The notes under the pieces are model-generated. The model was not told the origin of the DNA. It worked only from the letters and a program-made list of their open reading frames with translations, and did no database searches. A stretch of 64,000 nucleotides of DNA, from the NCBI RefSeq assembly GCF_036365525.1, contig NC_090405.1, positions 49,161,749 through 49,225,748 of the forward strand, in the 5' to 3' direction. Every line of letters starts with the position of its first letter. Within the stretch, counting starts at the first letter, position 1. This stretch comes from Heterodontus francisci (lineage: Eukaryota). Made by a program: the position numbers and the translations under genes. Of the stretch, positions 1-64,000 are shown one piece after another.

Positions 1-1213
1 CCAGCTCCCTTTTATTGATGCTCTTGTGGTACTAAAAACATTGATCGCTTCAAACACTATCCCATCTCGCCTATCGATTTTCTACTGTTTGACCATGTAA
101 CCTGACCGCTGACAGCCCACTCTGAGGATCCGCTTTCCCAATAATCATTACTGCGCCCTCGCTTCAACGGGGGAAAGTTTAGCAGTGCCTTAGCTGTTTA
201 GTCCTTGGATGCCGAGGCAAAACATTCAAGCCAAGCTACAGCTAACAGTGGAAAAATACCCTACAAGACCAAACATTACGGTGCAATATACACAAGGCCA
301 GCAGGAAATAACTGTGTAAGTCGCAGGTTTTCAAAATGGGGTCTGCCAACCTTAGGTGGTCACGAGGAGGTACCGAGGCTGTCCCAAAGGGTCTTTGACA
401 ATTCACTATTCTATTTGTCCGTATTTGTTGACCTACTTGCATGTCATTTCTGCTTTGGTGTATTAATAATAATTTTTCTAAATTGATAAGGCACCCAAGA
501 AAAACGGTCCTGACACTGTCTTCCAGAAATTAGGGCTTTCCAGGACTGTGACAAGATCTGCAGCAAGGTCCCCACACAGAAATGTCTGAAAACCACCAGC
601 GTAAGTAGCACGCTCTCCTAAAAATGGCCTATTCCATGCAATGATTGAAGGTGGAGGACTCACAGGATGATGCAGCAGTTGAATTCCTTTACTTTTCATC
701 CCCGATGTAGAACACTCCACAACTAAGGGCTTCCCAAAGTACCCACATCTAAGTAGACACCTGAAAACATTTCTTTAAATATCATCTACCTAATTATAAT
801 TATAAAAAGAGACATTAAAGAATACTTACTGGGAAAACTGCTATTTTCTAAGCGCTGAGAATTCTTCAGTGTGTTGTTCAATAGATTTTAAACTGGACCG
901 TTTATAATATAATAACTTTTGCAGAAGGAGGAGGAGAATGGCGCAGTGGGTGAGATGATTAGAAATTCCAATCCTAGCTAGACTGCAACTTGCCCTCTAT
1001 AATAGGAAATATGTTCCTGTCCGAGAACTTGTCCAACTCCCTGTTGAAGGGCTGTGGGGAACCCAGGCTCACCACATGCTTCAATAATCTACGTGACAAA
1101 TAAATACTTTCCAAGCTATTAATTGAATCCTTAGCTAAAAATTGTAAACATATGTCCCATATTCCTACCATCCCTAACCATCTCAAACAGCCTATCCAAC
1201 TGGACAGAACGTA

Positions 1214-1940
1214 GTCATAGAGTTATACAGCACAGAAACAGGATCTTTGGCCCATCGCGTCCATGTTGGCCATCAAGCACCTATCTATTCTAATTCTAAT
1301 TCCATTTTCCAGCACTTGGCCTGTAGCCTTGTATGCTATGGCGTTTCAAGTGCTCATCTAATTACTTCTTAAATGTTGTGAGGGTTCCTGCCTCTACCAC
1401 CTCTTCAGGCAGTGTGTTCCAGATTCCAACCACCCTCTCGATGAAAACATTTTTCCTCAAATCCCCTCTAAACCTCCTGCCCCTTACCTTAAATCTATGC
1501 CCCCTGGTTATTGACACCTCTGCTAAGGGAAAAAGTTTCATCCTATCTACCCTATCAATGCCCCTCATAATTTAGTATACCTCAATCAGGTCTCCCCTCA
1601 GCCTTCTCTGCTCTAAGGAAAACAACCCTAGCCTATCCAGTCTCTCTTCATAGCAGAAATGCTCCAGCCCAGGCAACATCCTGGTGAATCTCCTCTGCAT
1701 CCTCTCCAGTGCAATCACATCCTTCCTATAGTGTGGCGACCAGAACTATACACAGTACTCCAGCTGTGGCCTAACTAGTGTTTTATACAGCTCCATCATA
1801 AGCTCCATGTTCTTATATTCTATGCCTCGGCTAATAAAGGCAAGTATCCCGTATGCCTTCCTAACCACCTTATCTAGCTGTGCTGATGCCTTCAGTGATC
1901 TATGGACAAGTACACCAAGGTCCCTCTGACCCTCTATACT
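1214..1940 (-). mobile_element. CR1-group (HER1-like) LINE, 5'-truncated 3' end
   Basis: Minus-strand ORF2 C-terminal motifs (RDLGV, LYKTLVRPQLEYCV, TRGH, WNTLP) and a 3' tail gggccaaagatcctgtttctgtgctgtataactctatgac that resembles the V-SINE tails in this window. Confidence 0.9.
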
Positions 1941-4900
1941 TCCCTTCATCAATTTAAAAACCTTAATCATACCTCCATTTGGCATGCATTTTACTAATGA
2001 AAATAGTCCCAACCTTTTGAGCCTCTTCGGATAATATCGCACTCAGATTGAACTGCTAAACAATGTCCTGTTCCCAACGACTTAAAATGTTGCCTGGATT
2101 TGAAACAACAACTAGACTAAAGCAACCAGATTCTGTTCAACCTGCCCCTCCATACAAACCAAAATCAGATGCTGGATTTACATTGTGGCCTTGATCACCA
2201 GCAGCTGAAATAGAAAACCGGTGGTGTTCCACAATGGGATGGCAAAGTACCCTTTGGATGTGGTTTGTTCTTAATCCAATGCTGTTAAGCATAAAAGTGA
2301 GCTGCAGCAGAACTACACACAAGCCAAAACCTTGCTGCACTCACCCATGTACAAACTGCCCCCAAAAACCGGGACAGTCCCAACACAGAAATATCAAACT
2401 TGCAACGATGTTATTTCAGTAACTGAGCACCTGAAGGACTGTGCACTTCAGTGTTGTTTCCAATGCTCGGTGTCCCACTTCACAATGTGAGTTACTAGTT
2501 TTTGAATTACAGAATTGTACAGCACAGGAGGTTGCCATTCAGCCAACCGAGTCTGCACCAGTTCTCTCAAAGAGCATTCCAGTTTGTCCTGCTCTCCCAC
2601 TCGTTTCCCATATCCCTACAATATTTTTTCTTCTCTAAATGCTTATAAAATTCACTTTTGCAGAACTACTATCTGGCTGCACCTAGCAACACATTTGATG
2701 ATACCACTGCAGTATCATGCAGCAGTTAAATTCCACCAACACACTGAGCACCATTTCCATCTGGAGTAACTGCTTTTGATATGTGACACTTTTGATTGAC
2801 CTTAAATTTGAAATCTCACTCAATTGCGCTTAATTTGAAAGCTTGAAATACAGTGATAAGGGACAATTGACCAAAACCTGCAACAGTTTGTCTTATTGTG
2901 CATAACACAGTGAACAAGTTTTGTACCATTCCTCCAAAGTGTTTATTGTATTATGTTTTCCAAAAATCCAAATATTAGAAGCCGACCACATGCCCCCCAC
3001 CTTACTTCAAGTTAAAAAGGTTAAATCTCACTGCATCCGTATTGCTTGTTAAAAAGACAGAGAGAATCAAAAGTATGGGGTGCGAAGAAAACTGGAAAAG
3101 CAAGAGACCCCCTTCTAAGTGCCCCAAATCTTAAAAAAAGAACACATTCTGTACCAAAAACTGTCACGCTGTAGAAAGCTTAATATTTTCCCACATTTCT
3201 GAATTCGCTGGATTAACACCTCTGTGTTTTGATGGTACGTTCTTAAAAATATGCAGTGCAATCCAGCTGGTGAAGAAGCGGGGGTGGGGACGGGGTGTAA
3301 ACCTAGCAAACATCAGACTGTATTTATCGTCCAATTCCTCCAACTCCATAAAGGCACCGCAGCGCCAAGAGTCTCAGGCTTGAAAGTAATTTTAAAAATT
3401 TGGGAATGATACTCCCCAGTCAGCACAGGAAATGACTATAACTGAACAGCAAAATCTAAATATCCTGATTAAAACAGTTCTGATGACTGGTTTGAGAAGT
3501 GAAAGATCATACTGATGTAGAAGGGAGCGCTCATCTGAGCCTAGGGATAAAGCACATCTTTGGGGCAGGAAAGATGGAGCACTGCACTGCCTTGGAGAGT
3601 CCAAAGTGCTAACTGGGTCCCCAGGTAGAAAAATACAAAAGGCAAATTTTTTAAAAAAAACTCAAATTACAGACTTTTTAATTACTGAAAGTGTTGCGAC
3701 ATACCTGTATTTTTAAGTTTACTCAAAATAGAAAAATGAAAAGGAAATAAATTGGCTGTGTGTAATTGGTCACGAGTGTTCTGCCAACACCAGCCACATC
3801 AGGACAATTTTAGTAGCTCTTGGGTACCACCTACTGAAAAGGTTTAGTACTACACTATTCTCAGTTACTGAAACACAAACCTCATGACTAATCACTTATG
3901 TTAGTGTTAACCAACAACTTGTACTTATAATAGGGCTTTTAAGATAGTAAAACGTCCCAAGGCGCTTGAGACTCATACCTTCAAAGAACATTTTTCCATT
4001 TGGACTCCCAATATCTCATCATCCCCCACGGCACACCCACCCCAACACAAACGGTCTAGTAACTATACAATTGCATATCTGTCCACAGAATTTACAACAG
4101 CGAATACATTTCAAAAGTTAATTCATTGTCTGTGAAGCACTTTGGCACATCTTAAGTTTGTGAAAGACACTATATATATTTACTTTATTTTTATAAATGC
4201 AAGTTCTTTCTTATATAACAAATTTTATAAGCCTTTTTTTTACATCTTGTTACATCTGGTTTTTATACTTTAAAAATTCTCTGGACAATCATACCATAAT
4301 AAAATTCACACTGTGGCAAAGTATCTGTCTAATCACATTGTAATGGGGAGAGGATAGGGGAATCCAAAGGGAAAGAACGTCAGGGGGGGCAGGGAGACAG
4401 ACAGAAATCACAAAGATTAAATATGTTAGTTTTTTCAATGACTTGTTCTTGTTTTATGAATGGGTGTGTGTATTTAAAATTAGCCAACGTGACAGTTGAA
4501 GCCCTATCCATTCTAATAACTAAAAGAGCTAAACGAACCTTTGAAGCTACAATGTGAAGCCCCTTTGTTTATCTAGCATTACATATGGCAACTAACCATG
4601 ACCATGAGTGTAGTTGGGATACAGAAGATATACGGAAAATCAATTTATTAAAAGCTTACCATCTTCATCTTTACTTTCCAAGGGAACACTCCATGCAATT
4701 AGGTTTCTGGCTGCCCGCCCTTCTTGTGCAACTATCTTCCGGACTTTGTCATGACTGTTGGATCTCTGGAACGAGGCCTAAAAGCAAGAACAATTCAATA
4801 CTGATTAATGCTGCATGGCTGAAAATAAGTTAAGTTAATTCCCCCTAACTGCTCTCCTACTACACACTCAGTGTCCAACATTCTCTGTCCAGAATGTCTT

Positions 4901-5329
4901 TTGTTATATTAAAGGCACTATTTAAGTTGAAGTTGTTTTTAATTCACAGTTCTCCACTACACCAGTATCCTGATTTCTTTCTAGGTTACAAATTCAGTGC
5001 ACATTCCTGCTTATAGGAAAGTTTAAAAGAAAAGTTAGGAAAAAGATAAACTATGAAGCAGAGTATTCATTACTCTTCACACTACACAAAGATGTTTTAT
5101 TCATTCCATTCAAACATAAGATCAAGAGCATAGTGAGGAATGCTGCATTAAGATGTGTCACCCTTCAGTGGATGCTTCTATCCACTGTAACAACTGTTAC
5201 ATATCTATGGTATTACTCAAAGGAGAGAATCCTTTTGGTGTCCTGACTGACCATCTTCACTCAAACACTAAATAAAAATAGATGAATTGGTCATTTACCC
5301 TGCTGCTGTTTACTGCTGGGGTTTTGCTG

Positions 5330-6140
5330 CATTTACTGTTGATGGCACCAGTGTCAAGACTGTAGAAAAATTCTCATACTTTGGTCGTTTGATCTCCAGG
5401 GATGCCACTACTGATGAAGAATATCCGTGCACACATCCAGAAAGCAAACTCTACCTATGGCCAACTCCATGATAACGCCATTCTGCTTCCAAGCATTAAG
5501 CTGAAGACTGAAATCTACCAGGCCATTGTCCTCATCACTCTGCTGTATAGCGCAGAACCCTGGGTCTGCTATAGGCACTACATTAAAGCTCTGAAACACT
5601 TCTAAAGACACCTGTGGTCCATGTTGAGAATTTGATGGCAGAACAAAACAACAACAAGGTCCTCCGCTGTGCTGGGCTCAACAGCATAGAGACCACCCTC
5701 CAGAAAATTCAACTTAGATGGGCAGGCCATGTCACCCACATGATGATTACTGAATCCCCAAGCAGATCTTCTATGGGGAACTGTCTCAACGCAAACAACA
5801 TTAAGGTGGTCAGTACAAAGGATACAAGGATATCCTAAAAAAAAAGCCTTACAAAGTTCAGCATTGCAGACCACCTCTTGGGAAAACACTGCAGCTGACC
5901 GGTAGAGACAAGCACTGAAATTTGATTCAGCACGTTTCAGGAATCATCTACTCCAAGCTCACAATGTCCAACATTCCCAGAGGTGGCACAGCTGTAGAAC
6001 TTCCCCCAAGCACCAACAATATGAAATGCCAGTTCTGTGAACATTGTGCCAATCCAATATTGCACTCTTAGTCATGAGAGGACCCACAGAAAACGATAAA
6101 ATTATTTTACACCTTGGACATACTCAAACAACAAGGGGTC
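5330..6140 (+). mobile_element. Old RTE-clade LINE fragment
   Basis: Frameshifted ORF pieces IYQAIVLITLLYSAEPW and QLRWAGHVTHM, plus a degenerate C-terminal Cys/His finger; typical of the RTE ORF 3' half. Confidence 0.75.
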
Positions 6141-6732
6141 GACTATGACACTGCAACAAAATGGCAGTGTTTGACAACAAAAATTACTTGAAGTAATTCA
6201 AGTGCTAATGCACATTGTTGGACAGGATTAGCATTTTATAAATTCCAATCTCTCTCGCTACTGAAGTCCTCAGAAATGTCAGCAGTTTCTTAGTCTAACA
6301 AAATCTCGCTAAATTTCTCCAGTTCTCATGTGTGTGGATGCTGGAGTTTGCAAAGACAAAGTAGTACTCAGCACATCACTCAACCTCTATTTCAATCTTT
6401 TCTCAACTCCCCTGACTCAGGTTCTGGGAGTGCCCAACATTCTCCACTCAACCATATGGTCACAATTTGGGCGAGAGCTCAAAATGTTAGCAGCAACAAG
6501 CTATCCACCATGAGGGATACCACAGCCAAGTCTGATCCTGTTCTGGTCTGACGTGCTGACATGCAGTTTGAAAGACAGGCAGTGATTGAATGGTAATTCA
6601 GAGTGGAAACCCCGATCAATATTGTTACTCTACCTAGCACATAGTAATTGTATTGTGTCCAATGGAGAGTTGAGATCAACTGACCTCAACAGAAATAAGG
6701 TGGAGTTGGGGAAAATCAAACCCAAAATTTCT

Positions 6733-7065
6733 TTTAATTCATTCTCGGGATGCAAGCATCACTGGCAAGCCCAGCATTCATTACCCATCTCTAATTGCCC
6801 TTGAGAGCGTGGTGGTGAGTTGCCTTCTTGGCAACTGAGTGACTTGTTAAGCTATTTCAGAATACAGTTGAGTCAACCACATTGCTACGGGTCTGGAGTT
6901 ACGTATAGGTCAGACCAGGCAAGGATGGCAGATTCCCTTCCTTAAAGGGCATTAGTGAACCTGATGGGTTTTTACAACAATCCAGTAGTTTCACTGTCAC
7001 CATTACTGATACTGGCTTTTTAATTCTAGATTTATTTAATTAATCGAATTTAAATTCCCAGCTGC
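6733..7065 (-). mobile_element. SINE related to the 8470 element (core plus LINE-derived tail, head truncated)
   Basis: Reverse complement matches about 8555-8765 (core) joined to about 11615-11708 (tail) of the LINE at 8470. Confidence 0.8.
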
Positions 7066-7240
7066 CATGGTTGACTCTTAATTGCCCTCTGAAATGGCTA
7101 AGCAAGCCACTCAATTGTAACAAAAACCACTACAACAACTGCAACATTTCTAGAACCACCACCATCTCAAGTGCAATTAGGGATAGGCAATAAATGCTGG
7201 CCTGGCCAGCAATGCCCACATCCCACGAATGAATAATAAA
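7066..7240 (+). mobile_element. 5'-truncated copy of the same SINE family
   Basis: ggttgactcttaattgccctctgaaatggc...ccactcaattgtaac...ccaccatctcaagtgcaattagggataggcaataaatgctggcc...cccacatcccacgaatgaat. Confidence 0.8.
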
Positions 7241-8078
7241 AAGTAAACTTGTCACTCGAATACTCAACGGCCAGTGATAATGCAGCAGCCCAACAAGCTT
7301 AACATAAGTAATGTCCACTACAAATGTGAGCACTGTCAATTATAAAAGAAGAATTTCAACAGAAAGTGCATGCAAATGAGAGAATTTTAGAATATTAACA
7401 CATATCTTTTCTTCTTTGGCCTCCTTGTCTCGAGAGACAATGGGTAAGCGCCTAGAGGTGGTCAGTGGTATGTAAAATGTTCCTGTAATCTAGTCTGCAC
7501 TATTTTAATAAGAAAAACTTGCAGTAATGTTGTTGCATGGGAAGCGTTTCTACGAAGAACTGTGCAGAGAAAGAGTACAGAAGTGTATCGGTTATTGTCC
7601 CAAACTGGCAACCCAGAAACCATGAACTGAATTCAATAAATTTGGGGTTTGTAGGGTAGAACCAAAATAAAAAGTGACCATGAAAGCTACCAGATTGTCA
7701 TAAAAACTCATCTGATTTACTAGTGTCCTTTAGAAATATGAATCTGTCACCCTACCCAGTCTAGCCTTCGCGTGACACCAGTCCCACACCACACAGTTAA
7801 TTCTGAAAACCCTCCGAAGTGGCTGAGCAAGTGTCAATTGCGACACAATTGCTTCAGGAAAAAGACCCACCTACCACCTTTTCAGGGCAACTAGGAACAA
7901 ACATTAAGTGAAGCCTGGCCAATGAACCATATCCCAAGAAAAAAAATAGAATAAATGATCCTGGAGTGTTCCAAAAACAGTCACAAGCTTGCACTGAATC
8001 AGTGACTGCTTTAACTTAATGCTTGAGGAAGCATTACAATCCTGCAGTGCTCAGTACTTCAAAGTACTCACTTCAGTT

Positions 8079-8144
8079 ATCTTGCAACACTTGTGTGTGG
8101 ATCTTGCAACACTTGTGTGTGGATCTTGCAACACTGGTGTGTGG
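8079..8144. repeat. 22-bp tandem repeat, 3 copies
   Basis: atcttgcaacacttgtgtgtgg at 8079, 8101 and 8123 (one mismatch in the third copy). Confidence 0.95.
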
Positions 8145-8469
8145 AAGTACAGAAGTGTCAATATTTGCATGGGGGCCCTACACAGAAAAGTTTAGGTCAC
8201 TATACAATGAAGGTTCCTAATAAAGGCCATAAGGGGAAATCATATAATCATGCAGCACAGAGGGAGGCTATCCAGTCTCTTGTGTCTGTGCCAGTTCTTT
8301 GAAAAAGCTATACAATTAGTCCCACTCCCTCGCTTTTTGCCCACAGCCCTGAAAATGTTTCCTTTTCAAGTATATATCCAGTTACCTTCCCAGAGGCAAG
8401 TTCCTTTGTCAATGAAGCAGTGACAGAAAAATTAAACAGGCTACCAGCTCACCCTGGGTGGCACATCCT

Positions 8470-11400
8470 GGGGAGGCGGTGGCATAGTGGTATTGTCACT
8501 GGAGTAGTAACCCAGAGTATTGCTCTGGGGACATGGGTTCAAATCCCACCAGAAGGTGGAATTTGAATTCAATTAATAAATCTAGTCTAATGATGGTCAT
8601 GAAACCATTGTCGAATGTTGTAAAAACCCATCTGGTTCACGAATGTCCTTCAGGGAAGGAAATCTGCTGTCCTTACCTGGTCTGGCCTACATGTTACTCC
8701 AGATCCACAGCAATGTGCTTGACTCTTACATGCCCTCTGAAATGGCCTAGCATGCCACTCAGTTGTATCTAACCGCTACAAAGTCAATAAAAAGGAATGA
8801 AACCGGACGGACCACCCGGCATCAACCCAGAAACGACAACGGCAAACCCAGCCCTGTCGACCCTGCAAAGTCCTCCTTACTAACATCTGGGGGCTTGTGC
8901 CAAAGTTGGGAGAGCTGTCCCACAGACTAGCCAAGCAACAGCGTGACACAGTCATACTCACGGAATCATACCTTACAGACAATGTCCCAGACACTGCCAT
9001 CACCATCCCTGGGTATGTCCTGCCCCACCGGCAGGACAGACGCACCAGAGGTGGTGGCACAGTGGTATACAGTCAGGAGGAAGTTGCCCTGGGAGTCCTC
9101 AACATCGACTCTGGACCCCATGAAGATCAAACATGGACAAGGAAACCTCCTGCTGCTTACCACCTACCGCCCTCCCTCAGCTGATATGTCAGTACTCCTC
9201 CATGTTAAACAGCTCTTGGAGGAAGCACAGAGGGTGGCGAGGGCACAAAATGTACTCTGGGTTGAGGACTCCAAAGTCCATCACCAAGAGTGGCTCGGTA
9301 GCACCACTACTGACCGAGCTGGCCAAGTCCTAAAGGATATATCTGCTAGACTGGGTATGTGGCAGGTGGTGAGGCAACCAACAAGAGGGGAAAACATACT
9401 TGACCTCATCCTCACCAATCTGCCTGCCTCAGATGCATCTGTCCATGACAGTATTGGTAGAAATGACCGTCGCACAGTGCTTGTGCAGACGAAGTCCCGC
9501 TTTCACATTGAGGATACCCTCTATCGTGTTGTGTGGCGCTACCACCGTGCTAAATGGGATAGATTTTGAATGGATCTAGCAATGCAAAACTGGGCATACA
9601 TGAGGCGCTGTGGGCCATCAGCAGCAGCAGAACTGTACTCAACCACAATCTGTAACCTCATGGTCTGGCATATCCCCCACTCTACAATTACCATCAAGCC
9701 AGGAGACCAACCCTGGTTCAATGAAGTGCAGGAGGGCATGCCAGGAGCAGCACCAGGCATACCTCAAAATGAGGTGTCAACCTGGTGAAGCTACAACACA
9801 GGACTATCTGCGGGCCAAACTGCGTAAGCAGCATGTGACAGACAGAGCTAAGCGACCCCATAACCAACGGATCAGATCGAATCTCTGCAATCCTGCCACA
9901 TCCAGCCGTGAATGGTGGTGGACAATTAAACAACTAACTGGGAGGAGGTGGCTCCACAAATATCCCCATCCTCAATGATGGGGGAGCCCAGCACATCAGT
10001 GTGAAAGATAAGGCTGAAGCATTTGCAACAGTCTTCAGCCAGAAGTGCCGAGTTGATGATCCATCTCGGCCTCCCCCTGAAGTCCCCAGCATCACAGATG
10101 CCAGACTTCAGCCAATTCGATTCACTCCGCGTGATATCAAGAAACAACTGAAGGCACTGGATACTGCAAAAGCTATGGGCCCTGACAATATTCCGGCAAT
10201 AGTACTGAAAACCTGTGCTCCAGAACTTGCCGCACCCCTAGCCAAGCTGTTCCAGTACAGCTACAACACTGGCATCTACCTTGCAATGTGGAAAATTGTC
10301 AAGGTATGTCCTGTACACAAAATGCAGGACAAGTCCAACCCGGCCAATTACCACCCCATCAGCCTACTCTCAATCATCAGTAAAATGATGGAAGGTGTCA
10401 TCAACAGTGCCAACAAGCAGCACTTGCTTAGCAATAACATGCTCAGTGACGCTCAGTTAGGGTTCCGCCAGGGCCACTCAGCTCCTGACCTCATTACAGC
10501 CTTGGTTCAAACATGGACAAAAGAGCTGAACTCAAGAGGTGAGGTGAGAGTGACTGCCTTTGACATCAAAGCAGCATTTGACCGAGTATGGCATTAAGGA
10601 GCCCTAGCAAAACTGAGGTCAATGGGAATCAGGGGGAAAACCCTCCGCTGGCTGGAATCATAACTAGCGCAAAGGAAGATGGTTGTGGCTGTTGGAGGTC
10701 AATCACCTGAGCTCCAGGACATCACTGCAGGAGTTCCTCAGGGTAGTGTCCTAGGCCCAACCATCTTCAGCTGCTTCATCAATGACCTTCCTTCAATCAT
10801 TAGGTCAGAAGTGGGGATGTTTGCTGATGATTGCACAATGTTCAGCACCGTTCGTGACTCCTCAGATATTGAAGCAGTCCGTGTAGAAATGCAGCAAGAC
10901 CTGGACAATATCCAGGCTTGGGCTATAAGTGGCAAGTAACATTTGTGCCACACAAGTGCCAGGCAATGACCATCTCCAACAAGAGAGAATCTAACCATCT
11001 CCCCTTGACACTCAATGGCATTACCATCGCTGAATCCCCCACTATCAACATCCTAGGGGCTACCATTGACCAGAAACTGAACTAGAGTAGCCATATAAAT
11101 ACTGTGGCTACAAGAGCAGGTCACAGGCTAGGAATCCTGAGGCGAGTAACTCACCTCCTGACTCCCCAAAGCCTGTCCACCATCTACAAGGCACAAGTCA
11201 GGAGTGTGATGGAATACTCTTCACTTGCCTGGATGGGTGTAGCTCCAACAACATTCAAGAAGCTCGACACGATCCAGGACAAAGCAGCCCGCTTGATTGG
11301 CACCCCATCTACAAACTTTCACTCCCTGCACCACCGACGCACAGTGGCAGCAGTGCGTACCATTTATAAGATGCACTGCAGCAATGCACCAAGGCTCCTT

Positions 11401-11708
11401 CGACAGCACATTCCAAACTTGCGACCTCTACCAACTAGAAGGACAAGGGCAGCAAATGCATGGGAACACCATCACCTGCAAGTTCCCCTCCAAGTCACAC
11501 ACCATCCTGACTTGGAACTATATCGCCGTTCCTTCACCACCGTTGGGTCAAAATCCTGGAACTCCCTTCCTAACAGCACTGTGGGTGTACCTTCCCCAAA
11601 TGGACTGCAGCAGTTCAAGAAGGTAACTCACCACCACCTTCTCAAGGGCAATTAGGGATGGGCAATAAATGTTGGCCTGGCCTGCGATGCCCACATCCCA
11701 TGAATGAA
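8470..11708 (+). mobile_element. Near full-length CR1-group LINE (AP endonuclease plus RT, no ORF1) with a tRNA-derived SINE head; inactivated copy
   Basis: A box TGGCATAGTGG 8480-8490; B box GGTTCAAATCC 8536-8546. APE motifs (LLTNIWGL, ILTES, RGGG, YRPP, PTRGENILDL). RT motifs (KAMGPDNI, NYHPISLL, FDIKAAFD, GVPQGSVLGP, FADD) and WNSLP, then a short 3' tail. Several stops and frameshifts. Confidence 0.92.
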
Positions 11709-12239
11709 TTTTTAAAAAACATATGTTTACTTCTCAGTGGTAAGATTAAAAGCGACTTGGAAGAATCCTCTCTTGCTCTTGTTGGTGCAAGACCCGAGAC
11801 AACAACAATCATTCAAGAGGGAGAGAGGGGAGTTTGAAAAGGTGGGGGGGGAGTCAGGAGCAGTGAGACCAGGACACAGCAGACCAAAGGGTGGCGTAAG
11901 AACAATGGAGAAATAAGAAAATGAATGAAATAGGGGAGAAAGGAGAGAGAATGAGATCACAATTGAATATTGGACAGTACAAGAGAAAAGTGTGAAAAAC
12001 ATCGACGGATTGACGACGAGAGAAAGACAGATGACAAATCTGAGCTATTCATCTATGCCTCCTAATTATGTAATAGCAGATGCCTGAAGCAGCCTCCATC
12101 TCTGCAGAATCATGTTGCACACAAAAAATTAAAATCACTGAAAAATATATTCTTTTTAAAAACTCAAATGGAGAGAAGCTGGCTTACTTGTTATTGTTGG
12201 CATCTTTCCATCTATGAAATATGATGGACATGCAGCAAA

Positions 12240-13520
12240 CAATCCATTTTGGTGGACTGTCTTATCTTGGTGAAACTTTGCTCATGGTTGTGAAGGCCAT
12301 TCCTTGAGAGACAGGTTTTGCCACCAGTGCCATACATGAAGCTGCCAACTAACACTGAGAGTTATTGTTTTCGGCGTTGGCACCTGTTGCCAAGCTGCTG
12401 TCGGCACTAGTTATCATGGTAGTACACACCAGTAAGGCTTCCGCTGCTATGTCCAGACTGGCCAAGAGAGTGTGGGAAAATGGCGCACTGACACGGAACA
12501 CAAAAGTCCGAGTGTATCAGGCCTGTGTCCTCAGTACCTTGCTCTACGGCAGCGAGGCCTGGACAACGTATGCCAGCCAAGAGCGACGTCTCAATTCATT
12601 CCATCTTCGCTGCCTTCGGAGAATACTTGGCATCAGGTGGCAGGACTATATCTCCAACACAGAAGTCCTTGAAGCGGCCAACACCCCCAGCTTATACACA
12701 CTACTGAGTCAGCGGCGCTTGAGATGGCTTGGCCATGTGAGCCGCATGGAAGATGGCAGGATCCCCAAAGACACATTGTACAGCGAGTTCGCCACTGGTA
12801 TCAGACCCACCGGCCGTCCATGTCTCCGTTATAAAGACGTCTGCAAACGCGACATGAAATCGTGTGACATTGATCACAAGTCGTGGGAGTCAGTTGCCAG
12901 CATTCGCCAGAGCTGGCGGGCAGCCATAAAGACAGGGCTAAATTGTGGCGAGTCGAAGAGACTTAGTAGTTGGCAGGAAAAAAGACAGAGGCGCAAGGGG
13001 AGAGCCAACTGTGCAACAGCCCCAACAAACAAATTTCTCTGCAGCACCTGTGGAAGAGCCTGTCACTCCAGAATTGGCCTTTATAGCCACTCCAGGCGCT
13101 GCTTCACAAACCACTGACCACCTCCAGGCGCGTATCCATTGTCTCTCGAGATAAGGAGGCCCAAAAGAAGAAAAAAAGAAAGAACACACCAGTCCACAGG
13201 ATGTGTCGCCATTTCTCTCTTTCACCAGCTAGTGACTCCCACGTTTAGGGTTTTCATGTTACACTTGCAAGCATCCTTGAAGCAGAGCTTGGGCACCCCA
13301 CCGGTTGTCTGATGCCGGATACCTCACCATACAGAAGGTCCCTGGGCATGCAACCGTCTTCTATCCTGCGGATGTGTCCAATCCACCAAAGCCGCTTCTG
13401 TTTGAAGAGTGCCAACACACTATGCAGCTCTGCCTTTGAGATTTTGTCCTGCCAGGATATACCCATAATGCGGCGCCGACAGTGAAGATGGAAATTATCT
13501 ACAAGCTGGCTCGCTTGGAG
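12240..13520 (-). mobile_element. Older RTE-clade fragment split by the RTE at 12434
   Basis: Minus ORF piece (NFHLHCRRRIMGISWQDKI, RLWWIGHIRRIEDG, DLLYGE). Sequence is continuous across the younger insertion and matches the plus-strand copy at 27184-27730. Confidence 0.75.
12434..13183 (+). mobile_element. RTE-clade LINE, 5'-truncated, young; 10-bp TSD
   Basis: Uninterrupted ORF C-terminus (YQACVLSTLLYGSEAW, RLRWLGHVSRM, CSTCGRACHSRIGLYSH). TSD acacaccagt at 12424-12433 and 13184-13193. Confidence 0.92.
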
Positions 13521-14074
13521 TTTTAGAAAAATATTGGGTTTGCACAACTTGCTCTATCTGCGCATTTGTGGGCCTTTGTAACCCCTCAGCGGGTATTAAA
13601 TGGTGGAGCAGGCTCAAGGGGCCATTTGGTCTACTCCTGCCCTTATTCCTTATGTTATGTATACATCTCTGTTCTCAGTCTTCAATAGAGATTTCAAAGA
13701 AGGAAACACCTACCATATAACATTTCAAATTGATCTAATTTACTCAAACGTTACTGACATCCACTGCAAGATTTAACTACAAATCTCGACATTGCTGGCA
13801 ATCTTAGCCATGATATTAACAGATTACAGCATCTGAAGTTCCAAATTAACCAACTTTAATTATGCAATTAAACAGCCTTTTGTGCCGTCAAACTTATTAT
13901 GCTACTGTTATTTTACATTTCTTATTAATAATTCTATATGCAATTAATACATTTTAAAGCCTATTCAGCTCTCCAGGATAAGGGGTCGACCATTTTGGAC
14001 AGAGATGAGGAGAAATTTCTGCAAAGGCTTGTGAATCTTTGGAATGCTCTATCACAGAGGGCTGTGAATGCTAA

Positions 14075-15490
14075 GAGTCATTTTGCAGCTCAGAAGGAAG
14101 CCATTCAGCCCATCGAGTCCATGCCAGCTCTCCACAGAGCTATTCATTCAGTCTCACTCTTCCGCTCGATCCCCGTAGCCCTGCAAGTTTATTTCCTTGA
14201 AATGGCCATCCATTGATTCAAGTCTTTGATTGTCTCCGTTTCTACCACCCTGTGGACAACGGGTTCCAGGTCATTATTGCCTACTGCTTAAAAAGGTTCT
14301 TCCTCATGTTGCCCCTGCATCTCTTGCCCAAAACCTTGAATCCATGTCACTTAGTCCTTGAACCATTAGTTAATGGGAACAGTTTTTCCTTGGTTAACTT
14401 ATCTAAGCCTGTCATAATCTTGTACACTTCTGTTAAATCTCTCCTCAATCTCCTTTGTTCTAAGGAGAACAAACCCAATTTTTCCAACCTAAACCTTATA
14501 ACTAAAATCCCTCATCCCCGGAATCATTCTGGTAAATCTCCTCTGCGCCCTCTCAAGGACCCTTGCATCTTTCCTAAAGTGTGGAGACCAGAACTAGACG
14601 CAATACTCCAGTTGGGGCCTAACTAGAGTTTTTATAAAGGTTCAGCATAACTTCCCTGCTTTTGTACTCAATGCTTCTATTTATGAATCCCAAGATCCCA
14701 TGTGCTTTACTAACCACTCTCTCAATATGTCCTGCTATCCTCAAAGATCAATGCACATGAACCCCCAAGTCCTTCTGCTCCTGCACACTCTTTAGAACTG
14801 TGCCATTAAATATATATTGCCTCTCTCTATTTCTTCTGTCAAATTGCATCACCTCACACTTGCAGGTATTAAATTCCATTTGTCACCTTTTTGTCCAGTC
14901 TGCTCATCTTTGTCCTGTTGCAGGCAGTTCATATCATTAACTCTGTTCGCCACACCTCCAAAAGTGGTGTCATCAGCAAATCTTGAGATTCTATTCTTTA
15001 TTCCAAGATCCAAGTCATTTATATATAGAAAAATAAGCAGTGTTCCCAGCAGTGACCCTTGGGACACACCACTGTCTACCATCCTCCAGTCTGGAAAACA
15101 ACCATTTACTACAACTCGCTGTTTTCTGCCCTGAAGCCAATTTTTTATCCAAGCTGACACTAACCCTCCTATTCCATGAGCCTCAATTTTGTTAATCGGT
15201 CTTTTATGTGGTAGTTTATCAAATGCTTTCTTAAAATCTATATAAACAGCATCCACTATATTCCCTTCATCAACTTTCTCTGTTACTTCATCAAAAAAAA
15301 TCAATTAGATTAGTCAAGAGGATCTGCCTTTTGTAAATCCATGCTGGCTGTCCTTTATTAAATCAAAACTCTTCAAGTGCATGTTGATTTTTTTTCTCTG
15401 ATTATTGTTTCTAAAACCTTACCCACCACTGATGTTAAACTAACTGGCCTGTAGTTGCTATGGCTGTCCTTACACCCTTTCTTGAGTGAA
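14075..15490 (-). mobile_element. CR1-group LINE fragment
   Basis: Minus-strand RT motifs (YIDFKKAFD, GVSQGSLLG, FADD) followed by the ORF2 C-terminus and tail. Confidence 0.88.
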
Positions 15491-18412
15491 GTATATTTGA
15501 GACCGAGATCGATAGGCTTTTGGGCATTCAAGGAATCAAGGGTTATGGGGATAGAGCAGGAAAGTGGAATTGATACAGAAGATCAGCCATGATCATGCTG
15601 AATGGCACAACAGGCTCTAAGGGCCATATGGCCTACTCCCGCTCCTATTTCTGATCTCCACATTTAAAAATCAAAAAAAATTTGCACTGGCCTACTGAAG
15701 TTGCTCTGCCAGCAGAAATAAAGAAAAACAAGGATGCAAGTAACAAGCAAATATCTACAAGGCTTAAATATGCACATAACCAAAGCTTCACCACACAACA
15801 GATAAGGTTCAGCAAGATCACAAGGGCTCAAGAAATGCAAACACCACAAACCAGCATACAAGAAATATGAGTAATAGAATGGAGTTAACTTGTGGGCTCA
15901 GCTGCCATGGCGTGCAGAATGAATATCACCCACAGTCTACAGCTTGGACACCAGGACTTACATGGTTGAGAAGAGTGCAATACGCTCCATCTAATCTCAC
16001 ATTTAAAGAATGGATAGTTAGGGATGTTACTAGAGTGTGGCTGTATGCATAGAACTGTATATCAGCAACTACCAGCGTCTGCAGGAGACAAGAGAATGAA
16101 AGTGGAGGGCTGGGTGGGGGGGTGGGGGGTGAAGTAAGTAAAACATGATCAAAAGGAACCAAGGCACAAATAAAAAAAAACTGTTGGAAAGCTTTTAAAA
16201 AAAGACGTAAATCCTGCATAATATACCCAAGAACATTCAAGGCTCCAAACTTCAGTCACAATGTCAGCAACAAAATTGTTTCTTTACTGTAACGCCAAAC
16301 TATTTTAACGTTTAAGCTGTAAGCCTGGTCACCTGTTCTATATCAGGCAAACAAATAACCCGTTCTTTACTTCAGGCGGTAACAGGCATAACATATCCTT
16401 CACCCAAAACACCAAAGTTACTGCAACTCTCATTCTGGAACAATATAAAACTACAAACATTTATTGACGGTGGTGAAAGGTCAAGAGGAACCTGCAGAAA
16501 AGCTGTCAGCTGTTGACTGACTACTAAGTTCTCAGAAGAGAGCGTTTGATCCTCCCAGCACATAGACAAAAAAGTACGTACAGAAAAAAAGTAGAGCCTA
16601 TAAGTGGGTTCTTCAGTATTCTCTTCCACCGACATACTTCAATCCTGTCAAACTACAGTAAAGGACACACACTGTACCATTACTAAAATATACCGTGCTT
16701 AATGACACGATCATCTGACAAAGCAAAAATAGACCCCTTTCCACCCCGCTTAGCTGTCCAGCTATGTCTGCTTCCTCCTAATGATACAAACAGAAGTTCT
16801 TCTGGAAAGACACACAGACAATGTGACCTTCAGTCCTGCATGCTTCTTGAATTATAATCGCTCTGAAGATATGGTGACCACCAGATCTGCATGTTTGGCA
16901 CTGTGGAGAGGAATTATTCCAGCAGTGTTGCATGGTTACGGCAATCATTAAATCATGGTACTATTCACAAACGAACTGCCCTCAACATTACCAATGGTTA
17001 GCTCTCAAACTAATTACATTCTCCTGTTTGCACGGGGAAATGGCGAATTAGCATACCTACTCAAGTTGAGTCAGCTGCTTTCCCCTGCATTGTTAGAAAT
17101 CAGCACAAATCAAATATATAAAGTAATCACAGAACTGCTGGTAGTCTATAAGAACAAGTTTAAGAGTTGAACCCTGATTTAATATTTTAAGATCTCTAAA
17201 CATTTTTGGGAGTCCACAATATCAATGGAACTTTCTGAACTGAAGGTACAATTCTGCAGTAAAGGATTCAGTTCTAGGGTAATCTTTAATATGGTCCCAC
17301 TTTCAAATATCAAGGAGAATGAGCTTAAAGTCAAGAGCTTTACCATTGACTTACAATGTACCTATCCTTCAAAACAACACCACGTTACTGGATTCACCAT
17401 ACTGCAACAATATAGAACTCCAAATGTAGCCAGAGTTCAAGGGGACTCTGCAGCAAAGCAGACATTCTGCTCGTCCACCAATGGCTGACAAAGATTTTTA
17501 GCTGATTTTTTCCAGTATACAAAATAGTGTTGGGGCAGTACCACTTTACACACAGAACATACAGGCCTGGTGATTACCAGCTCATCAGAACCCTGGCTAA
17601 GGAACACGTCCTAGGCCACCTGGTTTAGCACAGGTTCCAATGACTATTAGATCAATGCACAGTACATTTGACAAGAGGGATGGGGGCACCCAAACTGTCA
17701 ACATTGTCAGATGTGTACAAAATTTTACTTTTAAGTTTACCTCCCAATTGCTCACAAAGCACAATTTAAAAATACCTGCCCTCTAATTTTCTGTTTCTCC
17801 CTTATTTGTTTTCTCATACTAGTTTTTACTACTTCCTCTTAAACTGAACCTGTTTGACACTGGCTGCTAAGATTTGCCACTTGAATATTCTCCCACTGCT
17901 TCTTCATGGTCTTTATTTTTCCAATCATTCACGAACCTCAACTCCTGCATGTCATTGTTGGTTAATTTCTGTCACTCAAGATCTAGTGACCAGTCTTCCG
18001 TATCGCCCCAGGTCATGTTCATGATTTCATGCCTCTCTGATTATCAACCTCCTGTGTTTTGCTCTACTTTTAGCGCCAACAAAACACAATCCCATAAATC
18101 AATCCCAACAAATTAAACACTGCTCAGATACCGCAGTGGAAAGAAAGACGTGAAACAAACAGCCCAGGACATCAACAATGATATAAATGAACAAATTCTG
18201 ACATTAATATGCTCAGGAAGCTTCTTGGGCAGATACCTACTTGCAGGAGACACACCTTGCCATTGTGTTCTATATTAGCTGTGAATCTGAGGTTTTCACT
18301 GTAGCCTTTTGCTCTATTTCTCTATCAACTGTTTCAACGACAAAGCCGGCTAAGCAAGGTCTTTTTTTTTATATTTGCGATTGCAGTGAGGGATATCAGT
18401 GTTGGCACCAAA

Positions 18413-18741
18413 GCGGCACAGTGGCGCAGTGGTTAGCACCGCAGCCTCACAGCTCCAGGGACCCGGGTTCAATTCTGGGTACTGCCTGTGCGGAGTTTGC
18501 AAGTTCTCCCTGTGACCGCGTGGGTTTCCGCCGGGTGCCCCAGTTTCCTTCCACAGCCAAAGACTTGCAGGTTGATAGGTAAATTGGCCACTGTAAATTG
18601 CCTCTAGTGTAGGTAGGTAGGTGGGGATGTGGTAGGGAATATGGGATTAATGTAGAATTAGTATAAATGGGTGGTTGTTGGTCGGCACAGACTCGGTGGG
18701 TCGAAGGGCCTGTTTCAGTGTTGTACCTCTCTATGACTCTG
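18413..18741 (+). mobile_element. V-SINE (HE1-type)
   Basis: tRNA-like head (TGGCGCAGTGG...GGTTCAATTC), V-domain-like gtgggtttccgccgggtgcccc...tttccttccac, and a CR1-like tail gaagggcctgtttcagtg. Confidence 0.88.
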
Positions 18742-18854
18742 ATTCCTGATCAGCTAATGCACTGCAAAGATCCCAGCACTCTGCACCAAGTGCATTCTTT
18801 ACTGCATCAGTAGAACATATTTTTCCATTTTTCACACCAACCACCCTTAAAAAA

Positions 18855-19277
18855 AAAAGACATATTTGTATAGCACTTTAAGACCTCGGGACGTCCCAAA
18901 ATGAACTGAAGTCAATAAAGTACTTTGGAAGTGTAGTCACTACTGTAACTTAGGTAACACGGCAGCCAATTTGCACACAGAAAGCTCCCACAAACAGCAA
19001 TGCGTTAATCACCAAGTAGTCTGTTTTAGTGACGTCAGTTCAAGAATGAATATTCACCAGGACTGGAGAGAACTCTCTTGCTAATAGTACCACAAGATCT
19101 TTACCATCTCAGCTGAAAGACGGCACCAACTCGCCCCCTCCCCCACCACCCCTGTCCATGTAGCACACACCCTCAATACTGCACTGAAGTCTCAGACTAG
19201 ATTTTGAGCTCAAGTCTTTGAAATGGGACTTGAATCCACAAACTTCAGGAGGCAAGAATGCTGCCACTGAGCCACTA
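18855..19277 (-). mobile_element. DeuSINE (SacSINE1/AmnSINE-like)
   Basis: Reverse complement matches the copy at 29921-30303: tRNA-like head, cagtgcagtattgagg core, gtgcaaattggctgcc, and ttgggacgtcc...tataaat tail. Confidence 0.75.
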
Positions 19278-19284
19278 GGTTTAA

Positions 19285-19633
19285 AGGCTGGCTCTTGTCT
19301 GCAAATGAACCCTGGCCCGAGCCCAACAGAACTACGTCCAACCCGAGCTCGACCTGGCCCGAGTCCTTTCATTTTGCCCGCGTCCGACCCAACCACCTGA
19401 ATGTTCAGTTAACCTAGCTTCCGTTTTTCACTTTTTAAGATTGTGCAGATAAACAACAAAAACTGTAACCGGACTTGAAAGGTTGCTTAAAAAGTACATT
19501 AAGATTGCAGCCACGTACCGGAGGTGGTGATAGTGTGTGTCCGACCCAACCCGAGCCCGAATGCCGGACCTGGAAGAGCAATCCGACCCAAACCGGACAC
19601 GTCATCGGGTTCAGGTTGGGTAGCCATGCTCTA
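19285..19633. mobile_element. Probable non-autonomous DNA transposon (hAT-like) with CCCGA subterminal repeats
   Basis: Repeated cccga/ccgacc/acccga motifs, their inverse (tcgggtt) at the right end, and a terminus ...ccatgctcta. Left terminus unclear. Confidence 0.45.
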
Positions 19634-20074
19634 ACTACGTTCTCATCGGGTTCTTATGAAAGGTCATCAACCTGAAACATTAACTCTGTTTCTCTCTCTC
19701 TCTCTCTCCACAGATGCTGCCTGAGCTGCTGAGTATTTCCAGCATTTTCTGTTTCTATCTGGTCATTTATATTGTTGCTACATTACAACAGTGACTATAC
19801 ATTAAACGTACTTTACTGGCTGAGGTTGAAGATGGTGCTACACATCTGCAAGGTCTTTCAACATAGGACCATAATATTAAAAAGAAATCTATTGGTTAAA
19901 CATCTTCAAAGCAATAAAATACTGATTGAGTTTATCGAACACTATGTTCCTGCTAACTAAAGTCTATTGTCATCAACAACTATGCATTGCTACTTTGTCA
20001 CTTGCCTTCAGAGTTGCTTTGAAAGGACCACAATGCACTATTCTGTCATCAGTGTACATGTAGCAATAAATTAT

Positions 20075-20478
20075 AAAGAAAAAAATTAACTTATATGGAA
20101 CCTTTCACATCCTCAGGACACCCCAAAGCACTTTACAGCCAAAAACTTCTAAAGTGTGGTCATTCTTGTAATGTAGGAAACGCCACAAACAATGTGATAA
20201 TGGCCAGGTGGTCTTTTTTATGATGTTGATTGAGAGATAAATATTGGACAGGATACCAGGGATGACTCACTTGCTCTTCTTCAAAATAGTACCACCGGAT
20301 CTTTTACATCCACCCGAGAGGGGAAACAGTTTAATGCCTCATTCTAAAGACAGCATCTCCGACAGTGCTGCACTCCCTCAGTATTGCACTCGAGTGTCAG
20401 CTTAGCTTTTTGAGCTCAAGTCTCTGGAACGCACAACCTGCTTTCTCAGAGGTGAGAGTGCCACCAACTGAGCCATGT
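20075..20478 (-). mobile_element. DeuSINE (SacSINE1/AmnSINE-like)
   Basis: Same family as 29921-30303, in reverse orientation. Confidence 0.75.
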
Positions 20479-20829
20479 CTGACACTCCAACAAGGCAGCA
20501 GCAGAAGGGTTACAACTGACCTTGGACTAGAGAAGCGAAACATTAGCTAGGGCTCCCATACCTCCCCCCGCACTCCCCCACCTTCCTCCGCACTCCCCCA
20601 CCCCACTGCAACACCAACCAAGAATGTGGATGCCAAAGACAGAGACAGCATTTATTGCCCGGAGAAGGTGGCATTGGTGTTCTTGAAGCACTACAGTTGT
20701 AGTGGATTTGATACAACAGAGCTTGCTTATTTCTCTTCATACTAGCCTGCAGTTGCACTTTACCATCTCTACTGCCTCAACATTCTAAGCAACCCACAAA
20801 AATCAGTTGTACCATTTTAATCAAAGTTG

Positions 20830-21310
20830 CAGAGTCAATACGACATAGAAGGAGGCCATTTGGCTCATCAAGTCTATACTGGCTCTCCGTACAGCAATCC
20901 AGTCAGTCCCATGTCCCCTCCTCCATCCCCATGGCCCTGCATGTTTATTTCTCTCAAGTTCCCATCCAATTTCCTTTTGAAATCAATGTCTCTGCTTCCA
21001 CTACCCTCGTAGGCAGTGAGTTCCAAGACATTACCACTCACTGCATAAAAAAGTTCTTCCTCACATTCCCCTCTGCATCTCTTGCCCAAATTCTTCAATC
21101 TGTGTCCCCTAGTCCTTGGACCATCAACTAATGAGAATGCCTTGCTTTATCTACCTTATCCAAACCTGTCATTATCTTGTACACTTCTATGAAATCCCCC
21201 TTCAATCTCCTTTGCTCCAAGGGGAACAACCCCAGCTTCTCCAACCTAACCTTGAAGTTAAAATCCCTCATCTCTGGAACCATTCTGACAAATCTCCTTT
21301 GCACCCACTC
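20830..21310 (-). mobile_element. CR1-group LINE 3' fragment
   Basis: Minus-strand FKRKLD motif, ORF2 C-terminus and tail. Confidence 0.8.
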
Positions 21311-21529
21311 AAATCCTATTTACTTTGCATTTCTGTGGCTTATTCTTGGTAATTACTACCTTCAGAATGGGTTATTCTCCCGCTCAAATACACACTGGAG
21401 CAATAGATTGCTATTTCCATCATACGGTTTACTTTTAGGGATCCAAAAATGACCATTCCAACCCCAAGTGAGCAAGAATGAAGTGAATGTAAACGGCTGA
21501 GAAGTGGATTGATATGCAAACCAAATTCC

Positions 21530-21900
21530 AATTCCTGGGACATGGGCCTCACTGGTGAGGTTGGCATCCATGCATTCATCATCCATCAATAGTTACCTTG
21601 ATAAGGTGGTGGTGGGCCACTTTGGAGAGCGGTTAAGAATCATCTACATTGGTGTAGGACAGGAGTCACATATAGGCCAGACCTGGCAAGTGTGGCAGAT
21701 TTCCAGGCCAAAATGACTTTAGAGAACCAGTTGGGCTTTTATGACAATTTGACAGCTTTAATCACATACTTTTCATTTCCAGAATTTTTTTTATTATAAC
21801 TTAAAATTCGCATACCGGCATGATGGGATTCAAACTCTCATTCTCCAGATTATTGGCCCAGGCCTCAGGATTACTCATCAAGTAACATACCACTACATAC
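21530..21900 (-). mobile_element. Degenerate SINE of the 8470/38040 family
   Basis: Core ggagtcacatataggccagacc...ggcagatttcc, head remnant gggattcaaactc...actac, and tail remnant ccttgataaggtggtggtg. Confidence 0.6.
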
Positions 21901-22478
21901 CGTAGCTCTATCCAATGACTCCGGTTGGTAAATCCAATTAAGTGGACAATAGCCTACTTTTATATATAGTGGCATGGCAAAATGATAAAAAGCACTTCAC
22001 AAGAAAATGGGAATAAATCCAAAAAGCATGCAGCAATAGAGAAAACTTTTAATAGGATTCTGCACATGGGAGAAGATAGAGCCAAGCAGATGAGTTTGTG
22101 GAGAGCTGGAGCATGACAGCAAAAGGCTTTGGCATCAATATGGTACAAAAGGATGGAAGCATGGAACTGTCAACAGAAGGGAGCGTATGCACGATTGGAT
22201 GAAGGCCTGGGGGAGGCTGCAGAGAGCAGAGCTAGGGAAGGACTTGACGTAAAAATAATGAGGTCCATGCTGATGTAAGGTACAGATCATGGGCTATAAT
22301 GCAGCTCACAAAATCACCTACCGATGCTCGCCATCAAGGCTGGCACATGAAGTCCAGTCACTTGACCAAAGCAGCCAGCAAGAGGAACACATGACTTTGG
22401 ACCTATCATTACCTGGTCATGACGGTTTCGCTGTTTGTGGGAGCTTACAGTGTGCAAATTGACTGCTGTGTTCCCTGT

Positions 22479-22834
22479 GGGGCGGCACAGTGGCGCAGTG
22501 GTTAGCACCGCAGCCTCACAGCTCCAGCGACCCGGGTTCAATTCTGGGTACTGCCTGTGTGGAGTTTGCAAGTTCTCCCTGTGTCTGCGTGGGTTTCCTC
22601 CGGGTGCTCCTGTTTCCTCCCACATGCCAAAGACTTGCAGGTTGATAGGTTAATTGGCCATTATAAATTGCCCCTAGTATAGGTAGGTGGTAGGGAAATA
22701 TAGGAACAGGTGGGGATGTGGTAGGAATATGGAATTAGTGTAGGATTAGTATAAATGGGTGGTTGTTGGTTGGCACAGACTCGGTGGGCCTAAGGGCCTG
22801 TTTCAGTGCTGTATCTCTAAACTAAACTAAACAA
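22479..22834 (+). mobile_element. V-SINE (HE1-type), full length, inserted in a DeuSINE tail
   Basis: A and B boxes, V domain, (taaac)n tail. The DeuSINE sequence gtgcaaattgactgctgtgttcc resumes after it as ttacaac...gactgcacttc. Confidence 0.9.
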
Positions 22835-23267
22835 ACCTTACAACTTTGACTGCACTTCCAAGGTACTTGATTTGGCCACAGACTCGGTGGGCCTAAGGGC
22901 CTGTTTCAGTGCTGTATCTCTAAACTAAACTAAACAAACCTTACAACTTTGACTGCACTTCCAAGGTACTTGATTTGGCTGTAAAGCACTTTTGGACGTC
23001 CTGAGGTCAAGAAAGGCACTGGATAAATGCAAGACTCTTTTTTTTACCCAAAGCTCTCCATCGCTGGGAGATTTATCACTTCATGCCTGTATCTGTTGTA
23101 GACTAATAGTAGAGATTGATTGCTATGATTGGTCAACAACTCTGTTATGGTTGCAAAGTTCAACAAAGGAAGCTTGTTAAGAAGCTGGAAGCCCATGGAA
23201 TTATGTGAAAAGAAGTGTTATTGATACAGAATTGGCTCAGTGACAGGAAGCAGAGGTGTTTTTTATT

Positions 23268-23584
23268 GATTTAGAGATACAGCACTGAAACAGGCCCTTC
23301 GGCCCACCGAGTCTGTGCCAACCAACAACCACCCATTTATACTAATCCTACATTAATCCCCTATTTCCTACCACATCCCCACCATTCTCCTACCACCTAC
23401 ACTAGCGGCAATTTACAATGGCCAAATTACCCATCAACCGTGCAAGTCTTTGGCTGTGGGAGGAAACCGGAGCACCCGGAGGAAACCCACGCGGTCACAG
23501 GGAGAACTTGCAAACTCCGCACAGGCAGTGCCCAGAACCGAACCCGGGTTGCTCGAGCTGTGAGGCTGCGGTGCTAACCACTGC
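23268..23584 (-). mobile_element. V-SINE (HE1-type)
   Basis: Reverse complement of the 22479 copy, with variant positions. Confidence 0.9.
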
Positions 23585-23949
23585 ATTCTACTATTCCACA
23601 AAATAATTTTAAAAGGCAGTAGGACAGGTAGTTGAGAACGAGGAACTCGTAGGGTTACGGATGAAAAGCAGGAATGTAGAACAACTGCTCTTTCAAAGAA
23701 CCAGAACAGGCACGACGGGCCGAATGGCCCAATTCTATGCTGTTCGTTTCCCTGATTCTATGTACCAGGATGGTGGAAGAAGAACTGGATAGATTATAAA
23801 TTAGGAATTCCTTTTGTTCCCAACAGTGGGTTGGCTTCAGGAGAGGAGGAGATGAATAATAAGCAGCTGCATTGATTTGTACGGCCTCCAAGACTGAAAG
23901 AAAACCCACAAGAGCAGCACAATGCCCCCCCTCCCCCCTTTTGCCGCAC

Positions 23950-24183
23950 CTTAGAATTGCCGCTACCCGCCGGGCTCTTGCCTTTGCCCCCGTACGAGGA
24001 TCCTGAGCTGCCGCTGCCCGATCGCTCCCGTTCATCGCCTGCAGGCCCCATTTTCTGCCCGGGCCTGTCCCGGGGCTCGGCGCCGGCTCCGGGCTGCCGC
24101 TGCCCGCTCCGCTCACGCCCGTCGCCGCCACCTAGAAAAGCCGGCGCAAACTCCCTCCGCCTGCTCCTCGACTCCTTGGACAT
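23950..24183 (-). CDS. SCAPER: First coding exon (78 codons, MSKESRSRRREFAPAFLG...GNSK), probably SCAPER
   Basis: ATG with A at -3 (aaaATGtcc) inside a CpG island; phase-0 donor AAG|gtgcgg at 23950/23949. Gene identity is inferred only from head-to-head position with RCN2 and PSTPIP1; no recognisable downstream SCAPER exon was found in the window. Confidence 0.6.
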
Positions 24184-24620
24184 TTTCTCTCGCTTTAATA
24201 TTACATCGATTTTTTTTTTTGTGGTGGGAATAAATAGAAATATTCCTCGTTTCTTTATTAAAATTGCCTCAGTTTAATGACAACAAAACAGCGGTCGGCT
24301 CATTGACAGCCGCGCAACCAAACTCGACGCCGGAAACATCCCCGCCCCGAGTGCTGACTGACAACCGCATCGACCAGCCGCGTCCGCCATCCGGCGCCGA
24401 TCCCGCCCATCGGGCCCAATCAGCCCCGCCCACTATAGGGCGGGGCTTAAACTGGGCAAGCAGGTTCGGTTGCAGTGGCGCTGTCAAGCAACGCAGCAAA
24501 CAGAGGCCGCTCTCTGATTGGTCGGATCGGGGTTCCCCTACCCGGCGGGCCTTGCGGGCCGACCCACTCAAATTGGAGGCGGGAAAGCGAGGACTGGACA
24601 TAGGGAGAGGGGTGGCAATG
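24184..24620 (-). promoter_or_regulatory. CpG-island promoter and 5' UTR of the minus-strand gene
   Basis: High CpG density in an otherwise CpG-poor window; several GC boxes (ccgccc, gggcgggg), CCAAT boxes (cccaatcag ~24414, ctgattgg ~24514) and an ETS core ccggaa ~24330. Confidence 0.8.
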
Positions 24621-25138
24621 TGTGAAGGAAGGTGGAACCAATATGATGGTCTTTCAGCATTTGTGAGCTTAAAATAGAAACAAAACCAGGGTATTCTGAA
24701 AATGTACCGCAACATAGCTAACACTTGTAAAAAAAAAAATAAATGCCAATCTATTTTTATATGCTGATTAACCTGTTGGGTATTTCTATTTTGTTTCAAA
24801 TTTCCAGGTTATATCGATAAAGTTGGATGGAATACAAATAACACCAAGCTGACCCTTAGGAGCAAGTTGAGGGTTTATAAGGCCTGTGTTCTTAGGACCT
24901 TGTTGTATGGTTGTGAAACATGGGTGACTTTATAGAATCGTAGAAAGTTTAAGGCACAGCCCATTGTGTTTGTGCCAGCCGAAAAAAGATCCACCTATCG
25001 TAATCCCACCTTCCAGCATTTGGTCTGTTACCCTGCAGATTACAGCATTTGAGGCACATATCCAGACTCCTTTTGAATGAGTTGAGGCTCTCTGCCCTTT
25101 CAGGCAGTGAGTTCCAGATTTCCTCATCTCCCCTCTGT

Positions 25139-25497
25139 GGGCGGCATAGTGGCGCAGTGGTTAGCACTGCAGCCTCACAGCTCCAGCGACTCGGGTTCAA
25201 TTCTGGGTACTGCCTGTGTGGAGTTTGCAAGTTCTCCCTGTGTTTGCGTGGGTTTCCTCCGGGTGCTCCGGTTTCCTCCCACATGCCAAAGACTTGCAGG
25301 TTGATAGGTAAATTGGCCATTATCAATTGCCCCTAGTGTAGGTAGGTGGTAGGGAAATATAGGGACAGGTGGGGATGTGGTAGGAATATGGGATTAGTGT
25401 AGCATTAGTATAAATGGGTGGTACATGGTCGGCACAGACTCGGTGGGCTGAAGGGCCTGTTTCAGTGCTGTATCTCTAAACTAAAAAACTAAACTAA
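25139..25497 (+). mobile_element. V-SINE (HE1-type), full length
   Basis: Nearly identical to the 22479 copy. Confidence 0.9.
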
Positions 25498-26521
25498 TTT
25501 TTCTACCAATCACTTTAAATCTATGTATGCCCCCTCGTCAATGACCTCTCTGCTAAGGTGAACAGACCCTTCGCTGCCACTCTATCCAGGCCCCTCAAAA
25601 TTTTGTACATTTCAATCAGATCTCCCCTCAGCCTTCTCTGTTCCAAGGAGAACAACCCCAGCCTATCCAATCTTTCCTCATAGCTGTATTTTTCCAGTCC
25701 TGGTCACATCCTTGTAAATCTCCTCTGTACCCTCTCCAGTGCAATTACATCCTTTCTGTAATGAGGTGAACAGAACTGCACATAGTACTCAAGTTGTGGC
25801 CTAACTAATGAGTTATACAGTTCCAGTATAACCTCCCTGCTCTTATATTCTATACTTAGTCTAATAAAGGAAAGGATTTCATATGCCTTCTTAACCACCT
25901 TATCAACCTGTCCTGCTACCTTTAGGGATCTGTGGACATTCACTTCAAAAGGTCCCTCACGTCCTCTACACTTCTCAGTATTTTCCCATTAATCGTGTAT
26001 TCCTTTGCCTTGTTTGACCTCCCCAATTGCATCACCTCACACTTCTCCAGATTGAATTCCATTTGCCACATTTCTGCCCATTGGTCCAGACAATCAATAT
26101 CTTCCTACAGCTATCCTCCTTGCTATCTACCACACGAACAATCTTTGTTTTGTCTGCAAACTTCTTGATCATGCCCCCTACATTAACGTCCAAATCGTTA
26201 ATATACACCACAAAAAGCAGGGGACCCAGTACAGAGCCCTGCAGAACGTCACTGGAAACAGCCCTCCAGTCACTAAAACAGCTGTCAACAATTACCCTTT
26301 GTTTCCTGCCACTGAGCCAATTTTGTATCCATCTTGCTGCATTTCCCTGGATCCATGGGATTTTATTTTTTTAACGAGTCTGTCATGTGGGACCTTGTCA
26401 AAAACCTTGCTAAAATCCATGGAAACCACATCAACTGCACTACCCTCATCGATCTTCCTTGTTACTTCTTCAAAAAATTCGATCAAGTTAGTCAAACAAG
26501 ATCTTCCCTTAACAAATCCAT

Positions 26522-27151
26522 TGTGGGAGCAATTTTGCTGAGTTTTGCTTCTATACCTATTATTTTGTAAGTAGATTAATACAATCCTAGTGAGAACGTC
26601 TACACATATTCTCTCTTATATGAGTTGAAAGTATAGCCACATATTGATACAAAATGGAGTTTTAGCCCGAGGCACTGTGGGACAGATTTAGTGAGCTCAC
26701 AGTTGGAGCTTGGTACAGCATAACACAAATAACGAGAGGGGGCCCCTCTTATCAGTGAATCTGCAGACTGCCCGGCACCTTCAGGAATGCAGGCCCATTT
26801 AAAGTGACAATTGGGAGACTTCAGGACAATGGATGGGACCTGAGCTCATCAATTGATGATCAGGGCCGGCATAAGCTGATCAGTTCACCACATGATGCCT
26901 AATCAGTGATTTAATTGGTACTAAGTGTAATGTATGTAATCAATAACCATTCTGATTGGATTGTGTCCAGCCGGGATGGGCTGAGTAACTGTATATCCAT
27001 TGTGGATTTCCTTTGTTCTAGAGAGTAACACTGGACTGCTTTTAGGTAAGGTGTGCTCTCCATGATATCATGAATAAAGTCTGTTTATTCTCAAAGTCTG
27101 AGTCCGGAGAATTTGTTGAATCATCGGGTTTTAACTGGATTTTCTCCAACA
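26522..27151 (+). mobile_element. Solo LTR (630 bp) with 5-bp TSD
   Basis: TG...CA ends with a short inverted repeat (tgtgggag / ctccaaca); TSD TCCAT at 26517-26521 and 27152-27156; AATAAA at 27073; ctgattgg at ~26952. Confidence 0.88.
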
Positions 27152-27183
27152 TCCATGCTAACTAACCTTGATTAATCAGGGCC

Positions 27184-27730
27184 TTACAGCTACCAGTAAG
27201 AGAAGCTCAATAATTTCCATCTTTGCTGTCTGGCAGGATAAAATGACTAAGTCTTCTCAAAGGCACTAATCAAACAGATGGCTTCGGTGGATTGGACACA
27301 TCAACCGGATGGAAGACAGTTGCATACCTAAGGACCTTCTGTATGGTGAGGTAGCCAAGTCTAAACGACCAGTGGGGCGCCCAAAGCTCCACTTCAAGGA
27401 TGCTTGCAAGCGTCACATGAAGGCCCTAATAGTTGACAATCGCACCTTGTAGTCACAAACTGGTGAAAGAGGGAAATGGCGACACATTGCGTGGACTGGT
27501 GTGCACTACCACGATGACCAGTGGCTACAGCAGCTTGACAACAGGCGCCGACACTGAAGACAACTCACAGCATCACTTAGCAGCTTCACCTGCGGCACTC
27601 GTGGCAGAACCAGTCTCTCAACGATTGGTCTTCACAGCCATTAGCAAACGTGCACCAAGAGAAGACGCCCCACCTCCATGGATTGTTTGCTGCCTGTCCA
27701 TCATCTTTTGTAGCTGGAAGGATGCCAGCC
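27184..27730 (+). mobile_element. Older RTE-clade fragment (continues 24810-24930)
   Basis: 24810-24930 encodes KLRVYKACVLRTLLYGCETWVT. The next RTE residues (EKLNNFHL...WQDK, RWIGHINRMED, PKDLLYGE) resume at ~27184. Confidence 0.78.
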
Positions 27731-27787
27731 AGTACAGGCTGTTAAAAACCAATCACTTAACCAACAAATTTTTGATCTTAAGATCAA

Positions 27788-28025
27788 AGTGCTGGAAATA
27801 CTCAGCAGGTCTGGCAGCATCAGTGGAGAGAGAAGCAGAGTTAATGTTTCAGTTCAATGACCTTTCATCAGAACTCGTCCATCAGTCCCAATCAGCTCCA
27901 CCCAAGGTCATTGACCTGAAACGTTAACCCTATTTCTCTCTCCACGGATGCTTCCAGACCTGCTGAGTATTTCCATCACTTTCTATATTTATTTCAGGTT
28001 TCCAGCATCTACAGTATTTTGCTTT
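27788..28025. mobile_element. Inverted pair of Penelope-type terminal repeats
   Basis: Arms ~27788-27865 and ~27905-27981 are reverse complements. The same ~110-bp unit recurs at ~19648, ~29160, ~47490, ~53555 and ~59640. Confidence 0.65.
27838..27876 (-). ncRNA. Minimal type I hammerhead ribozyme motif
   Basis: Minus strand reads GAGTT-CTGATGA-a-AGGTCA-t-TGAACT-GAAAC-ATT-AACTC: stem I, catalytic core, stem II and GAAA. The intact form (TGACCT, GAAACGTT) is seen in the neighbouring arm at ~27905-27930. Confidence 0.6.
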
Positions 28026-29920
28026 GATTTTTGATGTTAACTTGTTTCTTTATTCAATTTTGATAGTATAGCTTTCAAAATGAAAACATTTTGTTTTAAA
28101 ACATGAATGGGGACATAGCCCACAAAAACCATGGATAAAAGAACAGAAAAGGACAACAAAATACGGTAAATGCCTCTCTGTCTTTTTCTGCTCCTACCAA
28201 AGCTTTGCAGGGAAATGGTTGAATTGTGTTCTCAGAGTTGAATTTAAAATTGACCCCAATACTGATTCCATGGTTAAACTAAATGTTGGGAAATGGCTTG
28301 TTAAACAAAACATGATTCAGACTAAAATTGTTACTTAAACATGGCATTCCTCGCCAATGATAAGACAGCTAACATTGAGTGTGAGCTCAGGAATAACTTG
28401 TTGGTGGGACATAAATAATGCAATGCCCTATCTGATCCTCAGCTGTGGAGGACCCTTTGTTGAAGAAATATTGTAAGTGAAGGGAGTAAAAATTGGAATA
28501 TAGCATGCCATGTCTCCATGGCTCATTAATTTGGACATTTTCCAGAACCTTTATGCGTCTGTTAGAAATGAATAACACCAAAAGAGGTGTCCCCTTCAGA
28601 TACAGTATCACTTAATTTGTATAGAAAGGGGTTTTTCTTTGAATATAAGATACAAGGGGTGCATGACGCACCTCTTCAGTTTCTTTTTGTCTTCCTCAAA
28701 TACAGATTCTCTTTGTAGTTAAAGTAAGATGATCTTTTCTTCTTTAGTCATCTGTAGCAAATACATGTACTTGTGAAAGTACTCAAATCACAAAATAAAG
28801 TCAGACAGAGAATGAAGTCGTAAAATTCAGAATGTATGGCTACACTAGTCAGTTACAAAAAGAGATAAGTCCTTCACTTAACTATAAAAGTGTCTGAGAT
28901 CAAGAAAGGTTATTCAATTTGCTGGGAAACCCTATCTATAACCACTTAAGTCCATTAATTGTTTGTACGCTCCACAGTTAATTTTAAGAACTATAATTGT
29001 GATTATGTAGTTAATAAATAGTTGTAGTAGTGTATGCCTTTTGTTTGACCTCTTATTTGATGGTTTGGCAAGAAAGGGTAAATTAATTTACTCAGTAGTT
29101 TCCAGTATTTGCAAGGAAAGTACTATCTTCTTCAGTGTGAATTAAAAGAAATCAAAAAGCAAAATTGCAGGCAACTTAAAACAAAAATTGAAAGTGCTGG
29201 AAACACTTGGCAGCTCAGGCCAGCTCAATGGAAAGAAAGAAGGGTTAACATGTCAGGCCGATGAACTTTTGTCAGGACCAGGGATGTTACAGATGAACAG
29301 CTTATAAGGAGGAACAGACCAGGGGAAAAGGGGCAGGGAGAGTAAAAATAATTTTCTATGATTAGGTGATGAAATGATAGAACTGATTTTCTGCCATTTA
29401 ATTATCCAATTTACAAAAAAATAGGGTTTGTTCTATGATCATCTTTCATTTTTTTGCTAACAGAGATTTCTTCCAATCCTCAAAGAGTTGCACTCTTTAA
29501 TTTGGCATTAATGGCAATTGAATCTAATTGGTAACATGAATCTGCAAGAACATAACAAGCACAAGTTAAATATTGTGTATTAATATATTCAAATCATTTT
29601 GTCAAAATTCTAAATAAAGCACTAATGAAAAGAGAAATACAGTGCATTACAATATTAATACATAACATTTCCTACATTACAACAGTGACTACACTAATAA
29701 AAGTTGGCTGTAAAACATGTTCAGACTTCCTGTGTTCATGAAAGCCCCTACATAAATGCAAGATCTTTTTTTCTTTTAAGGATGGCTGTTGTGGAAAATG
29801 GGAAAATTGTCATATAGATGCAGTAGGGAATGCACTTCATGCAAAGTGCCATGATCTTTGCTGTGCATTACCTGGCCTGGGAGTTTTTGGTGCCTCAATT
29901 GCAGTACTAATAGTAGTGCC

Positions 29921-30765
29921 TGTCTGGCCCAATGAGTAGCACTCTTCCCTCTGAGTCAAAAGAGTGTGGTTTCAAGTTCCACTCCAGAAACTTGAGCACA
30001 AAAGTCCAAGTTAATTGCAGTAATGAGGGAGTACTGCACTGTTGCATGTGTTTTCTTTTGGATGAAACATAAAACCAAAACCTGTCTGCCCTCTCAGGTA
30101 GATGTAAAAGATTCCACGGCACAATTTCCAAGAAGAGCAGGGAAGTTATCCTCAGTATCCTAGCCAATATTTATCCCTCAACGAACATCACTAAAACAAA
30201 TTATCTGGTCACTATCACATTGCTGTTTGTGGCAGCTTGCTGTGTGCAAATTGGCTGCCACATTTCCTACATTACAACACTTGGGGACGCCCTGAGGTCG
30301 TGAGATGCCCTTTGGTCTGTCCGAAACTTGCTGGTCTTCCAGCGCAAAGAGTTGTCCACCACCGAATGTTGCAGACTGGCACATTCCAAGGTCCAGGACT
30401 ACGTGCTGAGGGATGCACTAAAGCTTGGGGCAGCCGCAGCAAAGGCTCAATGGGGAAAGACCACAGTGTAAGGTTCCCCCACCAAGCTGAACTGAGGGGC
30501 TGGATCCATGGGAAACCCCTTGAACTGTATCGTTAATATTCTCAATTGCTGTAAATGTAAAACTGTAATTGACATGACAATTGTGAAACGGAAGGGTTGG
30601 GAAGAAACTTATGACAGTATTGAAGGAAATTGATCTGCCTTGCAATGTTTGTATTTTTTGGTGCTGTTTTGAAACTGTAAAAACTAATTTTTACAGATTT
30701 TTATGAATAAAGTATATTTTGGAAATTAAAAAAAAAGGCGCTCTATAAATGCAAGTCTTTCTTTA
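29921..30765 (+). mobile_element. DeuSINE (SacSINE1/AmnSINE-like) split by an L1/Tx1 insertion
   Basis: tRNA-like head, Deu-like core (gatgtaaaagattccacggcac...cctagccaatattt), and tail gacgccctgaggtcgtga|aaggcgctctataaatgcaag interrupted at 30303/30737. Confidence 0.8.
30304..30736 (+). mobile_element. L1/Tx1-clade LINE 3' end
   Basis: Frame from 30304 reads DALWSVRNLLVFQRKEL...WGKTTV* (W..RN..VF motif of L1-group ORF2 ends), followed by a 3' UTR, AATAAA at 30706 and an A-tail at 30728-30736. Confidence 0.75.
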
Positions 30766-30954
30766 GAAAGAAAAATGCCCACGACAAAAATTAAGTATTG
30801 TGACCTGTGATGATAATTGGGATGTGATAATTCAGGAGGAGAAAAACTGTCAGTGCATCCTGGTGCTATCCAAGAAAGTAAAAATACAAGTTTTTTTGGT
30901 GGGAGGGTTGGAAAAGTTTTGCTGTCCATATTGACTGTGCCCATTGTTGCCTCC

Positions 30955-31050
30955 AGCTGCTGCGCCCCCTGCGGGTCTGCATAAGGAAGTGGCGGCCTGT
31001 CGCTGCCGGAAGTGACGGCCTGTCGCTGCCGGAAGTGACGGCGGAAGCTC
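30955..31050 (+). promoter_or_regulatory. RCN2 promoter: CTCF-like motif plus tandem ETS (GABPA/ELK-type) sites
   Basis: gcgccccctgcggg at 30962-30975; GGAAG cores at 30985, 31008, 31031 and 31043, with CCGGAAGTG twice; small CpG-rich patch. Confidence 0.72.
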
Positions 31051-31100
31051 GCGGTTGGGAGCCTGACAACCGTCGGTTAGAAGCGAGGAGGCTGAGGGAG
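31030..31100 (+). other. RCN2: Probable non-coding exon 1 of RCN2 (5' boundary approximate)
   Basis: Strong donor GAG|gtaaga at 31100/31101 just after the ETS cluster. The ATG exon is preceded by a good acceptor (tttttctgcag| at 35182). Confidence 0.65.
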
Positions 31101-33473
31101 GTAAGATGGAGAGATTGGGGGACTGGGCAGTCACCTCAAATCCCCAACTCAGGGAGGATGCAGTGCCGCCTCTGTAAATACTAGTGAAAGGGAATTCCCC
31201 CGGAGAGGAGGGAGGGGAAGCTACAGGATGATGGGTTTGGTGGTGAACAGCTGTGAAACCCCCATATTGCACAAGAAACGGTTTTTGCTTTTAAACGTTA
31301 TTTTGCCTTAAAAATAGATTTTCCGTTAAGTTTTAAAAAAATTCTATTTTGCCCTGTTAACATTTTTCAATTTTGTCTAAAAAAAAAACTTTAAAAAAAA
31401 ATTAATTGTAATTTTTCTCAAATTAAGTTTCCTTTTTTTTTTCTATATAAACAGTTAAAATGCTGTGCCAATTCCTACTATAACATTTCATACAGAGCTG
31501 AAATCTAATCTTCAGGATCAGATTCCTGTTACTGAACCAGTTGATTATTGTATTGTAACTGCTAATGGATGTTCATCTTGTGCAGGTACAGTGCCAAACA
31601 TATTGTACTGTAGGAAATTAGCTACAGAGCTAACAATGTCTATGAAATAAAGAATATATGTACAGTGTTTATACTTGTACAGAACACTAATCGGTTCGTA
31701 CTAACAATTGTGAGTGGGAAAATGTTGCCTTTTCACCACGGTCTGTTCTGCAGTTGTCAGTAAATGTGCCTCAGGATTCAGTGGTCAGAAATTGGAACAG
31801 ATTTCCACATGGTGAAACAAAGCATTTACCTAAAACTGTTTAATACATGCTTTAATGAAAGTAAGCGTCTGGCAGTAAGCTACTGTGCATCTAAATTTCT
31901 TCTTCCAATAAATATTTTGAGCTTGTATGTGTTTTTGAGAATAAAAATTACTCAGCAGTCTGCCTCAAAGCAATAATCTCTGCTAAGGCACATTGATAAA
32001 TGAAAGCTGTGTCATGAGAAACAATAAATTATATAATTTATTAACACAAGTGAACAGGGACTAATAAATTTCCAACAATGTACACATAAGTATAGTTATG
32101 TCATGGCTAAGATGTTTAAAAAAAAATCATAATCTTCTGCCTCTCATCATGTGTTCTATTCATGAGAATTATTTTTCTGTTTTTCTTTTGGCGGTAAGCA
32201 ATGATTTGTGTAGTTTTCAATAGGACGTTCTAGCAGAACTATGTGCATCTGTAAAACTGACAGCTAAAATTTAGGCTTCTCGCCAAAATATTTTGTTGGT
32301 GCCCCAGAACAAAAAGTAAGCTATCACAGGAAGTTGTTGCTTTTTTTTAACTCAAAATTTGACCTGAGCTTATAGTTTTACAAATAGCAATGATGGGATG
32401 GGGTGGGGAGCAATCAATCCTTATAAATCTTTATACCATTGAAGTATACACCATGTTAATCTCTCTAAACCAGAAAACAGCATGTTGAATCATGTAGTAC
32501 AGAAGGAGGCCGTTTGTCCTAGATAGTTGAGGATTAGCATTACTAATTAAGTTTATTGTAAGAAGTAAAACTGTGCAAAGGTAAGTACAAAATCAGCAGA
32601 TAAAATAACATACACTACACCATCTGTTCTGCAAAAGTTTCAAATTCTTAGCCATTCTCTTCACTAACTTGGAAAAACTGTGGCATGTGAACCTCACAGA
32701 TGTTCTTCTAGCAGCACAGCAAAATATGTAACTGAGGAACATAGGGGATTAAATTCCATTATAATTGCTTTGCTTTGTTGTATAATCCAGTATAAAGTTT
32801 GAAATGAGTATCCCACCCGAATAATCTGAAACTGTCATGCTTTAAAATATTTACTGCAGTGCAAAATCAGATGAAAAAAGCAGATGTGACTAAACTGAAC
32901 AACTGCTGTCTATTCAAATAGGATCTCCCTAAATTAGATCTGAGTTCCAAAGAAATTCCTGTGTACAGTCCTCCGATTCCAATCTTGATGCAAAGTACAG
33001 TTGGTTTTCAACATACAATGCAGGTGTAGATTTCACTTTGCCTGCCAGTGCTTGATCTGAATCAGAGGTGTTCTTAATTGTAGAAGCTATGTTTTACTCT
33101 TCAAACATTGCAGTTACTAAATCAAGCAACAAATTCATGTCAAATACTGTAGAAGTTCCTATAACTTGAAATTGGCCAGCTTTTACAGTCCGTTGGATCT
33201 ACTGGAATTGTGCAGGAACAGCCCAGAGCATCTTGGAGTTTTTGTATTTTTGTAATTGTTGACTCTATTGAGGTTTTTGTAACCCATAACTTGTATTACT
33301 TGGATTTATTCATTTTGTTACTTCTCTGAAGTATTTTGTGAGCCAAGTAGTTAGTGATTTGGTTTTAATAGTAACGATGTTAACTTGCTGAGTATTAGTT
33401 TTGAATGTGCTGTAGATTTTCTTGATTGCTGCAGACTGTGCTTTATGCCACTACCAATTTAGGCAGTGTTATG

Positions 33474-33991
33474 ACTACATCTCCAACACAGTAGTCCTCG
33501 AGGCAGCCAACATCCCCAGCTTATACACACTACTGAGTCAGCGGCGCTTGAGATGGCTTGGCCATGTGAGCCGCATGGAAGATGGCAGGATCCCCAAAGA
33601 CACATTGTACAGCGAGCTCGCCACTGTTATCAGACCCACCGGCTGTCCATGTCTCCGCTTTAAAGACGTCTGCAAACGCGACATGAAGTCCTGTGACATT
33701 GATCACAAGTCGTGGGGGTCAGTTGCCAGCGATCGCCAGAGTTGGCGGGCAGCCATAAAGGCAGGGCTAAAGTGTGGCGAGTTGAAGAGACTTAGCAGTT
33801 GGCAGGAAAAAAGACAGAAGCGCAAGGGGAGAGCCAACTGCGTAACAGCCCCAACAACCAATTTTTTCTGCAGCACCTGTGGAAGAGTCTGTCACTGTAG
33901 TATTGGCCATTATAGCCACTCCAGGCGCTGCTCCACTAACCACCCCCAGGCGCTTACCCATTGTCTCCCGAGACAAGGAGGCCAAAGAAGA
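33474..33991 (+). mobile_element. RTE-clade LINE 3' end flanked by an 80-bp direct repeat
   Basis: Same family as 12434 and 56483. Direct repeats at 33394-33473 and 33992-34071. Confidence 0.92.
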
Positions 33992-34204
33992 ATTAGTTTT
34001 GAATGTGCTGTAGATTTTCTTGATTGCTGCAGACTGTGCTTTATGCCTCTACCAATTTAGGCAGTGTTATGGCTTTTCAGTTTTGACAGACTAGCCCTGA
34101 AAGCAGGCTGTCAAGTCACCCTGTCCCCTTGACCATGGATAGTGTGTGACTCAGAAAGACGCAACTTGGGGAACGGGAGAGGTGAACATAAAAAGAAGCT
34201 GTGC

Positions 34205-35105
34205 CTTCATAAAAAGTGTAGCCAAATTTGAGGACGATGCAAAGATAGGTAGGAAACAAGCTGTGAGGAGAGCAAAGTATCTGCAAAGAGATATAGATAG
34301 GTTAAATGAGTGGACAAAAATTTGGCAGATGGAGTATAATGTGGGAAAATGCGAGGTTGTCCACTTTGGCATGATGAATAGAAAAGCAGAATATTATTTA
34401 CATGGAGAGACTGCAGAATGTGTGGTACAGAGGGATCTGGGTGTCCTGATACATGAATCACAAGTTAGCAGGCAGGTACAGCAAGTAATTAGGAAGGCAA
34501 ATGGAATGTTGTCTTTCCTTGCAAGGGGGTTGGAGTATAAAAGTGGGGACGTTTTGCTACAACTGTACAGGGTCTTGGTGAGACTGCACAGTTTTAGTCT
34601 CCTGATGTAAGGAGGGATATACTTGCATTGGAAGCAGTTCAGAGAAGGCTCATTGGGATGAAGGGGTTTTATGAGGAATGGTTGAGCAGGTTTGGCCTAT
34701 ACTCATTGCACTTTAGAAAATTGAGAGGTGATGTTATTGAAATATATAAGATTCTGAGGAGGCTTGACAGGGTAGATGCTGAAAGGATGTTTTCCCTCAT
34801 GGGGGAATCTAGAACTAGGGGGCACGGTTTCAAAATAAGAGGTCTCCCATTTAAGATGGAGTTGAGGAGGAATTTCTGCTCTGAGCGTTGTTAATCTTGG
34901 AATTTTCTTTCCCCAGAGAGCGGTGGAGCCTGGGTCATTGATTATATTCAAGACTGAGTTTGATAGATTTTTGATTTACAAGAGAGTCAAGGGTCATCGA
35001 GGGCAGGCAGGAAAGTGGCACAATGAAATCAACCGTGATCTTATTGAATGGCGGAGTGGACTTGAGGGGCCGAATGGCCTACTCCTGTTCCTATTTCTTA
35101 TGATC
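34205..35105 (+). mobile_element. CR1-group LINE 3' fragment
   Basis: AKFEDD, LQRDIDRL, WQMEYNVGKCEVVHFG, RDLGV and TRGH motifs; tail gggccgaatggcctactcctg. Confidence 0.88.
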
Positions 35106-35215
35106 TTATGTAATTGTACAGAGATGAATCAGAAAAATAAGTTTTAAGTGTGAAATGACACAACCCTTCAATTTTTCTGCAGCCACTTGTGGTATTGAAG
35201 CCTACTCGACAGAAG

Positions 35216-35365
35216 ATGCAGTTCCAAGTGTTTGTCAGCTGTACTTTAATTGTGACATGCTCCGCACACTTTCATCATAAACATGAGGCAGTTGTTGCTG
35301 AGGACCACTATATGGATGGTGAACACAGCTCAGAGTACGATCGGGAAGTCCTGTTTGGCGGAGAG
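35216..35365 (+). CDS. RCN2: RCN2 coding exon 1 (signal peptide; exon begins 35183)
   Basis: MQFQVFVSCTLIVTCSA (hydrophobic leader) ...SEYDREVLFGGE; donor GAG|gtagga, phase 0. Confidence 0.88.
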
Positions 35366-35595
35366 GTAGGAAATTCCATTCAGTCCGATTGACTTATCAA
35401 AATGAAAAGGGAGAATGTTATGAAAAAAATTTTTTAAATGTGGGCCCCCTCTTAAATTTTTGCAGTCTTGAACTTTTTTAATTTTTAAGTACCTAAGCTA
35501 TTCTTTCTCTCCACCTTTTCCAATTTTTTCCCCATTTCATTTCTCTTCTGAATGACATTTTGATAGTTACATATGCAAAAAAGTGTTTTTAAAAA

Positions 35596-36309
35596 GGCCC
35601 AGGTTTTGCGGTCAGCGACGAAGCAAGGGTGCTCGCCACTAATTTCAAAGAAAGCCACATACAAAGACCAGCGATCTCTGGTGTGGTTTTCCTCTTTCCT
35701 TACAGCAGTTTAGGTCTGACACTAAGTCAAGAGGATATCTTAGCGTGCAGCAGCGTTTATGTCAGCAAGCAGGTAAGAAGCCAATCACACTAAACTATTT
35801 ACACGCAGCAAACCAGGAACTTGAAAGCACTTAATATCCATGACTTTTAATTTAAGTTTTCAGGTAGAGAAATAAATAGTTATGGTTGGATTAAGATAGA
35901 AGCTAAAAAAAAGATAAACTTTAAAAAAAATTAAAATATTAAATTTTTTTATCATTATGGAGTAATTGGACATTCCAGGGTTACTGAGGGTGTTTAGCAG
36001 TAATAATGAAGTTAGCGCACCATTTAAAACTCAGTTACACCTCATTCAAAAGGTGTAACTACTTCAACGGTTTTACAGCGAGACTAATGGTGTAAAAGTG
36101 GAAGTTCTAGCCAATTCAATTTGATTTCACATTGATTGCAGTCTAGGAATGCCTCAACAGTACGCCCTCTGGTAAGTATAGAATAACTGGCAGCAACTTC
36201 TGGATTTCCTCATTATTCGGCACATGTGTGTACTCCAGAAGTTGCTGTCAGTTGTGGTGGAGTCGAACACTGACAGTTTCACTGTCATTACCACTGCAAA
36301 GTCTAGGCC
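35596..36309. mobile_element. MITE-like element with imperfect terminal inverted repeats
   Basis: ggcccaggttttgc ... gcaaagtctaggcc; no coding capacity. Confidence 0.45.
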
Positions 36310-37731
36310 ATAGTAAAAGGATTTAAAACATAGAAGCTAAGATCATTGAAGGGCAAGACCTGAAAAATTGACCACCTTTTCTGAATTTAATGATTAACAG
36401 CTATAGATGGGAACAAATTCTAATCACAGGCTAATCACAGAGGTTCTTTTAACTTTGTGATGCCTTAGATTGTGGCATGCAATGCATTTGTTTCATCTGT
36501 TTGGCTTGCATAGGGCAATCAATGGGGAATTAAAATATGTATTTTTGCATATGGCACAGTTGTTCAATGAGAAAACCCCCTATCTGATGTCATCTTTAAG
36601 ATTTTAGTAAATATCTGATTGGTTTTCACCAAAATAGAGAGAGATGTCACATTGCAACATAAAACATAATAAATAACCACACAGTGGATAGCGTACATTA
36701 GTGTGATGGTTGTAGTAAAAATCTCACCATGGCTGACTTCAACACTACTCTGAAAGCACCCAATCCCATTTGATCTTGGAAGCTAAGCAGAGTCAGGCTG
36801 GGTTAGAACTTGCCTGGGAGAGCTTTTGAGAATACCAGACGCAATAGGCCACTTTCGTGATCCATGGACACTACAGGCTATAGAGTGTCTCCTAGATGCT
36901 AATATATTTAATTGTTGAGATATTTTTTTCTGTTGCTTCATTAAGCAAGTTAGTTTAATTGGATATTTTTGAGTTTTTTTATTACATTGGAAGTGTCCTA
37001 GGGCACCTGTTGCAATGCTATTGTGTTTGTTTTTGGTGACACTAGGGCACCTCCATGTCACTCCTATTGGTTCAATGAAAAATGGCCCAGGAGAAAGTAA
37101 TAATGCAAGCTGCTGGATTGTTGTGTAAGCCGACTTCTTTCGCTAATACCCTTCAAGAAAGGGAACCTTTCTAAACAGTTTCGTTTACACGCAGTCTCCA
37201 TTGTGCACTATGTGGTTGCCATCTGAAGTGGTGTAGCAAGCCAAGGCAATTAGGAATGGACAATAAATGTGGCTTTGACAGCATTACCCACATTTCTAAA
37301 AAGAAATAAAACAGAAAATAGTCCATTTTAATGGGGCAATTCTGTTGTTTTTATGGTATACTAATCACCAATATTACAATGCTACTGAGCTGCCCAAAAT
37401 AACACGTTCTCTTATGGTAGTGAAACTAATCTAGAATTGCTACAATGGACCAGTTCTGGGTGCTTTCCAATTTCCAATCTGTGTCTAAACAGTTTCTGAG
37501 TTTTACTTTTCTAGACCATATACACAGGTTGGTACTGATAACCAACCTAATGTCAACCCCCCAGTCTGATGAAAGGTACATGTGTCTGGTATGAAGTACA
37601 GGTATACAAGTTATTTGCATACCACATGGGCTTTTGAGAGGACTTCATTCTTGCCTCCATTCCTAGATAGAGGATTAGTGAGAGTTTTGCCCACCATAAG
37701 CTATTTGTGTGATGTTCATTTTATTTCCCAG

Positions 37732-37837
37732 AAAGAATCTGGGGAGCTTGCTAAGCTGAGCCCCGAGGAGCAACAATCCCGGCTCAAATCCCTCATAAAG
37801 AAGATGGATGCAAATGCAGATGGATTTGTAACCAAAG
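37732..37837 (+). CDS. RCN2: RCN2 coding exon 2 (EF-hand 1)
   Basis: ttcccag|AAA...KESGELAKLSPEEQQSRLKSLIKKMDANADGFVTK G|gtgaga; 106 nt. Confidence 0.95.
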
Positions 37838-38035
37838 GTGAGAAACAGCTTGGTTACCAGTTCTACAATGGGCACTGAAATCAGTGTCATTGACTTAATG
37901 TTCTCTGCAGAAACAAGTTCATGTTTGAAGTAAGTATCTCACTGCAATTATTATTTAATTTCCATGTATATCACAGAAACCCTAGTTGAAGTGATTCGGT
38001 TAAAGCCTGGAATGGCTGCTGGTAAATTATTTTTT

Positions 38036-38414
38036 TTCGTTCATGGGATGTGGGCGTCGCTGGCTAGGCCAGCATTTAGTGCCCATCCCTATTTGGCCTT
38101 GAACTGAGTAGCCATTTCAGAGGGCAGTTTAAGAGTCAACCACATTGCTGTGGATCTGGAGTCACATGTAGGCCAGACCAGGTAAGGATGGTAGATTTTC
38201 TTCCTTAAAGGACATTCGTGAACCAGATGGGTTTTTACAACAATCGGCAATGGCTTCACGGTCACACTCGACTAGCTTTTTTAATTCCAGATTTATTAGT
38301 TGAATTCAAATTTCACCATCTGCCGTGGTGGGATTCGAACCCATGTCCCCAGAGCATTAGCCTGGGCCTCTGGGATACCAGTCCAGTGACATTACCGCTA
38401 CGCCACTGTCTCCC
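38036..38414 (-). mobile_element. Full-length tRNA-headed SINE made of the head/core and the tail of the 8470 LINE
   Basis: Minus strand reads gggagacagTGGCGTAGCGG...GGTTCGAATCC...core...ctcagtt|caaggccaaatagggatgggcactaaatgctggcc...cccacatcccatgaa. Confidence 0.9.
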
Positions 38415-38939
38415 TCGTTCACAAGATAGTCCACAGCACCAGGCACAACAGATAACTGACTGTGCATGCATGTTCTTGCATATACAGTGTTGTTTGAAAG
38501 CCACAGTTCACAACTGTACTTTCCATTTGGTGGACATTCTAATTTATAATTAAATCAAAAATGCATGAGCATTGTTTCATTATTCATATGTGACCTCATC
38601 ATATCTTGCCAGTCTTATATCCACATAGAATTAGAATCTAACATGTTGTAAATGTATATAAATAATAACTATATCAGGTACAACACTACCTTTATATAAC
38701 ATGCAAACCTAACTACATAACACACAAGTGGTCCCTCCAATATTGTGAAATGTTGAACAAATAAAAGAAATGATAAATGGATTCTTCTTCAGTGAGAGGC
38801 CTGCTGGGACATGGGGGCAGTGCATGCAAAGATACGTACAGTAGGTTGTTGTTTGTAGATTTAATTCATCTCAAACTCTTGACAACTCACTGGAAATAGG
38901 GAAACTGCAGCTTCTTTACAAGTCACTTGTTTGCTATAG

Positions 38940-39136
38940 GTGAGCTCAGTGGATGGATCCAGCAGTCATTCAAACATTATGCCACAGCGGAGAGCAAAGA
39001 GCAGTTTCCAGAGCATGACCTGGATGGCAATGGAGTTGTTACATGGGAAGAGTACAGCATTCATAGTTATGACCGAGTCCTGGATTATGATGAACATACA
39101 CTGCTGGCTGATGAAGAGGAGGAATCCCTTAGACAG
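38940..39136 (+). CDS. RCN2: RCN2 coding exon 3 (EF-hand 2)
   Basis: ctatag|GT GAG...ELSGWIQQSFKHYA...DLDGNGVVTWEE...EEESLRQ|gtaaga; 197 nt. Confidence 0.96.
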
Positions 39137-39417
39137 GTAAGAGAAGGAAGTTTATCCAATTCAGGTTTCATGCCCACAACAACCTTTTTTTAAAAAGTGG
39201 AACCAAATGTGTCTGTCTTTCCATAGATTTTCAGTAGCATACTCAATGTTTAGATTTCAGTATTCCAGCTTATTGAGACTTGATATTGAGTATGCATTTT
39301 TCCCTCATGCTGTTATTGCAGGATTATTCTGAAACTTTTTGTCAAGAGTCATCACAATCCCATACATTGTCTTTCTTTCGGGCCATTCTCAGCACTGATC
39401 CAACAAGTGCATTACCA

Positions 39418-39815
39418 TAGTTTTAGCTGGTAGAACACTTGCCTCTGGACTGAAAGATGGGGCTTAACCCACAATTCACAAACTTGATATAATCTAAGCT
39501 GCCACTCCATTGCAGTACTGAAGGAGGGCTGCTTTGCTCAATGTGATATATTCAGATAAGACACTAAATAGGAGAACCTGTTCAGATAAAATCTTATTTG
39601 AAGAACAGAAAGTTCTTTTGGGATGCTGGCCATCATTTCTCTCTCAACTAAAAACTGATTAACTTGTCATTTATCTCATTACTGTTTGTGCACCAGGCTG
39701 TGTTGAAAATGACTGCTGAGTTTGCTTACATGATAGACACTGAACTTCAAAGTTGAGAAACAATTTAAAATGTTTTTGGGAGACGCCATAAGGTGCGGCA
39801 AAAATGCGAAACTAT
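39418..39815 (+). mobile_element. Degenerate DeuSINE
   Basis: Similar to 29921-30303 (ctccattgcagtactgaaggag, ctggccatcatt, ctgtttgtg). Confidence 0.55.
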
Positions 39816-40145
39816 ATTGTGCACCATAATACAGAGAGTTGAATGTAGGGCTGTGCTGTGATTTCTCAGGGAGCTCCTGATTTTAAGTAAGTCATTCTGG
39901 GCAGTTGAATGTTGAAGGCCAAGTTATTTTCCATAAGGAAAAAAATCCAACAGGTCTAATGGTTCCACTAACATTATGGGTCTCAGGAGAGGGGATAGTG
40001 CTGAATTCCAGCTATGACAGCTTCCTACATTACATGGACTGTGAATGGAGGGTCAGAAACAAAGAACATCATCCCATTGCTACTGCTTTAATGGCTTTCC
40101 CATATCAATATGACTGAGAAGCCGAGAACAGTATATAAAGATATA

Positions 40146-40659
40146 GGGGTAGAGTTTTCACTAGGTTGCACAAGTTTTCCAGTGCAATGTGCCTGAATAT
40201 GACCAAATCAGTGGAAAAGATCAAGGAATTTCAAATGCAAGTTATGGCCAGCGCATATCGATTTCCCAAACCTTTTGTGGTTTGAAAACATTGCACGAGA
40301 AGCCAGTCCCATCCACAAAATTGGATGTGCCCCAGATCAAAGTTTCTGCTGTCATTTTCAGTTACTCAAAGGTAGTGGACAAAACATTCTTATTAAAAAT
40401 ACTCTTGTTTTTTGTGATAAACCGTTGTTAATAAAACTACTGCAGGTTATCATTCTTAAATTTATCAAGGAATTTTTTTAATGCAAGGGGTAAAAATAAA
40501 CAGTTGAGTTATAAAACTCTGCACTGGCTCATGGAAGGTTTTACATTTGTGATTACACAAATGAGTTTGAGCAGAAACTTGAACCATAACTTCACTTTGG
40601 AAAACTAGCGCGATTTGCGTCCCTTTTGCAGATTGCTCCCGATGCAGAAACTCTACACC
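40146..40659. mobile_element. MITE-like element
   Basis: Inverted ends ggggtagagtttt / gaaactctacacc, flanked by TA on both sides. Confidence 0.5.
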
Positions 40660-42207
40660 TAAAACTTTTAGGTGGTTTAGAAAACGTCATCCCTCAGAGA
40701 ACTATTTTGCATGCTGCACCCATATGGCTTCATGGATAGGAAATGTAATGCGATGTAATGTACATCACAGACAGTCCACGTTTGATATTTGTCTGGATTT
40801 CAAGAAACAAATCAATCAATCAGAAAATGAGGTTGAACTAAGAAGGGAAAAAGAGAGGAAAATAATAGAATTTCATTTCTTGTACAGTCTCAAGTGCTGT
40901 CCTGGCTGAGATCGGCTAACCCAACGTTGATCTGGAATTCAGCTTCAGATGTGTCTGGTCTGTATGACTCTCGCATACACTGCCTTTTCCAACTGAGCCA
41001 TTGGGGTTCTGAAATATAGGAAACATGATGTCATTAAGAGTGGCATGAAAGAAAGGTTTACATTCCGTGTGTCACAGTGTATTGGAGCATCAATGTGTTT
41101 GACTAGGAGTGGTAAGATGCAGGTTTGTGTCTGTGATTGATTCATAAGGATAGTTCCTGACCTTCAGTGTGCGCACTGAGGAGAATTACCAAGTGGGGGA
41201 TAGACACCATGGGGTCTCTTACATCCACCAAAGAGGGCAAATGGGGCTTCAGTTTAAAGTCTCATCCAAAAGATAGCACCTCCGCCAAGTGCAGCTTTCC
41301 CTCAGTATTGCACTGGATTGTCAGTTTGGATTATATACCAGTGGGATTTGAACTCACAGCCTTCAGAAGCGACAGTAATATCAATGAGCTGAGGCTGACA
41401 CAATGATAATCCTGAGTCTATGTGTCCTTGTTACTGATTAATCATAGTACAAACAAACTTTCACTGTTTTGCCTCTGATAGTCTTGAAAGTTTTCTCATT
41501 AACCTTTTATCTCACAATGAAAAAAAGCTGTAGTTTTTCTGCCCTTTTCTCATTATAATTTCTCATTCCTTATATCATCCTAATAGTTCTAATATCATTC
41601 CTATAAGGGGCATCTAGAATTCCATGCAGTACTCCCAACTGTGGCCGAACCAGTGTCGCATACAACTTCAACATTAGGTCATTGCTCTTATTTTCAATTC
41701 CTCTGTTCTTAAAGAAAACACAGCATCCCATTTGGTTTTTAGTTGCCTATTCTATCTGCATCGCACCTTTCAAGATCTGTGTATCTACACCTTTACCTTT
41801 ACATCTCCCTGTTCGTCATACCTAAGAATCTCATCATTTATAGTGTTATTCCTTTTTGTGTTGATTTTCACAAAATGTAAAAACTTAAAGATTTTGCTAC
41901 ATTGAACAGTGTATGCTGTCTCTGAAGTGGGACTTGAATCTACAGTCTTCTCGCTCGGAGACAAGATGCTATCACTGAGGTGCTGATGTCTAATTAAGGA
42001 TAAAAATAAATTTGAATAAACATTCCACAAGTTGATGGGGGAGGATAACCTCTTAGATTGGGTATGTTATAACCAGAAATCAGAATGACAAATGGATCAT
42101 TTACCCAGGTTGTCTGGTAACAGAGCAACATGTTGCTCAAGACTATTGAACCAAAGCTGATTCAGAGGAAAAAAAAGTATCTTAACTTTTTTGATTTCTA
42201 TCTGTAG

Positions 42208-42321
42208 ATTTTTTTGAAGGATAAAAAGCGCTTTGAAAAAGCAAACATTGATGGGGTACCTGGACTGACTCTGACAGAATTCATAGCATTTGAACACCCA
42301 GAAGAAGCTGATTATATGAAG
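42208..42321 (+). CDS. RCN2: RCN2 coding exon 4 (EF-hand 3)
   Basis: ctgtag|[38 protein letters not shown]|gtgagt; 114 nt. Confidence 0.96.
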
Positions 42322-42667
42322 GTGAGTTACAGTACACCGTTTCTTGTGTGGGTTATATTAAATAATAATTATGTGAATAGAGATTCTTATGAATAATACT
42401 GGTCTGTGGAACCTCTCAATTTGTGAATACTGTTGCTGCTTCATTTGAGCTATTCTTTATGCATTTCTCAAAGGTATAAGCCTAGGTAACTGAGGGGCCA
42501 AATCAACCAATTAAGAATCTTCTCCTTTGTCTTGTAGCTTATGCTGGAGCACAGTTTCAGGGACACTGGCAGCCCCCATGATTTTCAACTGCAGGTGGCA
42601 TCACAACTGAGATTGATCGTATGTTCACCTAATATCCATACAAATGCTGTTAACTTTCAAATTGCAG

Positions 42668-42764
42668 GAGTATGTCATACAGGATGCTTTAGATGAGCAT
42701 GATCGTGACAAAGATGGGTTAGTCAGCTTAGAGGAATTCCTTGGTGACTACAGGAAAGACCCAG
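42668..42764 (+). CDS. RCN2: RCN2 coding exon 5 (EF-hand 4)
   Basis: ttgcag|[33 protein letters not shown]|gttagt; 97 nt. Not present in the ORF track. Confidence 0.96.
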
Positions 42765-43171
42765 GTTAGTTAAATTGGTATTATAATTTTTCACTGAAAA
42801 TGTTTTTTTTGTGTTTAATACCTTCAATCATTTCTACACTTTCCTTACAAATATGTAATTTTTCTGAATAAATTAATACAATGCTATATAGATGATTTGA
42901 GGATTATCCAATCTTTCTTGTTTATTTTATTGCTATTACTATGATCATTGCTTCTCTGAACTTTTCTCTTGTTCTCCCCTCTCCCAGCCAAAATGGAAAT
43001 CGATCATTCAACACACATCTCCTCCTTTCTATCACTGAATTCCAATCAAGATTCCTCGCACTAAGTCATTGTTTCCAAAAGCCTCAAAACTGTGGAACTC
43101 CTTATCTTCCCCCTTAGTCTTTTCCTCCCTTGAATGATCTTTCGGCTTTTAAAACCCAGTTTTTTTTTTTA

Positions 43172-43380
43172 TTCTTTCATTGGATGTGAGCATCGCTGGC
43201 TATGCCAGCATTTGCTGTCCATCCCTAATTGCCCTTGAGAAGGTGGTGGTGAGCTGCCTTCTTGAACCGCTGCAGTCCATCTGGTGTAAGTACACCCACA
43301 GTGCTGTTAGGAAGGGAGTTCCAGGTTTTTAACCCAGCAACAGTGAAGGAATGGAGATACCTTTTCAAGGATGATGTGTG
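43172..43380 (-). mobile_element. 3' end of a LINE of the 8470 family
   Basis: Reverse complement of about 11500-11708. Confidence 0.85.
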
Positions 43381-44003
43381 ATTCGCTTAATTGCTATTTT
43401 ATAATTTCTCACTTTACTATTCCTTTTTGATATTGATAGTGTCCTGAACTCTGGTTCCTTTCACCTTAATTGAAATGCAAATTAGGGCAGTGTGTTATGA
43501 AGAACATAGGCTGGAACCTTTAGTTCCTTGAAATTATTAGTTCCCAATCACAGGCACGATGTTTTAGAAAAGCACTGTAAAGGCCGGTCTTTACCTCATA
43601 GGGAGAAAGAAAGGAAAATCAGATGGCGAATCCCTGTGCACTGTTGTCTATCACCCAGTTATGAGGCTTAAGCAAAAATTGGGACAATGGACCACACTCC
43701 ATTCCCCAGTGAGTAGGTACATAGGCATCTGGTTGGCTGTCCAAAACTGGAGCTGATTAGTATCATCAGAAGGGTATAATCAACTCTCCAGATTTCTTAA
43801 CATGTCTGATTATAGTACCAAGCCATGTATGCCAGGAAAACTTTGAGCATGAAATTAACCTTCTCAATTCCCCTTTCCCCCAAAAAACAAGATGTGAACA
43901 GTTCACAGTATGCAATCCTTAGACTCTGCAAGCACATGGCTGGTTAGGAGTTATCTAATGTGAGCATTTTGTAGCTAAGAATGTTTCCAACTCTTGCAAA
44001 TAG

Positions 44004-44146
44004 GTGCCGAAGAAGATCCAGAATGGGTAACTGTGGAGCGTGATCGCTTTGAAAATGATTATGATAAAGACAAGGATGGCAAACTTAATCAAGAGGAACT
44101 CTTGTTGTGGATTATTCCCAACAACCAGGACATTGCACATGATGAG
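44004..44146 (+). CDS. RCN2: RCN2 coding exon 6 (EF-hand 5)
   Basis: aatag|GT...[47 protein letters not shown]|gtaatg; 143 nt. Confidence 0.96.
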
Positions 44147-44499
44147 GTAATGCTGTGTTTAAATATTAAGCCTATGCCAATAGTAGGATTAGTCATTGAA
44201 AACCTGTTAAATTTTTACATGCTAGAAAAGCTTTTAAGTTTGTGCAATTTGTGCGTGTGTACTTACAGTACAGAATCTACCACTGTCACTAATTGTCACC
44301 ATTTCACAGGAGGTGTCACAGGATGGATGGTGTAGGTAATTAAAACATTATATGTAACACTGCTTTTCTGCAGTTGGGCTGAAACACATTGTTGGAAGAC
44401 TAGGGGGAGCCTTGCTCTGCATCTAATGCTGGCATACTTTACCTGGGAGTATGTGATCTGACACTGGATGCCTGAGATGAAAGTGTGTTCTGTTTCATA

Positions 44500-47480
44500 T
44501 GAACATACGAATTAGGAGCAGAAGTAGGCCATTTGGCCCCTCTAGCTTGCTTTGAAGGGTGACCCCTAATTTTAAAACAGTGCCCCCTAGTTCTGGACTT
44601 ACCCGCAAGAGGCAACATCCTTTCCACATCCACCTGGTCATGACCGTTCAGGATCTTATAAACTTCAGTCAAGTCACCCCCCACTCTTATAAACTCCAGT
44701 GAAAACAAGCCCAATCTGTGCAACCTTTCCTCATAAGACAACTCGCTCATTCCAGGTATCAGTCTAGTAAACCTCCTATGAACTGCCTCCGACACGTTTA
44801 CATCCTTCGTTAAATGAGGAGACCAAAACTGCACACAGTATTCGAGATGTGGTCCCACCAATGGCCTGTATAACTGAAGCATAACATCCTTACTTTTATT
44901 TTCAATTCCTGCCTTCTTTATGACTTGTTGTACCTGCATACTAACTTTTTGTGACTCATGCACTAGAACACCTAGATCCCTCTGCACCTTGGAATTCTGC
45001 AGTCATTCTAGGTTTAAGAAATACTCTTTTTTTTAATCTTCCTGCCAAAGTGAACAACTTCACATTTTGCCACATTATACTCAATCTGCCAGATTTTTGC
45101 CCACTCACTCAACCTATCTATATCGGTCTGCAACCTCCTTATGTCCTCATCACAACATACCTTCCTACCTATCTTTGTGTCATCTGCAAATTTAGCTACC
45201 AAGCCATCACTCCCTTCATCTAAGTCATTGATATAAATTGTAAAAAGTTGAGGCCCCAGCACAGACCCCTGAGGGACTCCGCTCGTCACATCCTGCCAAA
45301 CAGAAAAGGACCCATTTATGCATACTCTCTGTTTTCTGCCAGCCAGCCAATCTTCTATCCATGCTAATATGTTACCCCCTGCACCATGAGTTCCTACTTT
45401 GCGCAATAACCTTTTATGTGGCACCCTGTCAAATGCCTTCTGGAAATCCAAGTACAGTACGTCAATGGGCACCCCTTTATCCCCAGCGCATGTTACTCCT
45501 TCAGAGAACTCCAATAAATTGGTTAAACATGATTTCCCTTGCTCAAAACCATGCTGATTATTCCCGATTACCTTGAGTTTTTGTAAGTGCCCAGCTAGAG
45601 CCTCCTTAATGATCGATTCTAAACCCTTGCCCACGACAGACGTCAAGCTAAATGTCCTACAGTTACCTGTGTACTGCCTCCCCCACTTCTTGAATAGAGG
45701 GGTTTAATATGCTACTTTCCAGTCTGATGGAACCTTTCCAGAATCTAGCAAACTTTGAAAAATTAACAGCAACGCATTACTACCTCATTAACCACCTCTT
45801 TTAAGACCCTAGGATGAAGCCTATCAGGACTCGGGGACTTGTCAGCCTGCAGCTCCATCAGTTTCCTTATTATCTACCATTAACTCCCCATTCTCACTCT
45901 TTTCCTTTTTAAGTACCTGTTGAAACTCTTGCTATCTGTTTTTACATTTCTAGCTAGCTTCCTCTCATACTCTAATTTCTTTCTCCTGATTAACCTTTTA
46001 GTCATTCTCTGCCGTTCTTTATATTCTGACCAATCATCTGACCTGCCACTAATCTTTGCTCAATTATATGCTTTTTCCTTAAGTTTGATGCTTTCCTTAA
46101 CTTCTTTAGTTAACCACAGATGGTGGGTCCTCCCCGTAGTGTTCTTCTTTATCATAGGAATATACGTATCCAGAGTATTCTGAAATAACCCCTTAAACGT
46201 CTGTCACTGCTTCTCTATTGATCTATCTGCTAGCCTAGTAACCCAGTTCACTTCAGCTAGCTCAGCTTTCAAGTGCACATAGTTGCCCTTATTTACATTT
46301 AAAATACTAGTCTTAGACCCACTCTTCTCTCTTTCAAACTGGATGTAAAATTCAATCATATTGTGGTCGCTGCTACCTAGGGTGCCTTTAGTCTGAGGTC
46401 ATTAATTAATCCTGTCACATTACACAATACCAAGTCCAATATAACCTGCTCTCTGGTTAGTTCCAGAACGTGCTGCTCTAAGAAACTATCTTGAAAGCGT
46501 TCTATGAACTTCTCATCCAGGCTACTATTGCCAATCTGATCTTTCCAGTTTATATGTAGTTTAAAATCATGCATGATTATTGCTGTCCCTTTCTCACAAG
46601 CACCCAATACTACTTCTTGGATACTTAATCCTACATTATGGTTACTGTTAGGTGGGGGGGCTATAGACCACTCCCACTAGTGACATCTTTCCCCTACTAT
46701 TCCTCAACTCCACCCAAACCGATTCTACATCCTGATCTCCTGAACCAGGGTCATCTCCAACTATTGCACCAATGCTATCCTTGATTAACAGTGCTACCCC
46801 TCCACCTTTACCTAGCTTCCTATTCTTCTTGAATGTCATACACCCTTCAATATTCAGGACCCAATCCTTTTCATCCTGCAGCCACATCTTCGTAACGCCT
46901 ATCAGATCATATTTATTTACTTCACTGTGCGCTGTCAGTTCGTCTGCATTGTTATGCATTCTACATGTAATCAGATGCAGAGCCTTTAGTTTTGTCTTTT
47001 TGTTGTCTTTGTAACATCTTGTCTCGACTGTTGGTGTGTTCTTAGGTTTTTCTCTCTGTCCCTTCCTGCCATTCTCTGACCTTCATTTCCCATATTACCT
47101 TTCTACTCTCCTGCCTTGACTCTGCTGCTTGATTTGTTACATCTACCCAGGCTTGATCCTTCACCCCCTCCCCCCCCACTTGTTTAGTTTAAAGCCTTCT
47201 CTACTTCCCTAGTTATACGGTTTGCTAGAACACTGGTCCCAGCACAGTTCAGGGGCAGACCAGCCCAATGGTACAGCCTCCACTTTCCCCAGTACTGGTG
47301 CCAGTGCCCCACTAGCTGAAACCCACTTCTCCCACACCAGTCTTTGAGCCTTGTATTCATTTCACTAATCTTATGTGTCCACTGTCAATTGGTACGTGGC
47401 TCAGGTAATAATCCAGAGATTATTACCCTTGAGGTTCTGCTCTTCAATTTGGTGCCTAGCTCCTCATACTGTCAAAGCAG
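44500..47480 (-). mobile_element. CR1 LINE with ORF1 esterase remnant and a deleted, decayed ORF2, antisense in the last RCN2 intron
   Basis: 47180-47480 translates to an SGNH-like ORF1 end (KLKSRTSRVIISGLLP...WCGRSGF...HW). APE motifs (KGGGVAL, VESVWVEL, VVYSPP) and RT motifs (YLDFQKAFD, GVPQGSVLGP, FADD). Confidence 0.9.
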
Positions 47481-47854
47481 AATTTCATCAGTTCTGATGA
47501 AGGGTCACTGAGCCGAAACATTAACTCTGCTTCTCTCTCCACAGATGCTGCCAGACCTGCTGAGTATTTCCAGCATTTTTTGTTTTTATTATCACCAACT
47601 AACTGCCTACCTTGGAGTCAAGGGAAGACTCACCAGCTGCTGGAGGCTGCAAAAAATAGGAAAAGGAGCCCTTCTTTCCCCCTCTGCACCGAATTCCCAC
47701 ATGCACCAAATTTCCAGCTTCACTTTGGCAATGTCTCACTCAGGCAAATGTCTCCTCTCACTGCGTCCCCTCACTCAGATTAATATTCCTGACTTTGAGA
47801 GCATAAAATTTTAGAGGGTGAAAAGGTTTTATTCCCTAGAAGTTTCGCCAAAAA

Positions 47855-48520
47855 GTTAGTATGCAGGTACAGCAAGTGATTTGGAAGGCAAATGGAATGT
47901 TGTTGTTTATTGCAAGGGGAATGGAATATAAAAGTAGGGAAGTTTTGCTACAGTTGTACAGGGCTTTGGTGAGACCACAACTGGAGTACTGTGTACAGTT
48001 TTGGTCTCCTTACTTAAGAAAGGATCTAATTGCATTAGAAGCAGTCAAAGAAGGTTCACTTGACTGAATCCTGGGATGAATGAGTTATCTTTTGAGTAAA
48101 GGTTGGGCCTGTATCCATTGGCATTTAGTAGAATAAGAGGTGATCTTATTGAAATATATAAGATTCAGAGGGGATTTGACAGGGTGGATGCTGAAAGGAT
48201 GTTTTGCCTTATGGGAGAGACTAGAGCTAGGGGACACAGCTTAAAAATAAGGGGTCTCCCATTTCAGACGGAGATGAGAATTTTTTTCTCTCAGGGTGTT
48301 GTTAGTCTGTGGAATTCTTTTCCCCAAGAGAGCAGTGGAGGCAGGATAATTGAATATTTTTAAGGCTGAGTTAGTTAGATTCTTGACTGACAGGGGAGTC
48401 AGGGGTTTTAGCAGGTAGACAGGAAAGTAGAGTTGAGGCCAGAATCAGATCAGCCATGATCTTATCAATTGCAGAGCAGGCTTGAGGGGCCGAATAGCTT
48501 ACTCCGTCTAATTTGTATGT
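47855..48520 (+). mobile_element. CR1-group LINE 3' fragment
   Basis: LYRALVRPQLEYCVQFWSP, RGDLIE and WNS motifs, plus tail. Confidence 0.88.
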
Positions 48521-49247
48521 AAAAAGTTTTGCTTTAAATAACAATATCAGGAAAAGGTTTGTTTTGCAACTGATCCTCAGTTCAGAAACTTTTATGTATA
48601 TGAAAGAGTCCATTCAGAATTGAAGACATATTGTCAAGAATTAAGCTCATGTGAACTACTGTTTCAGATGCATCCCCTCTAGGGATGTGTGTTTTGTGAG
48701 ATTTTACCACCAATTTCTGGCAAAGCACGTCAGCGGTATGATCTTAGAGAAAAATAAAAATTGCAACATTTAAATTTGGAGGCCGGGAGAAATTAGGACA
48801 TATATTTCTCCTTTTTCAAGTTGTTTTCTCTAACTTTTCCCTGCAATAGTAGGGGCACACACACACTGACCGGAAGAGCAGGCAGGTGGTCTGTTACTGG
48901 GTTCTGGCCATGCTACTCACGTCTGGAGCATGTATTACTTATAATAAGCCATCGGATGGCAGTCTCATTCAGGGATGACAATAAGGATATATATAAGAAC
49001 TGGAAGTTGGGAAGGTCACAGTTTCTCAGCTGAGGTTGGAATTAAAGTTCACTGTTGGGCAGTGAGAGACGGAGCTTTGCCCTGCATCTGAGCCACGCTT
49101 AATGCTCTGGCCCTCTGAGCAGCCACAAGGAAGTACACAAGAGTCAAGTGAGGCATCTTCTGAAATTCATGCAGGTGTTTTGAGGCTCATTTAATTTTTG
49201 CTTATAGCCATCCGTGATTCACATTGAAAGCTTCTGTTCCCTGACAG

Positions 49248-49400
49248 GCTGATCATCTTGTCAAAGAAATGGATACAAATGGAGATGAAAAACTTACAGA
49301 AGCAGAAATACTTGTGAGTCAGGATCTCTTCCTCAACAGCGAAGCAACCGACTATGGTAGCCAACTACATGATGAGAAATTCTACCATGATGAACTTTAA
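49248..49400 (+). CDS. RCN2: RCN2 last coding exon (EF-hand 6, ER-retention HDEL, stop)
   Basis: ctgacag|[50 protein letters not shown]. The spliced CDS totals 960 nt (319 aa) with all phases compatible. Confidence 0.96.
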
Positions 49401-49740
49401 TACCAATAGTTCTCCAGTGTTGGATTTTGTTTCTAAAAACAACTAAACTTCTTATACCACTTTCGAGTGAATTCACTAGCCGGACAAGTGCTGCCCAATA
49501 ACTGGTATTAGTAGAAAAAAGTAAAATGACCAGTCCAGTAGATTTTAACAGTCGTATTACTGTTATAAAAACATCCAGTCCTAATATCCTACTTACCTTT
49601 ACTGAATGTCCATTCCTATCTGTCTTATGCTGTCATAAAGAGACTGAGAATTCCCTACGTTATTACATTCACTATTGCCTCTGAGAATTTTTGTGTAGAA
49701 TGCACAATATATTTGTACCACTTTTAAAAACCAACATAAT

Positions 49741-50080
49741 CATAGAAAATTATGGTATAGCAGGAGGCCATTCAGCCCATTGTGTCTGTACTGGATGAAA
49801 ATGAGCTATCTAGCTGTATCCCATTTCTCAGCTCTTGGTCCGGAGCCTTGTAGGTTACAGCACTAAAAATGCATTTCCAAGTATCTTTCGCATGTGATCA
49901 GGGCTTTTGCCTCTACCACCCTTTCAGGCAAAGAGTTCCAGATTCCCACCACCCTCTGGGTAAAAATAATTCTCCTCAATTCCCTCCTAATCTTTCTATG
50001 AATTACTTTAAATCTATGACCTCTCTGCTAAGGGAAATAGGTCCTTCCTAACCATTCTAGCTAGGCCCCACCTAATTTTA
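49741..50080 (-). mobile_element. CR1-group LINE 3' fragment
   Basis: Reverse tail (aggaggccattcagcccat) and caggcaaagagttccagatt (minus-strand WNSLP). Confidence 0.75.
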
Positions 50081-50316
50081 CACCAAGGTTTCGTTATTTT
50101 TATGAAATATTGATCAGTCATCCACGATCTTAAGACAATATAGTAAATTTTAGATATAAATTCTAAATAATGGACCTTCCCTCTGCTGATTATTTTTAAA
50201 TTTTAAAGCACAGTACCTGTAAAGTAGGAGAAATCAACCATGAGGGATGATTTCTTGTGCTCTTTATAACTTAATCTTGAATGCATTTTAATGCATGTAT
50301 TTACGATCCTGCAACA

Positions 50317-50322
50317 AATAAA
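50317..50322 (+). terminator. First canonical polyadenylation signal after the RCN2 stop (candidate)
   Basis: AATAAA at 50317; alternatives at 51192 and 51767. Usage cannot be determined from sequence alone. Confidence 0.4.
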
Positions 50323-53300
50323 AATTGAGGAAACTCCCTTCTCAACAAGAAATCTTTCCCCATATGTTGTATTCACTGGTATGAATTTTTTTAACTTCCC
50401 AGATTTGGCACTAAATCCACAGTTTCTCTTAGCGGAGGTAGGAAATGAAAAAGTATCTTGCACTGTGCAGTAGATGGTGTTTCTCTGGGATTCAAGCTGA
50501 AGTACATTGTTGGGGCAAACCATCCTCACTCTGCATAAAACTGTGCTATACCTGACCAGGAGAATGCTTGAGGGCTGGCACTGGACACAGGGGAATTGGA
50601 AAGTATTCCTAGCAGTGATGTACTTCACCTTGATGAGCACATAATTCACAAAGAAAAGTCTTTTTGAAATTACCCAAACCATTTATTGCCTTTTAGAATT
50701 AAAGCTATATTTGAAGCTTGTCTCTAGCTATATAACCTAGATCAAGCTCTCTGTAGGTGAATTCTTTTAGCTGTAAGTTTCCACTCAAATTGTTTAAATG
50801 ACAAACACTACAATTACATAAATGGCCAAATAGTTGCTGATTTCTATGTTTTAAATGTTTGAAGTTAACCGACAAACAAAATCACCCTCTGGGGTTCCAG
50901 AAGCTTCTTGTTGATTTTATTCTGCTTTGTCATTTAATATTTGAGGTAGTTTGTATAACAACAGAATCACTTATGACTAGCCACTGAAGTTTGTCATTGA
51001 AATATGTTCTCTCTTAGTTTAAGCTTTTGGATAATAACTTCATTTCATCCAGGGTTTCTGCAAATTCAGTCAGGACTTTGCTGTTACAGAAATAACCTCT
51101 TTATCGAGAAGTATTGAGTCAAAAACTTATTTTTACTGTTGAGTTTTTCAGCCACCTTTCCACCTGAGCTAATATGCATCATCGTCCTTAAAATAAAATC
51201 TGCTCAGTGCTACTGCTGTAATTATTCTAGAACCTAAATTATTTTAACGTGGTTTCACAAGTCTGCAAACTATATAAACCCTTCGCAGTGCAAAGTCTGC
51301 GTAAGTAAACCTCAAAATTGTGTTAACTATTTGGATTTCTACAGTTAATTGCTTTCTTAACAATGCTGTACCCACATATGAAAATATCAGCTCGTCATCC
51401 CGACTGTCTTTCATGCTTATGAAATCGATGGGTGTGAAAATCATCAGAGCTGTTGCTCCTTGGAAACTAGAGTTGCTGTTCTCTTTCTGTACAGAACACA
51501 ATAAGTAGTATTGCATGTTAAAATGTACACAACCTTGTCTTTTATATTTCAACGTGCATAGGATAAATCTGTACCAATCTGTTACTGAATTTACGTCACT
51601 TCTAAAACCTCAATTCATTTTCACCAGTTGTTGGGTCCTTTATATATGAAACATCCCAATATATCAGCATTATATCCTCCACAGCAGATAGACTTTAATT
51701 TTTGTTAATGTACCTGCTTAATTAACTTCAGGACAAATTGAGTTGGCAGTTGCAGAAACTGCTTTAAATAAAGATTTTAGCATGGTTTATTCTGTAGTTA
51801 AAAAAAATGGAAAATGTTGGAAGTACACTGCAGACTGGTTAATGTTTCAGACAGATGTTCTTTGTGTTTTAATAGTGGCTTGCCTGATGTGTACTCCTTG
51901 CATTTGTCTATCCTTTAGATTTCTGGCATTTGCAATTTTTCATCTTTTTCAATCTTCCAGAATTTCCAGTTTGATCAAAGTGATTTCTAAGAAGATAAAC
52001 CGTTAACAGTCACTTCTTGGGTTTTTAAAAAATATTCCAAACACACCTTTTATAGTGGCCAGCACTTGTAAAGGAAACTTAAAATGAACTTGTAGAGAGG
52101 CTCAGCCAGCAGAAGGATCCAGTTGGACTCGATGTTAAACTAAGTCAGGTATTGAACCTGTGTGGGACATTGATGTATCACAAAGGCACAGGAAAGGTCA
52201 ATGCTGCCTCATTGTCAGATTGCATTTTGGGGGGAAAAGGCTGCAGAATGCTAAGAAAGACAGGTCACCTTTCAAAAGTGAATCTTTTTATTCTGCTGTG
52301 AGAATGTCAATACTTCATAACAGCATCAGTTTGTTTAAGCTATAATTTAATGTGTGATCTTTGAAGTAATTAGTGCCTCAAAGTTCTCTTTAAATTAATG
52401 CCTTGTTAGTTTTTCTGATTATAAAGTTAAGGAGATGTATCCTTTGCAATGTTGTACATACAATTGGTTTACATTGTTCCTACTGAGCCTTCTATTTTAT
52501 GATGGGTGGTACACTGTTCTGGTTCGTAACCAAGATGACAACCTGATTTTCATTTAAACCAAAACCACTACATCCTCAATTTTAACATTAGACTTTTGAT
52601 GAAAGTTCAATTAAAATATGATTAAATTAGTTGTCTTTGTTTTTCTTTCTTCACACACCATGCAATAGATTTTTTTTTTTAATTACCATTTTCTTCACTG
52701 AATTACTGGTCATTTCAGACATGTTGTGGTTTTATTTCAGATTTCTTCCATTTCCTCCTCATTTTTCTTCAATCATAGAGCAGATGTTGACCAAAGGAAA
52801 CTGATGGAATTCAAAATGATCTGGCCCCAAAAAAAGGTGTGGGCTCTGGAATAAAAGATAGGTTCGGTACAACATCGTGGGCCGAAGGGCCTGTACTGTG
52901 CTGTACTGTTCTATGTTCTATGTATGATTGTGTGTTGGAGAAAAAATATATATACAATGATGGGGGCTCCATTAGCTAAAGAGGAAAAGTATGATTATTG
53001 ACCATTGAAAGTACGCAACCTGAAATTAACAGCTAGACTGATGAGGCAACAAGATGTACTTCAAGGCCATAGATATTGTTAGTGATGACCCATTTTAATA
53101 TTTTGGGCACTGTATCTTCACAACGACTTAGTTTAGGATAGCTCAGAGCTAAACAGTAAGGATGGTTCTCAGTCTCCATTCTCCTAATTAGAGGGGATCT
53201 CAAGTGAACTGCACATAAGGCTTGAGTACAAAATTTTGAAGCAAGACCAGATTGGCACAATCTCTTGCCCCTTGCAAAGAAGTACAGATATGGAATGGAA

Positions 53301-55009
53301 GTTCACCTAAAGCAGATAACACTGTCAATTAATGTATTTGAAAAGAACTGGATGCATTTCTAGTCCGGAATATGGTGATCATAAGTATAGCTAGAGATGA
53401 GTGAAATGTGATGATTTCTGATCTGCAAGGATAATTGATACGGTCACATGAAGATATATGACATGGGAAGACAGGCATGGTGGAATATGGATAATAACAT
53501 GCCTGATCAATATAGCTAATGTGTACTGTTCATGGCACTTCAAACATTGACATAATTCTGATGAAAGTTCTGTCAAAAGGTCATTGCCCTGACTTGTTCA
53601 CTCTGCTTTTCTCTCCACAGATGCTGCCTGACCTGTGTATTTCAGCAGTTTCTGTTTTTGTTTGGTACACCTGGTTTTTTGGTCTCTCCACCTAACGTGC
53701 TGAGAATGTTGCTGCACTCAATCCTCTCAGTGGCCCACCTGTTTAATGTGCAAGGAAATGCTGATTAGCGTTCTGCCCACAGTACCAGTTGGGGGCTGAA
53801 GGAAGGAGACTGATACGGTATTGAGTGCCACAATTCTGAACAGCACATTGGAAGAATAAGCAGATTAATCAGCTGTTTAAAATGCTAATGAGTTGTGCTG
53901 CTCATTTGCTCAATGATGTTTCCTCCAGCTATGAATCATTAAAAATGACTGGGGATTTCAGCCCAAAACTAGTTATTACAACCTATGGAAAATGCAGATA
54001 ATATAAGTGGGCTTTGGCAAGTTTGATTTGAGTAGCGATCATGGAAAATGGATTCCACAGGATTCCGAAACTTCTTGATTTATATTTTTATGGGCAGAGG
54101 GAAAAGCAAAGCTGGAGATTTCCACTTCTGCCACTCATATGCCCTGATTTTTCTGCCTTTTACAAGTCTATGGGTGGTAAATCGCAGGCTGGCGAGGGCT
54201 GAATCAGAAAATCCCAGCTTAATGTCTTGAGCAGAGCCTGAGATAGGGTGGGTTGCATGTGTTCAGTGGAACAAATAGGCAAGTTGGGCTGAATGATTTC
54301 TTCATGTTTTATACTCTATCTAGGTGATCTACAGTGGTGTTGCTTGTGAGTAGTCTGAGCTCTGGAACCCAGTTGTAATGTTTAACTGCTGACATTGGCC
54401 ATTCTGTTTAGGCCACTGCTCTCAAGTGAACCCATCAGGAAAGTTATCTTATTAGGCCATGAGGTTAATTAGCTAATTTTTGTTGCTGCAAGTTACTGTA
54501 CACTGGCAGCTGCTTGTTATCAAAGATCAGGGGAGAAAAAAAGCAGAAAATGACTGGAGATTTTGTTATTGTTCTATACAAAGTGCATGATGTGTGGTTT
54601 GTGCACTTTCAAAACTTTATATAAAAATTAAGTAGGTAAGATATATAGGATTTTAAAAACGCTAATTTTTGAAAACAAAAAATAAAATACTGTAGATACT
54701 AGAAATTTTTAAGAACAGAAATGAACTTATCTTTCTTCAAGACATGCACGGAACGGAGTTTCTATTCTAAATTGGAATCAGCATACACTCGATATGAAGG
54801 TGTTATTAATTGTACTTAACATACATATTAGGCTCATCTTTCTGTAAAAAGCCCACATTACATCACTGAACGGCCTACTTTGTAATTGCACAGTGCTTTG
54901 CTTCCAGAGCTCATCCAAGCTATTTATGTTTCCTTTTCTGTGAACTGCTTCCTGACATCTGCTCTCACCACTCTGTATTTGTTCCTAACTTCCTTCTTAC
55001 TAGTTTGTA

Positions 55010-55430
55010 TATGTACATATAGAGGAAGGATATACTTGTCTTAGAGTGCAATGAAGGTTCACTGGACGGATTCCTGGAATGAAGGAGAAATTGAGTATAT
55101 ATTCCTTGCAATTTAGAAGAATGAGAGGCGATCTCGTTGAAACATAAAATTTTTTAATGACTTCACAGGATAGATGCTGGGAGGATGTTTCCCCTGGCTG
55201 GGGAGAATAGAGCTAGGGGTCACAGTCTCAGAATAAGCGGTCGGTCATTTAGGAGTAAGATGAGAAATTTCTTCACTCAAAGGGTTTTGAATCTTTGAAA
55301 TTCTGTACTCCAGAGGGCAGTGGATGCTCATTCGTTGAGTATATATGGGGATAGTGTGGGAAAGTGGAGTTGGGGTAGAAAATCAGCCATGATCTTATTA
55401 AATGGCCCACTCCACCTATTTCTTAGGTTC
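55010..55430 (+). mobile_element. CR1-group LINE 3' fragment
   Basis: agaatgagaggcgatctcgttgaaaca, ggggtcacagtctcagaataag, and tail. Confidence 0.8.
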
Positions 55431-55464
55431 CTGTATCCTGCAGCTGCAATGGGTTCACCCTCCC

Positions 55465-55595
55465 AATCTATGGGTGTACCTACACCACATGGACTGCAGC
55501 GGTTCAAGAAGGCGGCTCACCACTGCCTTCTCGAGGGCAATTAGGGATAGGCAATAAATGCTGGCCTAGCCAGCGACACCCACATCCCGTGAGAG
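55465..55595 (+). mobile_element. 3' end of a LINE of the 8470 family
   Basis: Matches about 11578-11700. Confidence 0.85.
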
Positions 55596-56482
55596 AATAA
55601 TCTAGTATCCCTACTTGATACTAAATTGGGTGTATCGGTTTCAGGTGGTTGGTTCTTTAATGGTAGCACAAATACAGCCTAAAATGTAAACATTTAAACT
55701 GGTTGTTTCACAACCATATGATCCTGTCCTTATCTACCATATGATAGCATGACTATGGTATTGGACATCCAGAGGCCTGGACAAATAATTCAGAGAACAA
55801 ATCCCACCTTGGCGTATTAAATTTTTGGACTCTCGGAATCGAGGGATATGGGGATTGGGTGGGAAAGTGAAGTTGAGGTCAAGGATCAGCTATGATCTTA
55901 TTAAATGGCGGAACAGGGGTCATATGGCCCACTCCTCCTATTTCTTAATTTCTTACGAGCTCAACAGCTGCCTGATGGAAAGAAATCTTCACTCCTTCCT
56001 TTATCTTCCTTTTACATACTTTACAAGTGGTAGAATTGTGGCAAACTTAGTGTAAAATCTTTAGCTCAACCCTTCCGTTGCCTCTATCTGCTTTGTTCAC
56101 AGAAGTGGAGAATTCTCTTCATCTGATGCATCTGTCACTGAGCCAAGATAATACTTGGAATGGGCTGAAATGGAGTAAATGTAAATGTACTAAGTAGGAA
56201 GTCATTACACTGCTTGATTTAACAAACAGAAGAAACATTGGCTGAAGAATTAGAACTCTTAGTTTAATATATGCCAGGTACCCATCCCCATATCACTTGA
56301 TTCCCTTAAGAGTCCAAATATTTAATACGCCAAGGTGGGATTTGTTCTCTGAATTATTTGTCCAGGCCTCTGGATGCCCAGTAATATAGTCATGCTATCA
56401 TATGGTAGATAAAGATAGGATCATATGGTTATGAAACAACCAGTTTAAATGTTTACATTTCAGGCTGTATTTGTGCTACCAT

Positions 56483-59230
56483 ATTCCCAATACCAAACAT
56501 TTGTTCCTGCTGGGGGACTTTAATGCCAGGATTGGGGCCGACCATGACTCATGGCCCTCCTGCCTTGGGTGCTATGGCATTGGAAGGATGAAAGAGAATG
56601 GACAGAGACTGCTGGAGTTGTGTACCTATCACAACCTCTGCATCACCAACTCATTCATACTAAACCCTGTGACCAGGTTTCTTGGAGGCACCCAGGATCA
56701 CGTCGTTGGCACGCCTCTTTAAACAGCGTTCAAATCACACACAGCTTCCACAGTGCGGACTGCAACACCGACCACTCCCTGGTGTGCGGCAAGGTTAGAC
56801 TCAAACCAAAGAAGCTGCATCACTCCAAGCAGAAGGGCTGCCTGCGCATCAACACTAGCAGAATTTCTTATTCACAGCTGTTACATAAGTTTCTAAATTC
56901 ACTTGAAAAAGCCCTTCAAAACACTCTACAGGGGATGCAGAGACCAGTGGGCCCACATCAGAGGTGCCATCTATGACTCAGCAATGACCACCTATGGCAA
57001 ACGTGTGAAGCAGAATGCAGACTGGTTTCAATCTCACTTTGAAGAACTGGAACCTGTCATAGTTGCTAAGCGCATTGCACTGCTGAACTACAAGAAAGCC
57101 CCCAGTGAGTTAACATCCGTAGCACTTAAAGCAGTCAGAAGCGCTGCACAAAGAACAGCCAGGCGCTGCGCAAATGACTACTGGCAACACCTATGCAGTC
57201 GTATTCAGCTGGCCTCTGACACCGGAAACATCAGAGGAATGTATGATAGCATTAAGAGAGCTTTTGGGCCAACCATCAGGAAGATCACACCCCCCTTAAG
57301 TCTAAATCAGGGGACACAATCACTGACCAACGCAAGCAAATAGACCGCTGGGTGGAGCACTACATAGGACTGTACTCCAGGGAGAATGTTGTCACTGAGA
57401 CCGCCTCAATGCAGCCCAGTCTCTGCCAGTCATGGATGAGCTGGATGTACAGCCAACAAAATTCGAACTCAGTGATGCCATTGATTCTCTAGCCAGTGGA
57501 AAAGCCCCTGGGAAGGACAGCTTTACCCCTGAAATAATCAAGAGTGCCAAGCCTGCTATACTTTCAGCACTCCACGAACTGCTATGCCTGTGCTGGGATG
57601 AGGGAGCAGTACCACAGGACATGCGCAACGCCAATATCATCACCCTCTATAAGAACAAGGGTGACCGCGGTGACTGCAACATCTACCGTGGAATCTCCCT
57701 GCTCAGCATAGTGGGGAAAGTCTTCACTCGAGTCGTTTTAAACAGGTTCCAGAAGCTGGCTGAGTGTGTCTACCCTGAGGCACAGTGTGGCTTTCGAGCA
57801 GAGATCCACCATTGACATGCTGTTCTCCCTTCGCCAGCTACAGGAGAAATGCCACGATCAACAGATGCCCCTCTACATTGCTTTCATTGATCTCACCAAA
57901 GCCTTTGACCTCGTCAGCAGATGTGGTCTCTTCAGACTACTAGAAAAGATTGGATATCCATCAAAGCTACTAAATATCATCACCTCATTCCATGACAATA
58001 TGAAAGGCACAATTCAGCCTCATCAGACCCCTTTCCTATCCTGAGTGGCATGAAACAGGGCTGTGTTCTCGCACCCACACTGTTTGGGATCTTCTCCATG
58101 CTGCTCTCACGTGCGTTAAAGTCTTCAGAAGAAGGAATTTTCCTCCACACAAGATCAGATGGCAGGTTGTTCAACCTTGCCCGTCTATGAGCGAAGACCA
58201 AAGTACGGAAGGTCCTCATCAGGGAACTCCTCTTTGCTGACAATGCTGCATTAACATCTCACACAGAAGAGTGTCTGCAGAGACTCATCGACAGCATTGC
58301 GGCTGCCTGCAACGAATTTAGCCTAACCATCAGCCTCAAGAAAACAAACATCATGGGACAGGACGTCAGAAATGCTCCATCCATCAATATCGGCGACCAC
58401 GCTCTGGAAGTGGTTCAAGAGTTCACCTACCTAGTCTCAACTATCACCAGTAACCAGGCTCTCGATGCAGAAATCAACAAGCGCATGGGAAAGGCTTCCA
58501 CTGCTATGTCCAGACTGTGGGAAAATGGCACACTGACACGGAACACAAAAGTGTATCAAGCCTGTGTCTCAGTACCTTGCTCTGCAGTAGCAAGGCCTGG
58601 ACAACGTATGTCAGGCAAGAGTGACGTCTCAATTCATTCCATCTTCGCTGCCTCCGGAGAATCCTTGGCATCAGGTGGCAGGACCGTATCTCCAACGCAG
58701 AATTCCTCGAGGCGGCCAACATCCCCAGCATATACACCCTACTGAGCCAGCGGCGCTTGAGATGGCTTGGCCATGTGAGATGGCTTGGCCATGTGAGCCG
58801 CATGGAAGATGGCAGGATCCCCAAGCACACATTGTACAGCGAGCTTGTCACTCGTATCAGACCCACCGGCTGTCCATGTCTCCGCTTTAAAGACATCTGC
58901 AAACGCAACATGAAGTCCTGTGATATTGATCACAAGTCGTGGGAATCAGTTGCCAGTGATCGCCAGAGCTGGCGGGCAGCCATAAAGGTGGGGCTGAAGA
59001 GTGGCGAGTCGAAGAGACTTAGCAGTTGGCAGGAAAAAAGACAGAAGCGCAAGGGGAGAGCCAACTGTGTAACAGCCCCGACAACCAATTTTATCTGCAG
59101 CACCGATGGAAGAGTCTGTCACTCTAGAATTGGCCTTTATAGCCACTCCAGGCGCTTCTCCACAAACCACTGACCACCTGCAGGCGCTTACCCATTGTCT
59201 CACGAGTCAAGGAGGCCAAAGAGAAGAGAG
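56483..59230 (+). mobile_element. Long RTE-clade LINE copy (partial APE, RT, C-terminal finger), decayed
   Basis: LLGDFNARIG, KAPGKD, YRGISLLS, QCGFR, FIDLTKAFD, QGCVLAP, LFADN and RWLGHVSRM motifs; multiple frameshifts; gaaga-type tail. Confidence 0.93.
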
Positions 59231-61339
59231 ACTTCAACTTTATTACTTGTAATAACAAATGCAGGTTTAGGAAAAAAATGTATCAGCAGTTACAAGTGAA
59301 ATTGGCTTCTTTTGGTTAATAAAGTTATGGTTGAACTGAAAGTCCCATTGAGTTTAGATGGCAGTGCGTGTGTTCTAAACCTACTTTATCAGATACAGAG
59401 CAATGAAAGAGAAACCTATTACTGTGGTAATACTACTTAGATTGCGAGTGTAAGGAGTTAATTCAATAGGCTTTTAAAAGAATTTGATAACTTCAGTCCA
59501 CATAAACTGAGAAAAAAAGATTTTTCATACCAAATGGAAATACATTCATTGCCCACATGAGGGCAGCTGTTTGCGTAGACCATAGTCGCAGCTGATGCTA
59601 ATGTTATGAGGAAGGGTAACAAGACCAGAAATGTTATCCCTACCTTCCTCTCTGTGCAGATGCTGTCTGACCTGCCGAGTGTTTCCATCATTTTCTGTTT
59701 TATTTGTGTTTGTAGAAATGGAGAGCCTTCGTTAAGTGCAAATTCTAACCTAACATTCTAACCTTTCAGAAAGAATGTTAAACCGGAATCTGTCTGTAAA
59801 AGATCAAAATGGCAAAATCTGGGAGAGAAAAAGTGGGTAGTTCTGTTATTCTAGCCAACATTCCGTTTCAATCACATAATCAAAAACAACAACTTACATT
59901 TATATAATGTCTTTAATGAAACATCCCAAAATGCTTCACAGGAATTTTAGCAAACAAAAGTTGACACCAAGCCACATGGAGATATTAGGGCAGGTGACCA
60001 ACAGCTTAGAGAAAGAGTTCAAAAGAAAGAGAGGCTTGAATTTATATAGTGTTTCCATGACCTTAAGATGTCCCAAAGTGTTTTACCACTAATTTTATAC
60101 TTTATTTGAAGTGCTGTCACTGTTGTGATGCAGGAAAGTTTTAAGAAGCATCTTAAAGCGGGGGGGGGGGGGGGGGGGGAGGTAGGGGAGCAGAGAGGTT
60201 TAAGGAGGGAATTCTAAAACTTTGGGCAATAACTGACATTTATCTGACATTTGTGGGTCTCTACTGTGTGAAAATTAGCTGTCATATATGCCTATTTAAA
60301 ACAGACTACACTCAAAAACAATTTCCTGGTTGTAAAGTGTTAAAGAAATGAAAGGTGCTATATAAAAGCTGGTTCTTTCTTGTTCTCTGTACCATCTCGT
60401 TTTTTAACTGACTAGTCAATAATTAAGTTATGACTCCATGTAGAAATGATGTTACTTGCATTGGACTGCAGGCCAGGCTTCCTGTTTAAAAACAGAAAAT
60501 CAACATGTGCCAAATGTTTAAGCTCAATTCAGTCACTTCTAGTTCTAAAATCAGCAGCTCTGAATTTTTTTTTGTTGCAAACACCCCTGCAGCAGTTAGT
60601 ACAAGCACAAGCTGCTCTGGTTAAGAGTGGGTGTGAAATGGAGAGAAGACTTGCAACACAATGAAAGGCTTTCGGAAAATTTTATTCATGATATGTGGAT
60701 GACACTGGCAAGGTTGTATTTATTGCCAATCTCTAGTTGTACTGAAAAGATAGTGGTTGGCCTTGGCCTTGAACCACTGCCATAACTGTGTTGGGGAAGG
60801 AATTTCAGGATGTTGATCCAGCGATGATGAAGGAACTGCACTATATGTCCAAGTCAAGATGGTGTTTAATTGTGCTGGGAACTTCAAGAAGGATTTCTAG
60901 TAGCATTGTTGCTCTTGTCCTTCTCAGGGTCGAAAGACACAGGAAAGGATGTTGCCTACCACTTGCCCATCTAAACTCGAGTTATCCAGGTTCTGCTGTG
61001 AGTTGACAAGGGTTGTTTCATTTTTGGAGTAGTTGTGAAGGAGCTGAACACTAGAATAGTCATTGAACAGTCCCACTTGACCTTACAATGAAGGGAAAGT
61101 TCATGATGAAGTAGCTGCAGATGGTTGGGCTGGAGATGCTATCCTGAGAAACTCCTGAGAAAATGTTGTGGGGTTGTAATGATTGGCCTCTGACAATCAG
61201 AGCCATCTTTTGCATCAGATATGACTCCTGCCACTCGAGGTTTTGGTCTTTGGCCCTTATTCACTTCATTTTTGCTGGGGCTCCTTGGTGTATCAAACCC
61301 AATTACTCCCCTGGCATTCACCTCATAGAATGATTTTGT

Positions 61340-61742
61340 TCTTAGAGAAGAGAAGGTTGAGAGGAGATTTGACAGAGGTATCCAAAATTATGAGGGAGTC
61401 TAGACAGAGTAGATCGGGAGAAACTGTTCCCATTGGCAGAAGGGTCGAGAACCAGAGGACACAAATTTAAAGTGATTGGCAAAAGAACCAACAGCGACAT
61501 GAGGAAAAACTTACTTCTACGCAGCAGTTGGTTAGTATCTGGAATGCACTGCTTTAAAGAGTGGTGGAGACAGATTCAATTGCGGCTTTCAAAAGGGAAT
61601 TGGATAAGCATCTGAAGGGAAAAAAATGCAGGGCTACAGGAAAAAGGGCAGGGGAGTGGAACTAGCTGAGCTGCTGTTGCAAAGAGCAGGCATGGAGATG
61701 ACAGGCTGAATGGCCTCCTGTGCTATAACCATCCTATGATAC
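61340..61742 (+). mobile_element. CR1-group LINE 3' fragment
   Basis: LEKRRLRGDL and TRGHKFK motifs; tail ggctgaatggcctcctgtgctataacc. Confidence 0.85.
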
Positions 61743-61788
61743 AGTAATGTGGTCAAAACTGCTTTGCACTGACGGGGGTTAGGAAGTA

Positions 61789-62691
61789 TGTTACGACCAG
61801 GTGAGAAAGGTGTCTAGGTTCCCTTTCAGCCTTCACCTGGTCTTACTGTAACAGGTTTTAATTTTAAACATACTGTGTTTTTAGCTCCCCCTTGGTGAAT
61901 CCTTGTTCACCGCTTTCCAATTATAAGGCAAAGAAACCAGCACAAACAAGCTTTCTTAGGTTTAAAGAAAATAAGTTGAAATTTATTAAACTTAAACTCT
62001 AATTCGGTTAATGCCTATGGGTACATGCCGCGCCCCACGTTAGCATGCATACGCAATACACACATGCAAATAGAGACAGAAAAGAGCAGAAGAAAAATAA
62101 AGTGGAAAGGTTTGAGGCAACATCAGAAGAGTTGTTGTTACGGTTCTTCGAGCTCACTGTAGATTCCTTGATTGTAGCTAGATCTTGCTTTTCGTTGGGG
62201 TCCAGTATTCTTCCTAAACCTTATTTGCTGTAGGAGACTTTTCTCTCTTGGGGTTCATGAGTCTTCCGTGGATTCAGAGGTTTGTGAGAAAGAGATGGGA
62301 GCAGACAGGAGAGAGATCTGAGTCCAGGAGCAAACAGCTTTCTGCCCAGAACTGGTTTTACAAATTCAAAAATCTCAGGTTGCCCAGCAGGTTAGTCATG
62401 TGACTAGCTGGATTGACCATGTCCGTTTGTGTATTCAGCCATCTTAGCAGTCAACCTGGAATGTGAGCTCCCCCACCTTCAACGTCTGGTGACCAAAAGT
62501 CCATTGTGGGTTAAATGTCAGGGAATGGCTGCTTTGTCCCTCCAAACGCTGTCTGTTAACATGCAAATGTCTTTTCCAGCCACAGCTGATCTATTCAAAA
62601 GTATTCCCCTCACTCCAGTAACAGTTTAAAATCAATGTTCATGACAAAATTAATGTGCCTCATTCTTGGCAGGTGGGGGCCCGGCATGACA
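61789..62691 (-). mobile_element. Probable solo LTR (~900 bp)
   Basis: tgttacga ... gcatgaca (TG...CA with imperfect inverted ends); minus-strand AATAAA at ~61982; no ORF. No TSD is visible. Confidence 0.6.
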
Positions 62692-63339
62692 GCGTTTCAC
62701 AGATCATGAATGATCAAAGCATAAATGGGCTTCTGGGGCGGGGTCAATAACTTGGAATCTTGGAAAAATGGTTGGATATGCCATGTAGTGGTGGAGGGAC
62801 AAGTGAACTCTCTTAGCTGGATGCAGGATGAAATTATTGCAAACTACTCTGACTTTCTGCTGCTTGAGATGCAACTTTGTGCCAACTCAACTTTACAAAC
62901 TTCTAACGGATGAAGCATATGATTTTCTTAAGTTGTGATCTCAATGTATGCCGGGAGGCAGAAATAAAACTGCTAAAAATAGCTAATAAAACTGTTTTGG
63001 TACTGTGAACTGAGCTTCCAATCCAATATTCCCTTCATCACATAAATCGCTAACTTGCAGCTCCATAAATCGCCCTCCCCTTTTCCCCTGCTTACCTGTC
63101 ACTGAACTCCTCCTCTAAGCTATTTACAATACGGGAAATAATAATTATAGGTGAGCTGCACACCTCAGCTGTGTTGACAGCTACTTTCACCTTCCCTCCT
63201 CCTCGACACCTATATTTTTATAAATTTGTTACAGCATTTTCTTATTTTTTTTTTTGCATCCTGCACACCAAGAATCCCGAAATAAATTGCCTCATGCTGT
63301 GCTTTGTCGGTTTCTAAATGTCTCTTGTGCGTTACAGAA

Positions 63340-63500
63340 AACCTCACGTGTTAATTGTGGTTACATCTGACATCATTTGCATGAACAAAAAACCCTTTTC
63401 CTTGTACTGCCTGCAGGTTGCTAGCAACAGAGTCAAGAGAATAGCGCGTTCAACCAGCGGTAAGACTGAGCCTTGTATTTATAAAGGGGGGAGAAAAAAA
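63340..63500 (+). promoter_or_regulatory. PSTPIP1 proximal promoter
   Basis: CACGTG 63345, TGTGGTT 63356, ATTTGCAT 63375, GTTGCTAGCAAC 63417 and TATAAA 63480, lying 135-270 bp upstream of the ATG. Confidence 0.65.
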
Positions 63501-63614
63501 TACACCGCCGGGTTATCAGTCAAAACTACTACAACTATTGTCTACAATCAAGGTCTTAGCTATAATCGTAGTAACAAACTTCATAAAGAGTTATACATCC
63601 TTCCCCCATTCGCT

Positions 63615-63647
63615 ATGACTCGACTTCGGTTCAAGGACGCTTTTTGG
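63615..63647 (+). CDS. PSTPIP1: PSTPIP1 first coding exon (MTRLRFKDAFW)
   Basis: Matches the PSTPIP1 N-terminus (human MMPQLQFKDAFW), ends at a perfect donor TGG|gtgagt, and lies downstream of RCN2 as in human. Confidence 0.88.
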
Positions 63648-64000
63648 GTGAGTAAATTTCACATTTAATGGATTGTAAAGTATTGGTACAAAGAGTGTCG
63701 ATGGAATTGAGGCAACTGGCTGATCATCACTGGGAGCGTAGATATTTGCAATCAAATATATTACGTTCCTGTTAATTTCGTGGGGTCTGATTTGGGAGTT
63801 AAGTGATGGCCAATTAATCTAGAAGTTAGCTCATTTCAAAAGCTTTGGTGGCATTTGCCCCATCGCAGTATTGTTTCCGCTCTAATGAATCGGGGTTTTT
63901 TTTTCCATATCTGAGGTCACGGCCTTTTTTTTTAATTGTTGTTTGCGGCGTCAACTTTGTGTTATAGATGTAATTACTCTTTGTGCTTTGAATACTTACC

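Follow-up and report, generated by a model that had tools for sequence, protein, structure and literature searches.

Results

A full-length LINE with a tRNA-derived head

The window analysed here, a 64,000-nt stretch of the Heterodontus francisci genome, contains a dead, full-length copy of a LINE and two short derivatives of the same kind of element (Table 1). The LINE has a family length of 3289 nt in this genome and consists of a tRNA-derived head, a conserved core of about 190 nt, one endonuclease-reverse transcriptase (APE-RT) frame and a 3' UTR with AATAAA at 11664, about 45 nt ahead of the A tail. Pfam RVT_1 and Exo_endo_phos fall in a single APE-RT frame in two natural copies with long open frames (L046 and L031). 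The initial annotation of this DNA had held that the copy is dead, that there is neither space for an ORF1 nor a SINE tail from core to ORF, and that the 3' tail is that of the short elements. Each of these points was borne out: the window copy has five frameshifts and four premature stops, one APE-RT frame was found, and the tail is identical in kind to that of the short elements.

Table 1. Features of the LINE copy and of its short derivatives in the window.
Feature	Position	Strand	Remarks
Zenon LINE copy, dead, full-length	8470..11709	+	3240 nt; 94% to family majority
tRNA-derived head, long variable arm	8470..8556	+	8- and 5-nt deletions in the window copy
Pol III A box	8480..8490	+	motif present in 29/36 family heads
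Pol III B box	8536..8546	+	motif present in 31/36 family heads
Core (5' UTR), conserved, common to short elements	8557..8741	+	
In-frame AUG (strong context) and UAG, one sense codon between them	8742..8750	+	likely ORF start
ATG proposed in the initial annotation	8797..8799	+	out of frame; opens a 46-codon overlapping frame
AP endonuclease domain	8867..9468	+	Pfam PF03372, PF14529 (L046, L031); frameshift at 9127 in the window copy
Reverse transcriptase domain	10320..11059	+	Pfam PF00078, E = 2.7e-37 on L046; stops at 10595 and 10661, frameshift at 10925
ORF stop, 54-nt 3' UTR, short end repeat, A tail	11653..11719	+	common to short elements
Short internally deleted derivative	38036..38414	-	head and core joined to last ~68 nt; younger family
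Short internally deleted derivative	6736..7025	-	core joined to last ~95 nt; older family

Both boxes of the head match the type-2 Pol III A/B-box consensus and lie in a tRNA-like 5' head, the make-up of a type-2 Pol III unit. In 20 of the 40 family loci ARAGORN called a tRNA, with a long variable arm and in 19 cases as Thr(AGT); it called none in the window copy with its two head deletions. As the best Rfam match of the head is a weak one to tRNA-Sec (E = 0.088, below the gathering score), the isotype is uncertain. A strict B-box motif was found upstream in only 12 of 30 older copies. ARAGORN called no tRNA in any of the 25 metagenome loci given to it, many of which may lack their 5' ends.

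The same window carries two canonical CR1 families, at 44500-47500 (-) and 14400-15500 (-), with thousands of first-look candidates; they served as controls in the analyses below. The CR1 ORF1 that had been placed at 47180-47480 gave no Pfam match (47184-47471), and this segment resembles what we take to be an esterase ORF1 remnant. At 60760-61290 (-) lies a very old Zenon-like fragment with 47% protein identity and no close relatives among the scored matches.

The element forms a family in the H. francisci genome

A search of the 6.0-Gb genome with a 201-nt query across the core-ORF junction gave 1489 first-look candidates. Leaving the window aside, 39 matches were scored, and every one of them extends across the junction, at 94-95% identity. 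The 5' base of the window copy (8468-8474) is shared by 20 of 29 other loci, with the remaining nine cut inside the core, and the upstream flanks of family loci are unrelated to one another. As the junction recurs genome-wide, the element represents a real family and not a one-off chimera.

Among the 40 loci that we fetched, which are best matches and not a random sample, 26 are uninterrupted full-length copies and none is intact. In the full-length copies inspected, the end repeat is followed by A runs, that is, a poly(A) tail; a search for target-site duplications in 13 copies gave nothing above mismatched pairs (mean 2.8 vs 2.6 nt). The majority ORF is open and shows third-position bias between subfamilies. 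The differences of the older subfamily lie mostly at third codon positions (55/87, and 75/112 in a second comparison), and this subfamily keeps the tRNA head, in a dogfish-like form. It was reached through locus L117; searches through L129 gave the young family. Since copies share ancestry and recombine, the counts over copies reported here are not independent of one another. Four sequencing runs, three of which are RNA by conjecture only, have contigs that span all 30 bins and include head-to-tail joints; start, strand and level are not visible in contigs, and we did not use them as evidence.

Inverted segments of the same element joined at the 5' part, in a twin-priming-like arrangement, were seen in L006, L026/L045, L008, L002 and L003.

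The element belongs to elasmobranch Zenon

By comparison of its 5' end, the element is the elasmobranch Zenon LINE, which has been published in the form of consensus sequences from five shark and ray species. By eye, its first 400 nt match seven Zenon consensus sequences from elasmobranchs, one each from white shark, whale shark, catshark and stingray and three from dogfish, which we located by core words in Table S2 of PMC13343379 (Stuart et al. 2026). All seven start with the same head, core and junction over these 400 nt, and the 5' ends of hagfish and coelacanth Zenon, compared in the same way, differ from them. The published CarCar, RhiTyp, ScyCan, HypSab and SquAca_Zenon thus represent the same family, with one ORF, an A tail and no ORF1, and five of the seven consensus sequences measure 3.2-3.3 kb (PMC13343379).

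The absence of ORF1, which the initial annotation had considered unusual, proved to be no peculiarity of this element: every Zenon element lacks ORF1 and has a poly(A) tail (PMC13343379). It is an ancestral, general trait of Zenon, and capture of the head is not its cause. According to the same paper, no repeat repository contains the elasmobranch elements. In its main text the words tRNA, polymerase, Pol III, promoter, start codon and readthrough do not occur; the head, the terminator avoidance, the AUG-UAG start and the derived SINEs, which that text does not give, are described here. The tRNA head of elasmobranch Zenon thus seems to have gone unremarked in print. We found no description of a Pol III-transcribed LINE in the literature surveyed, a survey outside which Repbase, Dfam and subscription journals fell.

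In a phylogeny of 125 RT regions, the element grouped with unnamed proteins and one element from a butterfly (17 members, support 0.995), and the two CR1 families of the same genome fell elsewhere. The tree held no named Zenon reference, and the name Zenon rests on the 5' match to the published consensus; we infer that the Colias element in this clade (P0020) is a Zenon. Like the shark element, lepidopteran Zenon has one ORF and a length of about 3.3 kb (Wang et al. 2019, PMC6740152). The lepidopteran SIDE Persaeus is a short internal deletion of Zenon that retains the 5' UTR, ORF start, ORF end and tail; it is described as having no tRNA homology or Pol III promoter (PMC6740152), whereas the shark LINE and its deletions carry one.

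The nearest precedent for such a head is RTE-1_DAn with the elements related to it, LINEs in Repbase that hold tRNA-like sequence (Kojima 2018, PMC5786205); unlike Zenon, RTE-1_DAn belongs to the RTE clade, and we draw the likeness from a one-sentence description in that paper and not from sequence. The bipartite tRNA SINEs Bov-tA, SINE2_Gav, CoeSINE4 and SINE2-1_ACar, which consist of a head, a 5' part of a LINE and its 3' end, share their layout with the shark short elements (PMC5786205, PMC4494074). In those SINEs the head joined a non-coding derivative of an RTE or Vingi parent (PMC5786205, PMC4494074), whereas in the shark the coding parent is itself headed.

Two NCBI gene models, P0014 from sevengill shark and P0099 from manta ray, contain pieces of the ORF at 84-87% identity inside unrelated genes. 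These models are likely annotation artefacts, and by their similarity they point to the presence of the family in two more species.

The core reads as the 5' UTR of the LINE

The core had been likened to the Meta domain of SINEs. By eye, we saw no likeness to Meta, Deu or UCON3 as printed in PMC7245038, two core words had no match in that paper, and a Meta motif matched neither the head nor the core of L031; we therefore rejected all three as the identity of the core. MetaSINE, DeuSINE, V-SINE (HE1/HER1) and SlmI have a tRNA head, a conserved body and a LINE-type tail, as do the shark elements. MetaSINE carries a 66-bp Meta domain after its head (PMC7245038), from which the present core differs by eye. 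A core pattern had no match in the metagenome contigs. As the core runs through the LINE's own start codon, it reads as the 5' UTR of the LINE. An HDV-like ribozyme at the junction was also considered and rejected, as the spacing does not fit by eye and Rfam returned nothing.

The initial annotation had described a SINE-headed LINE family. The tRNA-derived 5' end with its A and B boxes, and the ability of the family to shed its own short elements, stand; the start codon, the Meta label and the oddity of the missing ORF1 do not.

The ORF avoids Pol III terminators

Pol III terminates at TTTT and, less efficiently, at TVTTT (PMC8466645), and internal oligo-T has been taken as ground to exclude Pol III (Kojima 2015). 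The majority sequence of 15 copies (3289 nt) contains no T run of four or more (T4), in comparison to 14 such runs of A, 13 of C and 8 of G. T4 was again absent from the majority of a second copy set, which had three differences, and from the older subfamily. We compared the ORF with synonymous shuffles in which amino acids and codon usage were held fixed, and found 4 TTT runs where 12.8 were expected, with none of 2000 shuffles as low. TTTT and TVTTT together number 0 in the 2.9-kb ORF (expected 4.0, P = 0.007); the element's opposite strand has 22 of them. T4 alone (0 vs 2.05 expected, P = 0.09) is not significant with codon usage fixed, and the terminator signal rests on TTT and on TTTT and TVTTT combined. 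With no T4 in 3289 nt and no TVTTT in the ORF, the element lacks internal terminators apart from one moderate TATTT inside the head of the young majority, which is absent in 24 of 74 copies and in the older subfamily.

The avoidance is also visible site by site. At synonymous C/T sites, T was found at 4 of 39 positions where TTT would form and at 203 of 482 elsewhere (OR 0.16, P = 2.8e-5). The same test was null for C (OR 0.75) and G and marginal for A (OR 0.64, P = 0.04). We do not attribute the loss of T runs to avoidance of the element's own T/A target: A runs are numerous and the loss affects one side alone, which makes this cause unlikely.

Control elements largely lack this pattern. Over 1.7 kb and 2.0 kb, the two CR1 ORFs of the same genome contain 11 and 9 T4 runs, respectively (OR 0.65 and 0.49). 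A milder avoidance of TTT was nevertheless seen in family famC (OR 0.49, P = 0.013), which tempers the contrast. From 80 metagenome loci we used the 57 with a clean RT ORF of 400 or more codons, dropping 23; each contains at least one terminator, and their median OR is 1.01 (lowest 0.46), although one of them, the 1.2-kb ORF of L176, is like Zenon in having no T4. Most control ORFs are T-richer than that of Zenon, which is 19.7% T. L156, which falls in the same RT clade and itself gave no B box, has 20 T4 runs. Inspected by eye over their first 400 nt, none of the 7 headed Zenon consensus sequences in PMC13343379 shows a T4, and all 3 headless ones do. A Pol III terminator-free ORF and synonymous avoidance of TTT are what is new here.

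A Pol III model for transcription of the LINE

The absence of terminators from the ORF, together with the synonymous avoidance of TTT, points to full-length transcription by Pol III, and through it there is indirect support for the head serving as the promoter of the LINE. We propose that Pol III transcribes the whole 3.3-kb element from the tRNA-derived head, with a probability of roughly 0.6. TFIIIC would bind the internal boxes, and Pol III would cross the terminator-free ORF into the A tail and flank; as transcription would start from internal boxes, each full-length copy would bring its own promoter. The encoded protein would copy RNAs with the shared 3' tail by target-primed reverse transcription, without ORF1. 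Retrotransposition of Pol III RNAs requires only ORF2p (PMC2666806).

The best-placed alternative, which we nevertheless regard as unlikely, is that Pol II transcribes the element from the core or by read-through from the host, the head being a passenger or a TFIIIC-bound insulator or enhancer, and T runs being avoided for a Pol II reason, for instance as splice-acceptor tracts or U-rich cleavage signals. It is established that a capped RNA is the easiest source of a 978-codon protein; the context of the AUG at 8742 is strong for scanning, and the AATAAA near the A tail, the TATTT in the head of most young copies and the low overall T content of the ORF would all suit Pol II. Two further AATAAA in the 5' region are, however, unfavourable to it. 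Also against it, the depletion is specific to T and to the sense strand, with C runs normal, and neither the CR1 controls, which are of Pol II type, nor L156, a headless member of the clade, shows it. Furthermore, the head is found at the exact 5' position in two subfamilies and five species.

A likely ORF start at an AUG followed by UAG

The ATG at 8797, earlier proposed as the start, is out of frame with the endonuclease; of 33 older copies only 4 share this ATG, and 23 have ATA. We considered a start at this ATG with a -1 frameshift into the endonuclease and ruled it out, as the older subfamily has ATA there. The AUG at 8742, which is in frame and has a strong Kozak context, occurs in 83 of the 85 young copies and in 28 of the 33 older ones. 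After the UAG, 975 codons of the family frame are open, the first internal Met being residue 284. Separated from the AUG by one sense codon, UAG is found in 66 of 85 young copies; in 11 others it is GAG and in 6 CAG, and 5 of the 33 older copies carry GAG or CAG.

RNAs made by Pol III carry no cap and serve poorly as mRNAs, which counts against the Pol III model. Under that model, translation of such an RNA would begin inefficiently at the AUG at 8742 and continue beyond the UAG by read-through or re-initiation; in the GAG and CAG alleles the frame would be fully open. The simplest reading of these sequences is that the UAG keeps enzyme production low by acting as a leaky stop, and that open alleles arise anew or recombine. 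In the 40-codon leader we looked for codon-position bias and found none, and the AUG-UAG, by eye, is in frame in the consensus of three species and one base off in those of whale shark and dogfish-1 (PMC13343379); for both reasons the translation step is weaker than the rest of the model.

A reading that concerns translation alone, and is compatible with Pol III transcription, is that the UAG majority constitutes a non-autonomous, very long SINE mobilised in trans by the GAG/CAG alleles or by an unseen helper. The position of the UAG two codons past the only plausible AUG in most young copies would fit such passengers, as would the sense alleles, whose frequency (17/85) far exceeds the background change of 2.8% at T sites. 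Yet UAG is the majority in both the old and young subfamilies and in 6 of the 7 consensus sequences in PMC13343379 while the ORF retains its third-position bias, and the sense alleles sit on mixed sequence backgrounds, for which reasons we think this reading improbable. Recombination could maintain helper and passengers alike.

The head may also be considered as an RNA

Under a further alternative, which we hold to be quite improbable as a replacement for the Pol III model, the head works at the RNA level: its cloverleaf would cut the element from read-through RNA, recruit ribosomes or protect the 5' end. Other ORF1-less LINEs use HDV-like ribozymes in a comparable way. In intact copies the whole cloverleaf is maintained and not the boxes alone, and the 5' 460 nt fold better than shuffled sequence (z = -2.5, 3 of 100 shuffles), as this alternative would predict. 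Against it, the first base of copies lies some 6 nt upstream of the acceptor stem as predicted, in the manner of SINEs, and not at the RNase P cut, and an RNA-level function leaves the terminator avoidance of the ORF unexplained. It can coexist with Pol III transcription. A whole cloverleaf could also be removed by RNase Z, which would count against the Pol III model.

Finally, a one-off chimera, in which a SINE inserted beside or was template-switched onto a 5'-truncated LINE, has parallels in the single tRNA-LINE chimeras at 21 human loci (PMC13174262) and is refuted by the same junction at all 39 other scored loci and in five species.

Short elements are internal deletions of the LINE

The short elements in the window belong to at least two self-propagating families. 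In one, nt ~322 of the LINE is joined to ~3195 in 26 of 30 loci; in the other, ~304-321 is joined to 3222 in 30 of 30. We found three further single junctions among 30 core matches. All short elements reach the LINE start region and retain the last ORF codons, as does the derivative at 6736..7025, and they therefore read as internal deletions of the LINE. By this structure the short SINEs are internal deletions of Zenon, as Persaeus is, with the addition of a Pol III head. The ~390-nt derivatives are short and non-coding, as SINE2 elements are, and the 3.3-kb coding LINE is not. According to the Pol III model, internal deletions that retain head, UTR and tail would become self-propagating SINE-like families.

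We analysed recombination in 74 young copies at 31 sites over family nt 1-1800. Linkage among sites decays with distance (r2 from 0.38 to about 0.1), and the four-gamete test fails for 90-95% of the site pairs separated by more than 20 nt. This suggests that the source elements are mosaics, with frequent recombination or template switching among LINE copies. As source elements recombine, the headed LINE could have originated either by a headed SINE moving onto a LINE or by fusion of a tRNA to a LINE.

Older, much diverged short elements consisting of core plus tail occur in the window at 7640-7960 (+), 21480-21800 (-) and 37100-37320 (+). These may date the core before the present LINE subfamilies.

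Discussion

LINEs are classically Pol II mRNAs and SINEs non-coding Pol III RNAs. If the Pol III model is true, a LINE with thousands of copies on a tRNA promoter would constitute a natural multi-kilobase Pol III mRNA, in which the range of Pol III, the translation of uncapped RNA and the question of whether the polymerase sets the need for ORF1 (PMC2666806) could be tested. We see about even odds for the wider proposition that an autonomous coding LINE has used Pol III through the whole history of sharks and rays, with an uncapped RNA, a synonymous purge of terminators, a leaky UAG, no ORF1 and repeated shedding of SINEs. SINEs that arise by plain deletion of a headed LINE would take a direct route from LINE to SINE, and part of the sequence labelled as SINE in shark genomes would be the 5' end of a LINE.

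The terminator test used here is applicable to any LINE library in search of further cases. In a 1.2-kb RT ORF from an unrelated host (L176, RCNA010015835.1), on a contig that lacks the 5' end of the element, we observed no T4 and avoidance of T at 8 of 8 risky sites (P = 0.02); this element could be a second Pol III-type LINE, or the pattern could be due to chance.

Follow-up and report, generated by a model that had tools for sequence, protein, structure and literature searches.

The sense strand of Zenon, an abundant LINE family of sharks and rays, has been depleted of T-runs well beyond anything its base composition would explain, and selection for RNA polymerase III (Pol III) read-through is probably the best explanation. 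The copy studied here starts at position 8470 of the window, by which we mean the whole 64-kb stretch of Heterodontus francisci DNA that was analysed. The initial annotation had proposed such selection on a protein-coding RNA from the scarcity of T4 runs in this copy. That proposal stands insofar as the depletion exceeds both synonymous shuffles and LINEs that lack a tRNA-derived head; it does not stand on T4 runs by themselves (P ~0.08), nor on the T5 run that adjoins the 3' end, which is tail decay.

A Zenon LINE with a tRNA-derived head

The element belongs to the elasmobranch Zenon family, of which it is a dead copy (Table 1); a first guess that placed it in the HE1/HER1 pair was dropped. 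A DNA search of its own genome gave 3642 candidates; 40 of them were scored and 39 loci fetched, 22 of which are near full length. Near-full-length copies yield a majority sequence of 3289 nt with a single frame of 975 codons for an endonuclease (EN) and a reverse transcriptase (RT). In the copy at 8470 this frame is broken by five indels plus stops, and the 926-aa frame of copy L018 is matched by Pfam RVT_1, Exo_endo_phos and Exo_endo_phos_2. Only ~310 nt precede the frame and full-length copies begin at the head, leaving no ORF1. In an RT tree of 46 rows, which has weak deep support and includes no named Zenon reference, the element groups with P0002-P0008, apart from the CR1 elements of the same genome.

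ARAGORN called a tRNA-Thr(AGT) on the head in three of four young copies tested; on the decayed head at 8470 it made no call, and an Rfam search of that head did not recognise it either. The 5' end is sharp, with 27 of 39 copies that had been picked by protein match, and not by their head, starting within its first 8 nt. Of 54 young copies, 28 share one form of the A box and 13 more have CpG-decay forms of it; the B box is canonical in 31 and found in CpG-decay forms in another 16. The body that follows the head was also recognised by eye in six published elasmobranch Zenon consensuses, and the A tail measures ~9-10 nt in most of the 63 young copies that reach it. Pol III likely transcribed the source copies of Zenon from the two boxes in the head.

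Inspected by eye, the 39 full-length copies showed no clear target-site duplications, and the base preceding the 5' end is A more often than any other. Sets of copies that share a 5' truncation point or their flanks (L110, L113 and L114; L111 and L112) suggest segmental duplications.

Table 1. Positions of the Zenon copy, its parts and the other repeats in the window
Feature	Position	Strand	Basis or remark
Decayed Zenon LINE copy	8470-11719	+	one T4 run, short A tail
tRNA-derived head, element 5' end	8470..8551	+	ARAGORN on young copies; sharp 5' starts
Pol III A box	8480..8490	+	10 nt past 5' end; sequence
Pol III B box	8536..8546	+	CpG-decayed in this copy; sequence
Conserved non-coding body, common to partner SINEs	8552..8765	+	terminal hairpin 8743-8757, 7-nt loop
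Single APE endonuclease and reverse transcriptase frame	8751..11655	+	no ORF1
AUG out of frame (+1) with EN-RT	8797..8799	+	majority alignment
Sole internal T4	9564..9567	+	post-insertion CpG decay, also makes a stop codon
3' tail, common to SINEs	11656..11709	+	AATAAA at 11664-11669
A tail of ~10 nt, first bases now T (T5A6)	11709..11719	+	comparison of 63 copy tails
Partner SINE, Zenon head and body joined directly to Zenon tail	38036..38414	-	sequence comparison
Additional SINE copies, and Zenon-family copies that are truncated or very old	6738-7233, 7693-7831, 21615-21896, 43172-43381, 55468-55592, 60760-61290
Second, young tRNA-derived SINE family	18413-18730, 22473-22835, 25131-25497	+
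Second, young tRNA-derived SINE family	23258-23584	-
RTE-type LINE family	56483-59232	+	1095-codon majority frame; no tRNA head seen
RTE-type LINE family	12434-13171, 33473-33992
CR1-type LINE fragments	44439-45772, 14870-15483, 25985-26352	-	first is of the control family

T-runs are missing from the sense strand

A recount of the copy at 8470 agrees with the annotation that 8470-11708 holds one T4 run, and the proposed origin of that run, a TTT-CGA decayed to the stop TTT-TGA, is borne out by the C being kept in 20 of 23 aligned copies. Across 84 aligned stretches from young copies, T4 is most frequent at this very site (7/84). Base shuffles of this copy give 4.95 T4 runs for the one observed (P 0.038, modest alone) and 23.7 TTT for the 10 observed (0/5000). 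Sense-strand runs of four or more A number 15 and not 14, as first counted, against 15.5 in the shuffles. Enrichment in A-runs is thus rejected, and the contrast between A and T in this copy reflects a loss of T-runs rather than a gain of A-runs.

The T5 at 11709-11713 is present as described, and other family tails indeed lack it: among 63 young copies a single T precedes the A run in 39, and four or more T do so in only 8. We therefore rejected the T5 as an encoded terminator; it is decay of the tail. It fits the growth of T from A described for the short ageing A tails of rodent and bat SINEs (PMC8466645).

The family majority contains no T4 over its 3289 nt, where several would have counted against the annotation. 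Set against synonymous-codon shuffles, which already preserve its T-poor codon usage, the ORF majority has 4 TTT where 12.8 are expected (0/2000; P<0.0005); its lack of T4, with 2.07 expected, is a weak result (P ~0.08). The shortest mammalian Pol III terminators are TTTT and TVTTT (PMC8466645), and the two motifs together number 0 against 4.06 in the shuffles (P 0.0065). The loss extends across codon boundaries: all 27 TTN codons lack a T directly before them, and of the 124 codons that start with T only 5 have one there. At third positions away from other T, T still stands at 21%. Runs of A, C and G are at expected levels, and the antisense strand of the ORF majority holds 14 T4 runs, so that the loss is confined to the sense strand. 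Plain TT is depleted as well (ratio 0.79). The amino acid content follows the same direction: Phe makes up 1.8% of the element's protein against 2.7-7.4% among the 120 homologues listed, conserved Phe being retained (10 of 15 columns) and non-conserved Phe numbering 5 against 12-34. T4 runs are too rare to carry the claim alone; the signal comes from TTT, from TVTTT and from T|T junctions between codons.

LINEs without the tRNA head keep their T-runs

A trivial account would be that LINE sense strands are A-rich and T-poor by composition or codon usage, as the annotation itself had cautioned, or that the element avoids its own endonuclease target. Indeed, T makes up only 19.7% of the ORF majority, which lowers the T4 expectation to 2.1, and a GC-rich headless relative (L236) also has no T4 over 1.4 kb. 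The TTT ratio of that relative is normal, so that absence of T4 alone is a weak signal. Yet shuffles that keep codon usage still give the 12.8 TTT quoted above, and the caution itself fails against an RTE of near-identical composition, whose 3285 nt hold 26 TTT where the 2925 nt of the element's ORF hold 4.

This RTE and a CR1, each a majority built on 20 loci, served as controls from the same genome. The RTE (T 21.0%, GC 51.6%) has 26 TTT with 27.6 expected and 4 T4 with 6.1 expected, together with a mild loss of TT (z -2.6); the CR1 has 31 TTT with 35.8 expected and 12 T4 with 11.5 expected. The RTE copy at 56483-59232, said to hold at least four sense T4 runs, has exactly four. More distant controls came from 80 related metagenome loci, 67 of which were kept and 13 dropped for a frame of <450 codons. 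TTT ratios in these 67 ORFs span 0.78-1.19 against 0.31 in the element, T|T junction ratios span 0.62-1.39 against 0.19, and every one of them has at least 2 terminator-like sites. Regression on T% across the 67 predicts 7.9 TTT per kb, whereas the element has 1.37. No pair of A and B boxes was found upstream of these ORFs, at least 300 nt of upstream sequence being available in 45 of 67. The comparison with headless relatives that the annotation had called for thus did not refute it, since neither the two same-genome families nor the 67 relatives have a matching loss of TTT. These controls largely refute an origin in composition or in avoidance of the endonuclease target, to which we give next to no weight; target avoidance moreover leaves the strand bias unexplained, because the antisense strand has its 14 T4 runs.

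The nearest headless controls at the DNA level share 25-43% protein identity with the element and come from other hosts, the sample holding no close headless sister. Candidates for such a sister in the element's own genome, 39 loci fetched from a divergent-protein search (47 matches) and 20 loci from a 61-kb fragment search, all turned out to be the same family. A scan of viral contigs found no relative of the element.

The filter acts on source elements

An older subfamily has the same kind of head, and its majority is likewise free of T4. Between the old and the young majority pN/pS is 0.19, falling to 0.09 when the count is CpG-aware and codons with multiple hits are dropped, against 0.75 for rare changes in the copies. 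The ORF of the source elements was under purifying selection, and as both subfamilies bear the head, the low value between them means that elements with the head produced the protein and depended on it.

The T-runs themselves behave differently in copies and in lineages. Private synonymous changes to T created a TTT in 38 of 391 cases (9.7%), close to the opportunity of 55 in 542 (10.1%), while only 1 of 47 lineage differences did so (P 0.04). Dead copies thus gain TTT freely by mutation and the lineages rarely keep it, which places the filter on the source elements. This bears on a lineage-specific mutational bias, for example RT errors on a U-rich template, that would erode T-runs without any selection on transcription. 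Such a bias could produce a depletion that is graded across TT, TTT and T4, as observed, with no abrupt step at the length that terminates. However, the dead genomic copies make TTT at the expected rate, third-position T is still 21% away from other T, and slippage would give frameshifts, yet the 975-codon frame is intact. We regard a mutational bias as improbable.

Probable Pol III read-through and a possible Pol II alternative

How would Pol III transcription select against T-runs? A source copy that gained TTTT or TVTTT would yield a cut-short RNA without the tail that RT binds, and would leave no offspring. Recurrent losses of this kind could purge T-runs, T|T junctions between codons and such Phe codons as the protein can spare. 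A source copy encodes no terminator and would be transcribed past its short A tail until a T-run in the flank is met, as in SINEs that encode none.

Several observations count against the Pol III reading. T4 by itself is not significant against the synonymous shuffles and is lacking in L236 too, and the headless controls are distant; a TATTT variant of the head, described below, was able to spread; the loss of TT (0.79) exceeds what termination alone needs and is seen in mild form in the RTE; the AATAAA before the A tail also fits Pol II; and the ORF must have been translated, yet Pol III RNAs carry no m7G cap and are as a rule uncapped and non-coding (Kroutter, 2009; PMC2666806). It is conceivable, though unlikely, that Pol II makes the source RNA, or that both polymerases do and only the Pol II RNA is translated. 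The head would then be the captured 5' end of a SINE, and U-runs would be avoided at the RNA level, through premature polyadenylation near 5' AATAAA motifs, U-binding decay factors or nucleases. AATAAA does occur at majority positions 119, 343 and 3244, poly-A ends Zenons in all phyla (PMC13343379), capping would ease translation, and pressures on RNA could account for the surplus loss of TT. In addition, TATTT, a moderate terminator in mammalian assays (PMC8466645), occupies head positions 57-61 in 20 of 54 young copies, a variant that spread nonetheless. However, T-runs persist in this genome's presumed Pol II LINEs and in the 67 relatives, on which such pressures bear equally. Both boxes of the head are intact and rightly placed with respect to a sharp 5' end, and the absence of an in-frame AUG is left just as unexplained by Pol II. 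Read-through by Pol III therefore remains the explanation that we favour.

Translation of the ORF

The first in-frame AUG of the EN and RT frame is codon 284 of the 975-codon majority. Upstream of it lies the AUG at 8797, in the +1 frame, which is ATA in 18 of 23 older copy stretches and missing in 21 of the 23; all six published consensuses have it, in frame as it seems by eye in SquAca_Zenon-2. A -1 frameshift from this AUG was considered and appears unlikely: no canonical slippery site was seen, the downstream fold is no better than shuffles (z -0.1 to -0.6) and the older stretches mostly lack the AUG, although its presence in the six consensuses points the other way.

As a guess, initiation may be cap-independent and use a codon other than AUG within the body or linker. 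Precedents for cap-independent translation of an ORF without AUG are the dicistrovirus IGR IRES and the R2 retrotransposons, R2 being a Pol I co-transcript. The hairpin that ends the body carries a loop of 7 nt resembling an anticodon loop, to which a GCT in frame ~26 nt downstream could base-pair (region 8743-8777). Such a pairing would resemble the dicistrovirus IRES; here it is a sequence match of 3-4 bp, with no covariation and with variants at both partners, and mimicry of an anticodon loop is therefore no more than a lead. The junction at which the SINEs leave the element falls between the hairpin loop and the in-frame GCT.

Taken further, Zenon might be a natural autonomous Pol III retrotransposon, a proposal that we put forward tentatively and at somewhat less than even confidence. 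It would combine a SINE promoter with a 3.3-kb mRNA, remodelled in both codons and amino acids to escape Pol III stops, be translated without cap or AUG, perhaps by means of the tRNA-anticodon-like hairpin, and give rise to ready-made SINEs by internal deletion. As a working rule, LINEs are taken to be coding RNAs made by Pol II, and SINEs to be non-coding RNAs made by Pol III. If the proposal is true, a shark and ray family with a SINE promoter and a working EN and RT gene breaks this rule. It would also reveal how far a protein-coding sequence can adapt to read-through by Pol III, allow SINEs to arise in one deletion, and provide a natural case of the translation of uncapped RNA.

Relation to known families

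The elasmobranch Zenons of Stuart et al. (2026; PMC13343379), from CarCar, RhiTyp, ScyCan, HypSab and SquAca, are the same family as the element, with a length of ~3.3 kb, no ORF1 and an A tail. Compared by eye over their first 400 letters, the six consensuses from these five sharks and rays have the same head and body and no T4, whereas the hagfish and coelacanth Zenons have T4 runs and no such head. The main text of that study contains 'tRNA', 'polymerase III' and 'start codon' 0 times, as does the supplement text searched for 'tRNA'. Head and T-run loss thus sit in published consensuses and go undescribed in the text searched. Elsewhere in the literature searched, to which most subscription papers and Repbase entries do not belong, we found no description of a tRNA-headed coding LINE, of this head or of a purge of T-runs.

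A close parallel is lepidopteran Zenon with Persaeus, its partner that arose by internal deletion (Wang et al., 2019; PMC6740152), this Zenon being likewise a single-ORF element of the CR1 group with a poly-A tail and short head-plus-tail derivatives. Persaeus is stated to be without tRNA homology or a Pol III promoter (PMC6740152), whereas the derivatives of the present element have the tRNA head. Since the 5' end common to element and derivatives is a tRNA head, these derivatives are SINEs.

The element shares with tRNA-derived SINEs (SINE2; PMC4824008, PMC8466645) a tRNA head with A and B boxes, a conserved body, a LINE tail and the absence of internal T4, and MetaSINE heads are also closest to tRNA-Thr (PMC4824008). 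Unlike SINE2, it carries a 2.9-kb EN and RT frame under purifying selection. SINEs cannot encode a protein (Kojima, 2018; PMC5786205), and the element, although SINE2-like at both ends, is not one of them because it codes (3.3 kb, EN and RT). It has the AATAAA of a T+ SINE but not the encoded TTTT or TVTTT before the A tail, in keeping with the 8 of 63 tails that have four or more T. For the 66-bp Meta-domain of MetaSINE, which is drawn in a figure, look-ups of short motifs in the supplements gave no relevant match.

Partner SINEs and neighbouring sequences

SINEs built of Zenon head, body and tail occur in the flanks of Zenon copies as well as in the window, and the same head-to-tail joints are present in public contigs of three runs, four of the 24 runs listed having been compared. 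The second tRNA-derived SINE family, which presumably is of the HE1/V-SINE type, has no sense-strand T4 in any of its four window copies. The kilobase 24001-25000 is CpG-rich, its 63 CpG being the maximum of the window, and holds overlapping frames of 133-179 codons with no Pfam match. A full-length 5S rRNA match at 36732-36850 on the forward strand (Rfam RF00001, 69 bits) may represent a gene or pseudogene, or else a SINE3 head.
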